Source: a virus
Lineage: Duplodnaviria > Caudoviricetes
Length of the DNA stretch: 64,000 bases
Reading direction: 5' to 3' (one strand)
Virus record (IMG/VR): IMGVR_UViG_3300032226_000829
The notes below the pieces were generated by a model, which was given only the letters and a program-made list of their open reading frames with translations, had not been told where the DNA came from and searched no databases. Of the stretch, positions 1 to 64,000 are shown in pieces. Both the position numbers and the translations under genes were made by a program. Within the stretch, counting starts at the first letter, position 1. Every line of letters begins with the position of its first letter.

Positions 1-63
1 AATGGGCATGGGCTAGATTTGCATTTGATGCTGAACTAAACAATAATAGTACTATAGAAGCTC

Positions 64-405
64 TTAGAAGTCAGGTACAAGGTCTCCTTGCACCCATTTG
101 ATACCTTGTGATTGTAGCACTCGCTGACAATTGGCACACACTGTTTTAAGATTGTTAAATCTACAGTTGTTGAGATTGCCATCCACATGAAACACATTAA
201 ACTGCTGAGCATGTTTGCTTTTGTGTGAACACTTATCACACTCGTTTTTTTTCATATAGCCCGACTGCTGCCATTTGGGCATGCCCATGGATCTGCCTTT
301 GTAACGCACACACTGCTCGCACTGAGATCTATAGAATACCTTGTTTGCTTTGTGATAATTCACAGCACAGGGGCGTTGTTTGCAGGCTTTGCACAAAGGT
401 CGCAT
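64..405 (-). CDS. HNH endonuclease with N-terminal CxxC zinc motifs
   Basis: CDKC...FHVDGNLNNCRFNNLKTVCANCQ HNH-type motif; start moved to MRPLC (405), 4 nt after a minus-strand TAAATA box at 410-415. Confidence 0.7.
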   Translation of the reverse strand: MRPLCKACKQRPCAVNYHKANKVFYRSQCEQCVRYKGRSMGMPKWQQSGYMKKNECDKCSHKSKHAQQFNVFHVDGNLNNCRFNNLKTVCANCQRVLQSQGIKWVQGDLVPDF

Positions 406-514
406 ACAGTATTTAGCTGCCCTTTTTTGGCCCTTTTTGTTAGGATTAATAAGGTGTATTTTTGAGCTATCTGAATAAATATATTCAAATAAGTCATAGA
501 TAGGAGAAAACAAT

Positions 515-3500
515 ATGGCACTAGTATCACCGGGCGTACAAGTTACAGTAATAGACGAAAGTTTTTATACACCAGCGGAACCAGGTACGGTTCCAATGAT
601 CTTTATTGCCACTGCTCAGGACAAAGCCAATTCAGCAGGCACAGGCACAGCAGAAGGCACAAGAGCAGCCAATGCTGGTAAACCTTATCTTGTAACTTCT
701 CAAAGAGATTTGAGTGACACATTTGGTGATGCAATTTTCTACACAGATTCAAACAACAATCCAATTCACGGTGGTGAATTAAATGAGTACGGTTTACAAG
801 CAGCATATTCTTTCCTAGGAGTGAGCAACAGAGCTTACGTGGTAAGAGCTAACGTAGATTTAGATCAACTTCAAGCATCAGCTGATGCACCAGCCGGAAC
901 TCCAGCAGCTGGCACATATTGGTTTGACACAGCTAATAGTTTGTTTGGTATATTTGAATGGAATTCTAATCCTGTGACTTCTACAGGAGGTCAAACATTT
1001 ACTAATAAAGTTCCAACTGTGATCACAGATGTTGAACAATTAGTGGGTGAAACAGCAGGCAATGCTCCCAAAGGCGCAGTGGGCCAAATTGGAGATTATG
1101 CTATCAATGCCACAACAACTTTCAATGATTTATATTACAAAAATTATCTAGGCACTTGGGTTCAAGTAGGATCAACTGCTTGGAAAGCCAGTCAGCCAAC
1201 AGTAATAGGATCTAATCAAAACGTATTATCTACATCGGGTACTTTTACTATCAATGGAACACCTATCACAGGAACTTCATACACTCAAGTAATTTCTAAT
1301 ATCAACTCAGCAAATATCGTTGGAGTCACAGCAGCCAGTATCGGCACTGCAGTGGCAATCTTTTCAACCACAAGCAATATTATTTTAGCTTCAGTTTCTG
1401 GAACTTTATTAGCAGACTTAGGATTTACAGCAGGCACAAAATACATTCCTTCAGTAGTGGTTCAACCTCACACACAAATCCCTGCGTTTAAATCTACAGA
1501 TGCTAATCCAAGACCAACTGGATCTTTATGGATTAAAATTACTACTCCAAATCTTGGTGCTAGATTTAAAATTAAAAAATTCAATGGTGTAACCAATTTA
1601 TTTGAAGATATTTCTGCTCCAATTTACAACAGCAATGAATCTGCACTGTACAACATTGACAGAGCGGGTGGTGGAGCAAATATTGCTGTGGGATCACTTT
1701 ATGTGAATTCCAACAATGGCAGCGATGAAGTTGATTTCATAATTAAAAGAAAAGAAACTAGTGGAGCAACCATTATTAAATCCAGTGCAATCACCACTCA
1801 GTGTGTGTCTGGCACATACAGTGTGACCATGCAAGAATCAAAAATCAATCAAGAAGCATTGGGATCTAGCACAACTTTTTCTATCACAACAGTGGGACAA
1901 TCTGGTGATGCTGATACAATTGCTAATGCAATCAATGCTCAAGGGTTTGTTAACATTGAAGCCAGTGTGGACACTTTGAACAGAGTTGTGATATCACACA
2001 ATATCGGCGGAGATATTAAAATTACTGATACTGGTGATTTACTTACTTTGGCAGGATTCATAGCAGATTCTACAACCAATCTATACAACGATGATGCCAC
2101 TGATGGATCAACCAATCCAGTGGTATTGAGAGCCAGCAATTGGAAAACATTATCTTACACAGCTGACAGCAATGCTCCAACCAGTTTGACTGCAGATGGT
2201 CAATTATGGTACAATTCAATTACGGACGAAGCAGATATCATGTATCACAATGGAACCACATGGAAGGGTTACAAAGATGCAGCAGCATTTCCAAATTCTA
2301 GTCCACTGGGACCTATCGTATCAGCCACCAAACCAACAGTACAATCTGATGAGACAGCGTTAGTGACTGGTGATTTATGGATTGATACCAGCGATATTGA
2401 AAACTATCCTCAGATTTACAGATACAACTCAGCAACTGTTACATGGACTTTGATTGACAATTCAGATCAAACCACAGAAGATGGTATCATATTTGCTGAT
2501 GCACGTTACAACACTTCAGGAGCCAACAGCGACACACCAGGCACCATAGAAGCGTTATTAACTTCTAACTTTGTTGATTTTGATGCTCCAGATCCAACAT
2601 TGTATCCAAAAGGCATGTTGTTGTTCAACACACGCAGAAGTGGATTCAACGTTAAAAAATTTGTGAGAAACTATGTTGATCTTACTGATCAAAATACAAG
2701 ATTCAGTGATGAAAACATGACTGCATACTATCCTCATAGATGGGTTTTAGAATCTGGCAATCAAGCCAACGGTGCTGGTAGCTTTGGTAGAAAAGCACAG
2801 AGAAAAGTTGTTATCCAAGCATTACAAGCATTGGTCAACAACAATGATGCCATCAGAGATGATGCTTCTAGAATATTCAACTTGATAGCATGTCCTGGTT
2901 ATTCAGAATTGATCAGTGAAATGATTTCATTAAACTATGACAGAGGTTTAAGTGCTTTTGTTGTAGGAGATTCTCCATTTAGATTGACTCCAGATGCCAC
3001 TTCATTAAACGAATGGGCAACCAACGTGAATCTAGCAGTGCAAGACAGTGACGAAGGTCTAGTTTCATTTGATGAATACATGGGTGTGTTTTATCCATCA
3101 GGATTTACCAGTGACAACTTTGGCAACGACATTGTGGTGCCAGCCAGTCATATGATATTGAGAACTATTGCATTGAGTGACCAAGTTTCTTATCCATGGT
3201 TTGCTCCAGCAGGCACAAGACGTGGTGGCATAACAAATGCATCAAGTGTGGGTTACATCACATCAGAAGGTGAATTTGAAAGCATAGCGTTGAACGAAGG
3301 TCAAAGAGACACATTGTATACTTCTAATGTGAACCCAATCACTTTCATCACAGGTGCTGGTTTAGTCAACTATGGTCAAAAAACCAGAGCAAGAAATGCT
3401 TCAGCACTGGACAGAATCAACGTTGCTAGATTGGTTATCTACTTAAGAAGTCAATTGAACAGATTGGCCAAACCATATGTGTTTGAACCCAATGACAAAA

Positions 3501-3727
3501 TTACTAGAGACGAAATTAAACAGCAAGCAGAAGGTCTAATGCTAGAGCTAGTGGGACAAAGAGCACTATACGACTTTATCGTGGTGTGCGATGAATCCAA
3601 CAATACTCCAGCCAGAATAGATCGTAATGAATTGTACTTGGACATAGCAATTGAACCAGTTAAAGCAGTTGAGTTCATTTACATACCGTTGCGTTTGAAA
3701 AACACAGGAGAAATAAGCGGTTTATAA
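515..3727 (+). CDS. Tail sheath protein (T4 gp18-like), enlarged
   Basis: N-term LVSPGVQVTVIDES; C-term PWFAPAGTRRG, GQKT, LDRINVARL, IEPVKAVEFIYI; GGAG RBS. Confidence 0.95.
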   Translation: MALVSPGVQVTVIDESFYTPAEPGTVPMIFIATAQDKANSAGTGTAEGTRAANAGKPYLVTSQRDLSDTFGDAIFYTDSNNNPIHGGELNEYGLQAAYSFLGVSNRAYVVRANVDLDQLQASADAPAGTPAAGTYWFDTANSLFGIFEWNSNPVTSTGGQTFTNKVPTVITDVEQLVGETAGNAPKGAVGQIGDYAINATTTFNDLYYKNYLGTWVQVGSTAWKASQPTVIGSNQNVLSTSGTFTINGTPITGTSYTQVISNINSANIVGVTAASIGTAVAIFSTTSNIILASVSGTLLADLGFTAGTKYIPSVVVQPHTQIPAFKSTDANPRPTGSLWIKITTPNLGARFKIKKFNGVTNLFEDISAPIYNSNESALYNIDRAGGGANIAVGSLYVNSNNGSDEVDFIIKRKETSGATIIKSSAITTQCVSGTYSVTMQESKINQEALGSSTTFSITTVGQSGDADTIANAINAQGFVNIEASVDTLNRVVISHNIGGDIKITDTGDLLTLAGFIADSTTNLYNDDATDGSTNPVVLRASNWKTLSYTADSNAPTSLTADGQLWYNSITDEADIMYHNGTTWKGYKDAAAFPNSSPLGPIVSATKPTVQSDETALVTGDLWIDTSDIENYPQIYRYNSATVTWTLIDNSDQTTEDGIIFADARYNTSGANSDTPGTIEALLTSNFVDFDAPDPTLYPKGMLLFNTRRSGFNVKKFVRNYVDLTDQNTRFSDENMTAYYPHRWVLESGNQANGAGSFGRKAQRKVVIQALQALVNNNDAIRDDASRIFNLIACPGYSELISEMISLNYDRGLSAFVVGDSPFRLTPDATSLNEWATNVNLAVQDSDEGLVSFDEYMGVFYPSGFTSDNFGNDIVVPASHMILRTIALSDQVSYPWFAPAGTRRGGITNASSVGYITSEGEFESIALNEGQRDTLYTSNVNPITFITGAGLVNYGQKTRARNASALDRINVARLVIYLRSQLNRLAKPYVFEPNDKITRDEIKQQAEGLMLELVGQRALYDFIVVCDESNNTPARIDRNELYLDIAIEPVKAVEFIYIPLRLKNTGEISGL

Positions 3728-3759
3728 TAACTTTATAAATACTAGCAATAGGAGAAACA

Positions 3760-4386
3760 ATGAGTATATCTACACTATCTAAATTGACAGTACCTTTGGC
3801 CAGCAACGCAAGTGCAGGCAGTCAGGGTCTGTTGATGCCAAAATTATCGTATCGTTTCAGAGTCACATTGGAAAATTTTGGTGTATCGACTCCAACCACA
3901 GAATTAACTAAACAAGTTATTGATGTTACAAGACCCAACGTAAGTTTTGAAAACATCACATTAGATGTGTACAACTCTAAAGTTTATCTTGCTGGTAAAC
4001 ACACTTGGGAACCTATCACATTAAATTTAAGAGAAGATGTGAACAATAATGTACAAAAATTAGTAGGCGAACAGCTACAGAAACAATTTGACTTTTATGA
4101 ACAATCTGCTGCTGCTTCAGGATCTGATTACAAATTTGTAACTAGAATTGAAGTGTTAGATGGTGGTAACGGAGCAAATGCTGCCAACATTTTAGAAACT
4201 TTCGAATTGTATGGTTGCTATGTAGATTCAGCAAACTATAACACATTGGCTTACAACACCAACGATCCTATCAGCGTGACATTATCTATCAGATATGACA
4301 ATGCTATTCAAACGCCTCAGGGTACAGGAATTGGCACTGCAATAGGTCGTACAATTAATACTCTTGCCACAGGCGGCGGACAATAA
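3760..4386 (+). CDS. Tail tube protein (T4 gp19-like)
   Basis: Follows sheath; YRFRV, YLAGKHTWEPITL, LSIRYDNA tube motifs; TATAAATA at 3734-3741. Confidence 0.9.
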   Translation: MSISTLSKLTVPLASNASAGSQGLLMPKLSYRFRVTLENFGVSTPTTELTKQVIDVTRPNVSFENITLDVYNSKVYLAGKHTWEPITLNLREDVNNNVQKLVGEQLQKQFDFYEQSAAASGSDYKFVTRIEVLDGGNGANAANILETFELYGCYVDSANYNTLAYNTNDPISVTLSIRYDNAIQTPQGTGIGTAIGRTINTLATGGGQ

Positions 4387-4408
4387 TTTAAACATCTTAA
4401 ATTGATTC

Positions 4409-4440
4409 AAAAAGGGGTCTAAATGGCCCCTTTTTTTATT
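4409..4440 (+). terminator. Rho-independent terminator after tail tube
   Basis: AAAGGGGTC-taaat-GGCCCCTTT stem followed by T7 tract. Confidence 0.8.
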
Positions 4441-4475
4441 TTAGCAGCATAGATTTACAACACATAAATATTAGC

Positions 4476-5594
4476 ATGCCAAACATATTAAAACCTTTTT
4501 TAGATAATCTTTTCAAAGGAGCTTTAAATCCCAAAGGCAACCTTGCTGACTATCAACATGGACAAAGATTATTTGTGGATGACAGTTTTAGATTGGCTCC
4601 AAAACAAAAGTTTCTTTACCACGTATCATTCAATATTAACTCTCGCGCCACAGCAATTATTCCTAATTTCAATTCCACTGTTGGCGAAGAATTAAACATG
4701 TTGGTAAAATCTGTAGATTTACCCAAATACACCATAGAGACTGTGACCAAAAATCAATACAACAAAAAAAGAAAATTACAAACTAGAATAAATTATGATC
4801 CTATTCAAGTAGTATTTCACGATGACAACTATGGCATAACCACTGCTATGTGGCAGATGTATTATCAATATTATTTTAAAGATGGAAACTATGGCAAAAA
4901 AGATCAAACTAAAACCATATCCAGCACTGTGCCTGATCAGTACAACAGAGGAAATACCATATCAGGAGACACGGCAAACAAATATAGATATGGAATGGAT
5001 TCTGATTCTTTTGAACCTTTTTTTACCAGCATACAAATTTATCAAATGGCTAGAAAAAGATACACTTGTTACACATTGGTGAATCCATTGATAACCAATT
5101 GGCAAGGAGACACGTTATCATATGGCAGCAATGATCCAGTGGCCAACAGTATGACCATAGAGTTTGAAACTGTATTCATGAGCAGAGGACCAGTAACTGC
5201 TGGATCAGCACCCAAAGGATTTGGTGTTAGACACTATGATAAAACCCCAAGTCCGTTGTCATTGCCTGGTGGAGGAACCACTAGTGTGTTTGGAGTGGGT
5301 GGAGTATTGAGTGGACTTTTTGGATTGGGTGGAGACAAAAGTGCTTTCAGTGATATTGAATCGGGCGGTGCGGGATCTGGTAGTTTTTTAAAAACAGTTA
5401 TAAGCAGTGCTAACAGACTTAAAAATTTAAAAAAATTAAACAAAGAAGGTTTGAGAGAAGAAGGATTCAATATAGTCAAAGAAGGAATTGGCAGAGTGGG
5501 TGGAACCAATGTGAGTGGTGTGGCCAACACACTGTTTCCTAAAAATACCCCTGTGGCTAATAACGTAACCAAAGCTGAGTTAAAAAGAAGATAA
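4476..5594 (+). CDS. Tube-fold baseplate/tube initiator protein (gp48/gp54-like)
   Basis: VKSVDLPKYTIET, QYNKKR, YDPIQVVFHDDN resemble the tube fold; Gly-rich C-terminus. Confidence 0.55.
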   Translation: MPNILKPFLDNLFKGALNPKGNLADYQHGQRLFVDDSFRLAPKQKFLYHVSFNINSRATAIIPNFNSTVGEELNMLVKSVDLPKYTIETVTKNQYNKKRKLQTRINYDPIQVVFHDDNYGITTAMWQMYYQYYFKDGNYGKKDQTKTISSTVPDQYNRGNTISGDTANKYRYGMDSDSFEPFFTSIQIYQMARKRYTCYTLVNPLITNWQGDTLSYGSNDPVANSMTIEFETVFMSRGPVTAGSAPKGFGVRHYDKTPSPLSLPGGGTTSVFGVGGVLSGLFGLGGDKSAFSDIESGGAGSGSFLKTVISSANRLKNLKKLNKEGLREEGFNIVKEGIGRVGGTNVSGVANTLFPKNTPVANNVTKAELKRR

Positions 5595-5597
5595 TTT

Positions 5598-6074
5598 ATG
5601 TCCAGTGAAAATATTATTAATTCTGATTTTCCTGAATTAGATGTTTCAATTCCTAATATTAATCCTAGAGAATTGAGTGTTACTAACAAAGAAAAAATCA
5701 ATACCTCAAACAATGTTCCCAGCACTGTTTCAAACACTGATAGTGCTCAGCCAGTTAAAACATTTTTTGACAAATATTTTGTTGAGCCTATCAGTATTCC
5801 AGCTGGTGAAATAGATGCTGTGATAGGATTTTTTGAAAAAAGAAATTTTGAAAAAACTGCAGCAGTCAGTGTGTCCACAATTTTATTACAGCAGGCCAAG
5901 TTAGATAATGTAAATATTTTTCAATTGTTGGATACTTTAAAAGGATTGAGCGAATTACAATTGAGTAGTGTTGTTGCAGAAATTTTAAATGTGAACAGAT
6001 CAAAAATTTCCACACTAGGATTCAAAGTGACCAACAATCAAAACCAATTCGAAAAACGCAACATAGTGGTATAA
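5598..6074 (+). CDS. Hypothetical protein in structural operon
   Basis: 158-aa ORF tightly packed between structural genes. Confidence 0.7.
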   Translation: MSSENIINSDFPELDVSIPNINPRELSVTNKEKINTSNNVPSTVSNTDSAQPVKTFFDKYFVEPISIPAGEIDAVIGFFEKRNFEKTAAVSVSTILLQQAKLDNVNIFQLLDTLKGLSELQLSSVVAEILNVNRSKISTLGFKVTNNQNQFEKRNIVV

Positions 6075-6078
6075 TCAG

Positions 6079-6522
6079 ATGCCTCGACGTTTTGCTCAAG
6101 GTAAATTCACTTTAAAAAATCCTGAAAAATATCTAGGAACCAAAGACCCATTGTATAGATCCAGTTGGGAATTTGCTTTTATGAAATTTTGTGATGAAAG
6201 CCCTTCCATTGCCAAATGGGCCAGTGAAGCCGTGAGAATACCTTACAGAAATCCTCTCACCGGAAGATACACCATATATGTGCCAGACTTTTTTATCAAC
6301 TATGTGGACAAGGGTGGACAACCACATGCAGAGATAGTTGAAATCAAACCACAGAATCAATCATTGAGAGAAAAAGTGGGAAAAAATTTAAACAATCAAG
6401 CCAGCTACATTTTGAATCAAGCCAAATGGGAAGCTGCCACTGCATGGTGTCGTCAAAAAGGTTTAAAGTTCAGAGTGATCAACGAAACCGATATTTTTCA
6501 CCAAGGCAGCAAGCGCCGATAA
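6079..6522 (+). CDS. Head completion nuclease (T4 gp4-like, TnsA-type)
   Basis: YRSSWE, WASE..IPY, YVPDF, EIKP, NQAKWEAA motifs. Confidence 0.85.
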   Translation: MPRRFAQGKFTLKNPEKYLGTKDPLYRSSWEFAFMKFCDESPSIAKWASEAVRIPYRNPLTGRYTIYVPDFFINYVDKGGQPHAEIVEIKPQNQSLREKVGKNLNNQASYILNQAKWEAATAWCRQKGLKFRVINETDIFHQGSKRR

Positions 6523-6533
6523 ATAATACTATC

Positions 6534-7025
6534 ATGACCAAAAAATTAGAAGATCTATTGAATCTACCAGAATCCAAAGACATAGTGATGGAAGAAAAAA
6601 ATAAAAAAGAACAAGAAAAATCTTTGGATGCTCAAAAAGAAACCCTGCGAGACATTGCTGAGTTTGACAAGATCACTGCAGCACTGCCCATGGTGAAAGA
6701 TTTGGGCGCAATGGCTGATGAAGAACTGGATGAAATAGCCAAAAAAGCCATGACTGCCTATGACGATTTGATGGACTTGGGCATGAACGTGGAGAGCAGA
6801 TACAGTGGTAGAGTGTTTGAAGTGGCTGGCAACATGTTGAAAACCACACTGGAAGCCAAAGCTGCCAAAATAGACAAAAAGCTCAAAATGATAGATCTAC
6901 AGATACGCAAGCAAAAAATGGACAGAGATGGCGGAATTGACGATTCTAACATGGTACAGGGCGAAGGCTACGTGGTTACTGATCGCAACAGTTTGATTGA
7001 AAAACTCAAAAATATGGATAAATAA
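6534..7025 (+). CDS. Putative terminase small subunit (gp16-like)
   Basis: Helical AYDDLMDLGMNVESRYSGRVFEVAGNMLK resembles the gp16 PRAYEV region; upstream of terL; start 6534 after TAAATA. Confidence 0.5.
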   Translation: MTKKLEDLLNLPESKDIVMEEKNKKEQEKSLDAQKETLRDIAEFDKITAALPMVKDLGAMADEELDEIAKKAMTAYDDLMDLGMNVESRYSGRVFEVAGNMLKTTLEAKAAKIDKKLKMIDLQIRKQKMDRDGGIDDSNMVQGEGYVVTDRNSLIEKLKNMDK

Positions 7026-7031
7026 ACACAT

Positions 7032-7610
7032 ATGGAAACAGAATTTAAAAAAATACTGGCAGAAAGCAAAAAAACCTACAGATTTAAATTGGGTTTAGCT
7101 GGTGAATTGCCTGAAAATATCAATGACACTTTGAAACAAGCACTTAGCAAATATGAAATAGTGAGTTTGTCCAAAGGCAAAAAAACTCCAATCACAGAAA
7201 GACCACTGGATTTCCCCAAACTACAGAACATGGAAGTCACATACTTTGATGCTGAATTGGCCTATCCTACCACTCCAGAAATTTTAGAACAATACGTGAG
7301 TTTGATCACGAAGGTCCCAATGAGTCATGTGATAGTGAGAACAGACGTGCAGCATACGGATTATCCCACAGACAAAAAAGAAGAACCCTATGTAGCAAAA
7401 CTTGAAACCCCATTGGAGCAAGCAGATAAGAAAGCACAAGATCAAGTGGGACAAAAGAGAGTCACAGAAATTTTAAAACAGATGGAAAAAGACAGAAAAG
7501 CAATCACTTTTGCCAAAGTAGATTCAAAAAATAAAAAAGAAAAACAATTGCAGGACAGAGAAGAGAAAGCCTCTGCATCACCTTTAACCAAAGTCAAACA
7601 CGATAAATAG
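7032..7610 (+). CDS. Hypothetical late protein
   Basis: 192-aa ORF; TAAATA 7 nt upstream. Confidence 0.7.
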   Translation: METEFKKILAESKKTYRFKLGLAGELPENINDTLKQALSKYEIVSLSKGKKTPITERPLDFPKLQNMEVTYFDAELAYPTTPEILEQYVSLITKVPMSHVIVRTDVQHTDYPTDKKEEPYVAKLETPLEQADKKAQDQVGQKRVTEILKQMEKDRKAITFAKVDSKNKKEKQLQDREEKASASPLTKVKHDK

Positions 7611-7614
7611 AGTT

Positions 7615-8235
7615 ATGGATATCAGAGATATATTAAGCAGGATTGACAAAGTTCAAAACCCCAAAGAACTTGCCAGCGAGATTGTTAAGTCTAATCTTAC
7701 AGAAGCAGCATCTATCAGTGTGAACATGTATGGCAATACACCTGACGAAGTTCAAGCCATGTATCAAATTTTTAAAAATGCAGGATTGACTCCTACAACA
7801 CCAGCAGTGGTTGGACCCGCTCCTGTAGAAGCTGAAGAAAAATCAGTGGGTGAGGATGACAGATATCAAGCCAGCACCACTCCAGATCCTAAATATGCCA
7901 CAATACCAGACACAGTGGATCCCACAGGTGATGATCTTCATAAGAAGAAAAAAATGTATGCCAGAAGTCAACCAGGCGACAATCCAATGGCTGTGAAAGA
8001 AGATGACATTTCATTAGCAGAAAAAATCAAATCACAATTAACTCAAGACTATGCTGCTTTTAAAGAAGGTGCAGTCAAAGGTTGGTTGATGGACATGGAA
8101 TCAGACGCAGCTGAAATGAACAAAGACGAATTCATCAAAAAACACGGTCAAAGACATGCAGATATTTGGGATAGAATAAATTCTGAAAATCCTGATTCAA
8201 ATTCTGATTCTTTTGAAGATATTGAACTAGAATAA
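7615..8235 (+). CDS. Acidic hypothetical protein, possible internal head protein
   Basis: 206 aa, Glu/Asp-rich, LTE|AA and FKE|GA sites; TAAATA 5 nt upstream. Confidence 0.6.
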   Translation: MDIRDILSRIDKVQNPKELASEIVKSNLTEAASISVNMYGNTPDEVQAMYQIFKNAGLTPTTPAVVGPAPVEAEEKSVGEDDRYQASTTPDPKYATIPDTVDPTGDDLHKKKKMYARSQPGDNPMAVKEDDISLAEKIKSQLTQDYAAFKEGAVKGWLMDMESDAAEMNKDEFIKKHGQRHADIWDRINSENPDSNSDSFEDIELE

Positions 8236-8283
8236 TCACTTCACAAACAAATTACCTCACATTTAATCAGATAAGTACTACAT

Positions 8284-9885
8284 ATGAGTACCAAAAGTCT
8301 GGATGGAGTTCTTACCAAAAAAGCACACACCAGGGAAAAATACACTGAATCACAATTGAATGAGTTGGCTGCTTGTGCAGACGCCACTCTGGGATATCTT
8401 TATTTTGCCAAGAATTTTTTTAATATTCAACATCCTGTGAGAGGCAAACTGCTGTTTGAACCTTATGCGTATCAAACCAAACTGCTGGAAACCTATCACA
8501 AATATAGATTTAACATAAACATGTTGCCACGTCAAAGTGGCAAGACCACTTGTGCATCATCATACCTGTTGTGGTATGCCATGTTTCATCCTGATCAAAC
8601 CATATTGATTGCTGCTCACAAATACACAGGCGCTCAAGAGATCATGCAACGTATTCGTTATGGATATGAATTGTGTCCAGATCATATCAGAGCGGGTGTG
8701 GTAAACTACAACAAAGGATCTATGGAATTTGAGAATGGATCTAGAATAGTTTCAGCCACCACCACTTCTAACACTGGTAGAGGTATGTCCATATCATTGT
8801 TATACTGTGATGAGTTTGCATTCGTTAATCCAACCATTGCTAGAGAATTCTGGACTTCAATATCTCCAACGTTAGCAACAGGAGGTCGAGCCATCATAAC
8901 TTCCACTCCCAACTCAGATGAAGATGAGTTTGCTGTGATATGGAAAGAATCACAAAATAATTTTGACGAACACGGCAATGAAACTGAAATGGGAATAAAT
9001 GGATTCTTTGGTTACACAGCATCTTGGAATGAACATCCAGAACGAGATGAAAAATGGAAAGAAAGTGAATTGGCACGTATAGGTGAAGAAAGATTTAGAA
9101 GAGAATATGGTTGTGAATTTTTAGTTTACGACGAAACATTGGTAAACAGTATTGTACTTGCTTCATTGGAAGGCAAGCAACCCATATTAACCATGGGCCA
9201 AACTAGATGGTATGAAAAAATAAATCCTGCTGCTACCTATGTGATATCATTGGATCCTGCCATGGGCACTGGTGGAGATTATGCTGCCATTCAAGTGTTT
9301 GAAGTGCCATCATTTAAACAAGTGGCCGAGTGGAGACACAATCAAACACCCATACCACAACAGGTAAGAATATTAAAAGATATTGTAACATTTATCAAAG
9401 AAGAATGCAAAAGTCCATCGGCCAGCAACATCTATTGGAGTGTGGAAAACAATACCATAGGTGAAGCAGCACTGTTGGTAATCAGTGACTTTGGTGAAGA
9501 AAATATTCCAGGATTGTTTGTGAGTGAACCCATAAGAAAAGGACACATAAGAAAATTTAGAAAAGGATTTAATACCACACACAGAACTAAAATCAGTGCT
9601 TGTAGCAGATTGAAAGGCATGATTGAAAACAACAAAATGACCATTAGCAGCAAGGCTTTGATCAGTGAATTAAAAACATACGTGGCAGTGGGATCAGGAT
9701 TCAAAGCCAAATCTGGAGAAACAGATGATCTTATCAGTGCTGTGCTGTTGATTTTAAGAATAGTCAGCATACTGAAAGATTGGGATCCTAGAATTTATAA
9801 TTCATTCTTACAAGTAGAAAATGATGAGGATGGCGGAGAACGCATACTGCCCATGCCAGTGTTTATCAGCACCACTAACAACTAA
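8284..9885 (+). CDS. terL: Terminase large subunit (T4 gp17-like)
   Basis: Walker A PRQSGKTT, Walker B LLYCDEFAF, ITSTPN, nuclease ISLDPAMG...D and TDDLISA. Confidence 0.97.
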   Translation: MSTKSLDGVLTKKAHTREKYTESQLNELAACADATLGYLYFAKNFFNIQHPVRGKLLFEPYAYQTKLLETYHKYRFNINMLPRQSGKTTCASSYLLWYAMFHPDQTILIAAHKYTGAQEIMQRIRYGYELCPDHIRAGVVNYNKGSMEFENGSRIVSATTTSNTGRGMSISLLYCDEFAFVNPTIAREFWTSISPTLATGGRAIITSTPNSDEDEFAVIWKESQNNFDEHGNETEMGINGFFGYTASWNEHPERDEKWKESELARIGEERFRREYGCEFLVYDETLVNSIVLASLEGKQPILTMGQTRWYEKINPAATYVISLDPAMGTGGDYAAIQVFEVPSFKQVAEWRHNQTPIPQQVRILKDIVTFIKEECKSPSASNIYWSVENNTIGEAALLVISDFGEENIPGLFVSEPIRKGHIRKFRKGFNTTHRTKISACSRLKGMIENNKMTISSKALISELKTYVAVGSGFKAKSGETDDLISAVLLILRIVSILKDWDPRIYNSFLQVENDEDGGERILPMPVFISTTNN

Positions 9886-9893
9886 ATACTAGC

Positions 9894-12584
9894 ATGAACC
9901 TAAATGACACGTCTAAAGAGCTATTTGCCAAGATAAGGGGGCGATTTCCGTCGGTCTCTATAGGCAATCAAGCAGCAGAAGTGACCAATGATCCCAACGC
10001 AGCAAGATTTTTTGATTTTGATTTCAAAGCAGGTGATAAGGTTTTGGGCAAGGTCAGCATAAGTATTAGTGAGCAAGACGGATTAGTGGTGATACACAGT
10101 GCAGATTTGAGTCAAACAGAAGATTTGGTGGCTCGTGAAAATTGGTTTAGTTTTTTAAAAGAACTGAGACAGTTTGCCAAGTCAAGAATGATGACATTTG
10201 ACACCAGAGACATCACCAAAAGCAATTTGGAAAAAAGAGATTATAATTTTTTAAGTGCTATGACAAAACCAAAAGAAGTAACAGAAGCAGCATTGACTGG
10301 CACCAACAAAACCAGTTTTCAAAACATAGGTGACAGCAAACTGATCATCAAACATTCTGCAGCAGTGGATGCAGACATGGCTACTGGTCGTACTCACAGA
10401 ATTCATTCCATATACATTGAAAGTTCCGAAGGTGAAAGATTCAAGTATCCATTCAAACACATCAATGGTGCTAGAGCAATGGCACGTCACGTGAGCGAAA
10501 GTGGCAAACCATATGATGATTTTGGCAAACACATTGTGGGACTGAGCGAAGAACTTTATAAATTAAAAAAATTTAAAAACTATGTGAATAGATCAGCAGT
10601 GATGGCTGAAACATTAAAAGAATACTCTTCAGTAATCAATGATAGAATAGAAGAAATTAAAGAAACCATTCAAGGATTACAAAAAGAAAGTTTTTATAGA
10701 TTGACCAAAGAAAACTTTAAAACCAACGAAGCTTTAACAGTGCCAGAAGATGTGAAAGAAAACTGGATTGATGAATTAACAATTAAAACTTTCAACGATG
10801 AATTACAAGAAGTGTTTCCTTACATCTACAAATTGGTCACTCAAAAACCAATCAAAGAAATCACTGCTGAAGATTTTGAAACAGAAGCATCTGGTTATCA
10901 AGGCAGCACAGAAACAAGATATTTAAAGTATAATGTGTCTGGAGATTTTGACAGAAGTAGACCAGTGTCAGACAAAGACGCTTTCACCATACAAGATTTA
11001 TTGAAGAAGTCTGGTATTGAATCAGAGGTTACTCCTGACGAAGGCAATTATCAAGGCATAGTGATTTATACCAACGCTGCTCCACAAAGTGTGGAAAAAG
11101 TTTTGGGCAGCATGCTTGAAACCAACATCAATCCCATTGATCAGTTTGAAAAAATTTTAGATTCAATCATTGATGAAGGAGAAAACACATTGTTTTCATC
11201 TGATTCTGAAGAACAAAAACAAGCATTGGACAAATTAAATCAATTGATGAGCAAACATTTTCCCGCAGGTATAAATGGAGTGAATGGTTTGGAAAGTTTG
11301 GAAGGCATTATAGATGACGCCAATTTAAATGATCAGATCAGAGAGATTGGTAAAAAAGACAGTGATGCTTGTATCAGACCTTTGATATATGCTTACATAC
11401 AAAACAAAAAACCAGACATGCTAAAAAGAATCAGCACTGGCGACATGAAGATGTCCACCGAAGGCAATCAATTTGCTCAGGCAGTACGTAAAGCCAAAGC
11501 AGCAGGAATGAAACCAGGTGACAAATTCAAAGTGGGCGACAAAGAATTCACACTTAAAGATGCCATGGATATGGCAGGTATCAGCGACACATCATTGCAA
11601 GATGATGCTGACATGGATCCAAACCAATCACCTCAGGCTCAAGCCTATGCAGGCAAATCTTCTGCATCTCAAGAAAAAGAAGAAGTGCAAAAAATATTGA
11701 ACAAACATCCAAATGCTTACAAACAATTTAAGGCAGGAGATGATTTATACAATCACAAAGAATTGTATTCAGAATTGGCAAACTATTACCACGATAATGG
11801 AGATATGCCCTATGGTACATATACTGCTAAAGATGGCGATCCTATCAATTGGCTCACAACTAGATTGGCCGATATGGGATTGATAGAAACAACTCAGAAA
11901 GAAGCTGAAGCCAGCATAGATGATCAGTATAGATTTCGTGATTGGTTAAAGAAAACACACAATAAACAAGTGCATGAATTAAAACCTCAAGAATACGCAA
12001 TTATTTCAAAACAGTATAGAGACGAAATAGGAAAAAAAGAATCCTATCATCCTGGTGAAGGATCTGCAGAAGAATTGGCCAAAGAGATTTGGAACAACAC
12101 TCCAGCATTGCACGATGAATACAAAGACTGGCGTGAGTATATGAATTCAGAAGATTTTCAAATGGACTCAGACAAATTACGCAGTAAATTTGAAAGCACA
12201 GGCGGTGGTCCTACCATTAGACAAATGAGTGATCTTGAATTGGCCAATTTCCTGCACACCACTGTGGCAGAAGTTAAAAAAGACAGAGAAGCAGCAGAAG
12301 AAGCAGCTATGGAATTGAATCAAAAATATTCTGAAGATAATAAATCCAGCAAAGAAGATTTGCACAAAGCATCTGAAAAAATAGAAGAATTTGTAAAGAG
12401 TTTTTATGACTACACTACCAATAAATTTCCCAAAGGAGAAACAGCAGTGATCACAGCAGTGCAAAAACAATATGGAGATACTGCTGCCAAAACTGCTATC
12501 GAAACCATCAAAACATTGCAGAGCGGTCAGGACAAAGAAATTGAACGCATCAAACAGCTGGCAGGCTATTCCACCAAAAAATAA
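9894..12584 (+). CDS. Large modular hypothetical protein (probable virion/internal protein)
   Basis: 896-aa ORF; TAAATA 5 nt upstream; charged, modular C-terminal half. Confidence 0.7.
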   Translation: MNLNDTSKELFAKIRGRFPSVSIGNQAAEVTNDPNAARFFDFDFKAGDKVLGKVSISISEQDGLVVIHSADLSQTEDLVARENWFSFLKELRQFAKSRMMTFDTRDITKSNLEKRDYNFLSAMTKPKEVTEAALTGTNKTSFQNIGDSKLIIKHSAAVDADMATGRTHRIHSIYIESSEGERFKYPFKHINGARAMARHVSESGKPYDDFGKHIVGLSEELYKLKKFKNYVNRSAVMAETLKEYSSVINDRIEEIKETIQGLQKESFYRLTKENFKTNEALTVPEDVKENWIDELTIKTFNDELQEVFPYIYKLVTQKPIKEITAEDFETEASGYQGSTETRYLKYNVSGDFDRSRPVSDKDAFTIQDLLKKSGIESEVTPDEGNYQGIVIYTNAAPQSVEKVLGSMLETNINPIDQFEKILDSIIDEGENTLFSSDSEEQKQALDKLNQLMSKHFPAGINGVNGLESLEGIIDDANLNDQIREIGKKDSDACIRPLIYAYIQNKKPDMLKRISTGDMKMSTEGNQFAQAVRKAKAAGMKPGDKFKVGDKEFTLKDAMDMAGISDTSLQDDADMDPNQSPQAQAYAGKSSASQEKEEVQKILNKHPNAYKQFKAGDDLYNHKELYSELANYYHDNGDMPYGTYTAKDGDPINWLTTRLADMGLIETTQKEAEASIDDQYRFRDWLKKTHNKQVHELKPQEYAIISKQYRDEIGKKESYHPGEGSAEELAKEIWNNTPALHDEYKDWREYMNSEDFQMDSDKLRSKFESTGGGPTIRQMSDLELANFLHTTVAEVKKDREAAEEAAMELNQKYSEDNKSSKEDLHKASEKIEEFVKSFYDYTTNKFPKGETAVITAVQKQYGDTAAKTAIETIKTLQSGQDKEIERIKQLAGYSTKK

Positions 12585-12603
12585 TATTTCATTAACTACG
12601 CAC

Positions 12604-12632
12604 TTGACTAAATACACATATTAATATAGTAT
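12604..12632 (+). promoter_or_regulatory. Sigma70-type promoter of ssb
   Basis: TTGACT-N17-TAGTAT, with an overlapping TAAATA at 12609-12614. Confidence 0.6.
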
Positions 12633-12698
12633 GTAGAAATATGTGCTGTATTATAGTGAGGCACAAATACAAACAGGCAAACAATAAGGAGGCTTATA

Positions 12699-13664
12699 AT
12701 GGCTACACTAGCAGAAATCCGCAATAAACTGAAAGAACAAGAAGTTCGTTCAGGCGGTAACACAAAAACAAGCGGCGGCGACAACGCAATCTATCCATTC
12801 TGGAATCTAAAAGAAGGTGAACAATCAACTGTTCGATTCTTGCCAGATGGCGACTCAAACAACACTTTCTTTTGGAGAGAACGTTTGATGATCAAACTTC
12901 CATTCAATGGTATCAAAGGAGAAACTGATTCAAAACCAGTTCAAGTACAAGTGCCATGTATGGAAATGTATGGAGAATCTTGTGCCATACTATCTGAAGT
13001 TAGAGGATGGTTTAAAGATCCTAACTTGGAAGACATGGGCAGAAAATATTGGAAAAAAAGATCATACATTTTCCAAGGTTTTGTCAAAGAAGATCCTCTG
13101 AATGAAGAAAACAAATCAGCAAATCCAATTAGAAGATTTATTATTGGACCACAAATATTCCAAATAATAAAAGGAGCTCTAATGGATCCTGAAATGGAAG
13201 ATCTTCCTACAGACAAAATCAACGGAGTTGATTTTAAAATTGTCAAAACCAGCAAAGGTGGATACGCAGACTATTCAACTTCTGCTTGGTCAAGAAAAAC
13301 CAGACCATTAACCGAAGATGAAAACAAAGCAGTGGAAACACACGGCTTGTTCAACATGAGCGATTACTTGCCTAAAAAACCAACTGAAGTTGAGTTGAAA
13401 GTAATGAAAGAAATGTTTGAAGCATCTGTGGATGGTGAAGCATATGATATGGAAAGATTTGGACAATACTTCCGTCCAGCTGGCATGTCATCAAAAACTG
13501 GAGACCCGGTGATTAACACCAATGTTAAAGCCGAAACACCAAAGCCAATAGAAGTATCAACAGCAAAAGTTGAAGTTAAAACTGAAACTGCTGCTCTAAA
13601 AACTGAGAGCAAAAACAAAGCTGAAGATATTTTGGCAATGATTAGGTCTAGACAAAAACAATAA
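12699..13664 (+). CDS. Single-stranded DNA-binding protein (T4 gp32-like)
   Basis: VRFLPDG, LGRKYWKKRSY-like MGRKYWKKRSY, GPQIFQII, GVDFKIVK..GGYADYSTS; AAGGAGG RBS. Confidence 0.93.
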   Translation: MATLAEIRNKLKEQEVRSGGNTKTSGGDNAIYPFWNLKEGEQSTVRFLPDGDSNNTFFWRERLMIKLPFNGIKGETDSKPVQVQVPCMEMYGESCAILSEVRGWFKDPNLEDMGRKYWKKRSYIFQGFVKEDPLNEENKSANPIRRFIIGPQIFQIIKGALMDPEMEDLPTDKINGVDFKIVKTSKGGYADYSTSAWSRKTRPLTEDENKAVETHGLFNMSDYLPKKPTEVELKVMKEMFEASVDGEAYDMERFGQYFRPAGMSSKTGDPVINTNVKAETPKPIEVSTAKVEVKTETAALKTESKNKAEDILAMIRSRQKQ

Positions 13665-13676
13665 AGAGTATATATT

Positions 13677-13706
13677 GTAGTGGAGAGTTTGAATATTCTC
13701 CACTAC
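13677..13706. other. Intergenic hairpin between ssb and uvsX
   Basis: GTAGTGGAGA...TCTCCACTAC 10-bp perfect inverted repeat, no U tract. Confidence 0.7.
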
Positions 13707-13728
13707 GAATTAACAAAAGGAAAAATTT

Positions 13729-14811
13729 ATGGCTACTAAGGCTTTTGACATATCGAAATTTAGAAAAACATTAACCAAATCCATTGATGGATTGGGACTG
13801 GGATTCAATGATCCCACAGATTGGATCTCCACAGGCAACTACGCATTGAACTATTTGATGTCAGGTGATTTTGAAAAAGGAATTCCCTTGGGTAAAGTAA
13901 CAGTGTTTGCTGGTGAATCAGGATCAGGCAAATCATACATTGCTTCAGGCAACTTGGTGAGACACGCACAGAAGCAAGGCATATTTGTGGTGTTGGTGGA
14001 CACAGAAAACGCACTGGATCAAAATTGGTTGCAGGCATTGGGTGTGGATTGTGACGAGAAAAAACTATTGAAATTGAATCTTAGCATGATTGATGATGTG
14101 GCCAAAACCATATCAACTTTTATGAAAGAATACAAAACAGAACATGGAGACAACAAAGACACTGCTCCTAAAATATTATTCATCATAGACAGTTTGGGCA
14201 TGCTGATGACTCCCACTGATGTGAATCAGTTTGAAGCAGGAGACATGAAAGGTGACATGGGTCGTAAACCCAAAGCACTCACAGCACTGGTTCGTAATTG
14301 TGTGAACATGTTTGGCAGTTGGAATGTGGGATTGGTAGCAACCAATCACACGTATGCTTCACAAGATATGTTTGATCCAGATGATAAAATATCAGGTGGT
14401 CAAGGATTTGTGTATGCCAGTTCAGTGGTGGTAGCAATGAAAAAATTAAAATTAAAAGAAGACGAAGATGGCAACAAAGTAACAGATGTAAGAGGTATTA
14501 GAGCTGCTTGTAAGATAATGAAAACAAGATTTGCCAAACCTTTTGAAACTGTACAAGTTAAAATACCTTATGAAACAGGCATGGATCCCTACAGTGGATT
14601 GGTGGAACTGTTTGAAAAAGAAGGCATACTGACAGCATCTGGTAATCGACTTAAATATGTGGATCTTAAAGGTACAGAACACTTGGAGTATAGAAAAGGT
14701 TGGACAGGTGAAAAATTGGATATGGTTATGACGGAATATCACAAGATCAAACCTAAATCTGTTACAGAAATAGAAACAGAAGCAGCAGCAGTGAAAGAAG
14801 AGAAAAAATAA
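13729..14811 (+). CDS. uvsX: RecA-like recombinase UvsX
   Basis: ISTGNYALN, Walker A GESGSGKS, IIDSLG, TNHTY, SGGQG, KTRFAKPF. Confidence 0.95.
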   Translation: MATKAFDISKFRKTLTKSIDGLGLGFNDPTDWISTGNYALNYLMSGDFEKGIPLGKVTVFAGESGSGKSYIASGNLVRHAQKQGIFVVLVDTENALDQNWLQALGVDCDEKKLLKLNLSMIDDVAKTISTFMKEYKTEHGDNKDTAPKILFIIDSLGMLMTPTDVNQFEAGDMKGDMGRKPKALTALVRNCVNMFGSWNVGLVATNHTYASQDMFDPDDKISGGQGFVYASSVVVAMKKLKLKEDEDGNKVTDVRGIRAACKIMKTRFAKPFETVQVKIPYETGMDPYSGLVELFEKEGILTASGNRLKYVDLKGTEHLEYRKGWTGEKLDMVMTEYHKIKPKSVTEIETEAAAVKEEKK

Positions 14812-15023
14812 TGCGAGAAGCTGATCAATTAATAGAAACTTGGCAATTTTTTAAAGAATATATCGATAAGAAACAAATCGATATAGTGGCTGAGAAGTAT
14901 GTGGAAATGTGCGCCGACTATGGCGCTGATGATGAGGTTTTCAAAGAATCCATGGGCAATGACCAAGACTTGGACAAGGCCATCATGTACTATCTGGACA
15001 TTGAGGAAGACGAGGACAACTAA
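14811..15023 (+). CDS. Small acidic hypothetical protein
   Basis: 70-aa ORF coupled by TAATG overlaps to uvsX and uvsY. Confidence 0.7.
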   Translation: MREADQLIETWQFFKEYIDKKQIDIVAEKYVEMCADYGADDEVFKESMGNDQDLDKAIMYYLDIEEDEDN

Positions 15024-15481
15024 TGTCTGGATGGTATCAAAAGATATCCAAAGACATCAGTACTATTCCTGAGGCTTTGGAACATTTCGAAAATCAATTG
15101 CAAGAAGCCAAACTGGAAATCAAAATCAGAGGTAATGTGGAAAAACAAGCAGCAGACATGCCTGGCATTGTGGAACACAGATTCAATCAATTACAAGAAT
15201 TAGAAGCAGTATTAGAATATCTCAACATTGAATTGCGTAGACTACGCAGTTCTTATTTTAAAAAATATTTCGAAAGCTACAACAGAGCACTCACCAGCAG
15301 AGAAGTGGAGAAGTATGTGGATGGTGAAGCAGATGTGGTGGACTATGAAAAGATCATCAATGATTTTGCACTGATGCGCAACAAATGGTTGGGTATTTGC
15401 AAAGGACTAGACCAAAAGCAATGGCAGATGACCAACATAGTCAAATTGCGTGTGGCTGGTATGGAAGACGCCAGCATCTAG
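15023..15481 (+). CDS. uvsY: Recombination mediator UvsY-like
   Basis: YNRALTSREVEKYVDGEADV...KGLDQKQWQMTNIVKLRVAGMED. Confidence 0.85.
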   Translation: MSGWYQKISKDISTIPEALEHFENQLQEAKLEIKIRGNVEKQAADMPGIVEHRFNQLQELEAVLEYLNIELRRLRSSYFKKYFESYNRALTSREVEKYVDGEADVVDYEKIINDFALMRNKWLGICKGLDQKQWQMTNIVKLRVAGMEDASI

Positions 15482-15540
15482 TCGCCAGATCCACTTTTAA
15501 TCCATCAATTTCTATTTAAATACCATACAGAAACATCATC

Positions 15541-16689
15541 ATGAAACTACTGATCAACAACAAAGAATTGGCACACTTTCTCAACAGTATCATCAATCAC
15601 TTTCAAGTGGCCAAAGATAAAGTGACATATGAACACAGCGAAAGTTGGACACATATCAGACAGATTAAAACAAGTATTAGACAGCACAGACGCTGGCTGA
15701 GAAAAATGCGCAATTCGGGAGAAGCAGAACAGGTGCTGGAAGCCAACAATGCCAGATGGAGCTGGGGCAAATGGCCTGGCAAATTGGAGAAAATTTTATA
15801 TCGAGAGTTGACTGATTATGTGGGAAAAATATGGCAACTGATGGATCAAAATAAAGAAAAATATTTTCAAGTCATACATAAGAACATGGATCAGGTGTTG
15901 GAGGCATTGGGCACTGAGCGTGTGCTGAGCATGTACAAAAAAAGTAAGATGCAGCATTTTGTTAAGAGCACAGGGCTGACCATACACAAAAATGCTGAGT
16001 TGGTGCGTAGACAGGACTTCACTGATTATCAACAGGATTGTTTAATTAGAAATACCACAGGCAACGAACAATTACTGGTGCAAAAAATTGACAATCGTTA
16101 TCCTATGTGGTTCATAGACAGTGGGTACACCAACTTCTTAGAACCCAATAAAAAATGGCACAGATTGGTGCGCAATCACATACATCATGATCGGATGTTT
16201 GAAGCTCCTGTGGATAGATTATCCAACTTCACCAGTTTTCCCCAACCATGGAGACAGTCAGGAGAAAAAATACTGATCATAGAACCAGGACCATTTGCTG
16301 CCAGCATATTTCATGTGGATCTTAAAACTTGGAAATATGACGTGGAACGTGAACTGAAGAAACACACAGATAAAAAAATTGTGTTTAGAGAAAAAGCTGA
16401 AAAAAAAGTTCGCACCAGTCTTGTGGAAGAACTCCGCAATGAAGATTATTATTGTGTGGTAAATATTAATTCCAATGCTGCCACAGAAGCCATATGGTGT
16501 GGCATACCAGTGATCACCTTGGACAAACACATCACCAATCCCGTGAGCAGCAACCAGCTGTCAGACATAGAAAATTTACAGAGACCACATCTAGCACGTT
16601 GGCTGTGTGCTTTGAGTTACAGTCAATTTACCCGAGAGGAATTATACGATGGCACAGCTATTAACATTGTAAAAAAATATCATGTCTAA
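15541..16689 (+). CDS. Capsule-synthesis (KpsS/KpsC-like) GT-B glycosyltransferase, paralog 1
   Basis: KILIIEPG, VVNINSNAATEAIWCGIPVI, RWLCALSYSQF..EEL..G. Confidence 0.6.
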   Translation: MKLLINNKELAHFLNSIINHFQVAKDKVTYEHSESWTHIRQIKTSIRQHRRWLRKMRNSGEAEQVLEANNARWSWGKWPGKLEKILYRELTDYVGKIWQLMDQNKEKYFQVIHKNMDQVLEALGTERVLSMYKKSKMQHFVKSTGLTIHKNAELVRRQDFTDYQQDCLIRNTTGNEQLLVQKIDNRYPMWFIDSGYTNFLEPNKKWHRLVRNHIHHDRMFEAPVDRLSNFTSFPQPWRQSGEKILIIEPGPFAASIFHVDLKTWKYDVERELKKHTDKKIVFREKAEKKVRTSLVEELRNEDYYCVVNINSNAATEAIWCGIPVITLDKHITNPVSSNQLSDIENLQRPHLARWLCALSYSQFTREELYDGTAINIVKKYHV

Positions 16690-17605
16690 ACTGACCACAG
16701 TATCATACCTTGACATATTACCTCCACACAATAAAAGTGAAGAAAAATCCAACATATTGAAATTTTTTCATCAAGGAGTAAATGCAGCAGGAGACACAGG
16801 CATGCTGCACAAAGGATTCAATTGCGTTCCTTGTGATGTGGCTTGTATCATGGGGTATGTACACAAAGATGGCAAACATTTGCCTCATTTGGATTTAAGA
16901 CAAAAAATATTAGATTATCAAAAACAGTCTGGCAAAAAAACTCTCATAGCAGACAGCAATTTATTTTTGTACATGGATAAAAATAATCCCCAACACTACT
17001 TGCGATACAGTTTTGACGGAGTATTTCCCACCACAGGATTTTATTTTGATAAAGATGTGGATCCTAACAGATGGATTAAAATCAGCAGGAACATGAACAT
17101 CACACTTAAACCTTATAGAACACAGGGCAATCATATACTAATCTGTTTGCAACGCAATGGTGGATGGAGTATGGCAGGCTTGAGTGTGATCGATTGGTTG
17201 GATGATGTCGTGAGAAAAATACAACAGATTTCCAGTAGACCTATTGTGGTAAGACCGCATCCAGGCGATAAAAAAATTATGCGTATTTTGAAATTGAAAT
17301 ACAAAAATGTTTCACTGAGTAATAAACCAAGTCTATTGGATGATCTCAAAAACGCTTGGGCCACTGTGGTGCACAATAGTTCACCCAGCGTGGCCAGTAT
17401 CATAGAAGGTGTGCCTGCATTTATCACAGACTCTGAACCCAAACACAGTCAAAGTTATTCAGTGGCCAATACTGATTTAAATCAAATAGAAAATCCTGTG
17501 TTACATGAAAGGCAGTTTTGGATTGAAAAACTAGCCATGTGCCATTGGAACTTTACAGAAATGCAATCTGGCGAAGCTTGGAGTTTTTTTAGGAAATATG
17601 TATGA
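16682..17605 (+). CDS. Capsule-synthesis (KpsS/KpsC-like) glycosyltransferase, paralog 2
   Basis: HILICLQ, IVVRPHPGD, VVHNSSPSVASIIEGVPAF. Confidence 0.6.
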   Translation: MSKLTTVSYLDILPPHNKSEEKSNILKFFHQGVNAAGDTGMLHKGFNCVPCDVACIMGYVHKDGKHLPHLDLRQKILDYQKQSGKKTLIADSNLFLYMDKNNPQHYLRYSFDGVFPTTGFYFDKDVDPNRWIKISRNMNITLKPYRTQGNHILICLQRNGGWSMAGLSVIDWLDDVVRKIQQISSRPIVVRPHPGDKKIMRILKLKYKNVSLSNKPSLLDDLKNAWATVVHNSSPSVASIIEGVPAFITDSEPKHSQSYSVANTDLNQIENPVLHERQFWIEKLAMCHWNFTEMQSGEAWSFFRKYV

Positions 17606-18327
17606 TTATAAAAACAATTACAAGTTTTAATCAAACTTATTATGATAACATCGGAAAAGATTGTGTAGATTCTTGGTTGAAATATTGGCCTGAAGAGTAT
17701 AGTCTTACTTGCTATGTGGAAGGATTTTCTATGCCCAACCACAAGAGAATTAAACAAATACCATTTGATAATTTACCTAAAGAATATTTTAAATTTCAAA
17801 ATTCTAATCATAATAATGACAGAGAAAAAACATTTGCCAAAAAGGCTTATTCCATTATACATGCTTTTGAAAATCTAAATGCTGACCGTATTATTTGGAT
17901 TGACGCTGACACAATTACCATTCAACCCATAGACATAAGTTTATTATTAACATGTTGTCCTGATGATACACTGGCAACTTTTATGGGAGTTTGGCATCAT
18001 AAAGACAAGAACGATCCCAACAGTGAATTAAAATTTAGTGTGGAATCGGGATTTTTTATAGTCAACAAATCACATGAACAATTTTCTAAATTTTCTCTAA
18101 GATATAGAGAATATTATGATAAAAAAATATCACAAAATTTAAGAAGATTTTACGATGGAGAAGTTTTAGGCGCAGTAATTAAAGAATTTGAAGAAACAAC
18201 TAAATTGAACGACTTATGTTGTCTATTAGATAAGAAATACAAATCACCTTTGCCTCATACTCCTATTGGTAAATACATCAAACATTATAAGTCAAAAAAA
18301 TCAAAAAACGGATACTTAGGAAAATAA
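17602..18327 (+). CDS. GT-A-type glycosyltransferase (DxD)
   Basis: ITSFNQTYYD, FAKKAYSI, IIWIDADT; paralog of 22912. Confidence 0.65.
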   Translation: MIIKTITSFNQTYYDNIGKDCVDSWLKYWPEEYSLTCYVEGFSMPNHKRIKQIPFDNLPKEYFKFQNSNHNNDREKTFAKKAYSIIHAFENLNADRIIWIDADTITIQPIDISLLLTCCPDDTLATFMGVWHHKDKNDPNSELKFSVESGFFIVNKSHEQFSKFSLRYREYYDKKISQNLRRFYDGEVLGAVIKEFEETTKLNDLCCLLDKKYKSPLPHTPIGKYIKHYKSKKSKNGYLGK

Positions 18328-18328
18328 T

Positions 18329-19018
18329 ATGTACTTCAAAAACAACTGGTGGTATGTTGATGAACAGCATAGCAAAGATCGTATTTTAAATGAAAACTAT
18401 GTTTATGGAGATACAGTAATAAATTTAGGAATGACTGAAATAATAGAATCATGGTACGAAAAAAATCTAAAGAAAAAAAATCATGTTATTGATGTTGGAG
18501 CAAATATTGGTTTAATGACAGCTTATTTTTCAACTCGTTGGAGTAAGGTCACTGCATTTGAACCTAGTCCTAAATCTTTTTCATGTTTAGAAAAAAACTG
18601 CAATAAAGAGAATGTTAATCTATATAATCTAGGACTTAGTGATAAAGAAGATAAAGTTCTATTTGCACAATGTTCAAATTCCGAAATAGACCAAATAATA
18701 TCAACTAATGCTGTATTAAAAAAAAACTGGAAACCCACGGAAATTCCTGTGACTTATTTAGACAAATTTAATTTTGATTCTGTAGATTTACTAAAGATAG
18801 ATGTTGAAGGTCACGAACTTCAAGTTGTAAAAGGAGCTGAACAAACAATTAAAAACTGTAAACCTTTAATTATTTTAGAAATAAGTTTTGAAAATAAAAT
18901 TTTAGATAAACAAATTAGTAAAGGACACGCTGCTGCTTTAGATTTGGCTTTAACATATGGATATAAAAAAATATGGTATTCAAAACATGATTACATACTG
19001 GAACCAATAAATGACTAA
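18329..19018 (+). CDS. FkbM-family SAM methyltransferase
   Basis: VIDVGANIG, AFEPS, LLKIDVEGHELQVVKGA..TI..CKPLI. Confidence 0.85.
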   Translation: MYFKNNWWYVDEQHSKDRILNENYVYGDTVINLGMTEIIESWYEKNLKKKNHVIDVGANIGLMTAYFSTRWSKVTAFEPSPKSFSCLEKNCNKENVNLYNLGLSDKEDKVLFAQCSNSEIDQIISTNAVLKKNWKPTEIPVTYLDKFNFDSVDLLKIDVEGHELQVVKGAEQTIKNCKPLIILEISFENKILDKQISKGHAAALDLALTYGYKKIWYSKHDYILEPIND

Positions 19019-19868
19019 AATTATTGATGCATTTACTTTTTTAAATGAAATAGATCTAGTAAAAGCTAGATTAGAATATTATAATGATATTGTAACAGAT
19101 TTTGTAATAATTGAAAGTAATCAAACTTGGCGTCATCAAAAAAATCAACCTTTTTTTTCTAAGATATTAGATTCTTTACCTAATGAAATAAAAAATAAAG
19201 TTCATTATGCTGTATGCACCTGGCCGGATATTTGGCTGGAAGATGCTCAAGGCGTTCAAGAAAAATGGGTTGAAAATGGCACTAGAGAGCAAGCTCTTAT
19301 CGAAATAAAAAAATTTGCTAGTGTAGATGATTGGGTAATTATGAATGATTTAGATGAATTTTGGGATAAAAAAAAATTTAAATTAGCTACTGAAGAATAT
19401 AATCAACATGGCCAAGTGGTGTGGGTTCATTCAAATAGACAATGTTTTGTTGATTGGTATACTCCAGCTATGCCTGAATGGCCAGGATCTAAAATGGCTA
19501 AATTGAAAGATATTAATACTATGGCCGATTTTTATTGTAGTAAAAATAAAGCATTAAGAGTAAAAACCCCTGGACAAAAAACAAAGTTTTATCCTGTGCA
19601 TGGTGGATGGCATTTTACAAAAATGGGAGATTTGGTAACCAAAGCCAAATCCATTGGCAGTATCAGAGAATGGAGAACTTGGGGCACCAAGATAGGAAAG
19701 ACCCCGGAAGAAGTGGCGCATGCGATTTTCAACGGTCAAGGATGGAACACAGTAGTAAAAAAAGGAAAACAAAAAACAGCTTATTGTGGAGAAAATGGTA
19801 TATCAGCAGAACTTTCTAAAATTTTAAAAAAAACAGAAATATTCTGGAGTAACGGTTTAAAACCTTAG
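19011..19868 (+). CDS. GT17-like glycosyltransferase
   Basis: IIDAFTFLNEIDLVKARL, FVIIESNQT, DLDE, GGWHFT. Confidence 0.75.
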   Translation: MTKIIDAFTFLNEIDLVKARLEYYNDIVTDFVIIESNQTWRHQKNQPFFSKILDSLPNEIKNKVHYAVCTWPDIWLEDAQGVQEKWVENGTREQALIEIKKFASVDDWVIMNDLDEFWDKKKFKLATEEYNQHGQVVWVHSNRQCFVDWYTPAMPEWPGSKMAKLKDINTMADFYCSKNKALRVKTPGQKTKFYPVHGGWHFTKMGDLVTKAKSIGSIREWRTWGTKIGKTPEEVAHAIFNGQGWNTVVKKGKQKTAYCGENGISAELSKILKKTEIFWSNGLKP

Positions 19869-19883
19869 ATACTTAATAACTTT

Positions 19884-20567
19884 ATGATAAAAAAATTTAA
19901 ACTACCAACAAATAAAATAATTAATCCAGAACACGACTATTTTACAGGCAAAGCTAGTACTCGATGGAAAAATAAAGGTAGACTTGTAGCAATAGAAGCA
20001 TGTAATCAAAAATATTCAGTGATTGATATCGGAGCACACGTGGGAATCACTACCACACACTGGTTAGAAAATGAATTCCAACATGTGTATGCTTTTGAAA
20101 TTAATCCTTCACATTTTGATTGTTTAGTTGAAAATACTATTGATTATAAATCTAAAATAACTTATTTTAATTATGGTTGTGGTAATGAAAATAAAAAAGT
20201 ATTTGCAGCATACGGAAGTCATAAGAATTCAGGAAGTTTTCAAATAATTGATGATTCAAACATAAAAAATATTTCTAAAGATTGTATTTTTCAAGTTGAA
20301 ATAAAGCAATTAGATCAACATAAATTTGACAAAGTATCATTGATAAAAATTGACGTGGAAGGTTGGGAATTAGAAGTATTGCAAGGGGCAATTAATACTA
20401 TTAAAGAACATCGCCCAGTGTTAATGATCGAGTATGGACATGGGGTAGAACGTAAATCATTGCATAGGTACGATGATAAAATTTTTCAAACTATTATTAA
20501 TGATTTAAAATACAAAGAATGTGATACAATGCAAGGAGACTCTATATTCCTTCCAATAGTTCCTTAA
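19884..20567 (+). CDS. FkbM-family SAM methyltransferase
   Basis: VIDIGAHVG, AFEIN, LIKIDVEGWELEVLQGA..TI..HRPVL. Confidence 0.85.
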   Translation: MIKKFKLPTNKIINPEHDYFTGKASTRWKNKGRLVAIEACNQKYSVIDIGAHVGITTTHWLENEFQHVYAFEINPSHFDCLVENTIDYKSKITYFNYGCGNENKKVFAAYGSHKNSGSFQIIDDSNIKNISKDCIFQVEIKQLDQHKFDKVSLIKIDVEGWELEVLQGAINTIKEHRPVLMIEYGHGVERKSLHRYDDKIFQTIINDLKYKECDTMQGDSIFLPIVP

Positions 20568-21130
20568 ATAAATTTAAAAATTAATTCAGATCCTGTCCAA
20601 TCACTAAACTTATCCTTAAACCATTCAGGATTACGAACTTCTTTAAAGTAAGTGGGGTCAAGTAACTTAGTTTTCTTTGGTTTGACTTTTCCGTAACTAG
20701 AATAACATTCTCCGATAAAACAAAACTTTGTAGCATGGTTCATTAATATATTTTTCAATACATCGATGTCCTGATCGGGTATAAAACCAATAGCTTGTAT
20801 CATTATTACAGCGTCAAATTTTTGATGTTCATTGGGCGGAGTTTTAAATTTTTCCCAGCAAGGATCAAATTTATAAACCGAATCAATATTGAGGTATTCA
20901 TTAAAAGTTTGAAATACTCCAGGAGAATATTCTAATTTTTCTATGTATTGCTCACCTTTGCCACACCCATAATCTAATAAAGATTTTACATTGTGTTTTT
21001 CAACTAATGTTTTAATATCGTTAACATAAGCCGTTTGACTAAACCCGCTCCAAGTCTTGTTGCTTTTGTGAAATTGAGTTGACTTACCAATTAGATCGTA
21101 GTAGTGCTGGCTAAAATTATTATGGTGCAT
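20564..21130 (-). CDS. Class I SAM methyltransferase
   Basis: SLLDYGCGKG motif I; YKFDP; KFDAVI. Confidence 0.75.
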   Translation of the reverse strand: MHHNNFSQHYYDLIGKSTQFHKSNKTWSGFSQTAYVNDIKTLVEKHNVKSLLDYGCGKGEQYIEKLEYSPGVFQTFNEYLNIDSVYKFDPCWEKFKTPPNEHQKFDAVIMIQAIGFIPDQDIDVLKNILMNHATKFCFIGECYSSYGKVKPKKTKLLDPTYFKEVRNPEWFKDKFSDWTGSELIFKFI

Positions 21131-21251
21131 TGCTTATGTTCTTTCAAACAATGATCCATATTTTTTTTCAAAGTTTTTTAACCAAATTTGAATATCCATA
21201 ATACTATTTACCAGTTTACTGAGCATATAAATAGTTTTATTTAAAATTCTT

Positions 21252-21929
21252 ATGAAGATATTTGTGGGCTATGATACCAGAGAAGATATCACATATCAGG
21301 TGTGTGAGCATTCAATCAAACAGCATCAACCAAAAGCTGAAGTTCTACCACTCAAAATGAAAGAACTGCGTGAGGCAGGTTTGTACACACGCCCCATCGA
21401 TCCACTCAGCACTACCGAATTTACCTTCAGCAGATTTCTCATTCCCTACATGACCAACTACACCGGTTGGGCAGTGTTCTGTGACTGTGACTTTGTGTGG
21501 ACCGTGGATGCGGCAGAATTGTTTGCTCAAGCAGATGATCGCTATGCAGTGATGGTGGTCAAACACGATTACACTCCTGCACCAGGAGTTAAAATGGACA
21601 ATCAAAAACAAATGCCATATCCTAGAAAGAATTGGAGTTCCATGATACTGTGGAATTGTGCTCATCCTGCCAACAGAGCAGTCACTCCTGAAATGGTCAA
21701 TAAAGAAACAGGACAGTATCTGCACAGATTCAGTTGGTTAAAAGATGAAGAGATTGGCAGTGTGGATCACAGTTGGAATTGGTTGGTGGGTTGGTACAAA
21801 GCACCCAAAGATGGTGAACCCAAAGTGTTGCATTACACAGAAGGTGGACCTTGGTTCAAAGAATACAGGGATTGTGAATATAGTGATGTTTGGAAAAAAT
21901 ATCTAGCCAACATGCTTAAAATAAATTAG
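21252..21929 (+). CDS. GT8-like glycosyltransferase (plant CDI-like family)
   Basis: IFVGYDTRE, STTEFTFSRFL, FCDCDF, VKHDY, YPRKNWSS, LHYTEGGPWF; TATAAATA at 21226-21233. Confidence 0.8.
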   Translation: MKIFVGYDTREDITYQVCEHSIKQHQPKAEVLPLKMKELREAGLYTRPIDPLSTTEFTFSRFLIPYMTNYTGWAVFCDCDFVWTVDAAELFAQADDRYAVMVVKHDYTPAPGVKMDNQKQMPYPRKNWSSMILWNCAHPANRAVTPEMVNKETGQYLHRFSWLKDEEIGSVDHSWNWLVGWYKAPKDGEPKVLHYTEGGPWFKEYRDCEYSDVWKKYLANMLKIN

Positions 21930-21937
21930 GAATTATT

Positions 21938-22912
21938 ATGAAAAAAATTGCGTTTGTAACTGGAATGACTGGACAGGACGGTCCTTATCTAGCAAAACTA
22001 TTATTGGAAAAAGGATATCACGTGATTGGATTGGTCAAAAGATATTCCAGTCCCAATTTGGAAAATATTAAATTCTTAGGCATTGAAAACGATATTGAAT
22101 TGATCACAGGTGATATCACTGACGATAACAGCATGAACCATTTGATAAAAACGTTACGACCAAATGAGTTTTACAATCTTGCTGCTCAAAGTTTTGTGGG
22201 AGCCAGTTGGGATCTTAACAAGGTCACCACAGAGGTAAATGCTGTGGGAGTGTTAAACATATTAAACGCTATTAAACATCATAACCCCAGCACCAAATTT
22301 TATCAAGCCAGCACCAGTGAAATGTATGGCAATGGCATAGGAACCATCAAACAGGATGAGCACACCCCATTCCATCCTAGATCTCCTTATGGAGTGGCCA
22401 AACTGTATGCACATTGGATCACCATAAATTTTCGTGAGAGTTATAGTTTGCATGCATCCACAGGCATATTATTCAATCACGAATCTCCCATCAGAGGCAA
22501 AGAATTTGTCACAAGAAAAATTACTGACGGAGTAGCAAAAATAAAACTAGGACTGGAGAATAAAATCGTTTTAGGCAATCTAGAATCACAAAGAGACTGG
22601 GGGTTTGCTGGAGATTATGTGGAAGCCATGTGGCAGATGCTGCAACAACCAGAACCAGGAGACTATGTGATAGCCACTGGAGAGCAACACAGCATCAAAG
22701 AATTTCTACAATTGGCATTTGACAGTGTGGGCATCACAGACTGGCAACAATATGTGGAAAGTGATCCCAAATTCAAAAGACCTGCAGAACTATATAGACT
22801 GTGTGGTGATGCCACCAAAGCAGAAAAAATATTGGGCTGGCAACGCAAAACAGATTTTAAAACCTTGGTCAGCATGATGGTGGCAGCTGATATCAAACGA
22901 TTACAAAAATAA
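21938..22912 (+). CDS. gmd: GDP-mannose 4,6-dehydratase
   Basis: TGMTGQDGPYLA, YNLAAQSFV, QASTSEMYG, PRSPYGVAK, FNHESP, RDWGFAGDYVEAM. Confidence 0.95.
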   Translation: MKKIAFVTGMTGQDGPYLAKLLLEKGYHVIGLVKRYSSPNLENIKFLGIENDIELITGDITDDNSMNHLIKTLRPNEFYNLAAQSFVGASWDLNKVTTEVNAVGVLNILNAIKHHNPSTKFYQASTSEMYGNGIGTIKQDEHTPFHPRSPYGVAKLYAHWITINFRESYSLHASTGILFNHESPIRGKEFVTRKITDGVAKIKLGLENKIVLGNLESQRDWGFAGDYVEAMWQMLQQPEPGDYVIATGEQHSIKEFLQLAFDSVGITDWQQYVESDPKFKRPAELYRLCGDATKAEKILGWQRKTDFKTLVSMMVAADIKRLQK

Positions 22913-23727
22913 TGCAAAAAAAAGCAGTGGTTACCACATTCAATCAATCTGGATATGACAAGTATGGCAGTAGAATGATACAATCATTCATTCAAAACTG
23001 GCCCACAGATATCACACTGTATGTGTATGCAGAAGATTGCACAGTGAAAGAATCAGCTGCAAATGTTGTGGTAAGAGATCTACATGCAACCATTCCAGCA
23101 TTGGTAGCATTCAAAGAGCGTTGGAAAAATGATCCAAAAGCTGTGGGTAAATTGGCCACAGGACCTGCGGATCGCAGAGGCAAACAGCCTGGCATTGGAT
23201 TTCGTTGGGACGCTATTAGATTCAGTCATAAAGTTTATGCTGTTTGTCACACAGGTGTTAACTGTGATGCTGATGTGCTATTTTGGATGGATGCTGACAC
23301 TTTTTGTCACAGTCCTATACAACATGATTTTATAGATAGTATGATCAATAGTGGTGACTTGTGTTTTTTAGGCAGACCAAATAAATTCACTGAGTGCGGA
23401 TTATATGCTATGAATTTAAAAAATTCTATCACAAATATTTTTTTAAAAGAATTTCAAAACGCATATGATACAGCTAGAATTTTCACAATGAAAGAATGGA
23501 ATGATTGCTGGGTATTTGATGAAGTAAGAAAGGAAGTTAAAAATAAGTATCCTGGATGGAGTTGGAATGATTGGGCTCAAGGTATTATTAAAGATGAAGG
23601 ACATCCATTAATCAATACAGAATGGGGAGAATATTTGGATCACCTCAAAGGAAATCGAAAAACAGCAGGCAAAAGTTCACAAAGAGATTTAATTGTTAAA
23701 AGAAAAAATACCAAATATTGGTCTTAA
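22912..23727 (+). CDS. GT-A-type glycosyltransferase (DxD)
   Basis: VTTFNQSGYD, RFSHKVYA, WMDADT, WNDCWVFD, DHLKG. Confidence 0.7.
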   Translation: MQKKAVVTTFNQSGYDKYGSRMIQSFIQNWPTDITLYVYAEDCTVKESAANVVVRDLHATIPALVAFKERWKNDPKAVGKLATGPADRRGKQPGIGFRWDAIRFSHKVYAVCHTGVNCDADVLFWMDADTFCHSPIQHDFIDSMINSGDLCFLGRPNKFTECGLYAMNLKNSITNIFLKEFQNAYDTARIFTMKEWNDCWVFDEVRKEVKNKYPGWSWNDWAQGIIKDEGHPLINTEWGEYLDHLKGNRKTAGKSSQRDLIVKRKNTKYWS

Positions 23728-23754
23728 ATTTATTGTGCCAATATGCTTCTAATG

Positions 23755-24321
23755 TCATTTTCTTCTAAAAACCATACCATTTCTAGAAATATGTTTGCCA
23801 CCATCTTTCTTTGCCAAATCTTGAACAATATTTGTATCGTCAATTAACAATTCATATCCTCTTCTGGCAAGATGATCAATCCAATATTCGCTTGGTTGAC
23901 AATTAACGTGGTGCCATCCTTTTTGTCCAGGCACTGCATGAGTCATTAGTATGTACTTTCCTTGACACATTGTAGTTAACAAGTTATCGATGTATTTTTC
24001 TTCAATGTGTTCTACAACTTCAATGCAGTTTACAAAATCAACAGGCTTTTCGTAATAACCTTCTGTTAGATCTAGTAAAATTGTAGGATGTACTGCGGTG
24101 TCTACATTTTCTTTGAGACCTTCAATAGCTGTAGTATCGATACCTTGTTCTTGAAGCCATTTTGCAGCCCATCCTCGTCCCGATCCAACATCAGTGGCAG
24201 TTTTAATTTGATACTTGTCTATTAAAAACTTCCAGGCACTTGGGCACCAAGTTGCAGGGTCGCCGTTTGGAAAATTTCCACCTAGGTGCGGTTTGTTTTC
24301 GTCTATTGCGTATTTTGACAT
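23755..24321 (-). CDS. Class I SAM methyltransferase
   Basis: DVGSGRG, DFVNCIEVVEHI, GWHHVNCQ..YWI. Confidence 0.8.
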   Translation of the reverse strand: MSKYAIDENKPHLGGNFPNGDPATWCPSAWKFLIDKYQIKTATDVGSGRGWAAKWLQEQGIDTTAIEGLKENVDTAVHPTILLDLTEGYYEKPVDFVNCIEVVEHIEEKYIDNLLTTMCQGKYILMTHAVPGQKGWHHVNCQPSEYWIDHLARRGYELLIDDTNIVQDLAKKDGGKHISRNGMVFRRK

Positions 24322-24324
24322 TTT

Positions 24325-24996
24325 TTATCCTTTTCTATAGTTGTCAGCTAATGCTGCAAATTTTTTTTTAAATTTTCTATCGCCCTTGCCAGTCCAAACA
24401 AACGACGAAGATTGAGAAGTAAAATCACTGTATCTCAAATCCATTTCGTTAATTTGTTTATTTTTTAACATATCATCTAGCACATGTTGATCTAAGTACC
24501 ATTTTAAGTTGTCTATACGTTCTAACAATTTTTCTCTAAGTATATATCTAACTGTGTCAGGACCAAATCCAACAGCACTGCCAAGACTGGCTTTGTTTTC
24601 ACCGCGCACAGTTACCCAGCTTTTACTTAGATCGTTATCAAATTGTTTTTCTGTTAAATCGTTTTTAAAAAGACTATCGGAATCTATAGCAATCAATGAA
24701 ATTGAATCATCAAACAATTCAGTAATTCTTATAAATCGAGTGTTGACCCAAAAGGCACGTTTAGTTTCAATGTTAGTAGAATACTTGGCTGGGGTTTTTT
24801 CTACAGTAATAGAAACATTATTTTGTAAGCACCAAGTTTTATCTTCTTCAGTTCCATCAAAAATATGAACGTGAATATGTGCCCAAGGGCAATGAATCTT
24901 AACACTCTTTATAAACAATTTAGTCCAGGTATTAAAATATACAGTGTCGCTAGGACAATAAAACCCCTTCTTAGATATTTTTTTAAAGTTACTCAT
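24325..24996 (-). CDS. Putative GT-A glycosyltransferase
   Basis: IAIDSDS DxD motif, WYLDQ, WTGKG..K. Confidence 0.55.
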   Translation of the reverse strand: MSNFKKISKKGFYCPSDTVYFNTWTKLFIKSVKIHCPWAHIHVHIFDGTEEDKTWCLQNNVSITVEKTPAKYSTNIETKRAFWVNTRFIRITELFDDSISLIAIDSDSLFKNDLTEKQFDNDLSKSWVTVRGENKASLGSAVGFGPDTVRYILREKLLERIDNLKWYLDQHVLDDMLKNKQINEMDLRYSDFTSQSSSFVWTGKGDRKFKKKFAALADNYRKG

Positions 24997-25073
24997 AACA
25001 ATTACTTAGAATGTCCAGCAGTTTCTCTTTTAATGTCTTCTTTTGAAATTAGATTTTTCATATTTTAATTTAT

Positions 25074-25712
25074 TTAATGAGCCACAAGTACAACATTACG
25101 ATGCAAAGGATCCCACGCTCCTATTTTATATTGAAACTTTTCAATACAAAACTTTAATGCTGCTGTTTCACCAAATTCTTGTTCTAAAACTAAGACGGGT
25201 TTATATTTTTCTATAGTTTTTATTGCGCCTTGTAAAACATTTAATTCGTATCCGTCTACATCAATTTTAATATAATCAATATTTTCAAAATTAAATTCAT
25301 CTATTGTGTATAGCTGTTCATCATACCATTCTTCCAGCGGTACTTTTCCAGCGGTTATACTTCCAGCACCGCTTACCTTTATAATTTTATGCTCTTCACC
25401 TAGAGCACATTTGAAATGTGTAATTTTAGATAGGTCAACATTTTTATGAAATAATTTTCTTCTTCGATAATCAAAACAATAAACATGTTCAAAATCTTTG
25501 TGAATATATCTTGTATATTCGCCGTCTCTACACCCAACGTCAATGGCATTTCTTTTTGACATAATAAATGGTAAACTTACCATCCAAGTTTGTTTACAAT
25601 GATGATCGGGAAATTCTTCTGTTCCATCTGGACTGTAAAAAAAGTCTTTTTCATACCAATTCCAGTCAAAAGGATTAGAATCAAATACTGTTGGGTTTAA
25701 AGGCCATATCAT
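25074..25712 (-). CDS. FkbM-family SAM methyltransferase
   Basis: AIDVGCRDG, YIKIDVDGYELNVLQGA..TI..YKPVL. Confidence 0.8.
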   Translation of the reverse strand: MIWPLNPTVFDSNPFDWNWYEKDFFYSPDGTEEFPDHHCKQTWMVSLPFIMSKRNAIDVGCRDGEYTRYIHKDFEHVYCFDYRRRKLFHKNVDLSKITHFKCALGEEHKIIKVSGAGSITAGKVPLEEWYDEQLYTIDEFNFENIDYIKIDVDGYELNVLQGAIKTIEKYKPVLVLEQEFGETAALKFCIEKFQYKIGAWDPLHRNVVLVAH

Positions 25713-26209
25713 AAACTTTTAATCCACACGTAGTTAGGGCCCACATCATATTGTTTGATCATTTCATTCACTGCTTGATTCACTCCTGGGTAATCAATAT
25801 CGTGACCTGTTAACAATCCATTCTCTTTGAGTTTGGGTGTGTATTTGATTATGTCTTTTTTAACATAATCATAACTGTGATTGGCATCTATAAAAACTAA
25901 ATCCAAACTATTGTCAGCTATCTGATCAGCTGCCAGTTCACTTGTAGCTTCTATCGGTATTAATCTATTTTTGTATCTGTTGGCTACTTCTTTGTTGTAA
26001 AATTCTTTAATACTCATATCTATGGCATATATGGTCAGCTCAGGACAATGCTCCAATAAATGAAAAGTGGTTCTGCCATCTCTAACTCCCACTTCAGCCA
26101 TTGTTTTAAAATTATTTTTTTCGATCAAATGTCTTAGGAAATGCTTTCTATTGGTCTTGCCTTCCCATTGAATGGTCATTGGAATGTTTAATCTATCAGA
26201 TCTTTTCAT
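25709..26209 (-). CDS. Class I SAM methyltransferase (Methyltransf_24-like)
   Basis: AEVGVRDG, DLVFIDANHSYDYV..DI, GHDIDYPGV. Confidence 0.85.
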   Translation of the reverse strand: MKRSDRLNIPMTIQWEGKTNRKHFLRHLIEKNNFKTMAEVGVRDGRTTFHLLEHCPELTIYAIDMSIKEFYNKEVANRYKNRLIPIEATSELAADQIADNSLDLVFIDANHSYDYVKKDIIKYTPKLKENGLLTGHDIDYPGVNQAVNEMIKQYDVGPNYVWIKSL

Positions 26210-26212
26210 AAA

Positions 26213-26557
26213 TTATTTTTTATGCCCAACGGTTTCTCTTTCAATGTCTTCATGATTGAATTCGGCCCAATACAATTCAAAGGCCACTGTGTCTTCCACT
26301 GCCTCGAACTGATGATATTCACCGGGAGCTACTTTGGTATACTGACCCGCTGTCAATACCGTTTCGTCTATGAGATCATAATTGTTCTTCCACACTCGGA
26401 TAATCATCTTGCCGGACTCCACAAAGAATCCGTTCCACTTGTATTTGTGAGTGTGTTTGGAACACGTGCCTCCGGCTTTTGCCTCAATGCGATGAAATTC
26501 CAGTACTCCATTGGCCTCCAACAATTCTGTTTTGCCCCATACTTTACCTGCTATCAT
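26213..26557 (-). CDS. Cupin protein (sugar isomerase-like)
   Basis: GKVWG, SKHTH, F.VESG, PGEYHQF cupin motifs. Confidence 0.75.
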   Translation of the reverse strand: MIAGKVWGKTELLEANGVLEFHRIEAKAGGTCSKHTHKYKWNGFFVESGKMIIRVWKNNYDLIDETVLTAGQYTKVAPGEYHQFEAVEDTVAFELYWAEFNHEDIERETVGHKK

Positions 26558-27227
26558 AAGTTCTTCCTTTCCCTGTATGTGTTTGAATCGGAAACTGTAA
26601 ATCTACAGATTTTATTTTTCTAGCTGTAGTTAAAATATAATTTTTTTTTGGATGCGATTTCTTATTAAAATCTAAAACTATATCTCCGTACTTATCGATA
26701 ATATTTTGAGATAATATTTCAAAACCATTTTGTGAAAAACCGTCTTCATGGAATATAGGATTAACATTAAAGTATCCATGATTGAGATTATATATCGGAG
26801 CAATCGTAGTTGCTATTCCGCCTACTTTTACAAAATCACAGATATTTAAAAATGCCTGGCCTATATTAAAGCAATGTTCGAGACAACTAGAATCAATTAA
26901 AAAATCAAATTTTTCTTTGTAAATATTTGATATTGGGTAATTAAAATCTAAAATTTCTTCAGTTCCATTATGTTGTTTAATGTCAAACACTGTAATTTTA
27001 CAATTATAAAGAGCTTTTAAAATATCGATCAGATAATAGTTAGAATTGTCAATAGAGTTTTCTTTGCTTTTCTTTAGAATTTCTTCACCAAATGTTTTAT
27101 TTAATAACGGAATATTTTGATGAAGGTCCGGAAAACCTAAAATAACTAAATTTAATTCTTGGTCCGTAACTACTTGAGAATCTAGTAATTCTTTTATTTT
27201 TTCAAAATGCAAATTAAGGATTCCCAT
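26544..27227 (-). CDS. Putative SAM methyltransferase
   Basis: FDFLIDSSCLEHCFNI, HGYFNVNP. Confidence 0.6.
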   Translation of the reverse strand: MGILNLHFEKIKELLDSQVVTDQELNLVILGFPDLHQNIPLLNKTFGEEILKKSKENSIDNSNYYLIDILKALYNCKITVFDIKQHNGTEEILDFNYPISNIYKEKFDFLIDSSCLEHCFNIGQAFLNICDFVKVGGIATTIAPIYNLNHGYFNVNPIFHEDGFSQNGFEILSQNIIDKYGDIVLDFNKKSHPKKNYILTTARKIKSVDLQFPIQTHTGKGRTYDSR

Positions 27228-27297
27228 ATACTTTTCCTGCTATCATGATGCATTCGCTCTGGTTGATTTGGTATTAAATACTCACATATTTATCCAT

Positions 27298-28140
27298 ATG
27301 AAATTTGGTCTATTCAAAAACAACGGAGCACTCAACAGTGCAGACATCTTCTACTATGTGGCGGACGGCTTGCAGCAGTTGGGTCACACTGTAACATATA
27401 ACACTGTGGAAGACATAGATGTGCCTGTGATATGGTCCATGTTGTGGCATGGTAGAATGCAAGGCAATCACGCCATCTATCAATCATACAGAAGTCGTGG
27501 TAAGAATGTGTTGGTTTTGGAAGTGGGTGGCATACAGAGAAATGTCACTTGGAAAGTGGCGTTGAATGGCATCAATCGTTCTGCTGATTTTGGCATGGGT
27601 GACATGGATTCTGACAGACCCCATAGATTAAAATTAAAATTAAAACCTTGGCGCACTGATGGTGAACACATTTTAATTTGTGCTCAACACGACAAGAGCG
27701 AGCAGTGGCGAGACATGCCCACTCTGGACAGATGGGTTCACAACACTGTGCTCAAAATTAGAGAACATTCCCAAAGACCTATTGTGATCAGACCACACCC
27801 ACGTTGCCCTATCAAAGATACATTTAAAATGTTTGGCAATGTCACTGTTCAAAATCCTGTGCAGATAGATGGAACTTATGATGATTTTAATTTGGATTTT
27901 CGCAACTGTTGGGCAGTGGTGAGTTGGAGCAGCAATCCCGGACCACAAGCAGTGATTGCAGGCGTGCCTGTGTTTGTGGGTCCTGACAGTTTGGCACATG
28001 ATGTGGCCAATACAGATTTGGCAAACATTGAAACACCACACATGCCCCATCGTGAAAATTGGTTGGTGAATTACGCTCACACTGAGTGGACCGTGGATGA
28101 AATCAGAACCGGAATTCCTTTTAAACGCTTGACTTTCTAA
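27298..28140 (+). CDS. Capsule-synthesis (KpsS/KpsC-like) glycosyltransferase, paralog 3
   Basis: HILICAQ, IVIRPHPR, VVSWSSNPGPQAVIAGVPVF; start 27298. Confidence 0.6.
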   Translation: MKFGLFKNNGALNSADIFYYVADGLQQLGHTVTYNTVEDIDVPVIWSMLWHGRMQGNHAIYQSYRSRGKNVLVLEVGGIQRNVTWKVALNGINRSADFGMGDMDSDRPHRLKLKLKPWRTDGEHILICAQHDKSEQWRDMPTLDRWVHNTVLKIREHSQRPIVIRPHPRCPIKDTFKMFGNVTVQNPVQIDGTYDDFNLDFRNCWAVVSWSSNPGPQAVIAGVPVFVGPDSLAHDVANTDLANIETPHMPHRENWLVNYAHTEWTVDEIRTGIPFKRLTF

Positions 28141-28157
28141 TATCTACCGCTTATAAT
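28129..28157 (+). promoter_or_regulatory. Sigma70-type promoter
   Basis: TTGACT-N17-TATAAT; ATG 6 nt after the -10 box. Confidence 0.8.
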
Positions 28158-28163
28158 TAGCGT

Positions 28164-29465
28164 ATGCTAATTTCTAATCAAACACCCATGATATACACAG
28201 TGGAAGACTGTCTGGAAATTATGATGGGCTTCAGTGATATTTTGGTTTCTCCTCCTTTCGAACTGTTGGAACGTGATAAAAAAATCTTACAAAGCATTGC
28301 TTCTAAAACATTTAAAGGTATAGGATTAACTGACAAGCAATTGGCTGTGATTAAAAAAATACTTTTAACTAACTATATTCAACAATTTTCTGATAGAGAT
28401 ATTGATTTAATCAAGTCCTTAGAAACGCTGCGAGGTCCACTGCGTGAATTGGATCGTTCCACATACATCAGACTTAGAAAAGTCCAAGACATTCCCGAAC
28501 TCAAAGACGTGTATAATCAAGGCAACTTTGGCATTGAACTCCAACTGATAGATGTGCGTTTTCCTTTCAACATGTCCTATGCTCGTTTGCTGAATGATGT
28601 GAAGAAAAAATTTAGATACGACGATAGATATTTCAATCATAACAATCATTATTTTTTTCCCTATGACGAAAAATACGTTTATCATTTGATTGATAAATTC
28701 AAAAACAAAATCAAAGACATTGATCCTGAGTTATTGGAAGTTTATCAAAAACTGTGTGACATAAATGCACACCCTGAACAACATCTGCCTGGCATATATG
28801 ATTACGAAATACGCAATGTGCCTCGTGAATATATAAATCATTTGCACAACAACATAGGTATTCCCAACAAAGAAAATTTATATCTTTATCAAGATCGTCG
28901 TCAAGCACTGGCTTTGGAGTTTATGGAGAGTGCTGCTGTGCAGGAGTCATTGGGCAAAATAGATATTCTAAGTCAAAAAATTGCAATGAGAAAAACTTTT
29001 ATTGTGAACATAAACAAACACAAATGGACTCTGGATCAAGTGATTGGATCTTTGAATCAACTGTTGAGATTTCCTCTACTGGTGGTGTTGAATGAAAAAC
29101 AAGCACTGGATGATTATCATCAGATACACAGTAGACTGAAGTTGCTGTTTCCATCTTCTGCACAATCAGTGCTGTTTAGACTGCCAAATGAAGAAGCCAA
29201 CAACATAGAATTCAACCTGCGTGTGTCAGAAGATCGCACAAATAATTCCATTGATGAAAACACAAAAATAGTTTATATTAGTCATAAACGTGTGCCCAAA
29301 CCTTTGATCAAATCTAAATGGCGAGCACAGGCTGCTATCAGTTTAAGAAGTGAAAAGGAACACAACCAAGTACAAAACTTTTTGCAACAGTATGATTTGA
29401 TCATACAGTATGACCATGAAGAAAGTCCTTGGAACATTTGGCATCACGAAGTGGAGATCATATAA
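28164..29465 (+). CDS. Hypothetical protein upstream of uvsW
   Basis: 433-aa ORF in core-like codon style; no recognised motif. Confidence 0.75.
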   Translation: MLISNQTPMIYTVEDCLEIMMGFSDILVSPPFELLERDKKILQSIASKTFKGIGLTDKQLAVIKKILLTNYIQQFSDRDIDLIKSLETLRGPLRELDRSTYIRLRKVQDIPELKDVYNQGNFGIELQLIDVRFPFNMSYARLLNDVKKKFRYDDRYFNHNNHYFFPYDEKYVYHLIDKFKNKIKDIDPELLEVYQKLCDINAHPEQHLPGIYDYEIRNVPREYINHLHNNIGIPNKENLYLYQDRRQALALEFMESAAVQESLGKIDILSQKIAMRKTFIVNINKHKWTLDQVIGSLNQLLRFPLLVVLNEKQALDDYHQIHSRLKLLFPSSAQSVLFRLPNEEANNIEFNLRVSEDRTNNSIDENTKIVYISHKRVPKPLIKSKWRAQAAISLRSEKEHNQVQNFLQQYDLIIQYDHEESPWNIWHHEVEII

Positions 29466-29466
29466 C

Positions 29467-30924
29467 ATGAGCGCTTGTAAAATTATTATTCAGGATGAAG
29501 TCAATGTGAAGATTGATGGATTGGATGTGGATATACGCAGAAAAATAGCCAACAAATTAAAGTGGGCTGTGCCATATGCTAGATATCTTCCACAATACAA
29601 ACTGGGCAGATGGGATGGCAAAGTGGGATTCTTTGGATTAGGTGGCAATGGCTATGTGAATCATTTGGACATCATCATTCAACTGTTGAATGACTATGGC
29701 ATAGAGATCACAGAGGTTGTTGACAATCGTCACAAAGTGGATCTTAAATTCAACAAAATAGACAAAAACTTTTTTGCTGATAAAACTTGGCCCAAAGGAC
29801 ACATTATGGAAGGACAGCCAATAGAGTTGAGAGATTATCAAGTGGACGTGGTGAATAACTTTTTAGAAAATCCTCAGAGCCTACAAGAAGTGGCCACTGG
29901 AGCAGGTAAAACAATTATCACTGCATGTCTCAGCAAGTTGTGTGAACCGTTTGGCAGAACCATTGTGGTGGTGCCCAACAAGAGTTTGGTCACACAGACC
30001 GAAGAGGATTATATCAATTGTGGATTGGATGTGGGAGTATATTTTGGAGATAGAAAAGAATTGAAACATATTCATACCATTTGCACATGGCAATCATTGA
30101 ACGTGCTGGACAAGAAGACCAAAGACGGTGATGCTGTGTTAACATTGGCTGAATTTTTAGAAGGAGTAAACACCATTATTATAGACGAAGTGCATCAAGC
30201 CAAAGCAGAAGTATTAAAAAAACTACTCACGCACAATTTAAGAAATGCTGCCATACGTTGGGGACTCACAGGTACCATTCCCAAAGAACAATTTGAATTT
30301 CAAGCCATACTGGCCAGCATTGGTCCTGTGATCAATCAGATATCTGCCAAAGAATTACAAGACAAAGGAGTGCTGTCACAGTGTCATGTGAACGTGGTAC
30401 AACTGGTGGACACAGTGGTGCATAGAAACTATCAAGAAGAATTGAAATATCTAATGACTCATGAACCACGCATGAAATTTTTATCCAAAATGCTGAACAG
30501 AATCAAAGACTCAGGCAATACATTAATATTGGTGGATAGATTGGCAGCAGGCGAACTGTTGCAAAAATTAATTCCAGATTCTGTGTTTATTCAAGGAGAA
30601 ATGAAGTTGGCTGAGCGTAAAGAAGAATATGACCAAATATCCAATTCAACCAATAAGGTATTAATTGCCACCTATGGTGTGGCTTCTGTGGGTATTAATA
30701 TTCCCAGAATTTTTAATCTAGTTTTAATTGAACCTGGCAAGAGCTTTGTGAGAGTGATACAGAGTATTGGCAGAGGCATAAGAAAGGCGCAAGACAAAGA
30801 CTTTGTACAGATTTGGGACATAACGTCCAGCTGTAAATTTGCCAAAAGGCACTTAACCCAAAGGAAAAAGTTTTACAAAGAAGCAAACTATCCTTTCACA
30901 ATGGAAAAAATGGAGTGGAATTAA
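29467..30924 (+). CDS. uvsW: SF2 DNA helicase UvsW
   Basis: LRDYQ, ATGAGKT, IIDEVH, GLTGT, ATYGVASVGINIP, QSIGRGIR. Confidence 0.93.
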   Translation: MSACKIIIQDEVNVKIDGLDVDIRRKIANKLKWAVPYARYLPQYKLGRWDGKVGFFGLGGNGYVNHLDIIIQLLNDYGIEITEVVDNRHKVDLKFNKIDKNFFADKTWPKGHIMEGQPIELRDYQVDVVNNFLENPQSLQEVATGAGKTIITACLSKLCEPFGRTIVVVPNKSLVTQTEEDYINCGLDVGVYFGDRKELKHIHTICTWQSLNVLDKKTKDGDAVLTLAEFLEGVNTIIIDEVHQAKAEVLKKLLTHNLRNAAIRWGLTGTIPKEQFEFQAILASIGPVINQISAKELQDKGVLSQCHVNVVQLVDTVVHRNYQEELKYLMTHEPRMKFLSKMLNRIKDSGNTLILVDRLAAGELLQKLIPDSVFIQGEMKLAERKEEYDQISNSTNKVLIATYGVASVGINIPRIFNLVLIEPGKSFVRVIQSIGRGIRKAQDKDFVQIWDITSSCKFAKRHLTQRKKFYKEANYPFTMEKMEWN

Positions 30925-30928
30925 AATT

Positions 30929-31435
30929 ATGAGAATATTAACAGTGGACAACAATACTTTTTTACTGTCCAAAATGCCTGAGCAGATCACTGAAGATATC
31001 AGTTTTAGTGTGTTGGACAACAGCAATCCCAAAGACCCGGATTTCTTTTTTATGCCTTTGATTTTTATTGAAAGTTTTTCAAGCCCAGCAATAGTGCTGG
31101 AGATTGGAGGTCAAGAACTCAGTATGCCTTTGGACTGGAGTGTGGCCGTGGGAGATCCTGAGAGTGGTTTTGATTTACAAATAATACCATTGACCAGTTT
31201 GAGTGACAGAGGATTCGAAGCATTCAGCCTTAATCCATTATCGGGATTCAGACCAGAATTTGTGCCCATCAAGGTGATTAATTTTTACAATGATGTCAAA
31301 TGGTACTTCCCTAAAGTCAAAAACAATCAATTAATCACCACACCGTTGACTGATGTAGTTAAACCAAAATGTGTATTTTTTATCAAGGACGTGAGTAGAC
31401 AGTGTGAAAGCATTGACCATTCATTGCTGTATTAA
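30929..31435 (+). CDS. Hypothetical protein (beta-rich)
   Basis: 168-aa ORF directly after uvsW. Confidence 0.7.
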   Translation: MRILTVDNNTFLLSKMPEQITEDISFSVLDNSNPKDPDFFFMPLIFIESFSSPAIVLEIGGQELSMPLDWSVAVGDPESGFDLQIIPLTSLSDRGFEAFSLNPLSGFRPEFVPIKVINFYNDVKWYFPKVKNNQLITTPLTDVVKPKCVFFIKDVSRQCESIDHSLLY

Positions 31436-31575
31436 TGACCAAAAAAAGAAAACCCCAAGAACAGGATCCAAACACAGATCTGTTTACAAATGAAGACCAC
31501 AGTGAAGAAGATTTATCTTGGATGATCGAAGACCCTGATACTGAAAAAAAAAATAAAAATGGAAAAGAAATTTAA
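31435..31575 (+). CDS. Small hypothetical protein (46 aa)
   Basis: TAATG overlap with the previous stop; translated by hand MTKKRKPQEQDP...GKEI. Confidence 0.4.
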   Translation: MTKKRKPQEQDPNTDLFTNEDHSEEDLSWMIEDPDTEKKNKNGKEI

Positions 31576-31831
31576 ATACAAAGCAGGAGTAATTTATTCA
31601 CACGAATCTCCGGATGGGGGTCGAACTGTTTACGCAGTAGAAACCGGAACCAAAAATAAAAAAAGAGAATTGGTTTATAGAGATGAAGAATCTTTGATTG
31701 AAGAAGAAAGCCAAATTAGAAACCAATATGTTACACCCGAAGCAATTAGACTGTGTAATCAAAACAAAGGATTGCAAAAAGCCTGGGAAAAGTATATAGT
31801 ACTATTGAGATTATCAGGATTCAATGACTAA
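31559..31831 (+). CDS. Hypothetical protein
   Basis: IYSHESPDGGRTVYA; C-term GLQKAWEKYIVLLRL. Confidence 0.65.
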   Translation: MEKKFKYKAGVIYSHESPDGGRTVYAVETGTKNKKRELVYRDEESLIEEESQIRNQYVTPEAIRLCNQNKGLQKAWEKYIVLLRLSGFND

Positions 31832-32294
31832 CAAATTACCATTAAAAGACATACTGGCAGCCATAGACATGAACGCTAAAAACGTTTGGGATGAGCTGCC
31901 TGATGATGAACAGAAACAGGTGAGTTTCTTTTTGTTGAACAGATATGCCAGTGCTGTGAAAGGCAATAACACACAAAAAGAATTGGCCATATTCAAAACC
32001 AATGAATATTACAACAAAAACTTTTTTACAATACAAAAACACAAAAAGTTGCTGTGGTTTTTGCTGTGCATGACTGCCAATGATAAAAAAGAAATTAGAT
32101 ATCACGAATGGATAGGATACAAGCTCAAAGATGCTGGTTCTCAAAATAAAGCAATAAAATTTTTAAAAACTTTATATCCCAATATGAAAGAAGATGAGAT
32201 TGAATTGCTTGCCAAAATTAACAGTAAAGAAGAATTGAAAGAACTGGCAGAAGCACATGGCATGGACAAAGCAGAAACTAAAAAGGTATTATGA
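31824..32294 (+). CDS. Clamp loader small subunit-like (T4 gp62-like)
   Basis: LKDILAAID..., FFLLNRYAS, HKKLLWFLL, YHEWI pattern; replication context. Confidence 0.55.
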   Translation: MTNKLPLKDILAAIDMNAKNVWDELPDDEQKQVSFFLLNRYASAVKGNNTQKELAIFKTNEYYNKNFFTIQKHKKLLWFLLCMTANDKKEIRYHEWIGYKLKDAGSQNKAIKFLKTLYPNMKEDEIELLAKINSKEELKELAEAHGMDKAETKKVL

Positions 32295-32974
32295 GCGATC
32301 GACCATACACTTGTCAATACTGTAATACCAGCTATACCAAAGAAAAAACATTGGCTGTGCATCTGTGCGAACAGAAACGAAGATATTTACAAAAAGATGA
32401 ACGCAGAGTACAGTTGGGGTACATGACATTTGTGAGATTTTATCAAATATCTCAAAAGTTGGATGGCACAAAAACATATGAAGAGTTTTGTAAATCGCCC
32501 TACTATAATGCATTTGTTAAATTTGGATCATTCGTGTCCAATGTGAAACCCATGTATCCAGAAAATTATATTGATTATGTGATAAAGAGTGGAGTCAAAT
32601 TGGATCATTGGTGCCGAGAAGAACTGTATGAAAAATATGTGTTGGAATTAATATTGAAAGAATCCATGGAACCTGCTGTGGAAAGAACCATTAAAAACAT
32701 GATGGATTGGGCAGACAACCACAATGCAGATTGGAAAGATTATTTTAGATATGTGAGTTTGCCTAGAGCAGTGTATGATATCAAGGATGGCAAAATTTCC
32801 CCTTGGTTGATATTAAACAGTACCACTGGCAAGGACATGATGAGCAAACTCAACAATGAACAATTGACCATACTGTATCATGTGTTGAATCCTGAGCACT
32901 GGTCTCTTAAATTTAAAAGAAACCCAGCAGATGTGGAAATGATCAAAGAAATAATCAAAGAGGCCAAACTGTAA
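32291..32974 (+). CDS. Zinc-finger protein (C2HC variant of C2H2)
   Basis: YTCQYCNTSYTKEKTLAVHLC. Confidence 0.7.
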   Translation: MSDRPYTCQYCNTSYTKEKTLAVHLCEQKRRYLQKDERRVQLGYMTFVRFYQISQKLDGTKTYEEFCKSPYYNAFVKFGSFVSNVKPMYPENYIDYVIKSGVKLDHWCREELYEKYVLELILKESMEPAVERTIKNMMDWADNHNADWKDYFRYVSLPRAVYDIKDGKISPWLILNSTTGKDMMSKLNNEQLTILYHVLNPEHWSLKFKRNPADVEMIKEIIKEAKL

Positions 32975-33139
32975 ATGAAATCAAAAAAGTTTTGTCATGT
33001 GTGTAAAAAGATTACTCCACACGAGCCAGATGCCAGCACAGCTATCACTTATTATGGAAAAAAACCTAATATTCCTTGGCAATGTGTTATTTGTTATCCT
33101 ACCTCTCTTGACAAACTGTACCCTAAGGAGTTAAAATAA
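32975..33139 (+). CDS. Small zinc-ribbon protein (54 aa)
   Basis: Translated by hand: FCHVCKKITPH...WQCVIC. Confidence 0.6.
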   Translation: MKSKKFCHVCKKITPHEPDASTAITYYGKKPNIPWQCVICYPTSLDKLYPKELK

Positions 33140-33142
33140 ACT

Positions 33143-33709
33143 ATGCCCGATATTGATATAGATTTTGCTGATAGAACTGTAGTGTTAGAAAAATTCAAAC
33201 ACATAGTTGCTAAATTAGAAACTGGAAAGAAACATAATACTGGAATTTATTTCACAGAGATCCCTCACAATCCTGTGGATAATTTATCTACATTAAATTA
33301 CGATGAAGCTGAAAACAGAGGATATTTCAAAATAGATTTTTTAAATGTAAGCATTTACAAAAATATAAAAAGTGAACAACACTTGAAACAATTGATGACC
33401 AAAGAACCCATGTGGGAATTACTACAGGAAAAAGACTTTGTGGATCAACTATTTCATGTGAATGGACATGTGGAAATTTTACAGAAATTGAAACCCAACA
33501 ATATAGAACAGTTGGCAGCAGTGCTGGCTATCATCAGACCAGCCAAAAGATATTTGTTAAATAATGATTGGAAAGAAATCATGCAACAGGTGTGGATCAA
33601 ACCCACTGATGATTCTTATTACTTTAAGAAATCCCATGCCACTTCTTATGCTGCGGCTGTGGTGGTGCACATGAATTTAATCTGTGAAGAATTAAACAAT
33701 GAAATATAA
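33143..33709 (+). CDS. Miniature DnaE (Pol III alpha) catalytic-core protein
   Basis: MPDIDIDF, KHNTGIYF, GYFKIDFLN, AIIRPAK, YYFKKSHATSYA; promoter TTGACA-N18-TAAAAT at 33108-33137. Confidence 0.8.
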   Translation: MPDIDIDFADRTVVLEKFKHIVAKLETGKKHNTGIYFTEIPHNPVDNLSTLNYDEAENRGYFKIDFLNVSIYKNIKSEQHLKQLMTKEPMWELLQEKDFVDQLFHVNGHVEILQKLKPNNIEQLAAVLAIIRPAKRYLLNNDWKEIMQQVWIKPTDDSYYFKKSHATSYAAAVVVHMNLICEELNNEI

Positions 33710-33911
33710 AAATCCAATTAAACAAACTGATCATGTCAAAAGAGAAAACATTACGCAGGTGGTAGAAAAAGTCTTCACTAGAGAAGTAAAGTGTTTTGGT
33801 AATGATGAGTGGGGAGGACACCCCACAGTGTTCTATAACATAGATGAAACCAATGAAGTGTTTTGTGGTTACTGCGACAAAAAGTTTATATATGTGGGCG
33901 AAGATGCGTAA
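33699..33911 (+). CDS. zf-CHCC zinc-finger protein
   Basis: VKCFG...GHPTVFY...VFCGYCDKKF. Confidence 0.8.
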   Translation: MKYKNPIKQTDHVKRENITQVVEKVFTREVKCFGNDEWGGHPTVFYNIDETNEVFCGYCDKKFIYVGEDA

Positions 33912-34176
33912 ACTGATAGATGGAACTGAAGCAGCTGAGTTGGAACAATCAATAGTTTTAGAAATTAAAACCAAATGCCCCAACAAATATCTGTTAATAG
34001 ATTTAGAAACCAACGAAACCTATCAAGGTACCAGCAATAACAAATCTGGCGAGCATTGGTCCAAAATAGAGAATTCTTTCATAAATGAATTTAAAAAATT
34101 AAATCCAAACCCTGCCGCAACAGCAGTTAATGTTCAAGAAATTTTGGATGCTGTGGACGAATTATTAAAACTTTAA
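33904..34176 (+). CDS. Hypothetical protein
   Basis: Start MRKLIDG; TKCPNKYLLIDLET. Confidence 0.65.
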   Translation: MRKLIDGTEAAELEQSIVLEIKTKCPNKYLLIDLETNETYQGTSNNKSGEHWSKIENSFINEFKKLNPNPAATAVNVQEILDAVDELLKL

Positions 34177-34544
34177 TTTTTGGGTCTTCTTACCAATTGA
34201 ACTGATTTACGTTTGGTTCTTTTCACTGCTAAATTGTAAAGATTTACTGTGGGACCAATCACTATTCGTACATCTTTGGTATTCATTATCATCAGAATAC
34301 TTTTAAAGAATTCAATTTCTTTGCGTAAAAATATGCCTATGGGAATCATTCTATTGCTCTCCCACCACCAAGATTCGCACAGTTCGATGAATTCTTTCTT
34401 CTCTTCTTCGGTGTGTATTTGAGTGTACACGTACATGCTGGTGATATTGTGGTCTTGATTGTTGATTACACCCACATATTCTTTTTCGCCGTAATTAACG
34501 ACACTGATGAATGGGAAGTTTTCTTCTATATTTTTACGCAACAT
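34173..34544 (-). CDS. Hypothetical protein
   Basis: 123 aa, WWWESNRMIPI motif. Confidence 0.7.
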   Translation of the reverse strand: MLRKNIEENFPFISVVNYGEKEYVGVINNQDHNITSMYVYTQIHTEEEKKEFIELCESWWWESNRMIPIGIFLRKEIEFFKSILMIMNTKDVRIVIGPTVNLYNLAVKRTKRKSVQLVRRPKN

Positions 34545-34582
34545 TTTTCTATAAATACACTATAAATTACAACTATACAACT

Positions 34583-35380
34583 ATGCAACTAATTTACCGA
34601 TATTTAGTAAATAACAAAGTACTTCTGACAGCGGATCTGGCAGGAGAAATAACGGAGTATAAATCAGTGTATCAAAGAAACATTAAAATTTACAGAGGAA
34701 TAGACAACTTAATCACCTTTCAGATCAACAATGCTGATCAGAAACCCATTTCTATTGACACAGAATACACTCCCACTTTCTACATGTATGATGAAAACAA
34801 TACATTAGTGGTTACTAAGCAAGGCACCATCATTGAAACTCAGGACAGTTCAGTGTACACCAACAAAGGGCAGTTCACAGTGACCATTTCTGAGAATGAT
34901 CTGTTGGATTTAAAAGCTCAGTATCTCAGCTACACAGTGTGGATGACCAACAACACAGATCAATCAAAATCATTAACTTATGCCAATTCTCACTTTGAAA
35001 ACAAAGGCATCATATATTTGGATCACACAGCATTTCCAGGACCAATGAATTCTTATTCGGTGACCACATTTGCTGAAACAGGTATTGGCACAGATATTTT
35101 TATTTCAGAAACCATCAGTGGTCAGCCATCCATCAATGGTAACTCTGCACTGCACACAGCAGCCATTTATAACACAGATGCCACTGCCACAGTGACCATT
35201 CAAGGCACTTTGGACAATCAAGTATCCAACAGCACCAGTTGGGCAGATATCACTGCTATCAGTCTCACTGATTCTGACACAATCAAATATGCCAATTTCA
35301 ATGGTGTGTTCAATCATATCAGATTCAAATACCAATTGACCAATTCTGGTTCCCTAAACAAAATATTAGTGCGTAACTAA
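34583..35380 (+). CDS. Probable virion structural protein (Ig/BppU-like)
   Basis: Thr/Ser/Asn-rich beta protein; IYRGIDNLITFQINNADQKP; TATAAATA at 34550-34557. Confidence 0.55.
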   Translation: MQLIYRYLVNNKVLLTADLAGEITEYKSVYQRNIKIYRGIDNLITFQINNADQKPISIDTEYTPTFYMYDENNTLVVTKQGTIIETQDSSVYTNKGQFTVTISENDLLDLKAQYLSYTVWMTNNTDQSKSLTYANSHFENKGIIYLDHTAFPGPMNSYSVTTFAETGIGTDIFISETISGQPSINGNSALHTAAIYNTDATATVTIQGTLDNQVSNSTSWADITAISLTDSDTIKYANFNGVFNHIRFKYQLTNSGSLNKILVRN

Positions 35381-35409
35381 TTGACTTTTACCAATCCATA
35401 AGTTATAAT
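35381..35409 (+). promoter_or_regulatory. Sigma70-type promoter of primase
   Basis: TTGACT-N17-TATAAT; ATG 6 nt downstream. Confidence 0.8.
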
Positions 35410-35415
35410 AGCACA

Positions 35416-36420
35416 ATGAGTATTGTGTTCGATACAGTTGTTCAATATCTTCCCAGCAAGAGGAAACAGACTCCCAGTGGATGGTTGAGTTTCAATGCGC
35501 CTTGTTGCCACCATAATGGCACCACTGCTGACTCAAGGAGCAGAGCAGGGTTGATTCAAAATGCTGATCAGGGATTGAGCTATCACTGTTTCAATTGTGG
35601 TTACAAAGCCAGTTGGGTATCAGGAAGAAATTTAACTTTCAAATTAAAACGTCTCATGCAGTGGTTGAACGTGCCCGATGATGTGATTACAAAATTGGCA
35701 TTGAACGTGCTGCAACAAACAGATGAAAAAAGTATTCACAGAAATCTTGCTCAATTTCCTAAATTTAAAACAGTAGAACTACCGAAACAAGCCAAAACAA
35801 TTTATGAATGGCACAAAGAATTTTTGCAACAAAACAAAGAACCCAATTCAAATTACATCAAAGTCTTAGAATACATCAACGGTAGAAATCTAAACATCAA
35901 TGATTATGATTTTTATTGGTCGCCAGAAATGGGTTACAGAGATCGAATGATTGTGCCTTTTTATTATCAAGATAAGATCGTGGGTTGGACTGCTAGAAAG
36001 ATTGTGGATGACAAAGTAAAATATCTATCTGAACAGCAACCAGGATATGTGTTCAATCTGGATGCACAGGATGATGATAGATTATTTGTGATAGCAGTGG
36101 AAGGTCCTATTGATGCAATACTGTTGGATGGTGTGGCGTTCTTGGGCAGCGAAGTAAAACAACAACAGAGCATGTTGATTAAGAGTTTAAACAAAAAAAT
36201 TATTGTGGTTCCAGATAGAGATTCAGCAGGTGAAAAGTTAATACATGATGCTATGGAATTTGGTTGGAGTGTGAGCATGCCTGAATGGGATCACGATGTG
36301 AAGGATATCAATGATGCTGTTATTAAATATGGTAGACTGCACACTTTGTATTCAATAGTGAAGCATGCTGAAAATCAGCAATTAAAAATAAAACTGAGGA
36401 TGAAAAAATGGCTGTCATAA
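35416..36420 (+). CDS. DNA primase (zinc finger + TOPRIM)
   Basis: NAPCC...YHCFNCG, VEGPIDA, PDRDSAG, KDINDA. Confidence 0.9.
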   Translation: MSIVFDTVVQYLPSKRKQTPSGWLSFNAPCCHHNGTTADSRSRAGLIQNADQGLSYHCFNCGYKASWVSGRNLTFKLKRLMQWLNVPDDVITKLALNVLQQTDEKSIHRNLAQFPKFKTVELPKQAKTIYEWHKEFLQQNKEPNSNYIKVLEYINGRNLNINDYDFYWSPEMGYRDRMIVPFYYQDKIVGWTARKIVDDKVKYLSEQQPGYVFNLDAQDDDRLFVIAVEGPIDAILLDGVAFLGSEVKQQQSMLIKSLNKKIIVVPDRDSAGEKLIHDAMEFGWSVSMPEWDHDVKDINDAVIKYGRLHTLYSIVKHAENQQLKIKLRMKKWLS

Positions 36421-36530
36421 AAACAGTGTTAAGATTTATATTTGCTCCTGTGATCAAATATTACCAATACAGACAATACAAAAAGAAAGTGAAAGAATTA
36501 CAAAAAAGAGATCCTTTCATCTACAGATAA
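36408..36530 (+). CDS. Small basic hypothetical protein (40 aa)
   Basis: Translated by hand: MAVIK...KKKVKELQKRDPFIYR. Confidence 0.55.
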   Translation: MAVIKTVLRFIFAPVIKYYQYRQYKKKVKELQKRDPFIYR

Positions 36531-36531
36531 A

Positions 36532-37518
36532 ATGATAATTTGGGGAATTACTGCTAACAATCACGATGCCAGTATTGCCGTGTTTGAATACAAAATAGCA
36601 GGATTAACCAACAATAAAAAACTTAAATTGCTTTGGGCTGGTTTAACAAGAGATTTTTCCGATGTGCCCAATGATCCTGATCTTAATAGAAGAATTGTTG
36701 AACATCTAAAAGAAAAATATGGTTCTCCAAAAGAAATAATATTTTATGAAAAACCGTTTTTAAAAAGTTTAAGACAGTTGTGGGCTGGACAAGGATTTAA
36801 ATTTAGTGAAAACAATATTAAAAATTATTTAAAAAGATACGGATTAAATGTGCCTGTTAGATTTGTCAAACATCATGAAAGTCATGCTGCTTATGGATAT
36901 TACACCAGCACATTAAGAAATGCTGTGATTATTGTGTTAGACAGCATAGGAGAGTTTGAAACCATCAGTATTTGGTCTGGTTTGGGAAATAAAATTCAAA
37001 AAAGATATTCTCAATCATATCCGCACAGTGTGGGATTATTTTATAGTGCCATGACACAACGATGTGGATTCCAAGCCAATGCTGAAGAAAACAAATTAGA
37101 ACAGTTGTCCAAACAAGGTGATTGGAGAGTGTTGTACGATGTGTTTAATGAAGAACTAATCAAAGGTAAAATGCCATTTGAAACTCATATTAATCTACAT
37201 CGAGGCTGTCGTTGGTGGAGACCTGAATTAAATTCTGAAAAAGATTTGGCTAACATTGCTGCCACCACTCAAAAAATATTTGAAGAAGTTATTTTGGAAC
37301 ATTGCAGTTGGGCAAGAATGTTTGTTACAAGTAGAAATTTAATTTTGGTTGGTGGATGTGCTTTGAATAAAACTGCTTCTGATAAAGTCAAAAATTTATG
37401 GAATAATTTTTGGACTCCTAAAAATCCAGGTGACCCAGGATCATGTGTGGGTGCTGTTCTTGCCAAATACGAAAAACACATTGACTTTAATGAAAAATTA
37501 TGGTATAATAAAGGTTAG
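36532..37518 (+). CDS. Carbamoyltransferase N-terminal (NodU/CmcH/TobZ Kae1-like) domain only
   Basis: HDASIA, HHESHAAYGYYTS, VLDSIGE, YPHSVGLFYSA, GGCALN, PGDPGS. Confidence 0.8.
   Translation: MIIWGITANNHDASIAVFEYKIAGLTNNKKLKLLWAGLTRDFSDVPNDPDLNRRIVEHLKEKYGSPKEIIFYEKPFLKSLRQLWAGQGFKFSENNIKNYLKRYGLNVPVRFVKHHESHAAYGYYTSTLRNAVIIVLDSIGEFETISIWSGLGNKIQKRYSQSYPHSVGLFYSAMTQRCGFQANAEENKLEQLSKQGDWRVLYDVFNEELIKGKMPFETHINLHRGCRWWRPELNSEKDLANIAATTQKIFEEVILEHCSWARMFVTSRNLILVGGCALNKTASDKVKNLWNNFWTPKNPGDPGSCVGAVLAKYEKHIDFNEKLWYNKG
37481..37509 (+). promoter_or_regulatory. Sigma70-type promoter of helicase (within upstream CDS)
   Basis: TTGACT-N17-TATAAT. Confidence 0.7.
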
Positions 37519-37520
37519 AC

Positions 37521-38969
37521 ATGTCCGATAATATTAAACAAAACACTGACTATGGTTATGATATACAAAAAGTATATCTAGAAATGATGTTGAGTGATGC
37601 ACAAACATTTGTGCGTTGTCAAAACATATTTGATCATACTCTGTTTGATCGTAGACTTCAACCAGCGGCAGAATTCATTTACAATTATGTGAGCAAATAC
37701 AATGCGTTGCCCACAGAAGAAATGATCAATTCCAGTTGTAAAACTGAATTAAAAGTTCCCAGCAATCTTAATGAACAACACTTTGATTGGTTGTTGGATG
37801 ATTTTGAAACATTTATTAGACACAAAGGATTAGAACGTGCCATATTAAAATCAGCAGATATGTTGGAAAAAGGTGAATATGGTCCTGTGGAAGACTTGGT
37901 CAAGAAGGCTGTGCAGATTGGATTGAACAAAGACTTAGGAATCAACTATTGGGAGGATCCCAAAGGTAGATTAAAATCACTCAAAGACAACAACGGTCAA
38001 GTCAGCACTGGTTGGAAAACATTAGATAAAAAATTATTTGGTGGTTTCAACAGAGGTGAATTGAATATATTTGCTGGAGGATCAGGAGCAGGTAAATCTT
38101 TATTCTTGGCCAACTTAGGTTGTAATTGGGCATTGTCTGGATTGAATGTGCTGTATCTAACTTTTGAATTGGGAGAAGGATTGGTAGCAATGAGATTGGA
38201 CAGTATGATGACCAACATTCCTTCTAGAGAAATTTTCAAAGATTTAGATGGTGTGGAGATGAAAGTCAAGTTGTTGGGTAAAAAGTCTGGCAGTTTTCAG
38301 ATCAAATACATGTCCAGCGGTAAGAATGCCAACGATATTAGAAGTTATATTAAAGAATTTGAAATTAAAAACAATAAAAAATTTGATGTGATATTGGTGG
38401 ATTATTTGGATCTTATGATGCCAATCAGTAGAAAAGTTAGTCCTAGTGATTTGTTTGTTAAAGATAAATTTGTATCAGAAGAATTAAGAAATTTGTCCAT
38501 GGACTTACAAACTATATTTGTAACAGCTTCTCAATTGAACAGAGGTGCTGTGGAAGAGATTGAATTTGATCATTCACACATAGCTGGTGGATTATCCAAA
38601 ATACAAACAGCAGACAATGTGTTTGGTATATTCACATCCAGAGCAATGAGAGAACGTGGTAGATATCAAATACAATTGATGAAAACTAGATCATCCAGCG
38701 GTGTAGGTCAAAAGATTGATTTAGAATTTGATCTTGATTCTTTAAGAATCAGAGACTTGCCAGAAGACGAAGAATACAAAGAGTTTGACAGCAGAAAATC
38801 CAAAATATTTGACAGTTTAAAAAAGTCCAGCACAGTGTCAGATGATGTTCAGTCTGATTCAATGCCAGTGGATCCCACTCAAGGTGTTAATATTGTTAAA
38901 CCCAAAACAGAAACAGACTCTACCAAACTGCGACAATTTCTAAATAATTTAGGACAAGACAAAGAATAA
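37521..38969 (+). CDS. DnaB-like replicative helicase (T4 gp41-like)
   Basis: STGWKTLD, GGSGAGKS, VDYLDLM, TASQLNR, QLMKTR. Confidence 0.93.
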   Translation: MSDNIKQNTDYGYDIQKVYLEMMLSDAQTFVRCQNIFDHTLFDRRLQPAAEFIYNYVSKYNALPTEEMINSSCKTELKVPSNLNEQHFDWLLDDFETFIRHKGLERAILKSADMLEKGEYGPVEDLVKKAVQIGLNKDLGINYWEDPKGRLKSLKDNNGQVSTGWKTLDKKLFGGFNRGELNIFAGGSGAGKSLFLANLGCNWALSGLNVLYLTFELGEGLVAMRLDSMMTNIPSREIFKDLDGVEMKVKLLGKKSGSFQIKYMSSGKNANDIRSYIKEFEIKNNKKFDVILVDYLDLMMPISRKVSPSDLFVKDKFVSEELRNLSMDLQTIFVTASQLNRGAVEEIEFDHSHIAGGLSKIQTADNVFGIFTSRAMRERGRYQIQLMKTRSSSGVGQKIDLEFDLDSLRIRDLPEDEEYKEFDSRKSKIFDSLKKSSTVSDDVQSDSMPVDPTQGVNIVKPKTETDSTKLRQFLNNLGQDKE

Positions 38970-38972
38970 TAC

Positions 38973-38997
38973 CTGCACGGAAATCGACTCCGTGCAG
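38973..38997. terminator. Hairpin at convergent junction after helicase
   Basis: CTGCACGGA-aatcgac-TCCGTGCAG; no clear U tract. Confidence 0.55.
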
Positions 38998-39050
38998 ATA
39001 TTGATGGCTGACTTCAGAAAGAAGTATTCAGCTCTGTTTATTTTTAGATA

Positions 39051-39164
39051 TTATTTGTTGATTACAACTTTTCTTACAATCACCCTAACACTTACTGTTT
39101 TACTAGAAATAAATTGTTTGATTGTGTCAATCACTCCTGTGATTGTATTGATTATAGCCTTCAT
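39051..39164 (-). CDS. 37-aa micropeptide
   Basis: MKAIINTITGVIDTIKQFISSKTVSVRVIVRKVVINK; GGGAG RBS; TAAATA upstream at 39218-39223. Confidence 0.5.
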   Translation of the reverse strand: MKAIINTITGVIDTIKQFISSKTVSVRVIVRKVVINK

Positions 39165-39260
39165 AGCCTATTCTCCCTTGTTTGAGTTAAGACATCATTC
39201 TATGAATGATGACTAGATATTTATTAATCAGAATGTAAATGTAAAATGCTGTTAGATTAA

Positions 39261-39803
39261 TTATAAAGTAGTATAATTGAATGTCAAAACTATTCTTCTC
39301 TCATTGGCTATTGGAGTTTGACTACTGTGGAATTGAGTACCATCAAAACTGTGCCATGTGTTGCACACAGGTTTCACAGATTCTTGCACTGTGTATTTTT
39401 CACTTTCTTTTCTTTCATTATAAATTAAAGTATCACCATCAGACTCTATCACATAAAATAATCCTGTTTGGTGTGGACGTCCATCATCAATGTGTGCATC
39501 ATGAGTGACCAAATACGGTGTGCGTGTGATCAATCCCAAACGTATGCGATACAAATCTTTCAGTATCACTCCTTCTTTATCCAAAGCCACGCATAGAATA
39601 TTAAATGCAGCATCAAAAAGATTGCTGACAGGTCCTTGTTCATTTTTATAAATCAAGTGACTGAAACTGCCAGCATACTCGCCTTTTTCTGTGGGCAGTG
39701 CTGTGGTGGTCATATGGTACCAAACCACTCCTGGACTGGCCAGTTGTTGCTGAGCCAAATTCAATTGATTTGGTCCTAATAAATTGGTAATATGTTTAGA
39801 CAT
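39261..39803 (-). CDS. 2OG-Fe(II) oxygenase superfamily protein
   Basis: HxD (AHIDD), FYVIESDGDT, distal H (FHSS) and R (ERRIVLTFN). Confidence 0.75.
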   Translation of the reverse strand: MSKHITNLLGPNQLNLAQQQLASPGVVWYHMTTTALPTEKGEYAGSFSHLIYKNEQGPVSNLFDAAFNILCVALDKEGVILKDLYRIRLGLITRTPYLVTHDAHIDDGRPHQTGLFYVIESDGDTLIYNERKESEKYTVQESVKPVCNTWHSFDGTQFHSSQTPIANERRIVLTFNYTTL

Positions 39804-39939
39804 TTTATAGTAGTTATTGCATTGCGTTTTGATTGATTTCAGTCATGATAATGTGGTATTTGCATATTGATTGTTCTTAGTTCATGTTTGTTATCTTGAC
39901 CCGTATAAAGACGTGTATATGGGAATTAAATGGTGTTTT

Positions 39940-40860
39940 TTAGGGGTATTGAATGGTGTGTGTCCACAGTTTGTCCACCACCGTTTTTACACACTGCTGC
40001 CATTCACTCACATCAGATTCAGCTTGTGCCTGCCACCAAATATCCTGATCCCACCATCCTGCTTGAATGGTTAGGTTTTGATTTTTTACTTGAGCCACCA
40101 CTCCGGCTGCTGTGTCACAATCACCGTTGATGCCAGCCAGCACTGCTCGTTCACACCACAATTCAATAGTTTCCTCTGGTAGTAAGAATGGTTGCCAAAG
40201 ATCCCATGAACGTTGATCTTTCTCTCTGATTTGAACCACCACACAACCAGCACCAGCAGCAGGCAACATTAATTCGTTTGGTAATATTTCGTGAGCTCCA
40301 CTCCATGTGGGATGATTCCAATTGTTCTGTGTGTCTAATAAATTCAAACGTTGCACAGCACACTCAGCCATAATGATGGCAGAATATTCTCCATCAATTA
40401 ATTTTTTTAATCTAGTACCGATGTTGCCTCGTAGACTGACCACTTCTACATCTGGTCTCAACAATCGAAACTGAGCAGCACGTCTGGCGCTGCTGGTGCC
40501 TACGCGAGTGTAGCTGGGAATTTCAGTGTAAGAATTATAAGCACTCAGCACACAATCTCTACGATCATCTCTTCGCCACACACAGCCCAACAGTGTGGTG
40601 CCTGGTTGCACTTGAGTGGGCACATCTTTAGCACTGTGTATTACACAATCCACTTCACCTGCCAGCAATGCTTGTTCTAACTCTCTACAAAAAGCACCTT
40701 TGCCGCCTACTTCACTCAAGGGTCTATCAGTTACTAGATCTCCAGTGCTGACAATTTGTTTGATTGTGGTGGGTATGGATAAACCTTTCAGTGCCCACTG
40801 TGTTTGCACCATGGCCAGGTCTGACTGACGACTGCCCACAGTGTACACAGAAGTTTTCAT
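39940..40860 (-). CDS. hemC: Porphobilinogen deaminase (hydroxymethylbilane synthase)
   Basis: GSRQSDLAMVQ, GGKGAF, HSAKDVP, GTSSARR, LRGNIGTRL, cofactor Cys in NGDCDT. Confidence 0.92.
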   Translation of the reverse strand: MKTSVYTVGSRQSDLAMVQTQWALKGLSIPTTIKQIVSTGDLVTDRPLSEVGGKGAFCRELEQALLAGEVDCVIHSAKDVPTQVQPGTTLLGCVWRRDDRRDCVLSAYNSYTEIPSYTRVGTSSARRAAQFRLLRPDVEVVSLRGNIGTRLKKLIDGEYSAIIMAECAVQRLNLLDTQNNWNHPTWSGAHEILPNELMLPAAGAGCVVVQIREKDQRSWDLWQPFLLPEETIELWCERAVLAGINGDCDTAAGVVAQVKNQNLTIQAGWWDQDIWWQAQAESDVSEWQQCVKTVVDKLWTHTIQYP

Positions 40861-40866
40861 GATGGT

Positions 40867-41121
40867 TTAACGTCTACCCGACAGACCTTTTTTCTTGTGT
40901 TTCTTATCCAGTCCTAATTTTCTTTTGCGACCAACGGGTAGATCCATCCAGTAGCTCATGGGTTCACCTCGCTTGGTGAGATAGGTCACTTGTGTATCTG
41001 ACACTTTGACTTTGGATTGAAATTGTTTCACTGCTCTTTTCCAGCTGAGTGCATCAATAGAATCTTTTTTGATTGTGCCTTGTTCAAAATAATCAAATTG
41101 GTATGTTTTCATTTTTGGCAT
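40867..41121 (-). CDS. Hypothetical basic protein
   Basis: 84-aa ORF directly upstream of hemC on the same strand. Confidence 0.6.
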   Translation of the reverse strand: MPKMKTYQFDYFEQGTIKKDSIDALSWKRAVKQFQSKVKVSDTQVTYLTKRGEPMSYWMDLPVGRKRKLGLDKKHKKKGLSGRR

Positions 41122-41197
41122 GATTGAATCCTTTGTTTTGAAATATTTATTGTGAAAAAAAAATTAACAACTTATTCTGAAATGATAATTAATGTAT

Positions 41198-41668
41198 ATG
41201 GCCATACTATACCAATTATGCTGTGGTAACCAACACCAATTTGAAGGATGGTTTCCCAGCATAGCACAATTTGACACACAAAAAGAAAAAGGACAATTGC
41301 AGTGCCCCATGTGTGGCACCAAACAAGTAGATCGTGACATCATGTCACCCAGAGTGGGCAAAAATAAAAAAATCAAAACCAAAAAGTCCACACGTCAAGA
41401 ACGCTTGGATGCATTAAAAGATCAAGTGCAGTCTCCTACAGAAATGATGATGGGCACTAGAGTGAAAGAAATGATGCGTACCATACGTGATCATGTCAAA
41501 CGTGAATATGAATTTGTGGGTGATCGCTTTGTGAAAGAAGTTAAAAAATACGAACATGGTGAACGTGATGATCGTTTTTATGGAACTCCTAGCGAGGAAG
41601 AAGCACGCAAATTGATAGAAGAAGGTGTGGATCTGTTTGTGGTGCCTGATGTTAAGGACGATGCCTAA
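41198..41668 (+). CDS. DUF1178-like zinc-ribbon protein
   Basis: YQLCCGNQHQFEGWF..., QCPMCG, YVGDRF-like FVGDRF, EEARKLIEEG. Confidence 0.8.
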   Translation: MAILYQLCCGNQHQFEGWFPSIAQFDTQKEKGQLQCPMCGTKQVDRDIMSPRVGKNKKIKTKKSTRQERLDALKDQVQSPTEMMMGTRVKEMMRTIRDHVKREYEFVGDRFVKEVKKYEHGERDDRFYGTPSEEEARKLIEEGVDLFVVPDVKDDA

Positions 41669-41727
41669 ACACATTAAGTGCAAATATAATAAATTTTTTA
41701 AGTGATCCATTCACGATAAATAATTGC

Positions 41728-41919
41728 ATGCACACACACGGATACAACGATAAAATTGGGCCCAACGCTGGCAATTTTCAAGAATATACCTACGAATTGG
41801 AATGGATGGAATGTGTGTGGAACAACACCTATCAGATCACAGACATGGTCACTGCATACTGGTATCCATGGATACGCAATGCTGTGCTGGAGTCAATCCC
41901 CCACACAGAAGTTAATTAA
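41728..41919 (+). CDS. Small hypothetical late protein
   Basis: 63 aa; TAAATA 5 nt upstream. Confidence 0.6.
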   Translation: MHTHGYNDKIGPNAGNFQEYTYELEWMECVWNNTYQITDMVTAYWYPWIRNAVLESIPHTEVN

Positions 41920-42064
41920 TACATGATTGAATGTGTTTGTTCTAAATGCTCTTGTGAACATCATTGTGAACAAGAATGTGCTGAATGTCAAATATGTGAA
42001 AAGTGTGACTGTGATCACTGTGAAAACAAAAAAGAGCATAAAGTAGATATCTATCTAACCTAAA

Positions 42065-42487
42065 ATGAAAATATCTGAATTCATATCTGAAGGTGCTGGT
42101 TTGTCTGGATTTTTCAAAGACGAAGAACTCAAAGCATGGAATTTTCCTCAGGGATATGCTTCTGATGCAGATGTGGAAGGTCCTCATCTGAGCAACAGCA
42201 CTGCTAGAGAAGTTTTGACAGCATTGGGAATGAATCCAGATTTTGAAAATTCAGAGCCTGTTAAAATAGAGGTATTCATTAATCTTGCCACACAATGGTT
42301 ACAAAAACACATTGGTAAACCCAGCTCAGCTAGAACAACCACAGTGAATAAAAAAGATTCAGGAGCCACAGTTTATGATATAGGTAAACCTCAAGGTCGT
42401 CTTAATGATTTAATATTACAATTGAGCCAACAAGCAAGAAAAATCAAACAAAAATATCCCACCATCACTCACGTGGCCTTTGTTTAA
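42065..42487 (+). CDS. Putative internal head protein with capsid-targeting-like N-terminus
   Basis: Starts MKISEFISE|GA. Confidence 0.55.
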   Translation: MKISEFISEGAGLSGFFKDEELKAWNFPQGYASDADVEGPHLSNSTAREVLTALGMNPDFENSEPVKIEVFINLATQWLQKHIGKPSSARTTTVNKKDSGATVYDIGKPQGRLNDLILQLSQQARKIKQKYPTITHVAFV

Positions 42488-42495
42488 TATTTTTA

Positions 42496-42666
42496 TTATC
42501 TATTTTTCAATTCTTTAATAACTTTTAATTGTTCTTCAGCAGTCATCTTGTGCCAGTTATTGATCTCGTCTGCTGTTCGTGAGCAGCCCATGCACAAACC
42601 ACTCTCCCAGTCAATGGAGCATATTTGAATGCAAGGGTTCGTCACCTGCTGGTGTTTCTTTTCCAT
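42496..42666 (-). CDS. DUF1289-like Cys-rich protein (56 aa; absent from ORF track)
   Basis: Translated by hand: NPCIQICSID...GLCMGCSRTADEINNWHKM; TAAATA 5 nt upstream. Confidence 0.8.
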   Translation of the reverse strand: MEKKHQQVTNPCIQICSIDWESGLCMGCSRTADEINNWHKMTAEEQLKVIKELKNR

Positions 42667-42682
42667 GCTGTTATTTAATGTT

Positions 42683-43744
42683 TTACTTGTCAGCAGTTAT
42701 GTGTGGCAACACAAACTGTATGCCCAGCCAACGAAACTTCTTGGCACTGTCGGCGAAACTGCAGTTAATCCTGGCAGTTCTTACTTTATAAGGATTCAAA
42801 GGTTCTATGACCACTGTGTTTTCTCCCGTGAATCTCAGTGGCACAGTGGGCCAACTATCTCCGTCATTGGTGGTACACACTATGTGCTTGAGATTCTTCA
42901 ACCCTGGCACAAACTCTATCTCCAGCTGTGGTGGGTTATTGAACTCTGACACTTTCTTGTCTGCAGGTAGGAATCGTACATAGGGCATGGGCAGTGTGTT
43001 CAACACCATTTCAAATCTGTCAGCCTTGCCCCAATTCTCGTTGATGGGGAATCGTGGCAGTTCAAACTTGTCTTTAACACTGTCCATCACTCCTGAATGC
43101 TGTCCAAATGCCAATCTGAATCCCATGCCTCTGACCATCTCTTTGAACTCCAGGCCATACTCTCCAAATGGATATGAGAAATACTCGGGTATGGATCCCA
43201 GCTCTCTCTGAAAGTCTTTGTTAGCCTGCCATAGATCATTCTGTATCTCATCTCGGCTTTTGTTCATTAGATAATCATGTGAGTATGAATGATGTCCTAT
43301 CACTCCCAATCCTGACTCGTGTATCTCTCGCACCTGTGCCCAGGTCATGTAATTTCGGTTCTTGGAATTGATTTCTCTGGTGTTCAAGAACAGCACAAAA
43401 GGTATGCCTTCTTTTTTCAGTATGGGCCAAGCATGTTTGTAGAAACTGGCCCAGGCATCGTCGATGGTCAGCAGCACTCTTTTGTTGTGTAGTTCTCTGT
43501 GCCCATGCATGTAGTCGTCCAACTCTTCTATGGAGATAAAGTCCAGATTCATCTTGCGTATCATCCGGATCTGTTTTTCAAACTCCTTGACCTTGACATT
43601 GGTTGTGGGGTATTTGTTCTCGTCAAACTTGTGATACATCAATCCAATCACGCCAGGTTCTTGGTGAGGTTCTAAAGAAAAAGATGTAACAGTGATTGAA
43701 ATTAATAATAAAGAAGAAAAAATTAATTTAATAATTTTGGCCAT
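42683..43744 (-). CDS. Secreted polysaccharide deacetylase (NodB/CE4)
   Basis: Signal-like N-terminus; LMYHKF, LTIDDA, HHSYSH, YFSYPFGE, LPRFPI. Confidence 0.88.
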   Translation of the reverse strand: MAKIIKLIFSSLLLISITVTSFSLEPHQEPGVIGLMYHKFDENKYPTTNVKVKEFEKQIRMIRKMNLDFISIEELDDYMHGHRELHNKRVLLTIDDAWASFYKHAWPILKKEGIPFVLFLNTREINSKNRNYMTWAQVREIHESGLGVIGHHSYSHDYLMNKSRDEIQNDLWQANKDFQRELGSIPEYFSYPFGEYGLEFKEMVRGMGFRLAFGQHSGVMDSVKDKFELPRFPINENWGKADRFEMVLNTLPMPYVRFLPADKKVSEFNNPPQLEIEFVPGLKNLKHIVCTTNDGDSWPTVPLRFTGENTVVIEPLNPYKVRTARINCSFADSAKKFRWLGIQFVLPHITADK

Positions 43745-44502
43745 TTTCTTAGATCAGGTTTAGTCTTTTCTATCTTGGTTTTTTCTTTGGGCAACTTAGG
43801 CATGAAGTTTATGCCTGTGAGTTTTTCCACTGCTTCTACTGTGGTGGCATATTTGGCAAGATCTTCCACAGGTAGAGCTGTGTTGGGAAATATGAATGCT
43901 ATGGCCTTGCCTTCTTTTCTATCGATAATCACTTTCCACAATTGATCAGGCACTCCCACCTTGCCTTCGCCTATGGTTTTAAATTCTTTGTTGTACACTG
44001 TGCCGCTGATCACGTAGATATCCATGCCATGATCTACTACCCAATCTCTCACAAATGTTTCCAACTGTTTCCATATGCCTCTGTTGTGATTGGGCACTTG
44101 TGGCACCATGTTGGATAGAAAGAAACTTTCACTCATTGCCTGTTCACTCTGTGTGTTGTTGCCTGCTGGAGCAAGATGTCCTCTGTCGTAAGGATGACCT
44201 GCATAATCTTTCAGTGTGGCATTGTGTTGTGCGGGTATGGCTGGATCTGATCTGAAGTCATCTTTGCGTTTGAATGTGCCTGTGGTACCTTCCATGGTCA
44301 CATGCTCCACCACATACTCTGCCGTCTTGGTATCATATCTGTAATGAACAGCATAATTGATTTTGCAAAGATATTGAGTGTTCTGTTTGATTTTAGAAAC
44401 TGGTGCACCCAAAAGCACGTGTTGTGGACACTGGTCATCTATAGGATTTGCCCAAACTCCTGTGATTGATAAAATTAAAATTAATAATATTTTATAGTAC
44501 AT
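43723..44502 (-). CDS. Secreted DNA/RNA non-specific endonuclease (NucA family)
   Basis: Signal peptide; YDRGHLAPA, SFFLSNMVPQ, NRGIWKQLE. Confidence 0.92.
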   Translation of the reverse strand: MYYKILLILILSITGVWANPIDDQCPQHVLLGAPVSKIKQNTQYLCKINYAVHYRYDTKTAEYVVEHVTMEGTTGTFKRKDDFRSDPAIPAQHNATLKDYAGHPYDRGHLAPAGNNTQSEQAMSESFFLSNMVPQVPNHNRGIWKQLETFVRDWVVDHGMDIYVISGTVYNKEFKTIGEGKVGVPDQLWKVIIDRKEGKAIAFIFPNTALPVEDLAKYATTVEAVEKLTGINFMPKLPKEKTKIEKTKPDLRKWPKLLN

Positions 44503-44590
44503 ATTGAATGTACTTATATTATACTATATTATGTGTGTTTGGAAAAGGCTTCACAGTGCCAAAAAAGCACTGTGAGCCCAGGAATCAAAT

Positions 44591-44902
44591 TTATTTTTTC
44601 TTTTTTTTGGCAGGTTTTTCGTCTTCGTCTTCAAAATCTACGTCTATTTCTTCGTCAAGATCTTCTATATCTTCTTCAGACTCGTCTTCACTGTCTTCAC
44701 TGTCTTCGCTGTCCTCATCAGTATCATCCTCATCTTCAAAATAAGAATCATCAGAATCAGTATCTTCTTCGTCTGAATCTATTTCGTAAATGTAGTTTTC
44801 AATGATTGATTTAATTTCAGTTTGTTTTTCTTGTATTTTTTCTATAGAGTCGTCAATTTGTTCAAACAGTTTGTCAATTTTCTTTTGATTAAGTTTAGCC
44901 AT
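44591..44902 (-). CDS. Highly acidic small protein with Lys tail
   Basis: Coiled N-terminus, long D/E/S tract, KPAKKKKK end. Confidence 0.7.
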   Translation of the reverse strand: MAKLNQKKIDKLFEQIDDSIEKIQEKQTEIKSIIENYIYEIDSDEEDTDSDDSYFEDEDDTDEDSEDSEDSEDESEEDIEDLDEEIDVDFEDEDEKPAKKKKK

Positions 44903-45022
44903 AGTGATCCTCCCATTGTGTGGTGATGTTATTTAATTTATAATTGAAAAATTTTAAATGACCATTTAAAACAAATTATATACCTAGATAACTGCGTACA
45001 TTATTGCTGTAAATATTAAGTC

Positions 45023-45493
45023 ATGACAATATCAAACATACTTAAACCTATCAGTGTGGCTCTAGCTATATTCTTAGCTGCAGACTACTCCCTTGCTGGA
45101 CCATTGCCTGACTACTCGTTCAAAAGCCCTGCTTTTAATGGCAATGGTTACAGCACTCACGAGTTGACCAAGTATAACCTGGAACAAACTCGTGCCAAGG
45201 AGATTCAACAGGCCTTGGAATCCAAAGCTGCGGCTGCCAAAGCAGAGGCTAAGAACACGCCCATCAATCAGTTCATGGTCAATTTAGAATCAAGAATTTA
45301 CGCACAGATCAGTCAAAATTTAGCCACTGCTATGTTTGCAGATGGTGCAGCCACCACTGGCAGCATGACTTTTCAAGGCAACACCATATACTGGAACAAG
45401 AACGGCACCACGAGCATCACGTTGATGGTGACAGATACTCTGGGCAACAACACCACCATAGAAGTGCCATTGGGACAATTTACATTTAATTAA
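45023..45493 (+). CDS. csgF: Curli assembly protein CsgF-like
   Basis: Signal peptide; YSFKSPAFNG, FMVNLESRIYAQIS, TTIEVP; adjacent to csgG; TAAATA 7 nt upstream. Confidence 0.75.
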   Translation: MTISNILKPISVALAIFLAADYSLAGPLPDYSFKSPAFNGNGYSTHELTKYNLEQTRAKEIQQALESKAAAAKAEAKNTPINQFMVNLESRIYAQISQNLATAMFADGAATTGSMTFQGNTIYWNKNGTTSITLMVTDTLGNNTTIEVPLGQFTFN

Positions 45494-45494
45494 T

Positions 45495-46352
45495 ATGATA
45501 AAAATTGCTTTGACATTGGGATTATTATTGCTGAGTAATTGTGCAGTGATGCAGAAAGGTGGCATGGAAAGCAAACCTGAAATCACTGAGATGAAAATGC
45601 AAAAAGAATTTGACACAGTGCCTACACCAGCACAGAAGAAGATCACAGTGGCAGTGTACAGTTTTCAAGACAAAACAGGACAGCGTAGGAACACTCCCAA
45701 CGTGGCCAGTTTCTCCACAGCAGTCACACAGGGTGCAGAACCATTCCTGATCAAAGCTCTGCAAGATGTGGGCAAAGGTCAATGGTTTGATGTGGTAGAA
45801 CGAGTGAACGTGGACAACCTGATCAAAGAGAGAACCATCATCAAACAGATGAGAGACATGTATGAGGGCGGCAATGCCAAGAGTGTGCCACCATTGCAAT
45901 TTGCAGGCATCATAGTGGAAGGTGGCATCATTGGCTACGACAGTGGCATGGAGTCAGGTGGAGCTGCTTACAAATGGTTGGGCATAGGACCACAATCACA
46001 ATATTCCAAAGACGTAGTGACCATCAGTTTAAGAGCAGTATCAGTGAGCAGCGGCAAGGTGTTGGCTACTATCACAGTGAGCAAGACAATTTACAGCACA
46101 GCAGACAGCATTGCCATATTGAAAGCATTCAGAGGCGGCACTGCATTTTTTGAAGCTGAGACAGGACTTACTATCAACGAACCCACCACTCTGGCAGTAA
46201 AGGCCACAGTCGAGGCAGCAGTGGTGGAATTAATAAATGAAGGCGAGCGCAAAGGTATTTGGAGTTTTAAAGATCCTAAACCTGAGAACCTAGACGAGTG
46301 GTATGAAAATAATAACCAACAATTAAACAAAAAACAAGAGGAACAAAAATGA
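45495..46352 (+). CDS. csgG: Curli secretion channel lipoprotein CsgG
   Basis: Lipobox LSNC; VAVYSFQDKTGQ, FSTAVTQG, WFDVVER, IVEGGIIGYD. Confidence 0.93.
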   Translation: MIKIALTLGLLLLSNCAVMQKGGMESKPEITEMKMQKEFDTVPTPAQKKITVAVYSFQDKTGQRRNTPNVASFSTAVTQGAEPFLIKALQDVGKGQWFDVVERVNVDNLIKERTIIKQMRDMYEGGNAKSVPPLQFAGIIVEGGIIGYDSGMESGGAAYKWLGIGPQSQYSKDVVTISLRAVSVSSGKVLATITVSKTIYSTADSIAILKAFRGGTAFFEAETGLTINEPTTLAVKATVEAAVVELINEGERKGIWSFKDPKPENLDEWYENNNQQLNKKQEEQK

Positions 46353-47296
46353 AAAATATGAAAATAATAATTCCTTGCTTGGTTACCATACTATATTCAA
46401 CATCAGCTTTGTCTGATGATAATTTGATTTATATTGACCAAGTGGGTTCGTCATCTGACGTCACAGTAACACAAACAGGCAGTGGCAACACAGTGGGTGG
46501 TACCAGTGGTGCGGCTGCAACAGGTAATAGAGCGTCTTTGTCAGGATCAGATCAAACCATCAGTGTGACACAAACTGGCGATGGCAACACATTAAAATTA
46601 AAAACACAAGATGGATCCACAGGAACCAGCATAACGAACTATTCAGCGACCGGTGACAACAACACGTCTATCGTGGACACTGTGAGCTCGGGTGCAGGTA
46701 ACACCATCAATCAAACCATATATGGTGACACCAACACTACCAATGTCAATGTTAGAGGCAACAGTGGCGCCAACTCTGTGACCACAAATATTGGAACATC
46801 AGGTGCCAACAGCAACAGCAACACTGTGAATCAAAGTACCAGCGGTACTCTGAACAGTCAAACTGTGAGCATCACAGGTGGCAACAGCAACACCGTAACT
46901 GTGCTGCAAGGCAAAGGATCTTCTCTGACCAATGATATCACAGTGCCCACCACTTCAGGCACGTTGTTGGGATTAGATTCCGCCACATTTGGATCTGGCT
47001 CAACCAGTGACAAGGCCACTGCTTCAGTGACCATACAGGGTGGCAGCAACAATGTGAGAATTGGACAGGTGGGTGGAGATGCCACAGGCAACTCGGCCAC
47101 TGTGGACATCTTAGGATCTTCCAACGGCATCAGCATTGCACAACAGGGACTGGGACACAGCTCATCTAGTTTGACTGTGACTGGTGGCAGCAACACTTTG
47201 AACGTGGGACAGAATGCTACGTCAGGCAACACCAATACTACCACTATGAGTGTGACTGGCAGCAACAACTTGGTCAACATACAACAAAATCACTAG
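46349..47296 (+). CDS. Curlin-repeat protein 1
   Basis: Signal peptide; DNLIYIDQVG and tandem N-x5-Q-x-G-x2-N repeats, very S/T/G/N-rich. Confidence 0.75.
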   Translation: MKNMKIIIPCLVTILYSTSALSDDNLIYIDQVGSSSDVTVTQTGSGNTVGGTSGAAATGNRASLSGSDQTISVTQTGDGNTLKLKTQDGSTGTSITNYSATGDNNTSIVDTVSSGAGNTINQTIYGDTNTTNVNVRGNSGANSVTTNIGTSGANSNSNTVNQSTSGTLNSQTVSITGGNSNTVTVLQGKGSSLTNDITVPTTSGTLLGLDSATFGSGSTSDKATASVTIQGGSNNVRIGQVGGDATGNSATVDILGSSNGISIAQQGLGHSSSSLTVTGGSNTLNVGQNATSGNTNTTTMSVTGSNNLVNIQQNH

Positions 47297-47305
47297 GAAT
47301 GTCCA

Positions 47306-48127
47306 ATGAGACTTCTAAATTGGCTCACAGCAGGATTGATCGTTTCCTCGGCAACCTGCTGGGCAGCTGACAACGAGGCCTACATTGATCAACTGGGAGA
47401 ATATGCCACCATATATGTGGAACAGGATGGTTCAGCCAACAGCCTAGGCGGAGTGGATGGACCCATATGGTACAGCAATCCTGCCATGATGTATGGTGAT
47501 GGTCAAAATGTGGACATCAGACAGGTGGGATCTGGCAACTACTTAAAATTTTCTATTTTCACTAAATTGGAAGACTACGCATATACCAGAACCGGAGTCA
47601 CATGCACAGGAGTGTGTGGTGAAGCGGATGCCAACGAGTTCGTGGTGTATACCACTGGCTACGGCAACCTGGGCACTGTGAACGTCAATGCCGATGGTGA
47701 GGTGGAAACATCTGGCATAGCACTGTACCTATCGGAGACTGGAGATTTCAATGAGAGCAACATATCCATCACTGGGTTGAAGCACACAGTGGTGCTGCTG
47801 ACCATGGGCGACGTCAACACATTCAACAGCGTGACTACAGGCGAAGAGAACTTCTCCTACACCAGCGTCACAGGATATCTCAACACTATTTCTATCACTC
47901 AAAGTGGCACTAAAGGTTTAGTCATATTGGACATAGCAGGCAATCAGAACACTGCCACTGTCACACAATCAGGTGGAGGAGCTCTAGGGCATTGGACCAA
48001 TCTTTCTGTCAGTGGCAATCTTAACACTCACACCATAGCACAGTCAGGCACAGCGGCGGACAGCGTGGTGGATATCAAGACCACGGGCGGCAGCAACAAC
48101 TTTAACATCAACGTGAATTCAAGATAA
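47306..48127 (+). CDS. Curlin-repeat protein 2
   Basis: Signal peptide; DNEAYIDQLG, QVGSGN, QSG repeats. Confidence 0.75.
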   Translation: MRLLNWLTAGLIVSSATCWAADNEAYIDQLGEYATIYVEQDGSANSLGGVDGPIWYSNPAMMYGDGQNVDIRQVGSGNYLKFSIFTKLEDYAYTRTGVTCTGVCGEADANEFVVYTTGYGNLGTVNVNADGEVETSGIALYLSETGDFNESNISITGLKHTVVLLTMGDVNTFNSVTTGEENFSYTSVTGYLNTISITQSGTKGLVILDIAGNQNTATVTQSGGGALGHWTNLSVSGNLNTHTIAQSGTAADSVVDIKTTGGSNNFNINVNSR

Positions 48128-49248
48128 TGAAAAAGATCCTATTATTGATGCTGTTATACACCACTGCTGTGTATCCAGCAGCCATAGGAACCATCACAGA
48201 ACAAACAGCAGCACCAGGTTCTATTGTGAGAAATAAGAATACCATCACAGGCACCAAAGGCACAGGCATAGAGATGCAGGATGCTGTGAACACTGCCAAG
48301 GGCAAAGTGGGCATAACATTTGAAGATGCTACCCGAGTGGAAGTGAATGAAAATTCCAAACTCGTGATAGATGATTTCGTTTATGACGCTAAAAAAGGTT
48401 CAGGCAAATTGGCCATGAAGTTTGCTGAAGGCACAGTGAGATATGCCTCAGGTGCCATTGCCAGCAAGAATCCCAATGCAGTTAATATCAACACACCATC
48501 TGCCACCATTGCAGTGCGAGGCACAGACTTCACTGCCACTGTGGATGAAGTGGGTGCCAGCACCATTATTCTATTGCCCAGTTGTCCCAAAGGTTGGGCA
48601 GACATAGACAGAGATTGCAAGACCGGAGTGATTGATGTGATGAATAATGCAGGCACAGTCACTTTAAACAAACCCTTTCAAGGCACCAGAGTGGAGAATA
48701 GAAACACAGCACCATTAAAACCTACCATACTGAGTTTGAATTTAGACACCATTAATAACCTGTTGATTGTGAGCCCACCCAAAGAGATCAAACAGGCACA
48801 GGAACAATATGACAACGAAGCAAAAAACACAGCCAGCATGCTGAATGAAAATCTATTGGACAGCAAGGATTTTTTAAAAGATGAATTGAAAAGCAGGAAT
48901 GAGTTTGGAGATAATCCTCTGCTGGAAGATCTACTGGGACAAAATTTCTTGGCCAACATCTTTGACATATTGGAGCAACAGTTAAAGAATGAAAGAAAAG
49001 CAGTGTTAAAAAGTGCATTGGTCCCAGAAGGTGACAGCCTGCTGCCGGACTACAATCCTGACACAGGAGTAAAGGCCACAGTGGGTGCATCGGAAGTGAC
49101 GCTGTGCCGTAATGATGGCAGCAACAATCAGTGCATCACCACACCGCGCGGTCAGAGCAGCACCATCATACAGGGTCAAGGACCAGTGAGCATTCAGAAC
49201 AGGGTCAACTCAGGTGGTGGCACAACCATAACAGTGATACAACGATGA
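48127..49248 (+). CDS. FecR-domain periplasmic protein
   Basis: Signal peptide; ITFEDATRVEVNENSKLVID, GTVRYASG, TPSATIAVRGTDF. Confidence 0.85.
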   Translation: MKKILLLMLLYTTAVYPAAIGTITEQTAAPGSIVRNKNTITGTKGTGIEMQDAVNTAKGKVGITFEDATRVEVNENSKLVIDDFVYDAKKGSGKLAMKFAEGTVRYASGAIASKNPNAVNINTPSATIAVRGTDFTATVDEVGASTIILLPSCPKGWADIDRDCKTGVIDVMNNAGTVTLNKPFQGTRVENRNTAPLKPTILSLNLDTINNLLIVSPPKEIKQAQEQYDNEAKNTASMLNENLLDSKDFLKDELKSRNEFGDNPLLEDLLGQNFLANIFDILEQQLKNERKAVLKSALVPEGDSLLPDYNPDTGVKATVGASEVTLCRNDGSNNQCITTPRGQSSTIIQGQGPVSIQNRVNSGGGTTITVIQR

Positions 49249-50555
49249 GAAAAATATTATTATTAATGTTATTATTATGCTCAGATGCTTGGGCAACACT
49301 GTCATATAAAACATATAGAGGCACAGGTGCTTATCCTAGTATGCCATATTACGGCACAGGTCAACTATATTACCCAACTGTATTAAGCACTGGAACAGTG
49401 GCTAATATTAATTACAATTGGGGCGGTGGTTATGTTTTAGATTCAGGTAGACATGAACAAGTCATTGTAAATTTTTATGGTTATATCACCATACCAGGAT
49501 CAGGATCTCAAACAATATATTTTTATAGTGCTAGTGATGATGGGTTTTATCTGAGGGTAAACAATTCCACAGTTATTAATAGTTGGGTTGAACAAGGAGT
49601 ATCATATTACAATGGTTCAGGAAGTATTGTACTACAAGGTGGACAATCATATTATATCGATGCTTGGATGTATGAGAATGGTGGAGGTGCGGCTGCTATG
49701 TTATATTGGAATACAGGTTCAGGTATAACCGTAGTTCCAAGTTCAGCATTAACTACAACTATGCCAGCAGGTTCAGGAGGTGGAGGCAGTTACATCAGCA
49801 ATATCACAAACACACAACAGAACAACATCACTGCCAATCTGGGCAGAACCACAGCACTGGCCAACGGCAATGAGATCTACATAGATCAAGTGGGAAACAA
49901 TAACACAACAACAATCACTCAAAAAGGTAATAATAATAAAATCACAGGTACCACACAGCAAACTGCCACCATATCAGGCAACAGCAACTCTACCACTATC
50001 AGACAGAACAGTGGCACAGGTAAAAATTTAATAGATCTAAATGTGACCGGCACGGGCAGCAACACCCTCAACCTCAACCAGGGCTATCTCACAGATGGCA
50101 CACTGAGCGGCAATCAACTGGGCAACAACTATCAGAAAGTGGATGTGCAGGGCAACAACAACTCATTGACCACTCAGCAGAATAGAGATGTGGGCACAGT
50201 GGGCAATTACATGGAACACACTGTGATTGGCAATTACAACAGCATCACCAGCACACAGAGCGGAGACAACAAATTATTATTCAATTCTATCACGGGCAAC
50301 TACAACACTGTGAGCACCACACAGTCAGGCACAGGCGCTCAACACTATATTGATTTGACACTGAATGGTGCAGGCAACACTGCCACTGTGAATCAGAGTG
50401 GCAACACACAGAACAAGGCCACCATAGTGATCAACAATTTGGGTGGATCAGCGGGTGTGAATCTCACACAGACCGGCGGGCAAACCTACAACATCACTAC
50501 CAACTGCGTGACACTGGGCGGTTGCGGCACTACCACGGTGAACCAAGCACAATAA
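49245..50555 (+). CDS. PA14 lectin-like domain fused to curlin repeats
   Basis: Start 49245 (ATGA overlap); INYNWGGG, ASDDG, YENGGGA (PA14); GSGGGGS linker; NEIYIDQVGNNN curlin repeats. Confidence 0.8.
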   Translation: MRKILLLMLLLCSDAWATLSYKTYRGTGAYPSMPYYGTGQLYYPTVLSTGTVANINYNWGGGYVLDSGRHEQVIVNFYGYITIPGSGSQTIYFYSASDDGFYLRVNNSTVINSWVEQGVSYYNGSGSIVLQGGQSYYIDAWMYENGGGAAAMLYWNTGSGITVVPSSALTTTMPAGSGGGGSYISNITNTQQNNITANLGRTTALANGNEIYIDQVGNNNTTTITQKGNNNKITGTTQQTATISGNSNSTTIRQNSGTGKNLIDLNVTGTGSNTLNLNQGYLTDGTLSGNQLGNNYQKVDVQGNNNSLTTQQNRDVGTVGNYMEHTVIGNYNSITSTQSGDNKLLFNSITGNYNTVSTTQSGTGAQHYIDLTLNGAGNTATVNQSGNTQNKATIVINNLGGSAGVNLTQTGGQTYNITTNCVTLGGCGTTTVNQAQ

Positions 50556-50566
50556 ATACTCATATT

Positions 50567-52603
50567 ATGAAATGGGTCAGTCCTTGGACAGCAATCATCA
50601 CTTTGATATTAATCCTCACTGTTAGGATGGCAGACCCCGCATTTGTGGAGAGTGTGCGACTGAGATACTTTGACACTCTGATCACTGGCAAAACTGCCAC
50701 ACAAAACAACATATACACTGTTAACATTGACGAGAAGAGTTTGGAGCAGTATGGGCAATGGCCATTCCCCCGAGATGTGTATGGCCGGATTATCCAAGAT
50801 TTGTATGACAGAGGAGCAGGGTTAGTGGTGTTCAACGTGCTGATGCCAGAACCAGATCGCAGTGGCAAAGATGCGACATTGGCAGAAACCATGCGAAAAT
50901 ATCCTGTGGTGTTGAGCAATGTGCCAGCACAACAGACCAAGAATGAACCCCGAGTGCCAGGCTCAGCAGTGCTGGGACCAGAACATCTTAACACCATTGT
51001 GAAATATTCAGGCATGATTGCCAATATACCGTCATTGGAAAATGCTGCTGTGGGAGTGGGAACCACCAACACACTGCCAGAGATAGATGGCGTGAACCGA
51101 CGACTGCCTCTGATAGTCACTGTGGATGGAAAATTATATCCCAACCTTGCAGTGGAAACTCTGAGAGTGGCCACAAACAATTCTACATTTCAAGTCAAGT
51201 TAAATGTGAATGGTGTGGAGAAGATGAGACTGCCTGGAGACATAGGCATCATTGACACAGACTCCTTGGGCAGAGTATGGATAGATTGGAGTCAACGGAA
51301 TCACTCAGTGTCTTTAAATGATCTACCCGCAGACTTCAAAGGATCCATAGTGATAGTGGGCACATCAGCAGCAGGCATAGCCAATCCAGTGGCCACAGCC
51401 ATAGGACCAGTTTGGCCTCAGGATCTACAAGCAGCCGTGATAGGCACCATGATCAACAAAGTGAATATCAAGAGACCTGATTGGGCAGAGGGTGCAGAAA
51501 CAATCAGTTTAATACTATTGTCCTTGACTTTATTATTTTTAAGCAGATGGGTTTATGTGGGCATGGCAATGGGAGTCATTATGATTGTTGCCGTGGTTCC
51601 TTTGAGCAATCTTTTTTACACACACAATCTTTGGCTGTTGGATGGCACTCTACTGGTGGCAGGATTGACATTGGTGATGCTGCATGCCTATGGTATCAAA
51701 TTTGTCAGTGAGTATCTACAGAAACAGAGAATCAAGAAACAATTTGGTGGATATGCATCTCCCATGGTGGTTGAAATGTTGCAGAAGAATCCAGACATAA
51801 TCAAACAAGGTATTAAGAAAGAAGTATCCATCTGTTTTTCAGATCTGCGTGGATTCACTCCACTGGGAGAATCATTTGGCAATGATGTGAAAGGATTGAC
51901 TGAAGTGATGAATGGTTATATGGATGCCATCACACAACCTGTGTTGGATGCCAACGGCATGATCATCAAGTACATTGGTGATGCCAGCATGCACATTCAC
52001 AATGCACCCATGGATGATCCAGAACATCCTAAAACAGCAGTGCAGACTGCACTTCGCATGTTGAAGGCAGTGGAACGTTTCAATGAGACATTAACAGCCA
52101 AAGGTAGACCCATTGTGGGCATGGGTGCTGGTATCAACACTGGTCTGGGTTATATCGGTGAAATGGGCAGCACACAGCGACATTCATATGATGTGTTGGG
52201 TGATGCTGTGAGCACCACAGCAAGATTGGAAAGTCAATGCAAGAACTATGGAGTGCTATTGATAGTGGGTCCTGAAACCCATCGCAGAACTCAGAATGAT
52301 TTCTTCTATCTCAAACTGGATGATTTGGCAGTGAAAGGCAAAACTGTGGGATTGGAGATCCACACAGTGTTGGATTTGAATGCTGCGGAACATGCAGATG
52401 ACAAACAAACACATGATGCCATGCATGCGGATTATAGGAATCAAAAATTTGATGCAGCCATTCAAAAATGCAAACAGTTGCAAGACCGATTTGATGGTCA
52501 GATGAAAAAATACTATGACATGTGGCAAGAGCGTTGTGAATACATGAAAACACAAACGTTGCCCAAGGATTGGACGGGTGTGTTCACAGCCACCAGCAAG
52601 TGA
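50567..52603 (+). CDS. CHASE2-domain class III adenylate cyclase
   Basis: TM + CHASE2 (VNIDEKSL..YGQWPFPR, VFNVLMPEPDR), 3 TMs, FSDLRGFT, KYIGDA, GINTG, YDVLGDAVSTTARLE, VKGK. Confidence 0.92.
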   Translation: MKWVSPWTAIITLILILTVRMADPAFVESVRLRYFDTLITGKTATQNNIYTVNIDEKSLEQYGQWPFPRDVYGRIIQDLYDRGAGLVVFNVLMPEPDRSGKDATLAETMRKYPVVLSNVPAQQTKNEPRVPGSAVLGPEHLNTIVKYSGMIANIPSLENAAVGVGTTNTLPEIDGVNRRLPLIVTVDGKLYPNLAVETLRVATNNSTFQVKLNVNGVEKMRLPGDIGIIDTDSLGRVWIDWSQRNHSVSLNDLPADFKGSIVIVGTSAAGIANPVATAIGPVWPQDLQAAVIGTMINKVNIKRPDWAEGAETISLILLSLTLLFLSRWVYVGMAMGVIMIVAVVPLSNLFYTHNLWLLDGTLLVAGLTLVMLHAYGIKFVSEYLQKQRIKKQFGGYASPMVVEMLQKNPDIIKQGIKKEVSICFSDLRGFTPLGESFGNDVKGLTEVMNGYMDAITQPVLDANGMIIKYIGDASMHIHNAPMDDPEHPKTAVQTALRMLKAVERFNETLTAKGRPIVGMGAGINTGLGYIGEMGSTQRHSYDVLGDAVSTTARLESQCKNYGVLLIVGPETHRRTQNDFFYLKLDDLAVKGKTVGLEIHTVLDLNAAEHADDKQTHDAMHADYRNQKFDAAIQKCKQLQDRFDGQMKKYYDMWQERCEYMKTQTLPKDWTGVFTATSK

Positions 52604-53007
52604 TGTTGATATCTCCCAAATATAAATTATTTCCACAACGATTGAGAGTTTATCCATTTAATCAAATACAAGATCAGCATCCTGTGGATTCACTGTTTGA
52701 GCCACAATTGAAAGAAGCTGTGTTGCAGGAAGGATTGCTGTGTCCCATGGTATTGAATCACAAAAAACATCTGATCAGTGGCAGTCACAGATACAAGATA
52801 TTGCGAGAATTGAATTACAGCAGCAGTGAATTCTATCTGGCTCTGAGCCGTGATGAGGAACGATTTTTCACACAGTTGAACGTGACTGTGTGGCAGCTGC
52901 ACCAGCAGCGCCAAGTGCCCACAGATGCACAATTTTTATTTGAAGGTGCAATGAAAGCATTCACTGTGAAATGTCAACACCTATTCACAGTGCCCAAGCA
53001 CAGATAA
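52603..53007 (+). CDS. ParB/Srx-like N-terminal domain protein
   Basis: EGLLCPMVL...LISGSHRY; coupled to cyclase stop. Confidence 0.55.
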   Translation: MLISPKYKLFPQRLRVYPFNQIQDQHPVDSLFEPQLKEAVLQEGLLCPMVLNHKKHLISGSHRYKILRELNYSSSEFYLALSRDEERFFTQLNVTVWQLHQQRQVPTDAQFLFEGAMKAFTVKCQHLFTVPKHR

Positions 53008-53020
53008 ATACTCATATATT

Positions 53021-53299
53021 ATGGACTTCTTAAAATTAACCATGGACGTGGGTTTTCCCATTGCAGCAGCACTGGCAGGTGGTTTCTTTGTGTTCCTCAC
53101 ACTGAAATTCATACTGGCGTCTGTGACCTCAGATGTGAAGAAGCTGAGCGGCATCATTGAAGCCTTGGACAATCGTGTTAAAACCATGAATGCAGATGTG
53201 ATACGCATTGACACACTGATCAGTGCCACACTTAAAATACGCCCAGATGTGGAACGCATTGGTAGAGCCAACGGCAAAGAAGATTGTAGGAAAGATTAA
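53021..53299 (+). CDS. Single-TM coiled-coil protein, holin-like A
   Basis: VGFPIAAALAGGFFVF TM, then heptads LDNRVKTMNADVIRID. Confidence 0.65.
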   Translation: MDFLKLTMDVGFPIAAALAGGFFVFLTLKFILASVTSDVKKLSGIIEALDNRVKTMNADVIRIDTLISATLKIRPDVERIGRANGKEDCRKD

Positions 53300-53569
53300 A
53301 TGACCAAAGAACTCATACAGATGATCAATCAATATGGATTTCCCATCATTGCTGCATTTGGCATGGGCTACTTTATCTACTACACATGGTCATGGGTGAC
53401 TAGAGAAGTCAAACCCGTGCTGAGTGACACCAGCAAAACCCTCATAGCATTGGTGGATCGCATACGCATGCTGGACAATGATCTGATCCGTTTGAACACC
53501 AAATTGAATGTGATCCTGGAGCATCAGGAAGAACTGCAGAAAAACCCCCCAAAACCACCACAGCAGTAA
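53300..53569 (+). CDS. Single-TM coiled-coil protein, holin-like B (paralog of A)
   Basis: YGFPIIAAFGMGYFIY TM, then LVDRIRMLDNDLIRLN. Confidence 0.65.
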   Translation: MTKELIQMINQYGFPIIAAFGMGYFIYYTWSWVTREVKPVLSDTSKTLIALVDRIRMLDNDLIRLNTKLNVILEHQEELQKNPPKPPQQ

Positions 53570-53626
53570 GCCCCACACTGCTAATAGTAGCATAGAACTT
53601 CACAGTCACACAGTTCTAAATACTTG

Positions 53627-53863
53627 ATGAAAATCCTATTGGTGATCCTGATCTGTTTTCAAGGCGAATGCAAATACATAGTGACTCAAGAACCCACATT
53701 CTCACAGAGAGCAGAATGCGAACAGTTCAGTCGTCAGGTGCTGAGAACAGTGGATCTCAAAATACAGCACAGCAATAATCAGGTGATGTGTTTGAATGAG
53801 TTACAGTTGGCACAGCAGCAATTGCTGTGGTACTATGAAGGCATACCCCAAGCGGATCAATAA
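53627..53863 (+). CDS. Small exported Cys-containing protein
   Basis: Hydrophobic N-terminus, 4 Cys; TAAATA 4 nt upstream. Confidence 0.6.
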   Translation: MKILLVILICFQGECKYIVTQEPTFSQRAECEQFSRQVLRTVDLKIQHSNNQVMCLNELQLAQQQLLWYYEGIPQADQ

Positions 53864-53955
53864 TTCCAAAAAATACAATCAAAAAAAATTTAGTAGGGTA
53901 ACTCTAAGATTCTGTGGGGAAGTTTTTGGCTCCCAATGGGTGTGAATGTGTGTGC

Positions 53956-54174
53956 TTAGATCACTGCAGGCTTGCGCTGAATGTGTCCCACCACTGTGCC
54001 CTGATGTTCACCCTGCTTGATGGTATAACCTGAGGTACCGTTACCGTTGATCTCCACTTCTTTACGAGCTCTCACTATGGCGCGATCTGATTCGGCCTGT
54101 TTGAGTTCCTCTGTGTGCTTCTCCAGCATTCTCTTATTGATGTCTATGGTCATATGAGTGTCCTTGTGCGTCAT
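53956..54174 (-). CDS. Hypothetical protein
   Basis: 72 aa; KEVEINGNGTSGYTIKQG. Confidence 0.6.
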   Translation of the reverse strand: MTHKDTHMTIDINKRMLEKHTEELKQAESDRAIVRARKEVEINGNGTSGYTIKQGEHQGTVVGHIQRKPAVI

Positions 54175-54209
54175 GCATTTATTACATGACTGCTATGTTT
54201 ATTTAGCAG

Positions 54210-54362
54210 TTATTTGGTCAAATACAACAGCACTGGTATGCACACCATCAGTGTGCTGATGCTCCACACCACTGCCACTTGCAGTAGGGCAATCCAAGTG
54301 TTGGAGTGCAATGCCACATGTAAAAAATAGGGTCTATGGGATGGTTTCTTCTTCTTGATCAT
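54210..54362 (-). CDS. Small membrane protein (50 aa)
   Basis: Translated by hand; basic N-terminus + hydrophobic helix; ATGA overlap with next gene. Confidence 0.45.
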   Translation of the reverse strand: MIKKKKPSHRPYFLHVALHSNTWIALLQVAVVWSISTLMVCIPVLLYLTK

Positions 54363-54502
54363 CGGCGGCCCTGTCCTTTGTATGCTTTGAATTGACGTTT
54401 TTTGTGCTTGTTCATGCTGCTGCGCTTGATGTTGCGACGATCACTCTGCGAAGTCTTTTTGGGCTTGGGAGTGGGTCTGCTGTCTTTGCTGTATATTGCC
54501 AT
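54359..54502 (-). CDS. Very basic microprotein ending YKGQGRR (47 aa)
   Basis: MAIYSK...SSMNKHKKRQFKAYKGQGRR; promoter TTGACA-N17-TATATT upstream. Confidence 0.6.
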   Translation of the reverse strand: MAIYSKDSRPTPKPKKTSQSDRRNIKRSSMNKHKKRQFKAYKGQGRR

Positions 54503-54609
54503 AATAGCATACAATATACTGTGCTTTGCCATCCTTGTCAATGGAGTATTTGAGGATGTTTTGCCAAAAATGGTTGTGCTCCAAAAAATCAAATTACAAA
54601 AAATTTAAT

Positions 54610-54707
54610 AGAAGTACTTAACTTCTTGGGGTGGTGATTCCGCCACCTATAAGCACTGTAAAAAGCAGCTTTAGTTTTAAAGTTGTATAGCCGAAGCCCC
54701 TGATGAA
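54610..54707. ncRNA. Candidate structured RNA element
   Basis: Three adjacent hairpins in an intergenic stretch (AGAAGT/ACTTCT, GGTGG/CCACC, GCAGCTTTA/TAAAGTTGT). Confidence 0.3.
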
Positions 54708-54721
54708 ATTTTTTTATTATT

Positions 54722-55312
54722 CTACTTGGCCTGACGCTTCATGAATGTGTGAGCACCAATCACTTGAGTCTGCTGTTTGACATCTGCCCACTGAGGGTAC
54801 ACCAGATTGTGTGCATAGTAGTAGGTGGCACCACCTGTGTTGTCCTTCAGCTCTCCCTGCATCACCTGCCAAGCAATCCTCACTGAATCTCTCCATGCTG
54901 TACGGTTGGCTTCAATGTGTGTGCCGTCTCGCAACTGCACCCATATGATGTCCTTGAGGCCATCACAGTACCATGAGAACTGGCACTGGTTACGACGGGG
55001 TATGTACACACGATCTTGAGGAGCCACGCCCTCTACTCCTCGGGTCTTCCAGCTTTCGAAATGTCTGCCATCCTGTATCACTGCACAAGGTGTCTTGGGG
55101 AACCTGGGGTCTCGGATCCTGTTCTGCACCACATGAGCCACTGCCTGTTTGCCTGATTCACCCTCGGCTCTGCTTTCAAAATATATGTTCTGAGCCATGC
55201 AGAACAACTGAGCTGGATCCACAGGCTTGCGGCCCGTGTCTTGAGCCATGCTGATGTTGAGTGCAATCATTAGGGTGTAAGCTATTTGAGTCACAGAGTC
55301 CAACATGTTCAT
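54722..55312 (-). CDS. Cell wall hydrolase (SleB/Hydrolase_2)
   Basis: CMAQNIYFESRAE, AVAHVVQNR, CQFSWYCDG, TGGATYYYA, IGAHTF. Confidence 0.9.
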   Translation of the reverse strand: MNMLDSVTQIAYTLMIALNISMAQDTGRKPVDPAQLFCMAQNIYFESRAEGESGKQAVAHVVQNRIRDPRFPKTPCAVIQDGRHFESWKTRGVEGVAPQDRVYIPRRNQCQFSWYCDGLKDIIWVQLRDGTHIEANRTAWRDSVRIAWQVMQGELKDNTGGATYYYAHNLVYPQWADVKQQTQVIGAHTFMKRQAK

Positions 55313-55335
55313 ATCCAGCTCCTTGTTTGGTTATA

Positions 55336-55725
55336 TTATCTAATAGAAGTTATATGAGACAAAGCACAATTTGAATTGGCTGCATAAGCTGTGAACATAC
55401 CTGAAGTATATCCACCAAATCCATTCTTTGCTCTGTAAGTCACAAATAATTGATGTTCTCCAGAATTGTTGATAGGACTTATTTTTGTTTGTATGTGTTC
55501 AAATGATTTAGGATCTCTCAATCGAGATTTGATTTCTCTATTCATATCGGCATTGGCGCCATCAACGTGGGACAAGCAATGAAATCCTGCCATTTGTTCT
55601 GCTTTTTTTTTAGCTTCATATTTGGCACTGCAGTCTTTGCAAATTAAGTTGGTATATATTACAATTCCAATAAAAAGAATGGTTACACTTACAAGTGAAA
55701 ATACTAGTGATTTTTTAAAACTCAT
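55336..55725 (-). CDS. Membrane-anchored hypothetical protein
   Basis: N-terminal TM; LRDPKSFEH, YRAKNGFGG. Confidence 0.7.
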   Translation of the reverse strand: MSFKKSLVFSLVSVTILFIGIVIYTNLICKDCSAKYEAKKKAEQMAGFHCLSHVDGANADMNREIKSRLRDPKSFEHIQTKISPINNSGEHQLFVTYRAKNGFGGYTSGMFTAYAANSNCALSHITSIR

Positions 55726-55756
55726 TGTGTGCTCCTTTGTTGTTTGTTTATAGTAT

Positions 55757-55796
55757 ATTATAGCATATTTTGGTACCAAAAGTCAATACCAAAATT
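55757..55796 (-). promoter_or_regulatory. Early promoter cassette P1
   Basis: TTGACT-N18-TATAAT containing the palindrome TTTTGGTACCAAAA, plus TACCAAAAT. Confidence 0.8.
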
Positions 55797-55806
55797 GTTC
55801 ACGTAT

Positions 55807-56025
55807 CTATTGGGTTTCCCCGCCAGCTTCTATGCTGCGGGTGATCTGCCGGATCCGATTCTCCAGCTCTTCGCGTGCAGCTGGCTCTGAATACTTGGCA
55901 AGGTTGTTCACAGTGTTGATGGAGGAGATCACGTCCCGGGCTTGTATGGGCGTGCCCGATACCAATTGCACCGCAGCACAATTGCTCAGCATCACACTCA
56001 ACATGATCAACACTGCGATTCTCAT
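55807..56025 (-). CDS. Small lipoprotein
   Basis: Signal peptide with lipobox LSNC. Confidence 0.6.
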   Translation of the reverse strand: MRIAVLIMLSVMLSNCAAVQLVSGTPIQARDVISSINTVNNLAKYSEPAAREELENRIRQITRSIEAGGETQ

Positions 56026-56165
56026 TATCTGATCCTACGGTTTGCGATCTGATCCATGCATCTTCTCATGGCTCTCAGATCATGTTTCACATCTATCAAT
56101 AGGAATCCCAGATAGAATGCCATTGCCCAGATCATCACTATCAAAACTATAACGGCTGCGGTCAT
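56025..56165 (-). CDS. Small membrane protein (46 aa)
   Basis: Translated by hand MTAAVIVLIVMIWAMAFYLGFLL...; start/stop overlaps on both sides. Confidence 0.5.
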   Translation of the reverse strand: MTAAVIVLIVMIWAMAFYLGFLLIDVKHDLRAMRRCMDQIANRRIR

Positions 56166-56473
56166 TTGCCCCTCGCGATCTCTGCTTCCAGTTCAATCAT
56201 CTGCTCCACCTCTGCGGGTATCTCTGTTTGTGTTTTTGGTACAAAGTCATACACATACTCCACTCTGTTCCTGTTCACACCCTTGCCCAGTGCATACATC
56301 TTCACTTCTGTGTTTGAGTTCACCTTCTGTTGTAAATCCTTTCTAAACCATTCTGCCTGATCTGCATCGATCAGTTCGCAGTAGAGGCTGCCCCCCACTA
56401 TGTCCTGCTGAGTGATGCCCGTTTGTTCCTTGGCATACTGCAGGATTTGTTCTGTTGTATTTAATTGTGCCAT
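56162..56473 (-). CDS. Hypothetical early protein
   Basis: AAGGAG RBS behind P2. Confidence 0.7.
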   Translation of the reverse strand: MAQLNTTEQILQYAKEQTGITQQDIVGGSLYCELIDADQAEWFRKDLQQKVNSNTEVKMYALGKGVNRNRVEYVYDFVPKTQTEIPAEVEQMIELEAEIARGK

Positions 56474-56498
56474 CTTGTGCTCCTTGTTAATTGTTTAT

Positions 56499-56537
56499 AG
56501 TATAACATATTTTGGTAGTCATTGTCAATACCAAAAT
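56499..56537 (-). promoter_or_regulatory. Early promoter cassette P2
   Basis: TTGACA-N18-TATACT flanked by inverted TTTTGGTA / TACCAAAA. Confidence 0.8.
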
Positions 56538-56601
56538 ACTCCGCCATCTGTGCGGGTCTTGGGGGCACCGTGATGAAGCAGTGCCCCGAGGTATCGCAAC
56601 T

Positions 56602-56805
56602 TTAGGTTGTAGCAACCGGTTGCTTGCGATTCTTTAATCTTTCAATGTCCTGCATGCTGAGTCCTCTCAGCTGCATTTGATGGGCCAGCTGCTGTGCCAA
56701 TGCTAAGTCCGCATGCTGCAGTGTGCCCAGAATCAAATCTGGTGTGGTTTTTGTGATGTGCTGCACCCACTGTTCCACTGGATGCAATGCTCTTGAGTTT
56801 GCCAT
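56602..56805 (-). CDS. Hypothetical protein
   Basis: GAAGG RBS, 67 aa. Confidence 0.55.
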   Translation of the reverse strand: MANSRALHPVEQWVQHITKTTPDLILGTLQHADLALAQQLAHQMQLRGLSMQDIERLKNRKQPVATT

Positions 56806-56856
56806 GTGTGTTCCTTCTGTTAGTTGTTACAACTGTAGCATCTGATTGGGCGAGTG

Positions 56857-57162
56857 TCAACTCACCAGGTCTGTCAGTTTCACGCTCAGCTGATATTCGT
56901 CATACTGTCTGTGATATTCCTGTTCATCCAATTCTTCCAGATGTGAGTACTGCTCATGATTGTTCTGATCATCACCCCATCTCAATTGTATGGTACACTC
57001 TTTCTTGTCTGGATTCCAATCCCACAGTGTGCCCTCACTCCAGCCTTCTCGTTTGAAGTAATAGTTGGCTCTGTGGCACTCTGCTCGGTATTCAGCCCAG
57101 GCAGTGAGATTCTCTTCGGTGAATTCTCTCTTCAATCTGCTCTCGTCCATCATTATGTACAT
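56857..57162 (-). CDS. Hypothetical protein
   Basis: Start reassigned to 57162 behind GGAGG. Confidence 0.6.
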   Translation of the reverse strand: MYIMMDESRLKREFTEENLTAWAEYRAECHRANYYFKREGWSEGTLWDWNPDKKECTIQLRWGDDQNNHEQYSHLEELDEQEYHRQYDEYQLSVKLTDLVS

Positions 57163-57166
57163 CTGT

Positions 57167-57358
57167 CTATGCCTCCAAGGTTCGGGACACAGTGGCATAA
57201 CCCACTTCTATACCCGCTGATGGTTTGCGTTTGTTCGGATACTCCACTGCCAGCTGTAGTGTGAAGCCGTCATCTTCACCCCGCCATGTGAACTGCCAAT
57301 CTTCTCCGTACAGTTTCTTCAATAGTTGCACCAACAGTCTTTCTTCTCGCTTGGTCAT
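57167..57358 (-). CDS. Hypothetical protein
   Basis: GGAG RBS; in the co-oriented array. Confidence 0.55.
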   Translation of the reverse strand: MTKREERLLVQLLKKLYGEDWQFTWRGEDDGFTLQLAVEYPNKRKPSAGIEVGYATVSRTLEA

Positions 57359-57633
57359 GCAGTCTCCTTGGTTGATTGTATATCATAAGGTTGTTCACCA
57401 TCTGCTATCATGCTGAGGTAGCCTGGTTCACTCTCCTGCCATTCTGCTGTCAACTCCTCTGCAGAATAATTGTCATAGCCCACAAACCCGTGCTGTCTCA
57501 TGTCACTCAACCAGTTGTAGTCCTCTAGATGGATGTTTCTCATGATCAGATACACATCATACTGACACAGTCTTTCGATTACCTCAGCACGAGACAAAGC
57601 CACACCTTCACTGTCTGTTATGAATGCGGTCAT
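57355..57633 (-). CDS. Hypothetical protein (paralog of 59653-59871)
   Basis: IERLCQYD...GFVGYDNYSAEEL. Confidence 0.6.
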   Translation of the reverse strand: MTAFITDSEGVALSRAEVIERLCQYDVYLIMRNIHLEDYNWLSDMRQHGFVGYDNYSAEELTAEWQESEPGYLSMIADGEQPYDIQSTKETA

Positions 57634-57634
57634 A

Positions 57635-57820
57635 CTAGAATGCATACCTTTCATATCGCTCCAGCAGTGCGTCTGCCAGCGGTTTACGATCCAATGCATA
57701 GCACAGTGCCATCATGTAGCCCAAGTCATAGGCCACATCTGTTTCTGTCAACTGATGGTGAGCATACCTCATGTCTCTGATCACCTGTGCCAAAGTTGTT
57801 CTCAATTTAGATTGATCCAT
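57635..57820 (-). CDS. Hypothetical protein
   Basis: Start MDQSK right after the upstream stop. Confidence 0.55.
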   Translation of the reverse strand: MDQSKLRTTLAQVIRDMRYAHHQLTETDVAYDLGYMMALCYALDRKPLADALLERYERYAF

Positions 57821-57821
57821 A

Positions 57822-58160
57822 TTAGTCTGCTCTCGATTCTGCATGGGCGTTGATGCCATATGCGTTCAATACCTTTGCGAATGCTTCACAAGCCTCTTCC
57901 TTGATGCTCATGCTCTGAGTGCCACACAAGTCATGACCTCTCATCACATCATATGAACTGATGCTGTAGCCGGTTCTCCAGTGCTTGGATCCCAACTGAT
58001 TGTCTTTTAAAAATTTAACAAATGGGCCTCTGGCTGGTCTAATCACCACTGTGCCAAATCCACAGTACAAGGGTTCACCATGTGCGGCATGGAATGCATC
58101 CACTGCTTCACAAGCTGTGTCACAGGCTTCCTTGAATATAGTTTGCATTGTTTTCATCAT
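57822..58160 (-). CDS. Hypothetical early protein
   Basis: GAGG RBS behind P3; CGFG, QSMSIKEEACEAFA. Confidence 0.7.
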   Translation of the reverse strand: MMKTMQTIFKEACDTACEAVDAFHAAHGEPLYCGFGTVVIRPARGPFVKFLKDNQLGSKHWRTGYSISSYDVMRGHDLCGTQSMSIKEEACEAFAKVLNAYGINAHAESRAD

Positions 58161-58186
58161 CTACCTCTGTTTGTTATTGTTATATT

Positions 58187-58256
58187 AATAATAACATCTG
58201 ACTACCAAAAAATCAACATCTAAATACCAAAATAGATGTTCTATTTCAACGAGTTA
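58187..58256 (-). promoter_or_regulatory. Early promoter cassette P3
   Basis: TTGATT-N17-TATTAT; TACCAAAA at 58203 and 58225; TCA-N5-TTA at 58246. Confidence 0.75.
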
Positions 58257-58486
58257 ATGTGGGCCAAATATTCCTTCAGTTCCTGATCTCTCTGCTGCTG
58301 CTGCAGAATGTATTGTTCTGCTTCAATCACATCATCCTGATGAAACTCCAATCTGTTGTCGGGATATTCATATTCTGAATGCTCATCCTCAATGATCACA
58401 TGACGGCCCACTATTTCATCCACCACTCCCCAAATGTCCTGATCTCTCAGTCTCACTCTTGTGCCCACTGTTATATTGCTGCTCAT
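58241..58486 (-). CDS. Small SH3-like hypothetical protein
   Basis: ITVGTRVRL...WGVVDEI. Confidence 0.6.
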   Translation of the reverse strand: MSSNITVGTRVRLRDQDIWGVVDEIVGRHVIIEDEHSEYEYPDNRLEFHQDDVIEAEQYILQQQQRDQELKEYLAHINSLK

Positions 58487-59025
58487 GCTGCTCTCCTTTG
58501 TTTGATTGATTGTAAATGTCTCTTTAGACTGTCAATGTGCTCCTGTATAGCCACTGCCTCCAATGGTTGAAATGCCACTGCTGCATCATAGTCCTTCTTG
58601 GCATCACTCCAAACTCTTGTGGCATAGAACCATTCACCCTGAGGCTTGCCCCATGCATCCTTCACACCTGTGTCCTTCAATAGGTAGATGTACTCCTCAC
58701 CTGAACGGAATCCATTCTCTAGGTATTCCTGCTCTGATTTATATGTGTGGGCTTCTTGATCCTTCTCACCACGGTCTCTGCTGTAGTAGACATTTTGCAC
58801 ATCGTGCAGCTCATTGTTCCTGTCATCAAAATCAGTCTTGTCACCTATGATCTGATTCCATACCGAAGCATTTCCCAACTCAATGGCTGATTTAACTTTG
58901 ACCATGTCAGTCCAATGGTCGCACAGTTTGTAACCCAATCCACCTGGATAACCATCCCAATGCTGATAGGCAGCTGTGATCTCACCAGTGCTGGATTTTA
59001 TTCCTATTCTTGCTCTTGTTGCCAT
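58483..59025 (-). CDS. Conserved phage hypothetical protein (HWDGYP family)
   Basis: MATRARIGI...YQHWDGYP..LG..L; EEYIYL. Confidence 0.75.
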   Translation of the reverse strand: MATRARIGIKSSTGEITAAYQHWDGYPGGLGYKLCDHWTDMVKVKSAIELGNASVWNQIIGDKTDFDDRNNELHDVQNVYYSRDRGEKDQEAHTYKSEQEYLENGFRSGEEYIYLLKDTGVKDAWGKPQGEWFYATRVWSDAKKDYDAAVAFQPLEAVAIQEHIDSLKRHLQSIKQRRAA

Positions 59026-59048
59026 GTGTGTCTCCTTTTGTTGCTATT

Positions 59049-59109
59049 ATTATACTGCCTTACTACCAAAAAGTCAATACCAAAATAAGTGTTCTGTTTC
59101 AATCACTTA
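59049..59109 (-). promoter_or_regulatory. Early promoter cassette P4
   Basis: TTGACT-N17-TATAAT; TACCAAAA at 59064 and 59078; TCAATCACTTA at 59099. Confidence 0.85.
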
Positions 59110-59340
59110 TTAGGCGTGTTCTTGCTCTTCACTTTTCACCAGTGTGATGATCTCTTCTTCCACACTCATGTCATCTTCCGCCAATTCGAAATCACAGTCC
59201 AAATCATCCTGGGACAGCTTCTCTTCTGCTTCTTCTTCATCTCGGGCAGTGACATAGGCCACTTCCGTGATTGAGCCTGTGCTGACTCTGACCACTCGGT
59301 ATCTGTTGATTGCTCCTTCTGGTGCTGTATGCTCAGTCAT
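59110..59340 (-). CDS. Small acidic hypothetical protein
   Basis: Start MTEHT behind AGGAG; VTARDEEEAEE. Confidence 0.6.
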   Translation of the reverse strand: MTEHTAPEGAINRYRVVRVSTGSITEVAYVTARDEEEAEEKLSQDDLDCDFELAEDDMSVEEEIITLVKSEEQEHA

Positions 59341-59359
59341 TGTGTTCTCCTGGTTATTG

Positions 59360-59656
59360 TTATTCAAAGTATTCATCAAACACTATCTCCACCTTGGCGA
59401 TCCTGCCATCCCGATTATAATGTGCTGTGACTGGATACACTCCATCCCCCCAACCTGTCTGCACAGTCATCGCTATGGGTATCTTGATTGTGTTCTTGGT
59501 CTTCTTGGTGCTGATCTGTCTATGTCTATCCTTGTCTGGATAGATGTCATAGATGTCATCACCCTCAATGCTGAAGTGATCGTTGATATAGCAGGGATCC
59601 GATATCAACAAGGATCCTGAATCCACACCCACTTGTCCTATGATTTTCTTTTTCAT
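59360..59656 (-). CDS. DUF4241-like protein
   Basis: IGQVGVDSGSLLISDPCY ... TGWGDGVYPV. Confidence 0.65.
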   Translation of the reverse strand: MKKKIIGQVGVDSGSLLISDPCYINDHFSIEGDDIYDIYPDKDRHRQISTKKTKNTIKIPIAMTVQTGWGDGVYPVTAHYNRDGRIAKVEIVFDEYFE

Positions 59657-59871
59657 CCTAACATCCTTTCCATTTCTTTTCTTTCTGCTATGGCCTCATT
59701 CAACTCTCTGTCGGTGTAATTGCCATAACCTTTGAAACCATCCTCTAATATGCTGTCTAATAACTCCAGCCCAGCACCGTCACCCTCATTGATGAACTCA
59801 AAGTCCTTCTGGCACAACCATTGTATGGCCGCTTCTCTGTCTGCTTTTCTCTTAATTTTTTTAAGGTTCAT
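59653..59871 (-). CDS. Hypothetical protein (paralog of 57355-57633)
   Basis: IQWLCQKD...GFKGYGNYTDREL. Confidence 0.6.
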   Translation of the reverse strand: MNLKKIKRKADREAAIQWLCQKDFEFINEGDGAGLELLDSILEDGFKGYGNYTDRELNEAIAERKEMERMLG

Positions 59872-60257
59872 ACATTCTCCTTGATTGATTTTAAACTGTA
59901 ATGTACTTCTGCGGGACCAGTTTCATCTGACCATGGATCCAACACCACATCACCATCTTCGAAAGCGAAGCTGTTGTCGGGATTCCATACCACCTTGCCT
60001 AGGTATTCTGTGTTGCCTGTGTCTGAGGTATAGTTCGCATCCACTACCACAGTCTCCACACCTTTGTCTTCCAATGCAAGATCTGCTGTGATCCTGTCAT
60101 AATTGATACCACCACCATCTCTGAATAGGTCGTCGGCCTCATCCTTATTGCGAGCCAACACATCCTGCTCCACCAACAAGGTGTAGTAGGTTCTTTTTCT
60201 GTAGGCGTTGAGCCCTAGGTTTTCTGCCCTAGGGTATAATTTTGTTTTTGTAGTCAT
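59868..60257 (-). CDS. Hypothetical protein
   Basis: Start MTTKT by TAATG overlap. Confidence 0.6.
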   Translation of the reverse strand: MTTKTKLYPRAENLGLNAYRKRTYYTLLVEQDVLARNKDEADDLFRDGGGINYDRITADLALEDKGVETVVVDANYTSDTGNTEYLGKVVWNPDNSFAFEDGDVVLDPWSDETGPAEVHYSLKSIKENV

Positions 60258-60553
60258 TAGGCTGTCACAGTCTGTGGAATCAGTCTCAACATTCCACCCG
60301 GTATGTTCCATCTTTGGTTATTGTCACTGTGGACTAAAATGTATTTGATCTTGGCTTTGATCACAGAGCCAGTAATAACTCGACCACTTCTGCTGGAAGT
60401 GAATTCCACTCTGTCACCAGCTTTGAAGTTCTGAGTGCTCTTGAAATGCAATTGATCTCTTCTCATCTTCACAGCTTCAACGATTTTATTAATGTCTGAA
60501 CTGTCCATAGTTAGGATTTGATTCAGTATGTCTACCAACGGAGTTTTCATCAT
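60257..60553 (-). CDS. SH3/KOW-like hypothetical protein
   Basis: FKAGDRVEF...WNIPGGML; GAGG RBS behind P5. Confidence 0.7.
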   Translation of the reverse strand: MMKTPLVDILNQILTMDSSDINKIVEAVKMRRDQLHFKSTQNFKAGDRVEFTSSRSGRVITGSVIKAKIKYILVHSDNNQRWNIPGGMLRLIPQTVTA

Positions 60554-60578
60554 CACCTCTTTGTTTGTTTATAATACT

Positions 60579-60649
60579 AGTATAACACCACCACTACCAA
60601 AAAGTCTACCAAAAAAGAACCAAAATAGGTCTTCAAATTCAATCACTTA
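60579..60649 (-). promoter_or_regulatory. Early promoter cassette P5
   Basis: TAGACT..TATACT; ACCAAAA units starting 60595, 60607, 60618; TCAATCACTTA at 60639. Confidence 0.8.
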
Positions 60650-60650
60650 G

Positions 60651-61034
60651 TTAGGCCACAGCCTTGGGTTGTGTGCTCATCAGCTGTTGCAACCTGTCCC
60701 ATTGATCTCGGGCTTCCTGCACAGTTTCAGCAATCAAGCCATGATCATCCTGAGTCATGCTGAGTTCCAGCTCTTCCCAAGAGTCAAACAACATGCCACC
60801 TAGGTTGTTGTCAGCCAACTGTACTCCATCCAGAAACACCTTGGCTCTCACCACCACATAGGGCATGTCACTTCGCTCCACCTTGCGAGCTGTTTCTTTA
60901 TACCACTCTGCGGATTCTTCTGGGAATAGACTCTCCAGAGGCTCTTCCTCATAGGTGTAGTCCACCTTCACTTCAAATGGTGCATGTTCAGTCTTGAATT
61001 CTATCAGATCGTGCCAGTATGTGGATAGGCTCAT
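60651..61034 (-). CDS. Hypothetical protein
   Basis: 127-aa acidic ORF; TAATG overlap. Confidence 0.7.
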   Translation of the reverse strand: MSLSTYWHDLIEFKTEHAPFEVKVDYTYEEEPLESLFPEESAEWYKETARKVERSDMPYVVVRAKVFLDGVQLADNNLGGMLFDSWEELELSMTQDDHGLIAETVQEARDQWDRLQQLMSTQPKAVA

Positions 61035-61264
61035 TATTCCATGCCTTTCATCTGTGCCATCATGTGTCTCATCATTGACATGGCCTTATCAATCTCCTTT
61101 TGTATTTCTTTATCAGTGTGTTGAGTCTTGGGCACACACACAGCCTTCACTGCCTGCTCCTTGAGCAATAGGGCCTGTTTCATGCACAGGTCTCTGTCTT
61201 GGAACTGTGCCAGATCAGTCATGCCTGTCTGAGTCACCAGCGCCAATGTATAAATCAAGTTCAT
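61034..61264 (-). CDS. Hypothetical protein
   Basis: AAGGAG RBS behind P6; two Cys. Confidence 0.65.
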   Translation of the reverse strand: MNLIYTLALVTQTGMTDLAQFQDRDLCMKQALLLKEQAVKAVCVPKTQHTDKEIQKEIDKAMSMMRHMMAQMKGME

Positions 61265-61286
61265 ATCATCTCCTTTGTTATTATTA

Positions 61287-61356
61287 ATACTAACACCTCA
61301 CTACCAAAAAGTCTACCATTTTTGGACCAAAATAGGTCAATGATTTCAGTGACTTA
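61287..61356 (-). promoter_or_regulatory. Early promoter cassette P6
   Basis: TAGACT-N17-TAGTAT; ACCAAAA units at 61302 and 61325; TCAGTGACTTA at 61346. Confidence 0.8.
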
Positions 61357-61620
61357 TCGGTGGTACACACTCACCCTCTGAGCATTTGCCCTGTGACACT
61401 CTCTGCAAAAACCCCTGCTTCGGGGTCCACGATATCTGCGTCTGATGGGTATGATCTCACTCAACTCCCGGATCCTCTGTAGGTTCTCCTCTGTGATGGG
61501 CACCTGTTTCACTATGGCCTTCTCACCCATGTGAGCCTTGTACTGTTGAATCCACTGTTGCAACTGGGTGGGCAAACAAAATTTTACCAACGGATCCCAG
61601 CCTGTTTGAATGGTGTTCAT
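61354..61620 (-). CDS. Hypothetical protein
   Basis: RRRYRGPR...CHRANA..VSVY; AGGAG RBS. Confidence 0.65.
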   Translation of the reverse strand: MNTIQTGWDPLVKFCLPTQLQQWIQQYKAHMGEKAIVKQVPITEENLQRIRELSEIIPIRRRYRGPRSRGFCRECHRANAQRVSVYHR

Positions 61621-61802
61621 GCCACTCCTTGGTTATAGTTGTTCCACATCTCCTGGGCCAGTTCGCTGGCTTTTTCTGCAAATTCATCCTCATGACTCAG
61701 CACAAACTCCTCCCAGATCTCGTCCTGGATCTTGGGGTCTATGTGACTCTTGTCGATGTACTGCCACAAGCTGTTTTTGGGTACCTGTATCTTCTTCATC
61801 AT
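61617..61802 (-). CDS. Hypothetical protein
   Basis: AGGAGG RBS; WEEFV. Confidence 0.6.
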   Translation of the reverse strand: MMKKIQVPKNSLWQYIDKSHIDPKIQDEIWEEFVLSHEDEFAEKASELAQEMWNNYNQGVA

Positions 61803-61815
61803 CACCTCCTATGGT

Positions 61816-61995
61816 TTATATTTCCACCTGTTCCATCAACACCACCTCGGCGCTGATGGCCGTCACACCCAGGGCCTTATGATCCTGGTCGAACTCATAC
61901 TTGGCTGCCTCCAATGCTCTCCCTTGATGGGAGTCCTGGATGTAATAACTGTTCTCCAGGGCCGCTGATCGGAGTCTAAAGTGCCATTGTGTCAT
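61816..61995 (-). CDS. Hypothetical protein (59 aa; absent from ORF track)
   Basis: Translated by hand MTQWHFRLRS...EQVEI; ATG 5 nt after the P7 -10 box. Confidence 0.55.
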   Translation of the reverse strand: MTQWHFRLRSAALENSYYIQDSHQGRALEAAKYEFDQDHKALGVTAISAEVVLMEQVEI

Positions 61996-62000
61996 AATTC

Positions 62001-62071
62001 ATTATAGCACACCCACTACCAAAAAGTCAACCAAAATTGAACCAAAATCAGTGAGCATTTTCAATGGGTTA
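62001..62071 (-). promoter_or_regulatory. Early promoter cassette P7
   Basis: TTGACT-N18-TATAAT; ACCAAAA units at 62017, 62029, 62040; TCAATGGGTTA at 62061. Confidence 0.85.
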
Positions 62072-62072
62072 A

Positions 62073-62729
62073 TCAGCCTATGATGTTCTGGGCCTTTCTA
62101 TCCACAATCAATTCTCGCACCTTCTGTTCTGCCTCAGTCTCCTGTGTGGCTTCGTACTCCTGCATGGATTCCACCATGCCGAATGTCTCATCCAGCAATC
62201 TGCCATCCGCATGCTGAGTCCAGAATGGGTCGTTAGATTTTGGAAATTGTTCGGTCTCATAGCATCTGTCAGACCCATCAGTCCACACACCAAAGAACCC
62301 CACGCCGGGCTCATGATATCTGCACTCAATGCTCAACTCAGGATGGGTTTCCATCAGCTTCTCCATCACGCCCAAAGGGGGTGCCCAGGCTGTGTCAAAC
62401 TGAAACAGAGCAATGCCCTGATTGCCCACATCCTCATCGTAGTCCACCTGCATGTCATCATTGTCACCACCTGCGTTCCATTTGGTACCCCAGTTGTTCA
62501 CACACCAGTCATACCAGTTTCGGTAGCCATATCGTTTTAAATTAGATTTTTCTGCCTTCACCAAAGCCTTCTGTTCAGGTGAATCATCAGCACCTTCACG
62601 GCCTGCTGTGATGTCCAACTCTGGGGGGTATGGATGTATTTTCATAAAATCTAATCTGTGCTCCACTAGGGTCTTGAGGATGTGCTGGGGACCTTGTATC
62701 TCCACCACATTGTTGCAATAATTTGGCAT
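62073..62729 (-). CDS. DUF1281/YubB-like ferredoxin-fold protein
   Basis: MPNYCNN, NWYDWCVNNWGTKWN, FDTAWAPP, YHEPG. Confidence 0.75.
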   Translation of the reverse strand: MPNYCNNVVEIQGPQHILKTLVEHRLDFMKIHPYPPELDITAGREGADDSPEQKALVKAEKSNLKRYGYRNWYDWCVNNWGTKWNAGGDNDDMQVDYDEDVGNQGIALFQFDTAWAPPLGVMEKLMETHPELSIECRYHEPGVGFFGVWTDGSDRCYETEQFPKSNDPFWTQHADGRLLDETFGMVESMQEYEATQETEAEQKVRELIVDRKAQNIIG

Positions 62730-62752
62730 ATTTGCTCCTTGTTGTTTCTTTC

Positions 62753-62823
62753 AGTATAGCATCACTCACTACCAAAAAGCAACCAAAAAATTACCAAAAT
62801 AGATACCAATTATCAAGGGGTTA
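62753..62823 (-). promoter_or_regulatory. Early promoter cassette P8
   Basis: TATACT -10; units at 62770, 62781, 62792, 62804; TCAAGGGGTTA at 62813. Confidence 0.8.
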
Positions 62824-62920
62824 TTCGGGAGGCCCAGTAAACTTAGTTTAACTACCCACAATTGCGCCCCACACAGGTGTGCCGTAACTGTACCATAACG
62901 TTGCCAATTTCTATCCAGAA

Positions 62921-63085
62921 CTGAGGGGGGTGTTAACTCACCTTATAGTGATATCAATTATATTATTATATTATATACGAATACCCCCTGGGGTTCACAG
63001 CGCTGTCGGGGGGTCAAAACCGGCCCTTATAGTAATATATTATATTATATTATATTACACAGAATTCGGGAGGGGGTGGAAAACC
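62921..63085. repeat. Duplicated G-run + CCTTATAGT + (TATAT)n unit
   Basis: Two copies plus a third G-run; non-coding. Confidence 0.7.
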
Positions 63086-63127
63086 GGTACTTGGGAGCCT
63101 TGAGAGCCCCCATGTACAGATCGGTGA

Positions 63128-63421
63128 TTATGCTACCTGAGATTGTGCAGACACAGTTTTTGCCGCTGATCCACAATTTCTGGCGATGAAGCCATCTGCC
63201 AGCAATTTCACTTCGGGCTTGTTGAAATCTGCCTGAGTGATCATCCACTGTATGGCCTGCTCTTTGCTCATAGGCTGTGGTGTTTCTCTCAGCAATATAT
63301 TGGTGTGTTTTCTCATCACCAAGGTTTTGATTCGGCTCACTAGATCCTGAGCAAATCTGATTTTTGTCTCACCCTGTGGTGATGTGCTGATGCCCACCAC
63401 TTTGTATGTTTTTGTGTCCAT
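63128..63421 (-). CDS. Hypothetical protein
   Basis: YKVVGIST..GETKIRFAQD; start 63421 or 63457; promoter TTGACA-N16-TATAAT at 63507-63534. Confidence 0.65.
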   Translation of the reverse strand: MDTKTYKVVGISTSPQGETKIRFAQDLVSRIKTLVMRKHTNILLRETPQPMSKEQAIQWMITQADFNKPEVKLLADGFIARNCGSAAKTVSAQSQVA

Positions 63422-63873
63422 TTTACTATTGGCTCTTCTTTCTTTTGTTGCGGTCACTATGACCAGTTGTTATTGGTGCATGCTGTTGCACACACTGTTG
63501 CTTACCATTATAACATCTACAGCCAAATTGTCAAGCTGTATGGTATTGGCAGTGTGCAAATAAAAGTCAGTGAATTCAATGGGTTAGCAGGGGTGGTGTG
63601 CCAAAATACAAAGGCTCGAACCCAATGGATGTGACGGATGGGCACTGTGGGGTCGGAATAGGGCAGAATGCCCCCACGGTTGAGCGGATTTGGGTGGTCT
63701 GAGCATCTTTTGAACCGTGAGAAGTGGTATTCCTGAGGAATACTGTGCAAAAAAATTTGGAAACGGTAGGTGCCGACAGGCATAGTTAAAATACTCTCAG
63801 CCCAAGCACACACTGTAAATGCATATACCGTAGCACACCATCGGAATTGCCAAATCCAAATGTACTCAGTTAA

Positions 63874-63970
63874 TTCCCCAATACTTCGCAGCGAGGCCTA
63901 CACCCGTTCCCCAATACTTCGCAGCGAGGCCTACCCTTGTATTAGGGTTTCTCACCATACTCGCAGCGAG
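63874..63970. repeat. 28-bp direct repeat x2 plus a degenerate third copy
   Basis: TTCCCCAATACTTCGCAGCGAGGCCTAC at 63874 and 63907; CCATACTCGCAGCGAG at 63955. Confidence 0.85.
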
Positions 63971-64000
63971 CTCTCCCATCCAGCCCCACCCTTGGAGTAG

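Follow-up and report, generated by a model that had tools for sequence, protein, structure and literature searches.

A viral curli secretion module with FecR-domain and CHASE2 cyclase genes in a phage from lake water

What could a phage do with genes for curli secretion, and why would these genes share a block with those for a FecR-domain protein and a nucleotide cyclase? We analyzed this arrangement in a 64,000-nucleotide stretch of viral DNA (IMG/VR record IMGVR_UViG_3300032226_000829), hereafter the window.

The gene block and its carriers

An open reading frame (ORF) list and a Pfam search placed seven abutting or overlapping + strand genes at 45023-52603, with spacings of +1, -4, +9, -1, -4 and +11 nt between neighbours (Table 1). 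Every Pfam match was above its curated cut-off, and all seven gene identities proposed in the initial annotation were correct. A hydropathy scan found signal-peptide-like hydrophobic N-termini in all six non-cyclase proteins and transmembrane segments (TMs) in the cyclase, in agreement with the claim that each of the seven carries one or the other. The phage encodes a CsgG channel, a CsgF cap, three Sec-targeted curlins, a periplasmic FecR protein and a CHASE2 cyclase in one co-directional block, and this block is present in hundreds of viral contigs.

Table 1. Features of the curli locus and its 3' neighbourhood in the window
Feature	Coordinates	Strand	Evidence
TAAATA box, 7 nt 5' of csgF ATG	45010..45015	+	sequence position
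CsgF-like protein with signal peptide, 156 aa; caps the CsgG channel outside the cell and serves as its nucleation adaptor	45023..45493	+	PF10614, 3.6e-15
CsgG outer-membrane lipoprotein channel, 285 aa, Cys16 in LLLSNC	45495..46352	+	PF03783, 5.9e-46
Curlin-repeat protein 1, 315 aa, signal peptide, curlin 2 paralogue	46349..47296	+	PF07012, 25.9 bits
Curlin-repeat protein 2, 273 aa, signal peptide, CsgA-family beta-solenoid subunit	47306..48127	+	PF07012, 27.5 bits
Periplasmic FecR-domain protein, 373 aa, signal peptide	48127..49248	+	PF04773, 1.8e-11
PA14-headed curlin protein, 436 aa, signal peptide; real ATG 49245	49245..50555	+	PF07691, 8e-9; PF07012, 24.6 bits
TAAATA box, 8 nt 5' of cyclase ATG	50553..50558	+	sequence position
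CHASE2 receptor class III nucleotide cyclase, 678 aa; real ATG 50567	50567..52603	+	PF05226, 2.8e-40; PF00211, 3.1e-16
Pair of small paralogous coiled-coil proteins of 92 and 89 aa, each with a single TM	53021..53569	+	phrog_18771

The window also encodes a tail sheath, tail tube, large terminase, gp32-like SSB, UvsX and helicases, which identify it as phage DNA. The large terminase is nearest (55%) to those of PA5oct-like Pseudomonas jumbo phages and, judged by the terminase only, these phages are the closest cultured relatives. Window DNA was detected in lake-water runs and not in marine ones, and near-identical FecR genes are present on a 334-kb contig; the carrier is an uncultured lake-water jumbo myophage of a freshwater type. 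Its FecR protein is only 36-42% identical to the copies in cultured phages. In four lake metatranscriptome libraries, contigs span both curlins, FecR, the PA14-curlin, the cyclase and the small TM pair that follows it. At sea, viral curli proteins and viral FecR were reported at all 65 GOV2.0 stations, with transcripts in marine metatranscriptomes (PMC9599517).

The initial annotation took the whole chain to be previously undescribed, which was wrong. Wittmers et al. 2022 had published, from bioinformatics, a chain of CsgF, CsgG, CsgA/B, FecR, a second CsgA/B and adenylate cyclase in SAR11 podo- and myophages (PMC9599517), and the module of phage Melnitz is annotated in GenBank. The module is thus not new, and is very probably the type VIII (curli) secretion system (T8SS) already known from SAR11/OM43 phages. 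Its gene chain is identical to that of HTVC023P-type podophages and of pelagimyophages including HTVC008M, and to that of the Methylophilales phage Melnitz (PMC9599517, PMC7029224, PMC9004378); full-length PHROG families exist for the FecR protein and the cyclase and are common to both versions, and CsgE and CsgD are missing from both. The window copy differs in that its first curlin is duplicated, its second curlin is PA14-headed, its cyclase is of a Lys/Asp/Ser type, and its TM pair follows the cyclase rather than preceding csgF. The phage differs as well, having a PA5oct-like terminase and coming from lake rather than marine water. Freshwater pelagimyophages were reported to lack the operon (PMC7029224); the window copy extends the range of the module to a freshwater jumbo-phage lineage.

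The gene order is common to Melnitz, to metagenomic contigs of 295-334 kb and to 80 IMG/VR loci. The module is conserved as a unit in this synteny check: csgF and csgG are carried by all 73 loci with room upstream, and the CHASE2 cyclase by 50 of the 52 with room downstream. Few multi-gene accessory modules of aquatic phages are as widespread: IMG/VR has at least 566 contigs with the cassette, and its FecR protein has more than 5,700 metagenomic homologues. It equips infected cells with secretion across the outer membrane by a system which SAR11 and OM43, the known hosts, lack.

Both TAAATA boxes stand where the initial annotation had put them. Of 86 crude gene calls, 18 have the motif in the 60 nt ahead of them, compared with 7.8 ± 2.7 in shuffles, and structural genes at 4476, 7032, 7615 and 9894 also have it 4-8 nt ahead of the ATG. 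The full T4 octamer TATAAATA occurs across the window at chance level. The box before csgF may be a late promoter.

Curlin subunits and the secretion channel

The CsgF-like protein scored 56.7 bits against PF10614 (cut-off 25.8), with positions 10-132 of the 132 in the model aligned; in a single-sequence search it did not match solved CsgF directly. CsgG aligned with E. coli CsgG structures over residues 3-261 (6.3e-43), including the lipobox Cys and the FSTAV constriction-loop segment. Together with Curlin_rpt (PF07012) above its cut-off of 20.7 bits in three ORFs, these are parts of a T8SS. Curlin 1 consists of 64% G/S/T/N/Q with a periodicity of about 25 aa, and single-copy relatives match both paralogues, curlin 1 and curlin 2. 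The family profile of curlin 2 matched two solved structures of curli subunits, 8c50 (1.8e-23) and CsgA of E. coli, 8enq (6e-6). Its AF2 model (pLDDT 83) had 8c50_A as the best structural match with Z 21.8, followed by an unrelated beta-helix at 17.0. By this homology the curlins are true CsgA-family proteins, an addition to earlier descriptions.

The initial annotation had named a tail-fibre beta-helix fold as one outcome that would count against it, and phage tailspikes do align with the beta-solenoid models, at Z 12-15. On that evidence the curlin-like proteins could be read as virion fibres or beta-helical tail proteins instead of host-surface amyloid. However, the curli subunit ranks first and clearly above the tailspikes, profile homology leads to curli subunits and not to tail proteins, and all three curlins have signal-peptide-like leaders and lie in an operon with an outer-membrane exporter. 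We therefore give the virion reading hardly any credence.

In the PA14-headed curlin, the C-terminal 236 aa are kept in 69 viral ORFs, whereas only 16 ORFs contain the PA14 part, and in the closest relatives a different N-terminus takes its place. The C-terminal curlin domain is conserved and its heads are interchangeable, PA14 being one of several; this makes the curlin after FecR adhesin-like.

The module shares with CsgBAC/CsgDEFG of E. coli and Salmonella and with the wider CsgA family the CsgG lipoprotein channel, CsgF, and CsgA-family beta-solenoid subunits that have Sec leaders. Unlike those systems it lacks CsgE, CsgC/H and CsgD, adds the FecR protein and the CHASE2 cyclase, has one subunit with a large variable N-terminal head, and is carried by a lytic-type phage. 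The explanation we favour overall, with somewhat better than even confidence, is a viral curli module with a FecR/CHASE2 envelope sensor. Curlin subunits would leave the infected cell through CsgG/CsgF and polymerise into surface fibres, which the variable-head curlin would decorate as an adhesin; we hold such export of fibres to be rather probable. Against this explanation, CsgE is absent among the seven ORFs, and a search of five phage records that carry the module, three of which are at least 90% complete, gave no PF10627 match, which leaves gating and substrate delivery unexplained. In addition, no clumping was seen in Melnitz-infected cells (Buchholz et al. 2022, PMC9004378).

The FecR-domain protein and the CHASE2 cyclase

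The FecR-domain protein has a signal peptide, a FecR domain at 54-146, two conserved Cys pairs and a beta-rich C-terminal domain, and it matches phrog_37870 over its full length (1e-114). C153 and C164 are invariant among homologues and C327 and C336 nearly so, and this conservation of the Cys pairs fits a location in an oxidising compartment. The structure model of the protein alone was unusable (pLDDT 43). The leader is followed by the FecR domain, with neither an anti-sigma N-terminus nor a TM, and neither an ECF sigma factor nor a TonB-dependent transducer was found among the neighbouring ORFs scanned (39261-55779). With FecIRA surface signalling, the phage protein has only the periplasmic FecR domain in common.

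These features bear on earlier suggestions (PMC7029224, PMC9599517) that the module serves import, with CsgG, whose gate CsgE is absent, as an ungated route for cofactors, iron compounds or other solutes and FecR as an iron-related regulator. An iron role is without support because the protein lacks the anti-sigma part and the TM and the block lacks the sigma factor and the transducer; import would also leave out the three conserved curlin substrates, CsgF and the variable-head curlin. We consider it very improbable.

The cyclase consists of TM1, a periplasmic CHASE2 domain, a TM cluster at about 307-380, a catalytic domain and a conserved C-terminal tail, the TMs being assigned by hydropathy scan, and it matches phrog_35576 over its full length (6e-192). 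D426, K468, D472 and R553 do not vary among 31 sequences, and the protein also has D542. The class III residues found are the two metal-binding Asp, the adenine-specifying Lys and Asp/Thr, and the transition-state Arg. Position 549 is Ser in place of the transition-state Asn, as it is in 15 of the 31 aligned homologues. Ser at 549 is always paired with Asp542 (15/31) and Asn with Thr or Ser (16/31, including all the bacterial ones). Because the transition-state Asn is Ser, activity and product are putative; the Lys/Asp pair would assign the base as adenine.

In the window, a single gene separates the FecR-domain gene from the CHASE2 cyclase gene. A CHASE2 gene also lies within 10 kb in 8 of 48 bacterial FecR loci, where the pair occurs without CsgG. 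Bacterial loci with a FecR-domain gene beside a CHASE2 sensor are L013, L015, L019, L020, L023, L024 and L057; L013 has the order Slam, FecR fusion, CHASE2 cyclase, and L023 contains a CHASE2 cyclase, DUF3307 and FecR. FecR and CHASE2 are a bacterial sensor gene pair that predates the module and occurs without CsgG.

Published loci show the same neighbourhood. In Sinorhizobium meliloti, cyaD1 adjoins smc02177, so that, as in the phage, an inner-membrane CHASE2 class III cyclase stands beside the gene of a periplasmic FecR-domain protein (PMC5498481). The CHASE2 cyclases of this species (CyaD1/CyaD2/CyaK) answer free ribosomal protein uL2 via an outer-membrane partner; sensing of external protein requires outer-membrane NsrA, not CsgG/CsgF, and no curlins take part (PMC7529298, PMC13001267). 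An alphaproteobacterial origin proposed for the phage genes (PMC9599517) matches S. meliloti. In Burkholderia, the 'BiofilmReg' operon comprises a response regulator, a LysM-FecR protein adjoining a CHASE2 histidine kinase, and DUF4136, and a FecR-kinase pair related to this one is present in P. aeruginosa PAO1 (PMC5192318). There too a secreted FecR-domain protein stands beside a CHASE2 sensor in a biofilm-linked locus (PMC5192318), but a histidine kinase with a response regulator provides the output, LysM is part of the FecR protein, and no secretion channel is present. Since FecR and CHASE2 are a pre-existing bacterial pair, S. meliloti CyaD1/SMc02177 is indicated as an experimental model.

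Complex prediction with CHASE2 residues 28-306 and FecR residues 20-372 gave an ipSAE of 0.39 (runs 0.39, 0.28 and 0.39) against 0.01 for the best control, a value in the weak range, where a score without a good prior is wrong more often than right. Of 80 solved complexes, 58 attain the mark for complex prediction, as do 2 of 110 mismatched pairs; with scores of 0.60 or below, it is attained by only 7 of the 80, plus both mismatches. Contacts agreed by at least 96% between runs, and partner pLDDT was at least 62. The prediction lends weak support to binding of the FecR protein to the CHASE2 domain. Identities of FecR and CHASE2 to the window copies showed no positive correlation over 53 loci (Spearman -0.41), and among the IMG/VR loci 5 of 50 have an inverted cyclase gene and 2 of 52 lack it; from this lack of co-divergence and these rearrangements it follows that the two genes recombine independently. 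The FecR-cyclase coupling claimed in the initial annotation therefore stands in part: its recurrence in curli-less bacteria and the weak complex score speak for it, and the absent co-divergence and the Ser at the catalytic position speak against it.

The same data bear on another role for the FecR protein, as a secretion accessory that replaces CsgE and delivers or gates curlins at the periplasmic face of CsgG, the cyclase being an independent sensor that shares the locus. Its gene lies between curlin genes, overlapping its neighbours by 1 and 4 nt, CsgE is missing from the five related phage records, and the linkage of csgF, csgG and FecR in 73 of 73 loci is tighter than that of FecR to the cyclase gene, which some loci lack or have in inverted orientation and which shows no co-divergence with FecR. 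But bacteria without csgG nearby pair FecR-domain with CHASE2 genes (PMC5498481, PMC5192318), and the complex score exceeds that of the best control. We regard the CsgE-like role as unlikely, though the least so of the alternatives. Under the explanation we favour, the two proteins would be a two-part envelope sensor inherited as a bacterial pair: the FecR protein would bind or modulate the periplasmic CHASE2 domain and the cyclase would turn this into cAMP. Candidate inputs to such a sensor are secretion load, the state of fibres or contacts, and an external ligand. We see about an even chance that FecR acts on CHASE2.

Possible outputs and the small membrane protein pair

The initial annotation proposed that the state of a surface amyloid would be relayed, that cAMP would be produced late in infection, and that lysis timing or superinfection sensing might be the output; this relay and these outputs are conjectural. 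Any particular downstream output of cAMP is improbable. In S. meliloti the signal passes to the Crp-like regulator Clr, to which nothing corresponds in the five related phage records; a cNMP-binding protein (PF00027) was not found in these records, and the missing reader counts against the favoured explanation. By analogy, FecR/CHASE2 might sense the outside (fibre or contact state, or debris of lysed neighbours) and cAMP, acting on the TM pair or host factors, might trigger lysis or delay it. This is a long shot; if true, the circuit would be a lysis-inhibition-like decision made from a secretion system and a second messenger.

A more direct link to lysis was argued for Melnitz from synteny and modelling (PMC9004378), namely that CsgG/CsgF is a repurposed pore, a gated secretin or pinholin-like, that times lysis and does not export fibres. 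Near the window's module, the TM pair is holin-like (weak holin match, 7e-5), and a SleB-type cell-wall hydrolase lies just downstream at 54722-55312 on the minus strand. The proposal assumed, however, that CsgA/B genes were absent, whereas three genes here are of the CsgA family and Melnitz has curlin genes; CsgG is an outer-membrane protein and cannot depolarise the inner membrane; and in only 1 of 80 loci does the module come with the endolysin-like gene. Such a pore seems to us quite unlikely, and fibre export remains the reading we prefer for CsgG/CsgF.

The TM pair (phrog_18771) adjoins the module in at least 50 of the 80 IMG/VR loci, in several arrangements, and its Atlas matches are to phage clusters only. 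In these loci a paralogous small membrane pair travels with the module, a further addition to earlier descriptions. Wittmers et al. 2022 placed small 'histidine kinase' gene(s) ahead of csgF in their chain (PMC9599517). In the window no + strand gene precedes csgF; the TM pair, which stands 5' of csgF in many relatives (L008 and L009 among the loci), here follows the cyclase.

The seven-gene module and its phage setting

The window encodes a tail sheath, a tail tube, a large terminase, a gp32-like SSB, UvsX and helicases and is therefore phage DNA; its large terminase is nearest to those of PA5oct-like Pseudomonas jumbo phages (55%). Seven plus-strand ORFs abut or overlap one another, with intergenic spacings of +1, -4, +9, -1, -4 and +11 nt, and the Pfam calls for all seven exceeded the curated cut-offs. 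ORF calling and the HMM search thus confirmed the seven-gene content that the initial annotation had proposed at 45023-52603. The first six proteins, CsgF through the PA14-curlin protein, have signal-peptide-like N-termini, and the cyclase has a single N-terminal TM segment followed by several clustered TM segments around residues 307-380.

Features of the module and of its surroundings in the window
Feature	Coordinates	Strand	Remarks
Tail sheath	515-3727		
Large terminase	8284-9885		
Porphobilinogen deaminase (hemC)	39940-40860	-	just upstream of envelope block
DUF1178 protein	41192-41668	+	just upstream of envelope block
Polysaccharide deacetylase	42683-43744	-	signal-peptide-like N-terminus; divergent from csgF
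DNA/RNA non-specific endonuclease	43723-44502	-	signal-peptide-like N-terminus; divergent from csgF
CsgF	45023-45493	+	Pfam
CsgG	45495-46352	+	Pfam; Cys at position 16
Curlin_rpt protein 1	46349-47296	+	Pfam
Curlin_rpt protein 2	47306-48127	+	Pfam
FecR	48127-49248	+	Pfam
PA14 plus Curlin_rpt	ATG 49245, end 50555	+	Pfam
CHASE2 plus Guanylate_cyc	ATG 50567, end 52603	+	Pfam
Single-TM coiled-coil protein, 92 aa	53021-53299	+	phrog_18771; weak N-terminal holin match
Single-TM coiled-coil protein, 89 aa	53300-53569	+	phrog_18771; paralogue, abuts first
SleB-type cell-wall hydrolase	54722-55312	-	PF07486, endolysin PHROGs; 1.2 kb past TM pair

Among cultured phages, DNA similarity to the window was confined to the four isolates of the Methylophilales (OM43) phage Melnitz, in whose GenBank records csgF, csgG, curlin, FecR, curlin and adenylate cyclase follow one another in the same order. 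Pelagimyophages with csgF/csgG and unnamed neighbours were reported by Zaragoza-Solas et al. (PMC7029224), and a function as a pore was considered by Buchholz et al. (PMC9004378); FecR and the cyclase go unmentioned in both papers. The whole chain was described in podo- and myophages by Wittmers et al. (PMC9599517), who pointed out that bacterial curli operons do not include FecR, the cyclase or a 'histidine kinase', recorded viral curli proteins as well as viral FecR at every one of the 65 GOV2.0 stations, found transcripts in metatranscriptomes, and hypothesized roles in aggregation, superinfection defence and import. In PHROGs, both the FecR protein and the cyclase already have full-length families. 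The initial view that the whole chain had not been characterized therefore has to be given up in the face of PMC9599517 and the Melnitz annotation, and the module in the window is a further instance of an already described phage module.

We then surveyed the conservation of the module across viruses. In metagenomes, more than 5,700 homologues of the FecR protein were found, and IMG/VR contributed at least 566 relatives, of which the best 80 loci served for the synteny counts. csgF and csgG were present in 73 of the 73 loci with upstream room, and the CHASE2 cyclase in 50 of the 52 whose downstream flank spans 7 kb or more (inverted in 5), showing that the module is conserved as a unit. The same block lies on 295-kb and 334-kb contigs carrying phage accessory genes. 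Among cultured phages, the FecR protein was found only in Melnitz and the pelagimyophage HTVC008M, at 36-42% identity. A complete module with the phage-type TM pair ahead of it also occurs at L008 7121-15557 (Luteolibacter MAG, 103 kb) and L009 6890-16284 (Rhodobacteraceae bin, 36 kb); these contigs may be mis-binned phage contigs, prophages or true chromosomal/cellular copies. DNA of the window is present in lake-water metagenomes from at least 12 studies, and most of the module is covered by contigs in four lake metatranscriptome libraries, which is consistent with, but short of proof of, its transcription.

Curlin proteins

The initial annotation had set a tail-fibre beta-helix against the curli assignment of the curlin-like ORFs. 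A profile of curlin 2 built from 30 homologues matched the Pontibacter curli subunit 8c50 (1.8e-23) and E. coli CsgA (8enq, 6e-6). The AF2 model of curlin 2 (pLDDT 83) is an all-beta strand-turn-strand solenoid, and its top match among 48,161 chains was 8c50_A with a Z of 21.8, at a high rmsd of 8.5 Å over 212 residues; in the same search unrelated beta-helices reached Z values of at most 17 and tailspikes 12-15. Foldseek of the model against the PDB and Swiss-Prot models returned nothing significant; the curli subunits were retrieved only by the exhaustive VIA structure search and the sequence profile. Taken together, the profile matches, the fold match and the Sec-type leaders answer this question in favour of curli-type subunits. 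Curlins 1 and 2 are paralogues, and most relatives have a single copy.

The protein encoded after FecR combines a variable N-terminus with a 236-aa curlin C-terminus that is conserved in 69 viral ORFs. Its PA14 head was found in 16 ORFs; in the closest relatives, whose FecR proteins are 88-92% identical, the heads are unrelated to it, and in longer versions no Pfam domain is recognized. This pattern fits a fibre-anchored adhesin with exchanged heads.

The FecR protein and the CHASE2 cyclase

The interpretation of the module as a sensing system was partly supported. We considered whether the FecR protein could be an anti-sigma factor and rejected this, since it lacks a cytoplasmic N-terminus and TM segment and the neighbouring ORFs (39261-55779) include neither a sigma factor nor a TonB-dependent transducer. 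Its two conserved Cys pairs fit an oxidising compartment. Nor did profile-profile comparison support the idea that its beta-rich C-terminus is a curlin repeat and the protein thereby a fibre component (probability 3%). The FecR profile found no solved relative by sequence, and the AF2 model built on a 10-row alignment had too low a confidence (pLDDT 43) to be used.

Among 48 bacterial loci retrieved through FecR similarity, 8 lay within 10 kb of a CHASE2 gene and had no detected csgG, a linkage that we estimate to be far above chance (about 1% expected). On an 803-kb proteobacterial contig (L013 8602-14931), a Slam outer-membrane translocator is followed by a FecR protein and then a CHASE2 adenylate cyclase. 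This FecR protein has 909 aa and a weak match to a TbpB-type C-terminal barrel (22.3 bits, cut-off 26), and the FecR/CHASE2 pair may here be coupled to a different outer-membrane exporter. On a 579-kb alphaproteobacterial contig, a CHASE2 cyclase is accompanied by DUF3307 and by a FecR protein of 259 aa. In S. meliloti, smc02177 adjoins cyaD1 (PMC5498481), and CHASE2 cyclases of this species perceive an external protein signal only with the outer-membrane protein NsrA (PMC7529298, PMC13001267). Burkholderia has a LysM-FecR/CHASE2 kinase operon and P. aeruginosa PAO1 a related FecR-kinase pair (PMC5192318). Given this pairing in bacterial genomes and in the literature, the phage module has the look of a secretion system with a bacterial sensor pair attached.

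The initial annotation had further proposed that the FecR protein and CHASE2 interact. When the CHASE2 periplasmic domain and the mature FecR protein were modelled together as a complex, the ipSAE was 0.39 (runs 0.39, 0.28 and 0.39), against 0.01 for the best control; the contacts agreed by at least 96% among runs, and partner pLDDT was at least 62. Of 80 solved complexes, 58 reach the mark applied to such predictions, as do 2 of 110 mismatches; the low score range contains just 7 of those 80 and both mismatches. The prediction lends weak support to, but does not demonstrate, binding of the FecR protein to the CHASE2 periplasmic domain. On the other side, no co-divergence was found when identities to the window were compared in a mirror-tree style across 53 loci (Spearman -0.41), and the absence of a positive correlation counts against a tight partnership.

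Across 31 phage and bacterial homologues, the cyclase shows no variation at the two metal-binding Asp positions, at the Lys that specifies adenine or at the transition-state Arg. It probably acts as a nucleotide cyclase on ATP. Two catalytic types were seen: Lys/Thr(Ser)/Asn, which includes the bacterial relatives, and Lys/Asp/Ser, found in the window, Melnitz and 13 others, in which Ser replaces the canonical Asn. Compared with 50567-52603 of the window, the closest relatives, at loci L059 and L060, are 85-90% identical in CHASE2 but only 39-42% in the catalytic domain, which points to a breakpoint separating the sensor half from the output half and to a swap of the output domain by recombination. 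Neither a cNMP-binding domain nor CsgE was found in five module-bearing phage records.

Upstream boxes and neighbouring genes

The two TAAATA boxes, reported 7 nt before csgF and 8 nt before the cyclase gene, lie exactly there. TAAATA occurs within 60 nt upstream of 18 of 86 genes, against 7.8 +/- 2.7 in shuffles (about twofold), and structural genes also have it, 4-8 nt ahead of the ATG; we therefore regard it as a real shared element. The full T4 late octamer TATAAATA is at chance level in the window, the TAAATA core alone being enriched. So near the ATG, TAAATA may either drive transcription of near-leaderless mRNAs or play a part in translation initiation. No terminator-like site was found on the plus strand inside the module block, and sigma-70-like sites are near chance frequency.

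The two small TM proteins past the cyclase have their own TAAATA box, 10 nt upstream, and such a pair accompanies the module in at least 50 of the 80 viral loci, where it stands ahead of csgF, past the cyclase in either orientation, or flanked by FecR and a cyclase that is inverted. They may be further module members. Three other neighbours do not travel with the module: the secreted nuclease is near the module in just 7 of the 80 loci (and in L008), the polysaccharide deacetylase in none, and the endolysin-like SleB-type hydrolase is module-linked in just 1.

The 64-kb window has no tRNA genes. Its GC content is about 0.30-0.39 over the first 40 kb and rises to 0.41-0.47 beyond, and between 55.3 and 64 kb small ORFs are densely arrayed on the minus strand, while GC skew and AT skew are both strongly negative.

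Follow-up and report, generated by a model that had tools for sequence, protein, structure and literature searches.

Probable PeSL-like promoter cassettes in the hyperplastic early region of a putative freshwater jumbo phage

Known early-promoter cassettes and the repeated motif

Promoter-early stem-loop (PeSL) cassettes have been described for RB49/phi1, PST/T4, and nt-1/KVP40 (Arbiol et al. 2010, PMC2839356; Comeau et al. 2014, PMC4122927). Relatives of the jumbo phage PA5oct depend on the host RNA polymerase and have TTGAC/TATAATA promoters (PMC7318152). The window analyzed here is a 64,000-nt stretch of viral DNA. It probably comes from a freshwater jumbo myovirus that is uncultured, uses the host RNA polymerase, and is a distant relative of PA5oct (TerL 55% identical). 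The early genes are ORFans, and the stretch examined is most plausibly a series of composite cassettes of the PeSL-like type, set between the genes of a hyperplastic early region. The cassettes are a variant of the PeSL cassettes of T4-type phages and not a new kind, since their layout is that of the cassettes already described (PMC2839356, PMC4122927).

A preliminary description of this DNA reported a bipartite motif, ACCAAAAT-N12-TCA-N5-TTA, in the early intergenic gaps. A pattern search of the window found six matches, all on the plus strand (starts 58226, 59079, 60619, 61326, 62041, and 62793), with 0 expected, as 100 dinucleotide-preserving shuffles of the window yielded no match. The motif is commoner than chance, and the observation of a repeated, nonrandom motif holds. 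The six copies stand, but each start coordinate first given (58225 and so on) was 1 too low because it is the start of TACCAAAA, which occurs 19 times against 4.1 expected, with 15 of the 19 within 55.7 to 62.8 kb. The fixed 21-nt register between the motif halves was also borne out; it exists because both parts belong to a single conserved module of ~31 bp, and it is kept in the cassettes of relatives. In the direction of transcription, the motif consists of a gene-end box, TAA-N4-yTGAww, and a T-tract unit, cTATTTTGGT. Together they make up the upstream half of the promoter cassette that heads each small early-gene module.

Anatomy and promoters of the nine cassettes

Parsed on the minus strand from 5' to 3', a cassette begins with the gene-end box, followed exactly 12 nt past the box TGA by the T-tract unit and, in most copies, by a second TTTTGG immediately 5' of the -35. 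The predicted -35 hexamer, TTGACT or TAGACT, is followed by a spacer opening with a third TTTTGGTAG and closing with TGn, the predicted -10 hexamer, TATAAT or TATACT, and an A/C-rich TATAAAC leader with AGGAG and ATG. The bipartite motif first reported corresponds to the box and the T-tract unit as read on the plus strand.

The eight minus-strand cassettes of the preliminary description were all recovered, and a ninth was added at 63.5 kb by a promoter scan and our own parse. This cassette, P9 (63422 to 63586, on the minus strand like all those below), carries the same box as the others (TAACCCATTGAAT, 63574 to 63586) 52 nt upstream of the -35, a promoter with TTGACA (63529 to 63534), a 16-nt spacer, and TGt-TATAAT (63507 to 63512), and a long leader ahead of a 97-aa gene (63128 to 63421); TTTTGGT was not found in P9. 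Cassette P8 (62730 to 62823) precedes a gene for a 218-aa DUF1281_C protein (62073 to 62729) and has three TTTTGG copies (starts 62799, 62788, and 62777), a -35 TTGCTT (62777 to 62782), a -10 TATACT (62753 to 62758), and the SD AGGAG; its box (62811 to 62823), reading TATCAAGGGGTTA on the plus strand, contains the only perfect IHF core among the boxes of the window. P7 (61996 to 62071) has its box at 62059 to 62071, TTTTGG at 62047, 62036, and 62024, -35 TTGACT at 62025 to 62030, and -10 TATAAT at 62001 to 62006. Only 5 nt separate this -10 from the ATG of the gene at 61816 to 61995, so the predicted P7 transcript is likely leaderless.

In P6 (61265 to 61356), the TAA of the box (61344 to 61356) is the stop codon of the gene at 61354 to 61620; a weak hairpin, AAGTCA/TGACCT, is followed by -35 TAGACT (61310 to 61315), -10 TAGTAT (61287 to 61292), and an SD leading to the gene at 61034 to 61264. 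P5 (60557 to 60649) combines a box at 60637 to 60649 with TTTTGG at 60625, 60614, and 60602, -35 TAGACT (60603 to 60608), -10 TATACT (60579 to 60584), and a TATAAAC leader to the gene at 60257 to 60556. P4 (59026 to 59109) is a short form whose box (59097 to 59109) lies 32 nt upstream of the -35; it has a 7-bp hairpin, ATAAGTG/CACTTAT, then a T-run (-10.1 kcal/mol, z of -3.0), -35 TTGACT (59072 to 59077), and -10 TATAAT (59049 to 59054), and it heads a gene of 180 aa (58483 to 59025). The box of P3 (58161 to 58256) was rightly placed within the final codons of the upstream gene: it spans 58244 to 58256 at the end of the gene at 58241 to 58486, which stops with the TGA of the box. The P3 promoter, -35 TTGATT (58211 to 58216) and -10 TATTAT (58188 to 58193), heads the gene at 57822 to 58160.

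Cassettes P2 (56474 to 56536) and P1 (55726 to 55794) were found without a gene-end box, and in both TTTTGGTA adjoins the -35, TTGACA at 56523 to 56528 and TTGACT at 55781 to 55786, respectively. The P2 spacer holds TACCAAAA, which forms an inverted pair with TTTTGGTA, ahead of -10 TATACT (56499 to 56504) and the gene at 56162 to 56473. In P1, the perfect 14-bp palindrome noticed earlier, TTTTGGTACCAAAA, was found at 55768 to 55781, where it overlaps the final -35 base and occupies the upstream part of the spacer; -10 TATAAT (55757 to 55762) precedes the gene at 55336 to 55725. A decayed promoter-like remnant, TTGTCT-16-GATAAT, was also seen at 55362 to 55335.

The cassette promoters rank at the top of the promoter scan of the window. 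All nine are intergenic, near-consensus sigma70-type promoters scoring 9 to 12 of 12 (63534, 62030, 59077, 56528, and 55786 score 11 to 12; 60608 and 58216 score 9), and eight of the nine have a TGn extended -10 (TG at -15/-14). Consensus matches and conservation in relatives support the earlier assignment of sigma70-like promoters to the early gaps, and these would be strong immediate-early promoters read by the host sigma70 polymerase. TTTT tracts at about -53 to -50 and -42 to -39 in the 41-nt class fall at the position of an UP element (about -38 to -59), and the T-tracts at about -52 and -42 may act as an UP element or as curved DNA. T4 early promoters have UP-like A/T tracts near -42 and -52, and T4 has ADP-ribosylation control by Alt/ModA. 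The present promoters resemble those of T4 in being host-polymerase early promoters (very strong in T4, predicted here) with an extended -10 and phased A/T tracts at alpha-CTD positions. They differ in that the tracts bear an invariant GGT and that a third copy lies inside the spacer. GGT is strictly conserved after each T-run and GGTA/TACC is kept in the spacers of relatives, features for which neither an UP element nor IHF accounts.

Conservation of the cassettes and the nature of the gene-end box

The comparison set comprised 57 to 61 distinct cassettes from contigs of related lake phages, in which TAA and TGA are near-invariant and N4 is variable. The same cassettes are carried by contigs sharing at least 16 early genes at 37 to 95% amino acid identity. 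In alignment A1, A6, T13, G14, and A15 are invariant, T5, A7, T12, and T29 are conserved in at least 90%, and N4 varies, and the same column pattern appears in logos of 35 and 26 distinct cassettes. The sister clade (clade B) keeps the gene-end box without the ACCAAAAT half. The distance from box to -35 falls into classes of 30 to 32 nt (18 cassettes), 40 to 42 nt (29), and 52 nt (5), with none between; the classes are about one helical turn apart, and the predicted start follows the box at a distance of ~60, 70, or 80 nt. This helical-phase argument has an estimated p of roughly 0.02, counted on ~4 independent insertion events.

The cassettes could be recent duplicates of a single intergenic region, with shared words functionless beyond the core promoter, as they are ~73 to 84% identical over 56 to 104 nt within the array and the motif is restricted to the array. 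Descent alone is nevertheless a very improbable explanation. TAA, TTGA, and TATTTTGGT are the invariant columns and remain unchanged in orthologous and paralogous cassettes of contigs whose proteins have diverged to 55 to 80% identity, whereas adjacent columns, including N4, the 8 nt past the box, and the middle of the spacer, vary freely; the distance classes are, moreover, discrete.

The box and the T-run could instead form an intrinsic terminator insulating each module, as in classical PeSLs, whose stem-loops terminate transcription (PMC2839356), with the spacing reflecting hairpin geometry. The consensus contains a 7-bp inverted repeat, TAAGTCA-N10-TGACTTA, with 67.7% pairing against 12 to 40% in slid controls; P4 and P6 fold at -10 kcal/mol (z of -2.3 to -3.0), followed by AUUUUGG; and the box lies at gene ends, where its TAA serves as stop codon for 18 of 52 cassettes. 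However, only two of the seven window copies fold better than shuffles and the other five do not, the mean folding z in clade A is 0.12, at least 6 of the 7 pairs are kept in only 5 of the 29 clade-A cassettes, and covariation does not exceed that of shuffles (49 of 500). The AU-rich stems enclose a 10-nt loop, a terminator scan gave no terminator-like site at any cassette, and the most conserved columns are those of the loop (TTGA), not the stem. RNA-library contigs span P3, P4, and P5, which is weak evidence because DNA carry-over is possible. The inverted repeat was seen only in the consensus and the sister clade, the U-tract being present and the stems AU-rich or absent, and it appears to be ancestral, as visible in relatives. 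Most window copies are without a hairpin and are therefore unlikely to be terminators, and terminator insulation is an unlikely explanation of the array.

The box is likely a protein site, since its conservation does not depend on a hairpin and it keeps helical phase with the promoter. IHF stimulates phage early promoters such as lambda pL and Mu Pe, and the IHF site consensus is WATCAANNNNTTR with an A-tract on the 5' side. The box resembles the reverse complement of this core, and its conserved and variable columns coincide with those of the consensus. Of the 26 clade-B cassettes, 21 have a perfect core, as do 4 of the 29 in clade A; the other boxes read TTTCAA or ATTCAA, and most window copies are one base off, generally at core position 2 (T, not A). 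The AAAA of ACCAAAAT stands 11 nt before the IHF-like core; in clade B, an AAAA adjoins the core. At lambda H', the A-tract lies 8 nt before the core, ~3 bp closer than here. The box may be bound by an architectural or activating protein on one helix face, host IHF being the most likely candidate. The identification with IHF specifically is tentative, at about one chance in three, and assumes IHF in a host judged from Gram-negative, Proteobacteria-type signals. The likeness to IHF-stimulated early promoters would lie in the partly matched core, an A/T-tract on the same side, and a putative site on one face of the helix, 60 to 80 bp ahead of a sigma70 promoter; the difference is that a putative site stands at every module here and at a single promoter there.

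A dedicated regulator of phage or host could also bind the TTTTGGTA/TACCAAAA words, perhaps together with the box, and switch an immediate-early regulon as a block. These words recur every ~11 to 12 bp across the -35 and spacer; a 9-nt stretch with TTTTGGT is invariant among 35 distinct clade-A cassettes with variable flanks; the word is direct, inverted (P2), or perfectly palindromic (P1), overlapping the core promoter in the classic operator position; and GGTA/TACC occupies the same spacer part in relatives with differing flanks. However, a domain search of the 28 early ORFs detected no DNA-binding protein, near-consensus promoters require no activator, phased T-runs (-52, -42, and -30) are likewise shown by curved or UP-type DNA, and a structural element would explain half-sites of both orientations and variable copy number no less well than an operator. 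The box and TTTTGGT are absent from the other good sigma70-type promoters of the window (28129, 33108, 35381, 37481, and 39287), which fits duplication spread within the array equally with a special regulon. The regulator is a possible but doubtful explanation. The same applies to the undescribed regulon with two DNA contacts first proposed, which rests mainly on such a regulator: the motif halves are different things, a gene-end box and a T-tract, and the layout is that of PeSL cassettes (PMC2839356, PMC4122927).

Gene exchange and comparison with known systems

Among near-identical strains from lakes, whole genes have been gained, lost, or replaced. The module of genes 61617 to 61805 and 61354 to 61620 with cassette P6 (61283 to 61798, minus strand) is missing in strains L145 and L146 and in contigs of runs X3, X15, and X16, with the junction within short similar leaders, ATAAAC..AGGAG. 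The minus-strand gene at 57822 to 58160 (polymorphic segment 57798 to 58153) is missing in L148, L149, L150, L152, L153, and L157, with the break at the start codon directly behind P3. A 100-N gap in an ENA scaffold (window 57622 to 58153) ends at the same border, 58153. The minus-strand gene at 55336 to 55725 (segment 55340 to 55742) is missing in L144 and L154, in which a P1-type promoter directly drives a cell-wall hydrolase gene and the break lies between the -10 and ATG. In L144, one gene is replaced exactly from its ATG to the box TAA.

Of ~9 strain-level events, 5 are bordered inside a cassette or at its edge, several between the -10 and ATG, a zone to which PeSL mini-circle crossovers were also mapped (PMC2839356). 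At greater divergence, gene order is shuffled also inside cassette-free operons. The earlier suggestion of recombination cassettes is partly supported by the whole-gene deletions and replacements, but the crossovers map to the leader between the -10 and ATG or to the box/stop codon and not to the bipartite motif itself. As has been suggested for PeSLs, gene shuffling may use the conserved cassette flanks as homology linkers. Alternatively, a dedicated protein could recognize the box with its ancestral inverted repeat and the T-tract unit, set up the immediate-early promoters from one helix face, and mark the cassette borders for exchange. The array would then exchange gene cassettes in a way functionally like that of integron attC sites and other than by plain homologous recombination. 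The L144 replacement fits such a protein but does not require it, and this explanation is improbable.

The array would extend PeSL-type regulatory cassettes, described in cultured T4-type coliphages and vibriophages, to a lake jumbo phage lineage that is abundant and uncultured. In natural populations from many lakes, single genes are lost or swapped exactly between a cassette leader and the next gene-end box. An invariant IHF-core-like box without a stable stem-loop makes the part of an architectural protein in early transcription or module exchange checkable, and the nine near-consensus promoters could provide a graded set of strong portable promoters.

PA5oct (Lood et al. 2020, PMC7318152) is likewise a jumbo phage, related through TerL, with host RNA polymerase and TTGAC / TATAATA promoters; the available part of that report gives the -35/-10 boxes and does not mention the TTTTGGT motif or the upstream box. 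The array shares with PeSL cassettes the composite build of its elements, their place between the ORFans of a hyperplastic region, the order of gene-end element, AT-rich stretch, sigma70-type -35/-10, SD, and ATG (PMC4122927), and whole-gene indels or replacements between close relatives with crossovers between the -10 and ATG. Unlike PeSLs, whose promoter and terminator activities were measured, it has predicted promoters, and it belongs to a different lineage, that of a freshwater jumbo phage (TerL 55% identical to PA5oct). In place of the defining G/C-rich stem-loop, there is an AU-rich, mostly decayed inverted repeat, whose loop and 5' arm persist as an invariant sequence box that keeps helical phase with the promoter, together with three phased TTTTGGT words.

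A large myovirus from lake samples

The window covers part of the genome of a large myovirus and codes for a 1070-aa tail sheath protein, a large terminase, a DnaB-like helicase, and other helicases. The large terminase shares 55% identity with its counterpart in the PA5oct group of Pseudomonas jumbo phages, and those of Sinorhizobium and Erwinia jumbo phages are more distant. A megablast search of the window against GenBank phages gave no match, with no near DNA relative there. The public source scaffold (ENA ERZ28594650 scaffold_6, 145 kb) comes from a lake metagenome, and the stretch or a close variant of it is present in runs of 17 studies, mostly of lake or freshwater samples, with six of these runs recorded as RNA libraries. 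The strong use of Shine-Dalgarno sites and the canonical sigma70 promoters suggest that the host is Gram-negative and probably proteobacterial.

The G+C content is about 36% (range, about 30 to 39%) over 1 to 40 kb and 41 to 47% in the last 24 kb, and with this step at about 40 kb the early/accessory part of the genome differs in composition from the structural/replication part. In addition, a 693-aa protein (50522-52603) contains CHASE2 and class III cyclase domains among the Pfam matches listed with the contig and belongs to PHROG 35576, which has no assigned function. Membrane nucleotide cyclases are unusual for phages.

The early-promoter cassettes and their motif

The minus-strand early region is almost certainly a promoter array. 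Its nine cassettes (P1 to P9, 55726-63586) each end in a near-consensus promoter, as the preliminary description had proposed for eight of them, with TG two bases before the -10 element in 8 of the 9. The bipartite motif reported there is real and nonrandom, since the exact pattern has 6 matches in the window, all on the plus strand, versus none in 100 shuffles; all six copies are where they had been reported, except that each starts one base higher. The word TACCAAAA is about five-fold enriched in the window, with 15 of its 19 copies within 55.7 to 62.8 kb. Other sigma70 promoters in the window carry neither half of the motif nor related words, and the motif thus marks only the early array, which is as compatible with duplication inside the array as with a separate immediate-early class.

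Read on the transcribed strand, the TCA-N5-TTA half becomes a gene-end box of 13 nt, TAA-N4-yTGAww, and the other half, ACCAAAAT, is a T-tract unit, cTATTTTGGT, starting 12 nt past the TGA of the box. In the common form of the cassette, a second TTTTGG adjoins the -35 element and a third, TTTTGGTAG, stands at the start of the spacer, which places T-runs near -52, -42, and -30, at intervals of 11 to 12 bp. P1 and P2 lack the box and instead carry TTTTGGTA plus its complement, which in P1 form the perfect 14-bp palindrome already described. P9 (63.5 kb), which had no place in the preliminary description, has the box and lacks TTTTGGT. The -10 element is followed by an A/C-rich leader of the TATAAAC type, AGGAG, and ATG. 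Only 5 nt separate the -10 element from the ATG in P7, whose mRNA would therefore probably be leaderless; three sigma70-type promoters elsewhere in the window (28129, 33108, and 35381) likewise have a -10 element 5 to 6 nt before the ATG. The genes downstream of the cassettes are ORFans of 46 to 218 aa. No DNA-binding domain turned up when 28 early ORFs were searched against Pfam; the single HTH_Tnp_1 match (E value, 0.03) fell short of the threshold.

The array proteins match IMG/VR and JGI contigs at 55 to 99% identity. The whole box-N12-ATTTTGGT unit is retained in near-identical strains (L144 to L153) and in intermediate relatives (L154 to L162), and the sister clade (L119, L143, L122, L129, and others) has the box, in the form TAAGTCATTGATT, without the TTTTGGT unit. 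Spacing, whose loss in relatives had been named as evidence against the motif, is conserved in them. In an alignment of 19 cassettes, A6, T13, G14, and A15 are invariant, T5, A7, T12, and T29 are conserved at 90% or more, and the four bases separating TAA and TTGA are variable; logos from 35 and 26 distinct cassettes show the same column pattern. TATTTTGGT is fully conserved across cassettes of the window's clade, and the spacers of relatives carry GGTA/TACC words. Given the strict GGT and these spacer words, a dedicated regulator may act at the array promoters. Scanning viral contigs with a 15-nt word from the spacer gave single chance matches only, and a gapped two-word pattern gave five single matches, one of which (in L130, L133, and L134) is a lone similar promoter. 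Two IMG/VR contigs of another phage lineage (L138 and L139), retrieved through the 218-aa protein, contain arrays of at least 20 early promoters that share a different but equally unvarying spacer word, TTGACA-aGCCGATAAT..TGTAGAAT; a TAAGT..ACTTA hairpin and an AT-rich run lie ahead of each promoter. Lineage-specific spacer words thus seem to recur in early-promoter arrays.

Hairpin, phasing, and an IHF-like core in the gene-end box

The cassette consensus holds a 7-bp inverted repeat, TAAGTCA-N10-TGACTTA, which is 67.7% paired versus 12 to 40% in slid controls, and a covariation test of this hairpin was not above shuffles. Of the window copies, P4 and P6 alone fold better than shuffled sequence. 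The mean z is 0.12 over all distinct cassettes of the window's clade and -0.79 over those of the sister clade, where the mean energy is only -3.4 kcal/mol. A terminator scan called nothing at the cassettes, and the best-conserved columns are the loop TTGA and the TAA rather than the stem. We conclude from these comparisons that the gene-end hairpin is ancestral, as in the promoter-early stem-loop cassettes (PeSLs) of T4-type phages, and that sequence is what persists now.

Several readings of the box were rejected. As a three-frame translational stop, it closes only two frames (TAA and TGA); its TAA is the actual gene stop in 18 of 52 cassettes, and this reading leaves the conservation of TTGAww and the phasing unexplained. 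TTGAAA...TATTTT as a second sigma70 promoter has a spacing of a mere 9 nt, and a MotA-type middle promoter is contradicted by the good -35 element and the wrong spacing of the box. By-eye comparison with the FNR, CRP, Fis, NtcA, LexA, and Pho-box consensus sequences found none that fits.

The reverse complement of the box corresponds to the IHF core WATCAANNNNTTR, and the conserved and variable columns of the box coincide with those of the IHF consensus. The core is perfect in 21 of the 26 cassettes from the sister clade and in 4 of the 29 from the window's clade, the remainder reading TTTCAA or ATTCAA; most window copies are off the core at one position. A loose core has 28 matches in the window versus 18 expected, and the cassette copies make up most of the excess, so that the enrichment comes only through the cassettes. 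Among distinct cassettes, the start of the box is 30 to 32 (n = 18), 40 to 42 (n = 29), or 52 (n = 5) nt away from that of the -35 element, with one stray value of 114 that is probably chance. Together with the spacer lengths, these classes centre the box at about -60, -70, or -80. On at least four occasions, unrelated sequence supplied the additional 8 to 11 or 20 nt, and the chance of this is estimated at about 0.02 with lengths free to vary. Such phasing is a requirement of a protein that bends DNA or of an activator bound upstream, not of a terminator or a mere linker. The mechanism of the upstream module is inferred, and the phased box, with its IHF-like core, is a candidate site for such a protein.

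Gene exchange at the cassettes and comparison with PeSLs

The preliminary description had also suggested that the cassettes shuffle early gene modules, and whole-gene events in strain contigs and sequencing-run contigs were compiled; skips of 71 to 181 nt in run contigs, probably diverged patches, were left out. Genes 61617-61805 and 61354-61620 are missing together with P6 in L145, L146, and runs X3, X15, and X16, the junction lying inside two similar leaders (ATAAAC..AGGAG). In L144, these two genes have given way to an unrelated gene some 70 codons long, and the replaced segment runs precisely from the ATG to the TAA in the P6 box. Six contigs lack gene 57822-58160, and in them the break falls on its start codon, behind P3. 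L144 and L154 are without gene 55336-55725 and retain a single hybrid promoter, the expected outcome of recombination between two tandem cassettes. Insertions are found at the upstream edge of P2 in L145 (0.9 kb) and L160 (3.8 kb). About five of the nine strain-level events touch a cassette, and cassettes occupy less than one-tenth of the region. Events at cassette borders among strains therefore bear out part of the suggestion, but an exclusive role does not hold, since more distant relatives are rearranged also at junctions without cassettes. L119 has at least 16 early genes in common with the window, in heavily shuffled order. What looked like an indel when the window was compared with the source scaffold (L135) is no variant but a 100-N scaffold gap (window 57622-58153). 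Its right border, 58153, is also a border of the polymorphic gene 57822-58160, and strain heterogeneity probably broke the assembly there.

A G/C-rich hairpin, GGGGCACTG-loop-CGGTGCCCC, is located at 56550-56585 on the minus strand, between gene 56602-56805 and P2. In L145, its stem has two compensatory double changes with the loop unchanged, which indicates a real structure, and the L145 and L160 insertions sit directly past it. Upstream of the array, about 1.5 kb of noncoding DNA (window 62830-64000 and L135:8400-9900) holds several families of repeats, with GTAGGCCTCGCTGCGAAGTATTGGGGAA in two exact copies of 28 nt, a pair of 39-nt copies, and TAATATAAT runs, rich in A and T, on both sides of G/C clamps. 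Rfam gave no family for it, and it may represent an origin, a genome end, or an RNA. Past about 62.98 kb, the noncoding DNA upstream of P8 is essentially uncovered by RNA-library contigs; this drop does not count as evidence for a start site, because assembled contigs cannot show starts.

The array shares the layout and behaviour of PeSLs (PMC2839356, PMC4122927), whose mini-circle crossovers were mapped to the zone from the -10 element to the ATG (PMC2839356), matching the zone here. However, the defining stem-loop is absent from most copies, and the array was therefore filed as a variant of PeSLs rather than a member. What is new is the lineage of the phage and its habitat, the triple TTTTGGT word, and an invariant box that is helically phased and has an IHF-like core.
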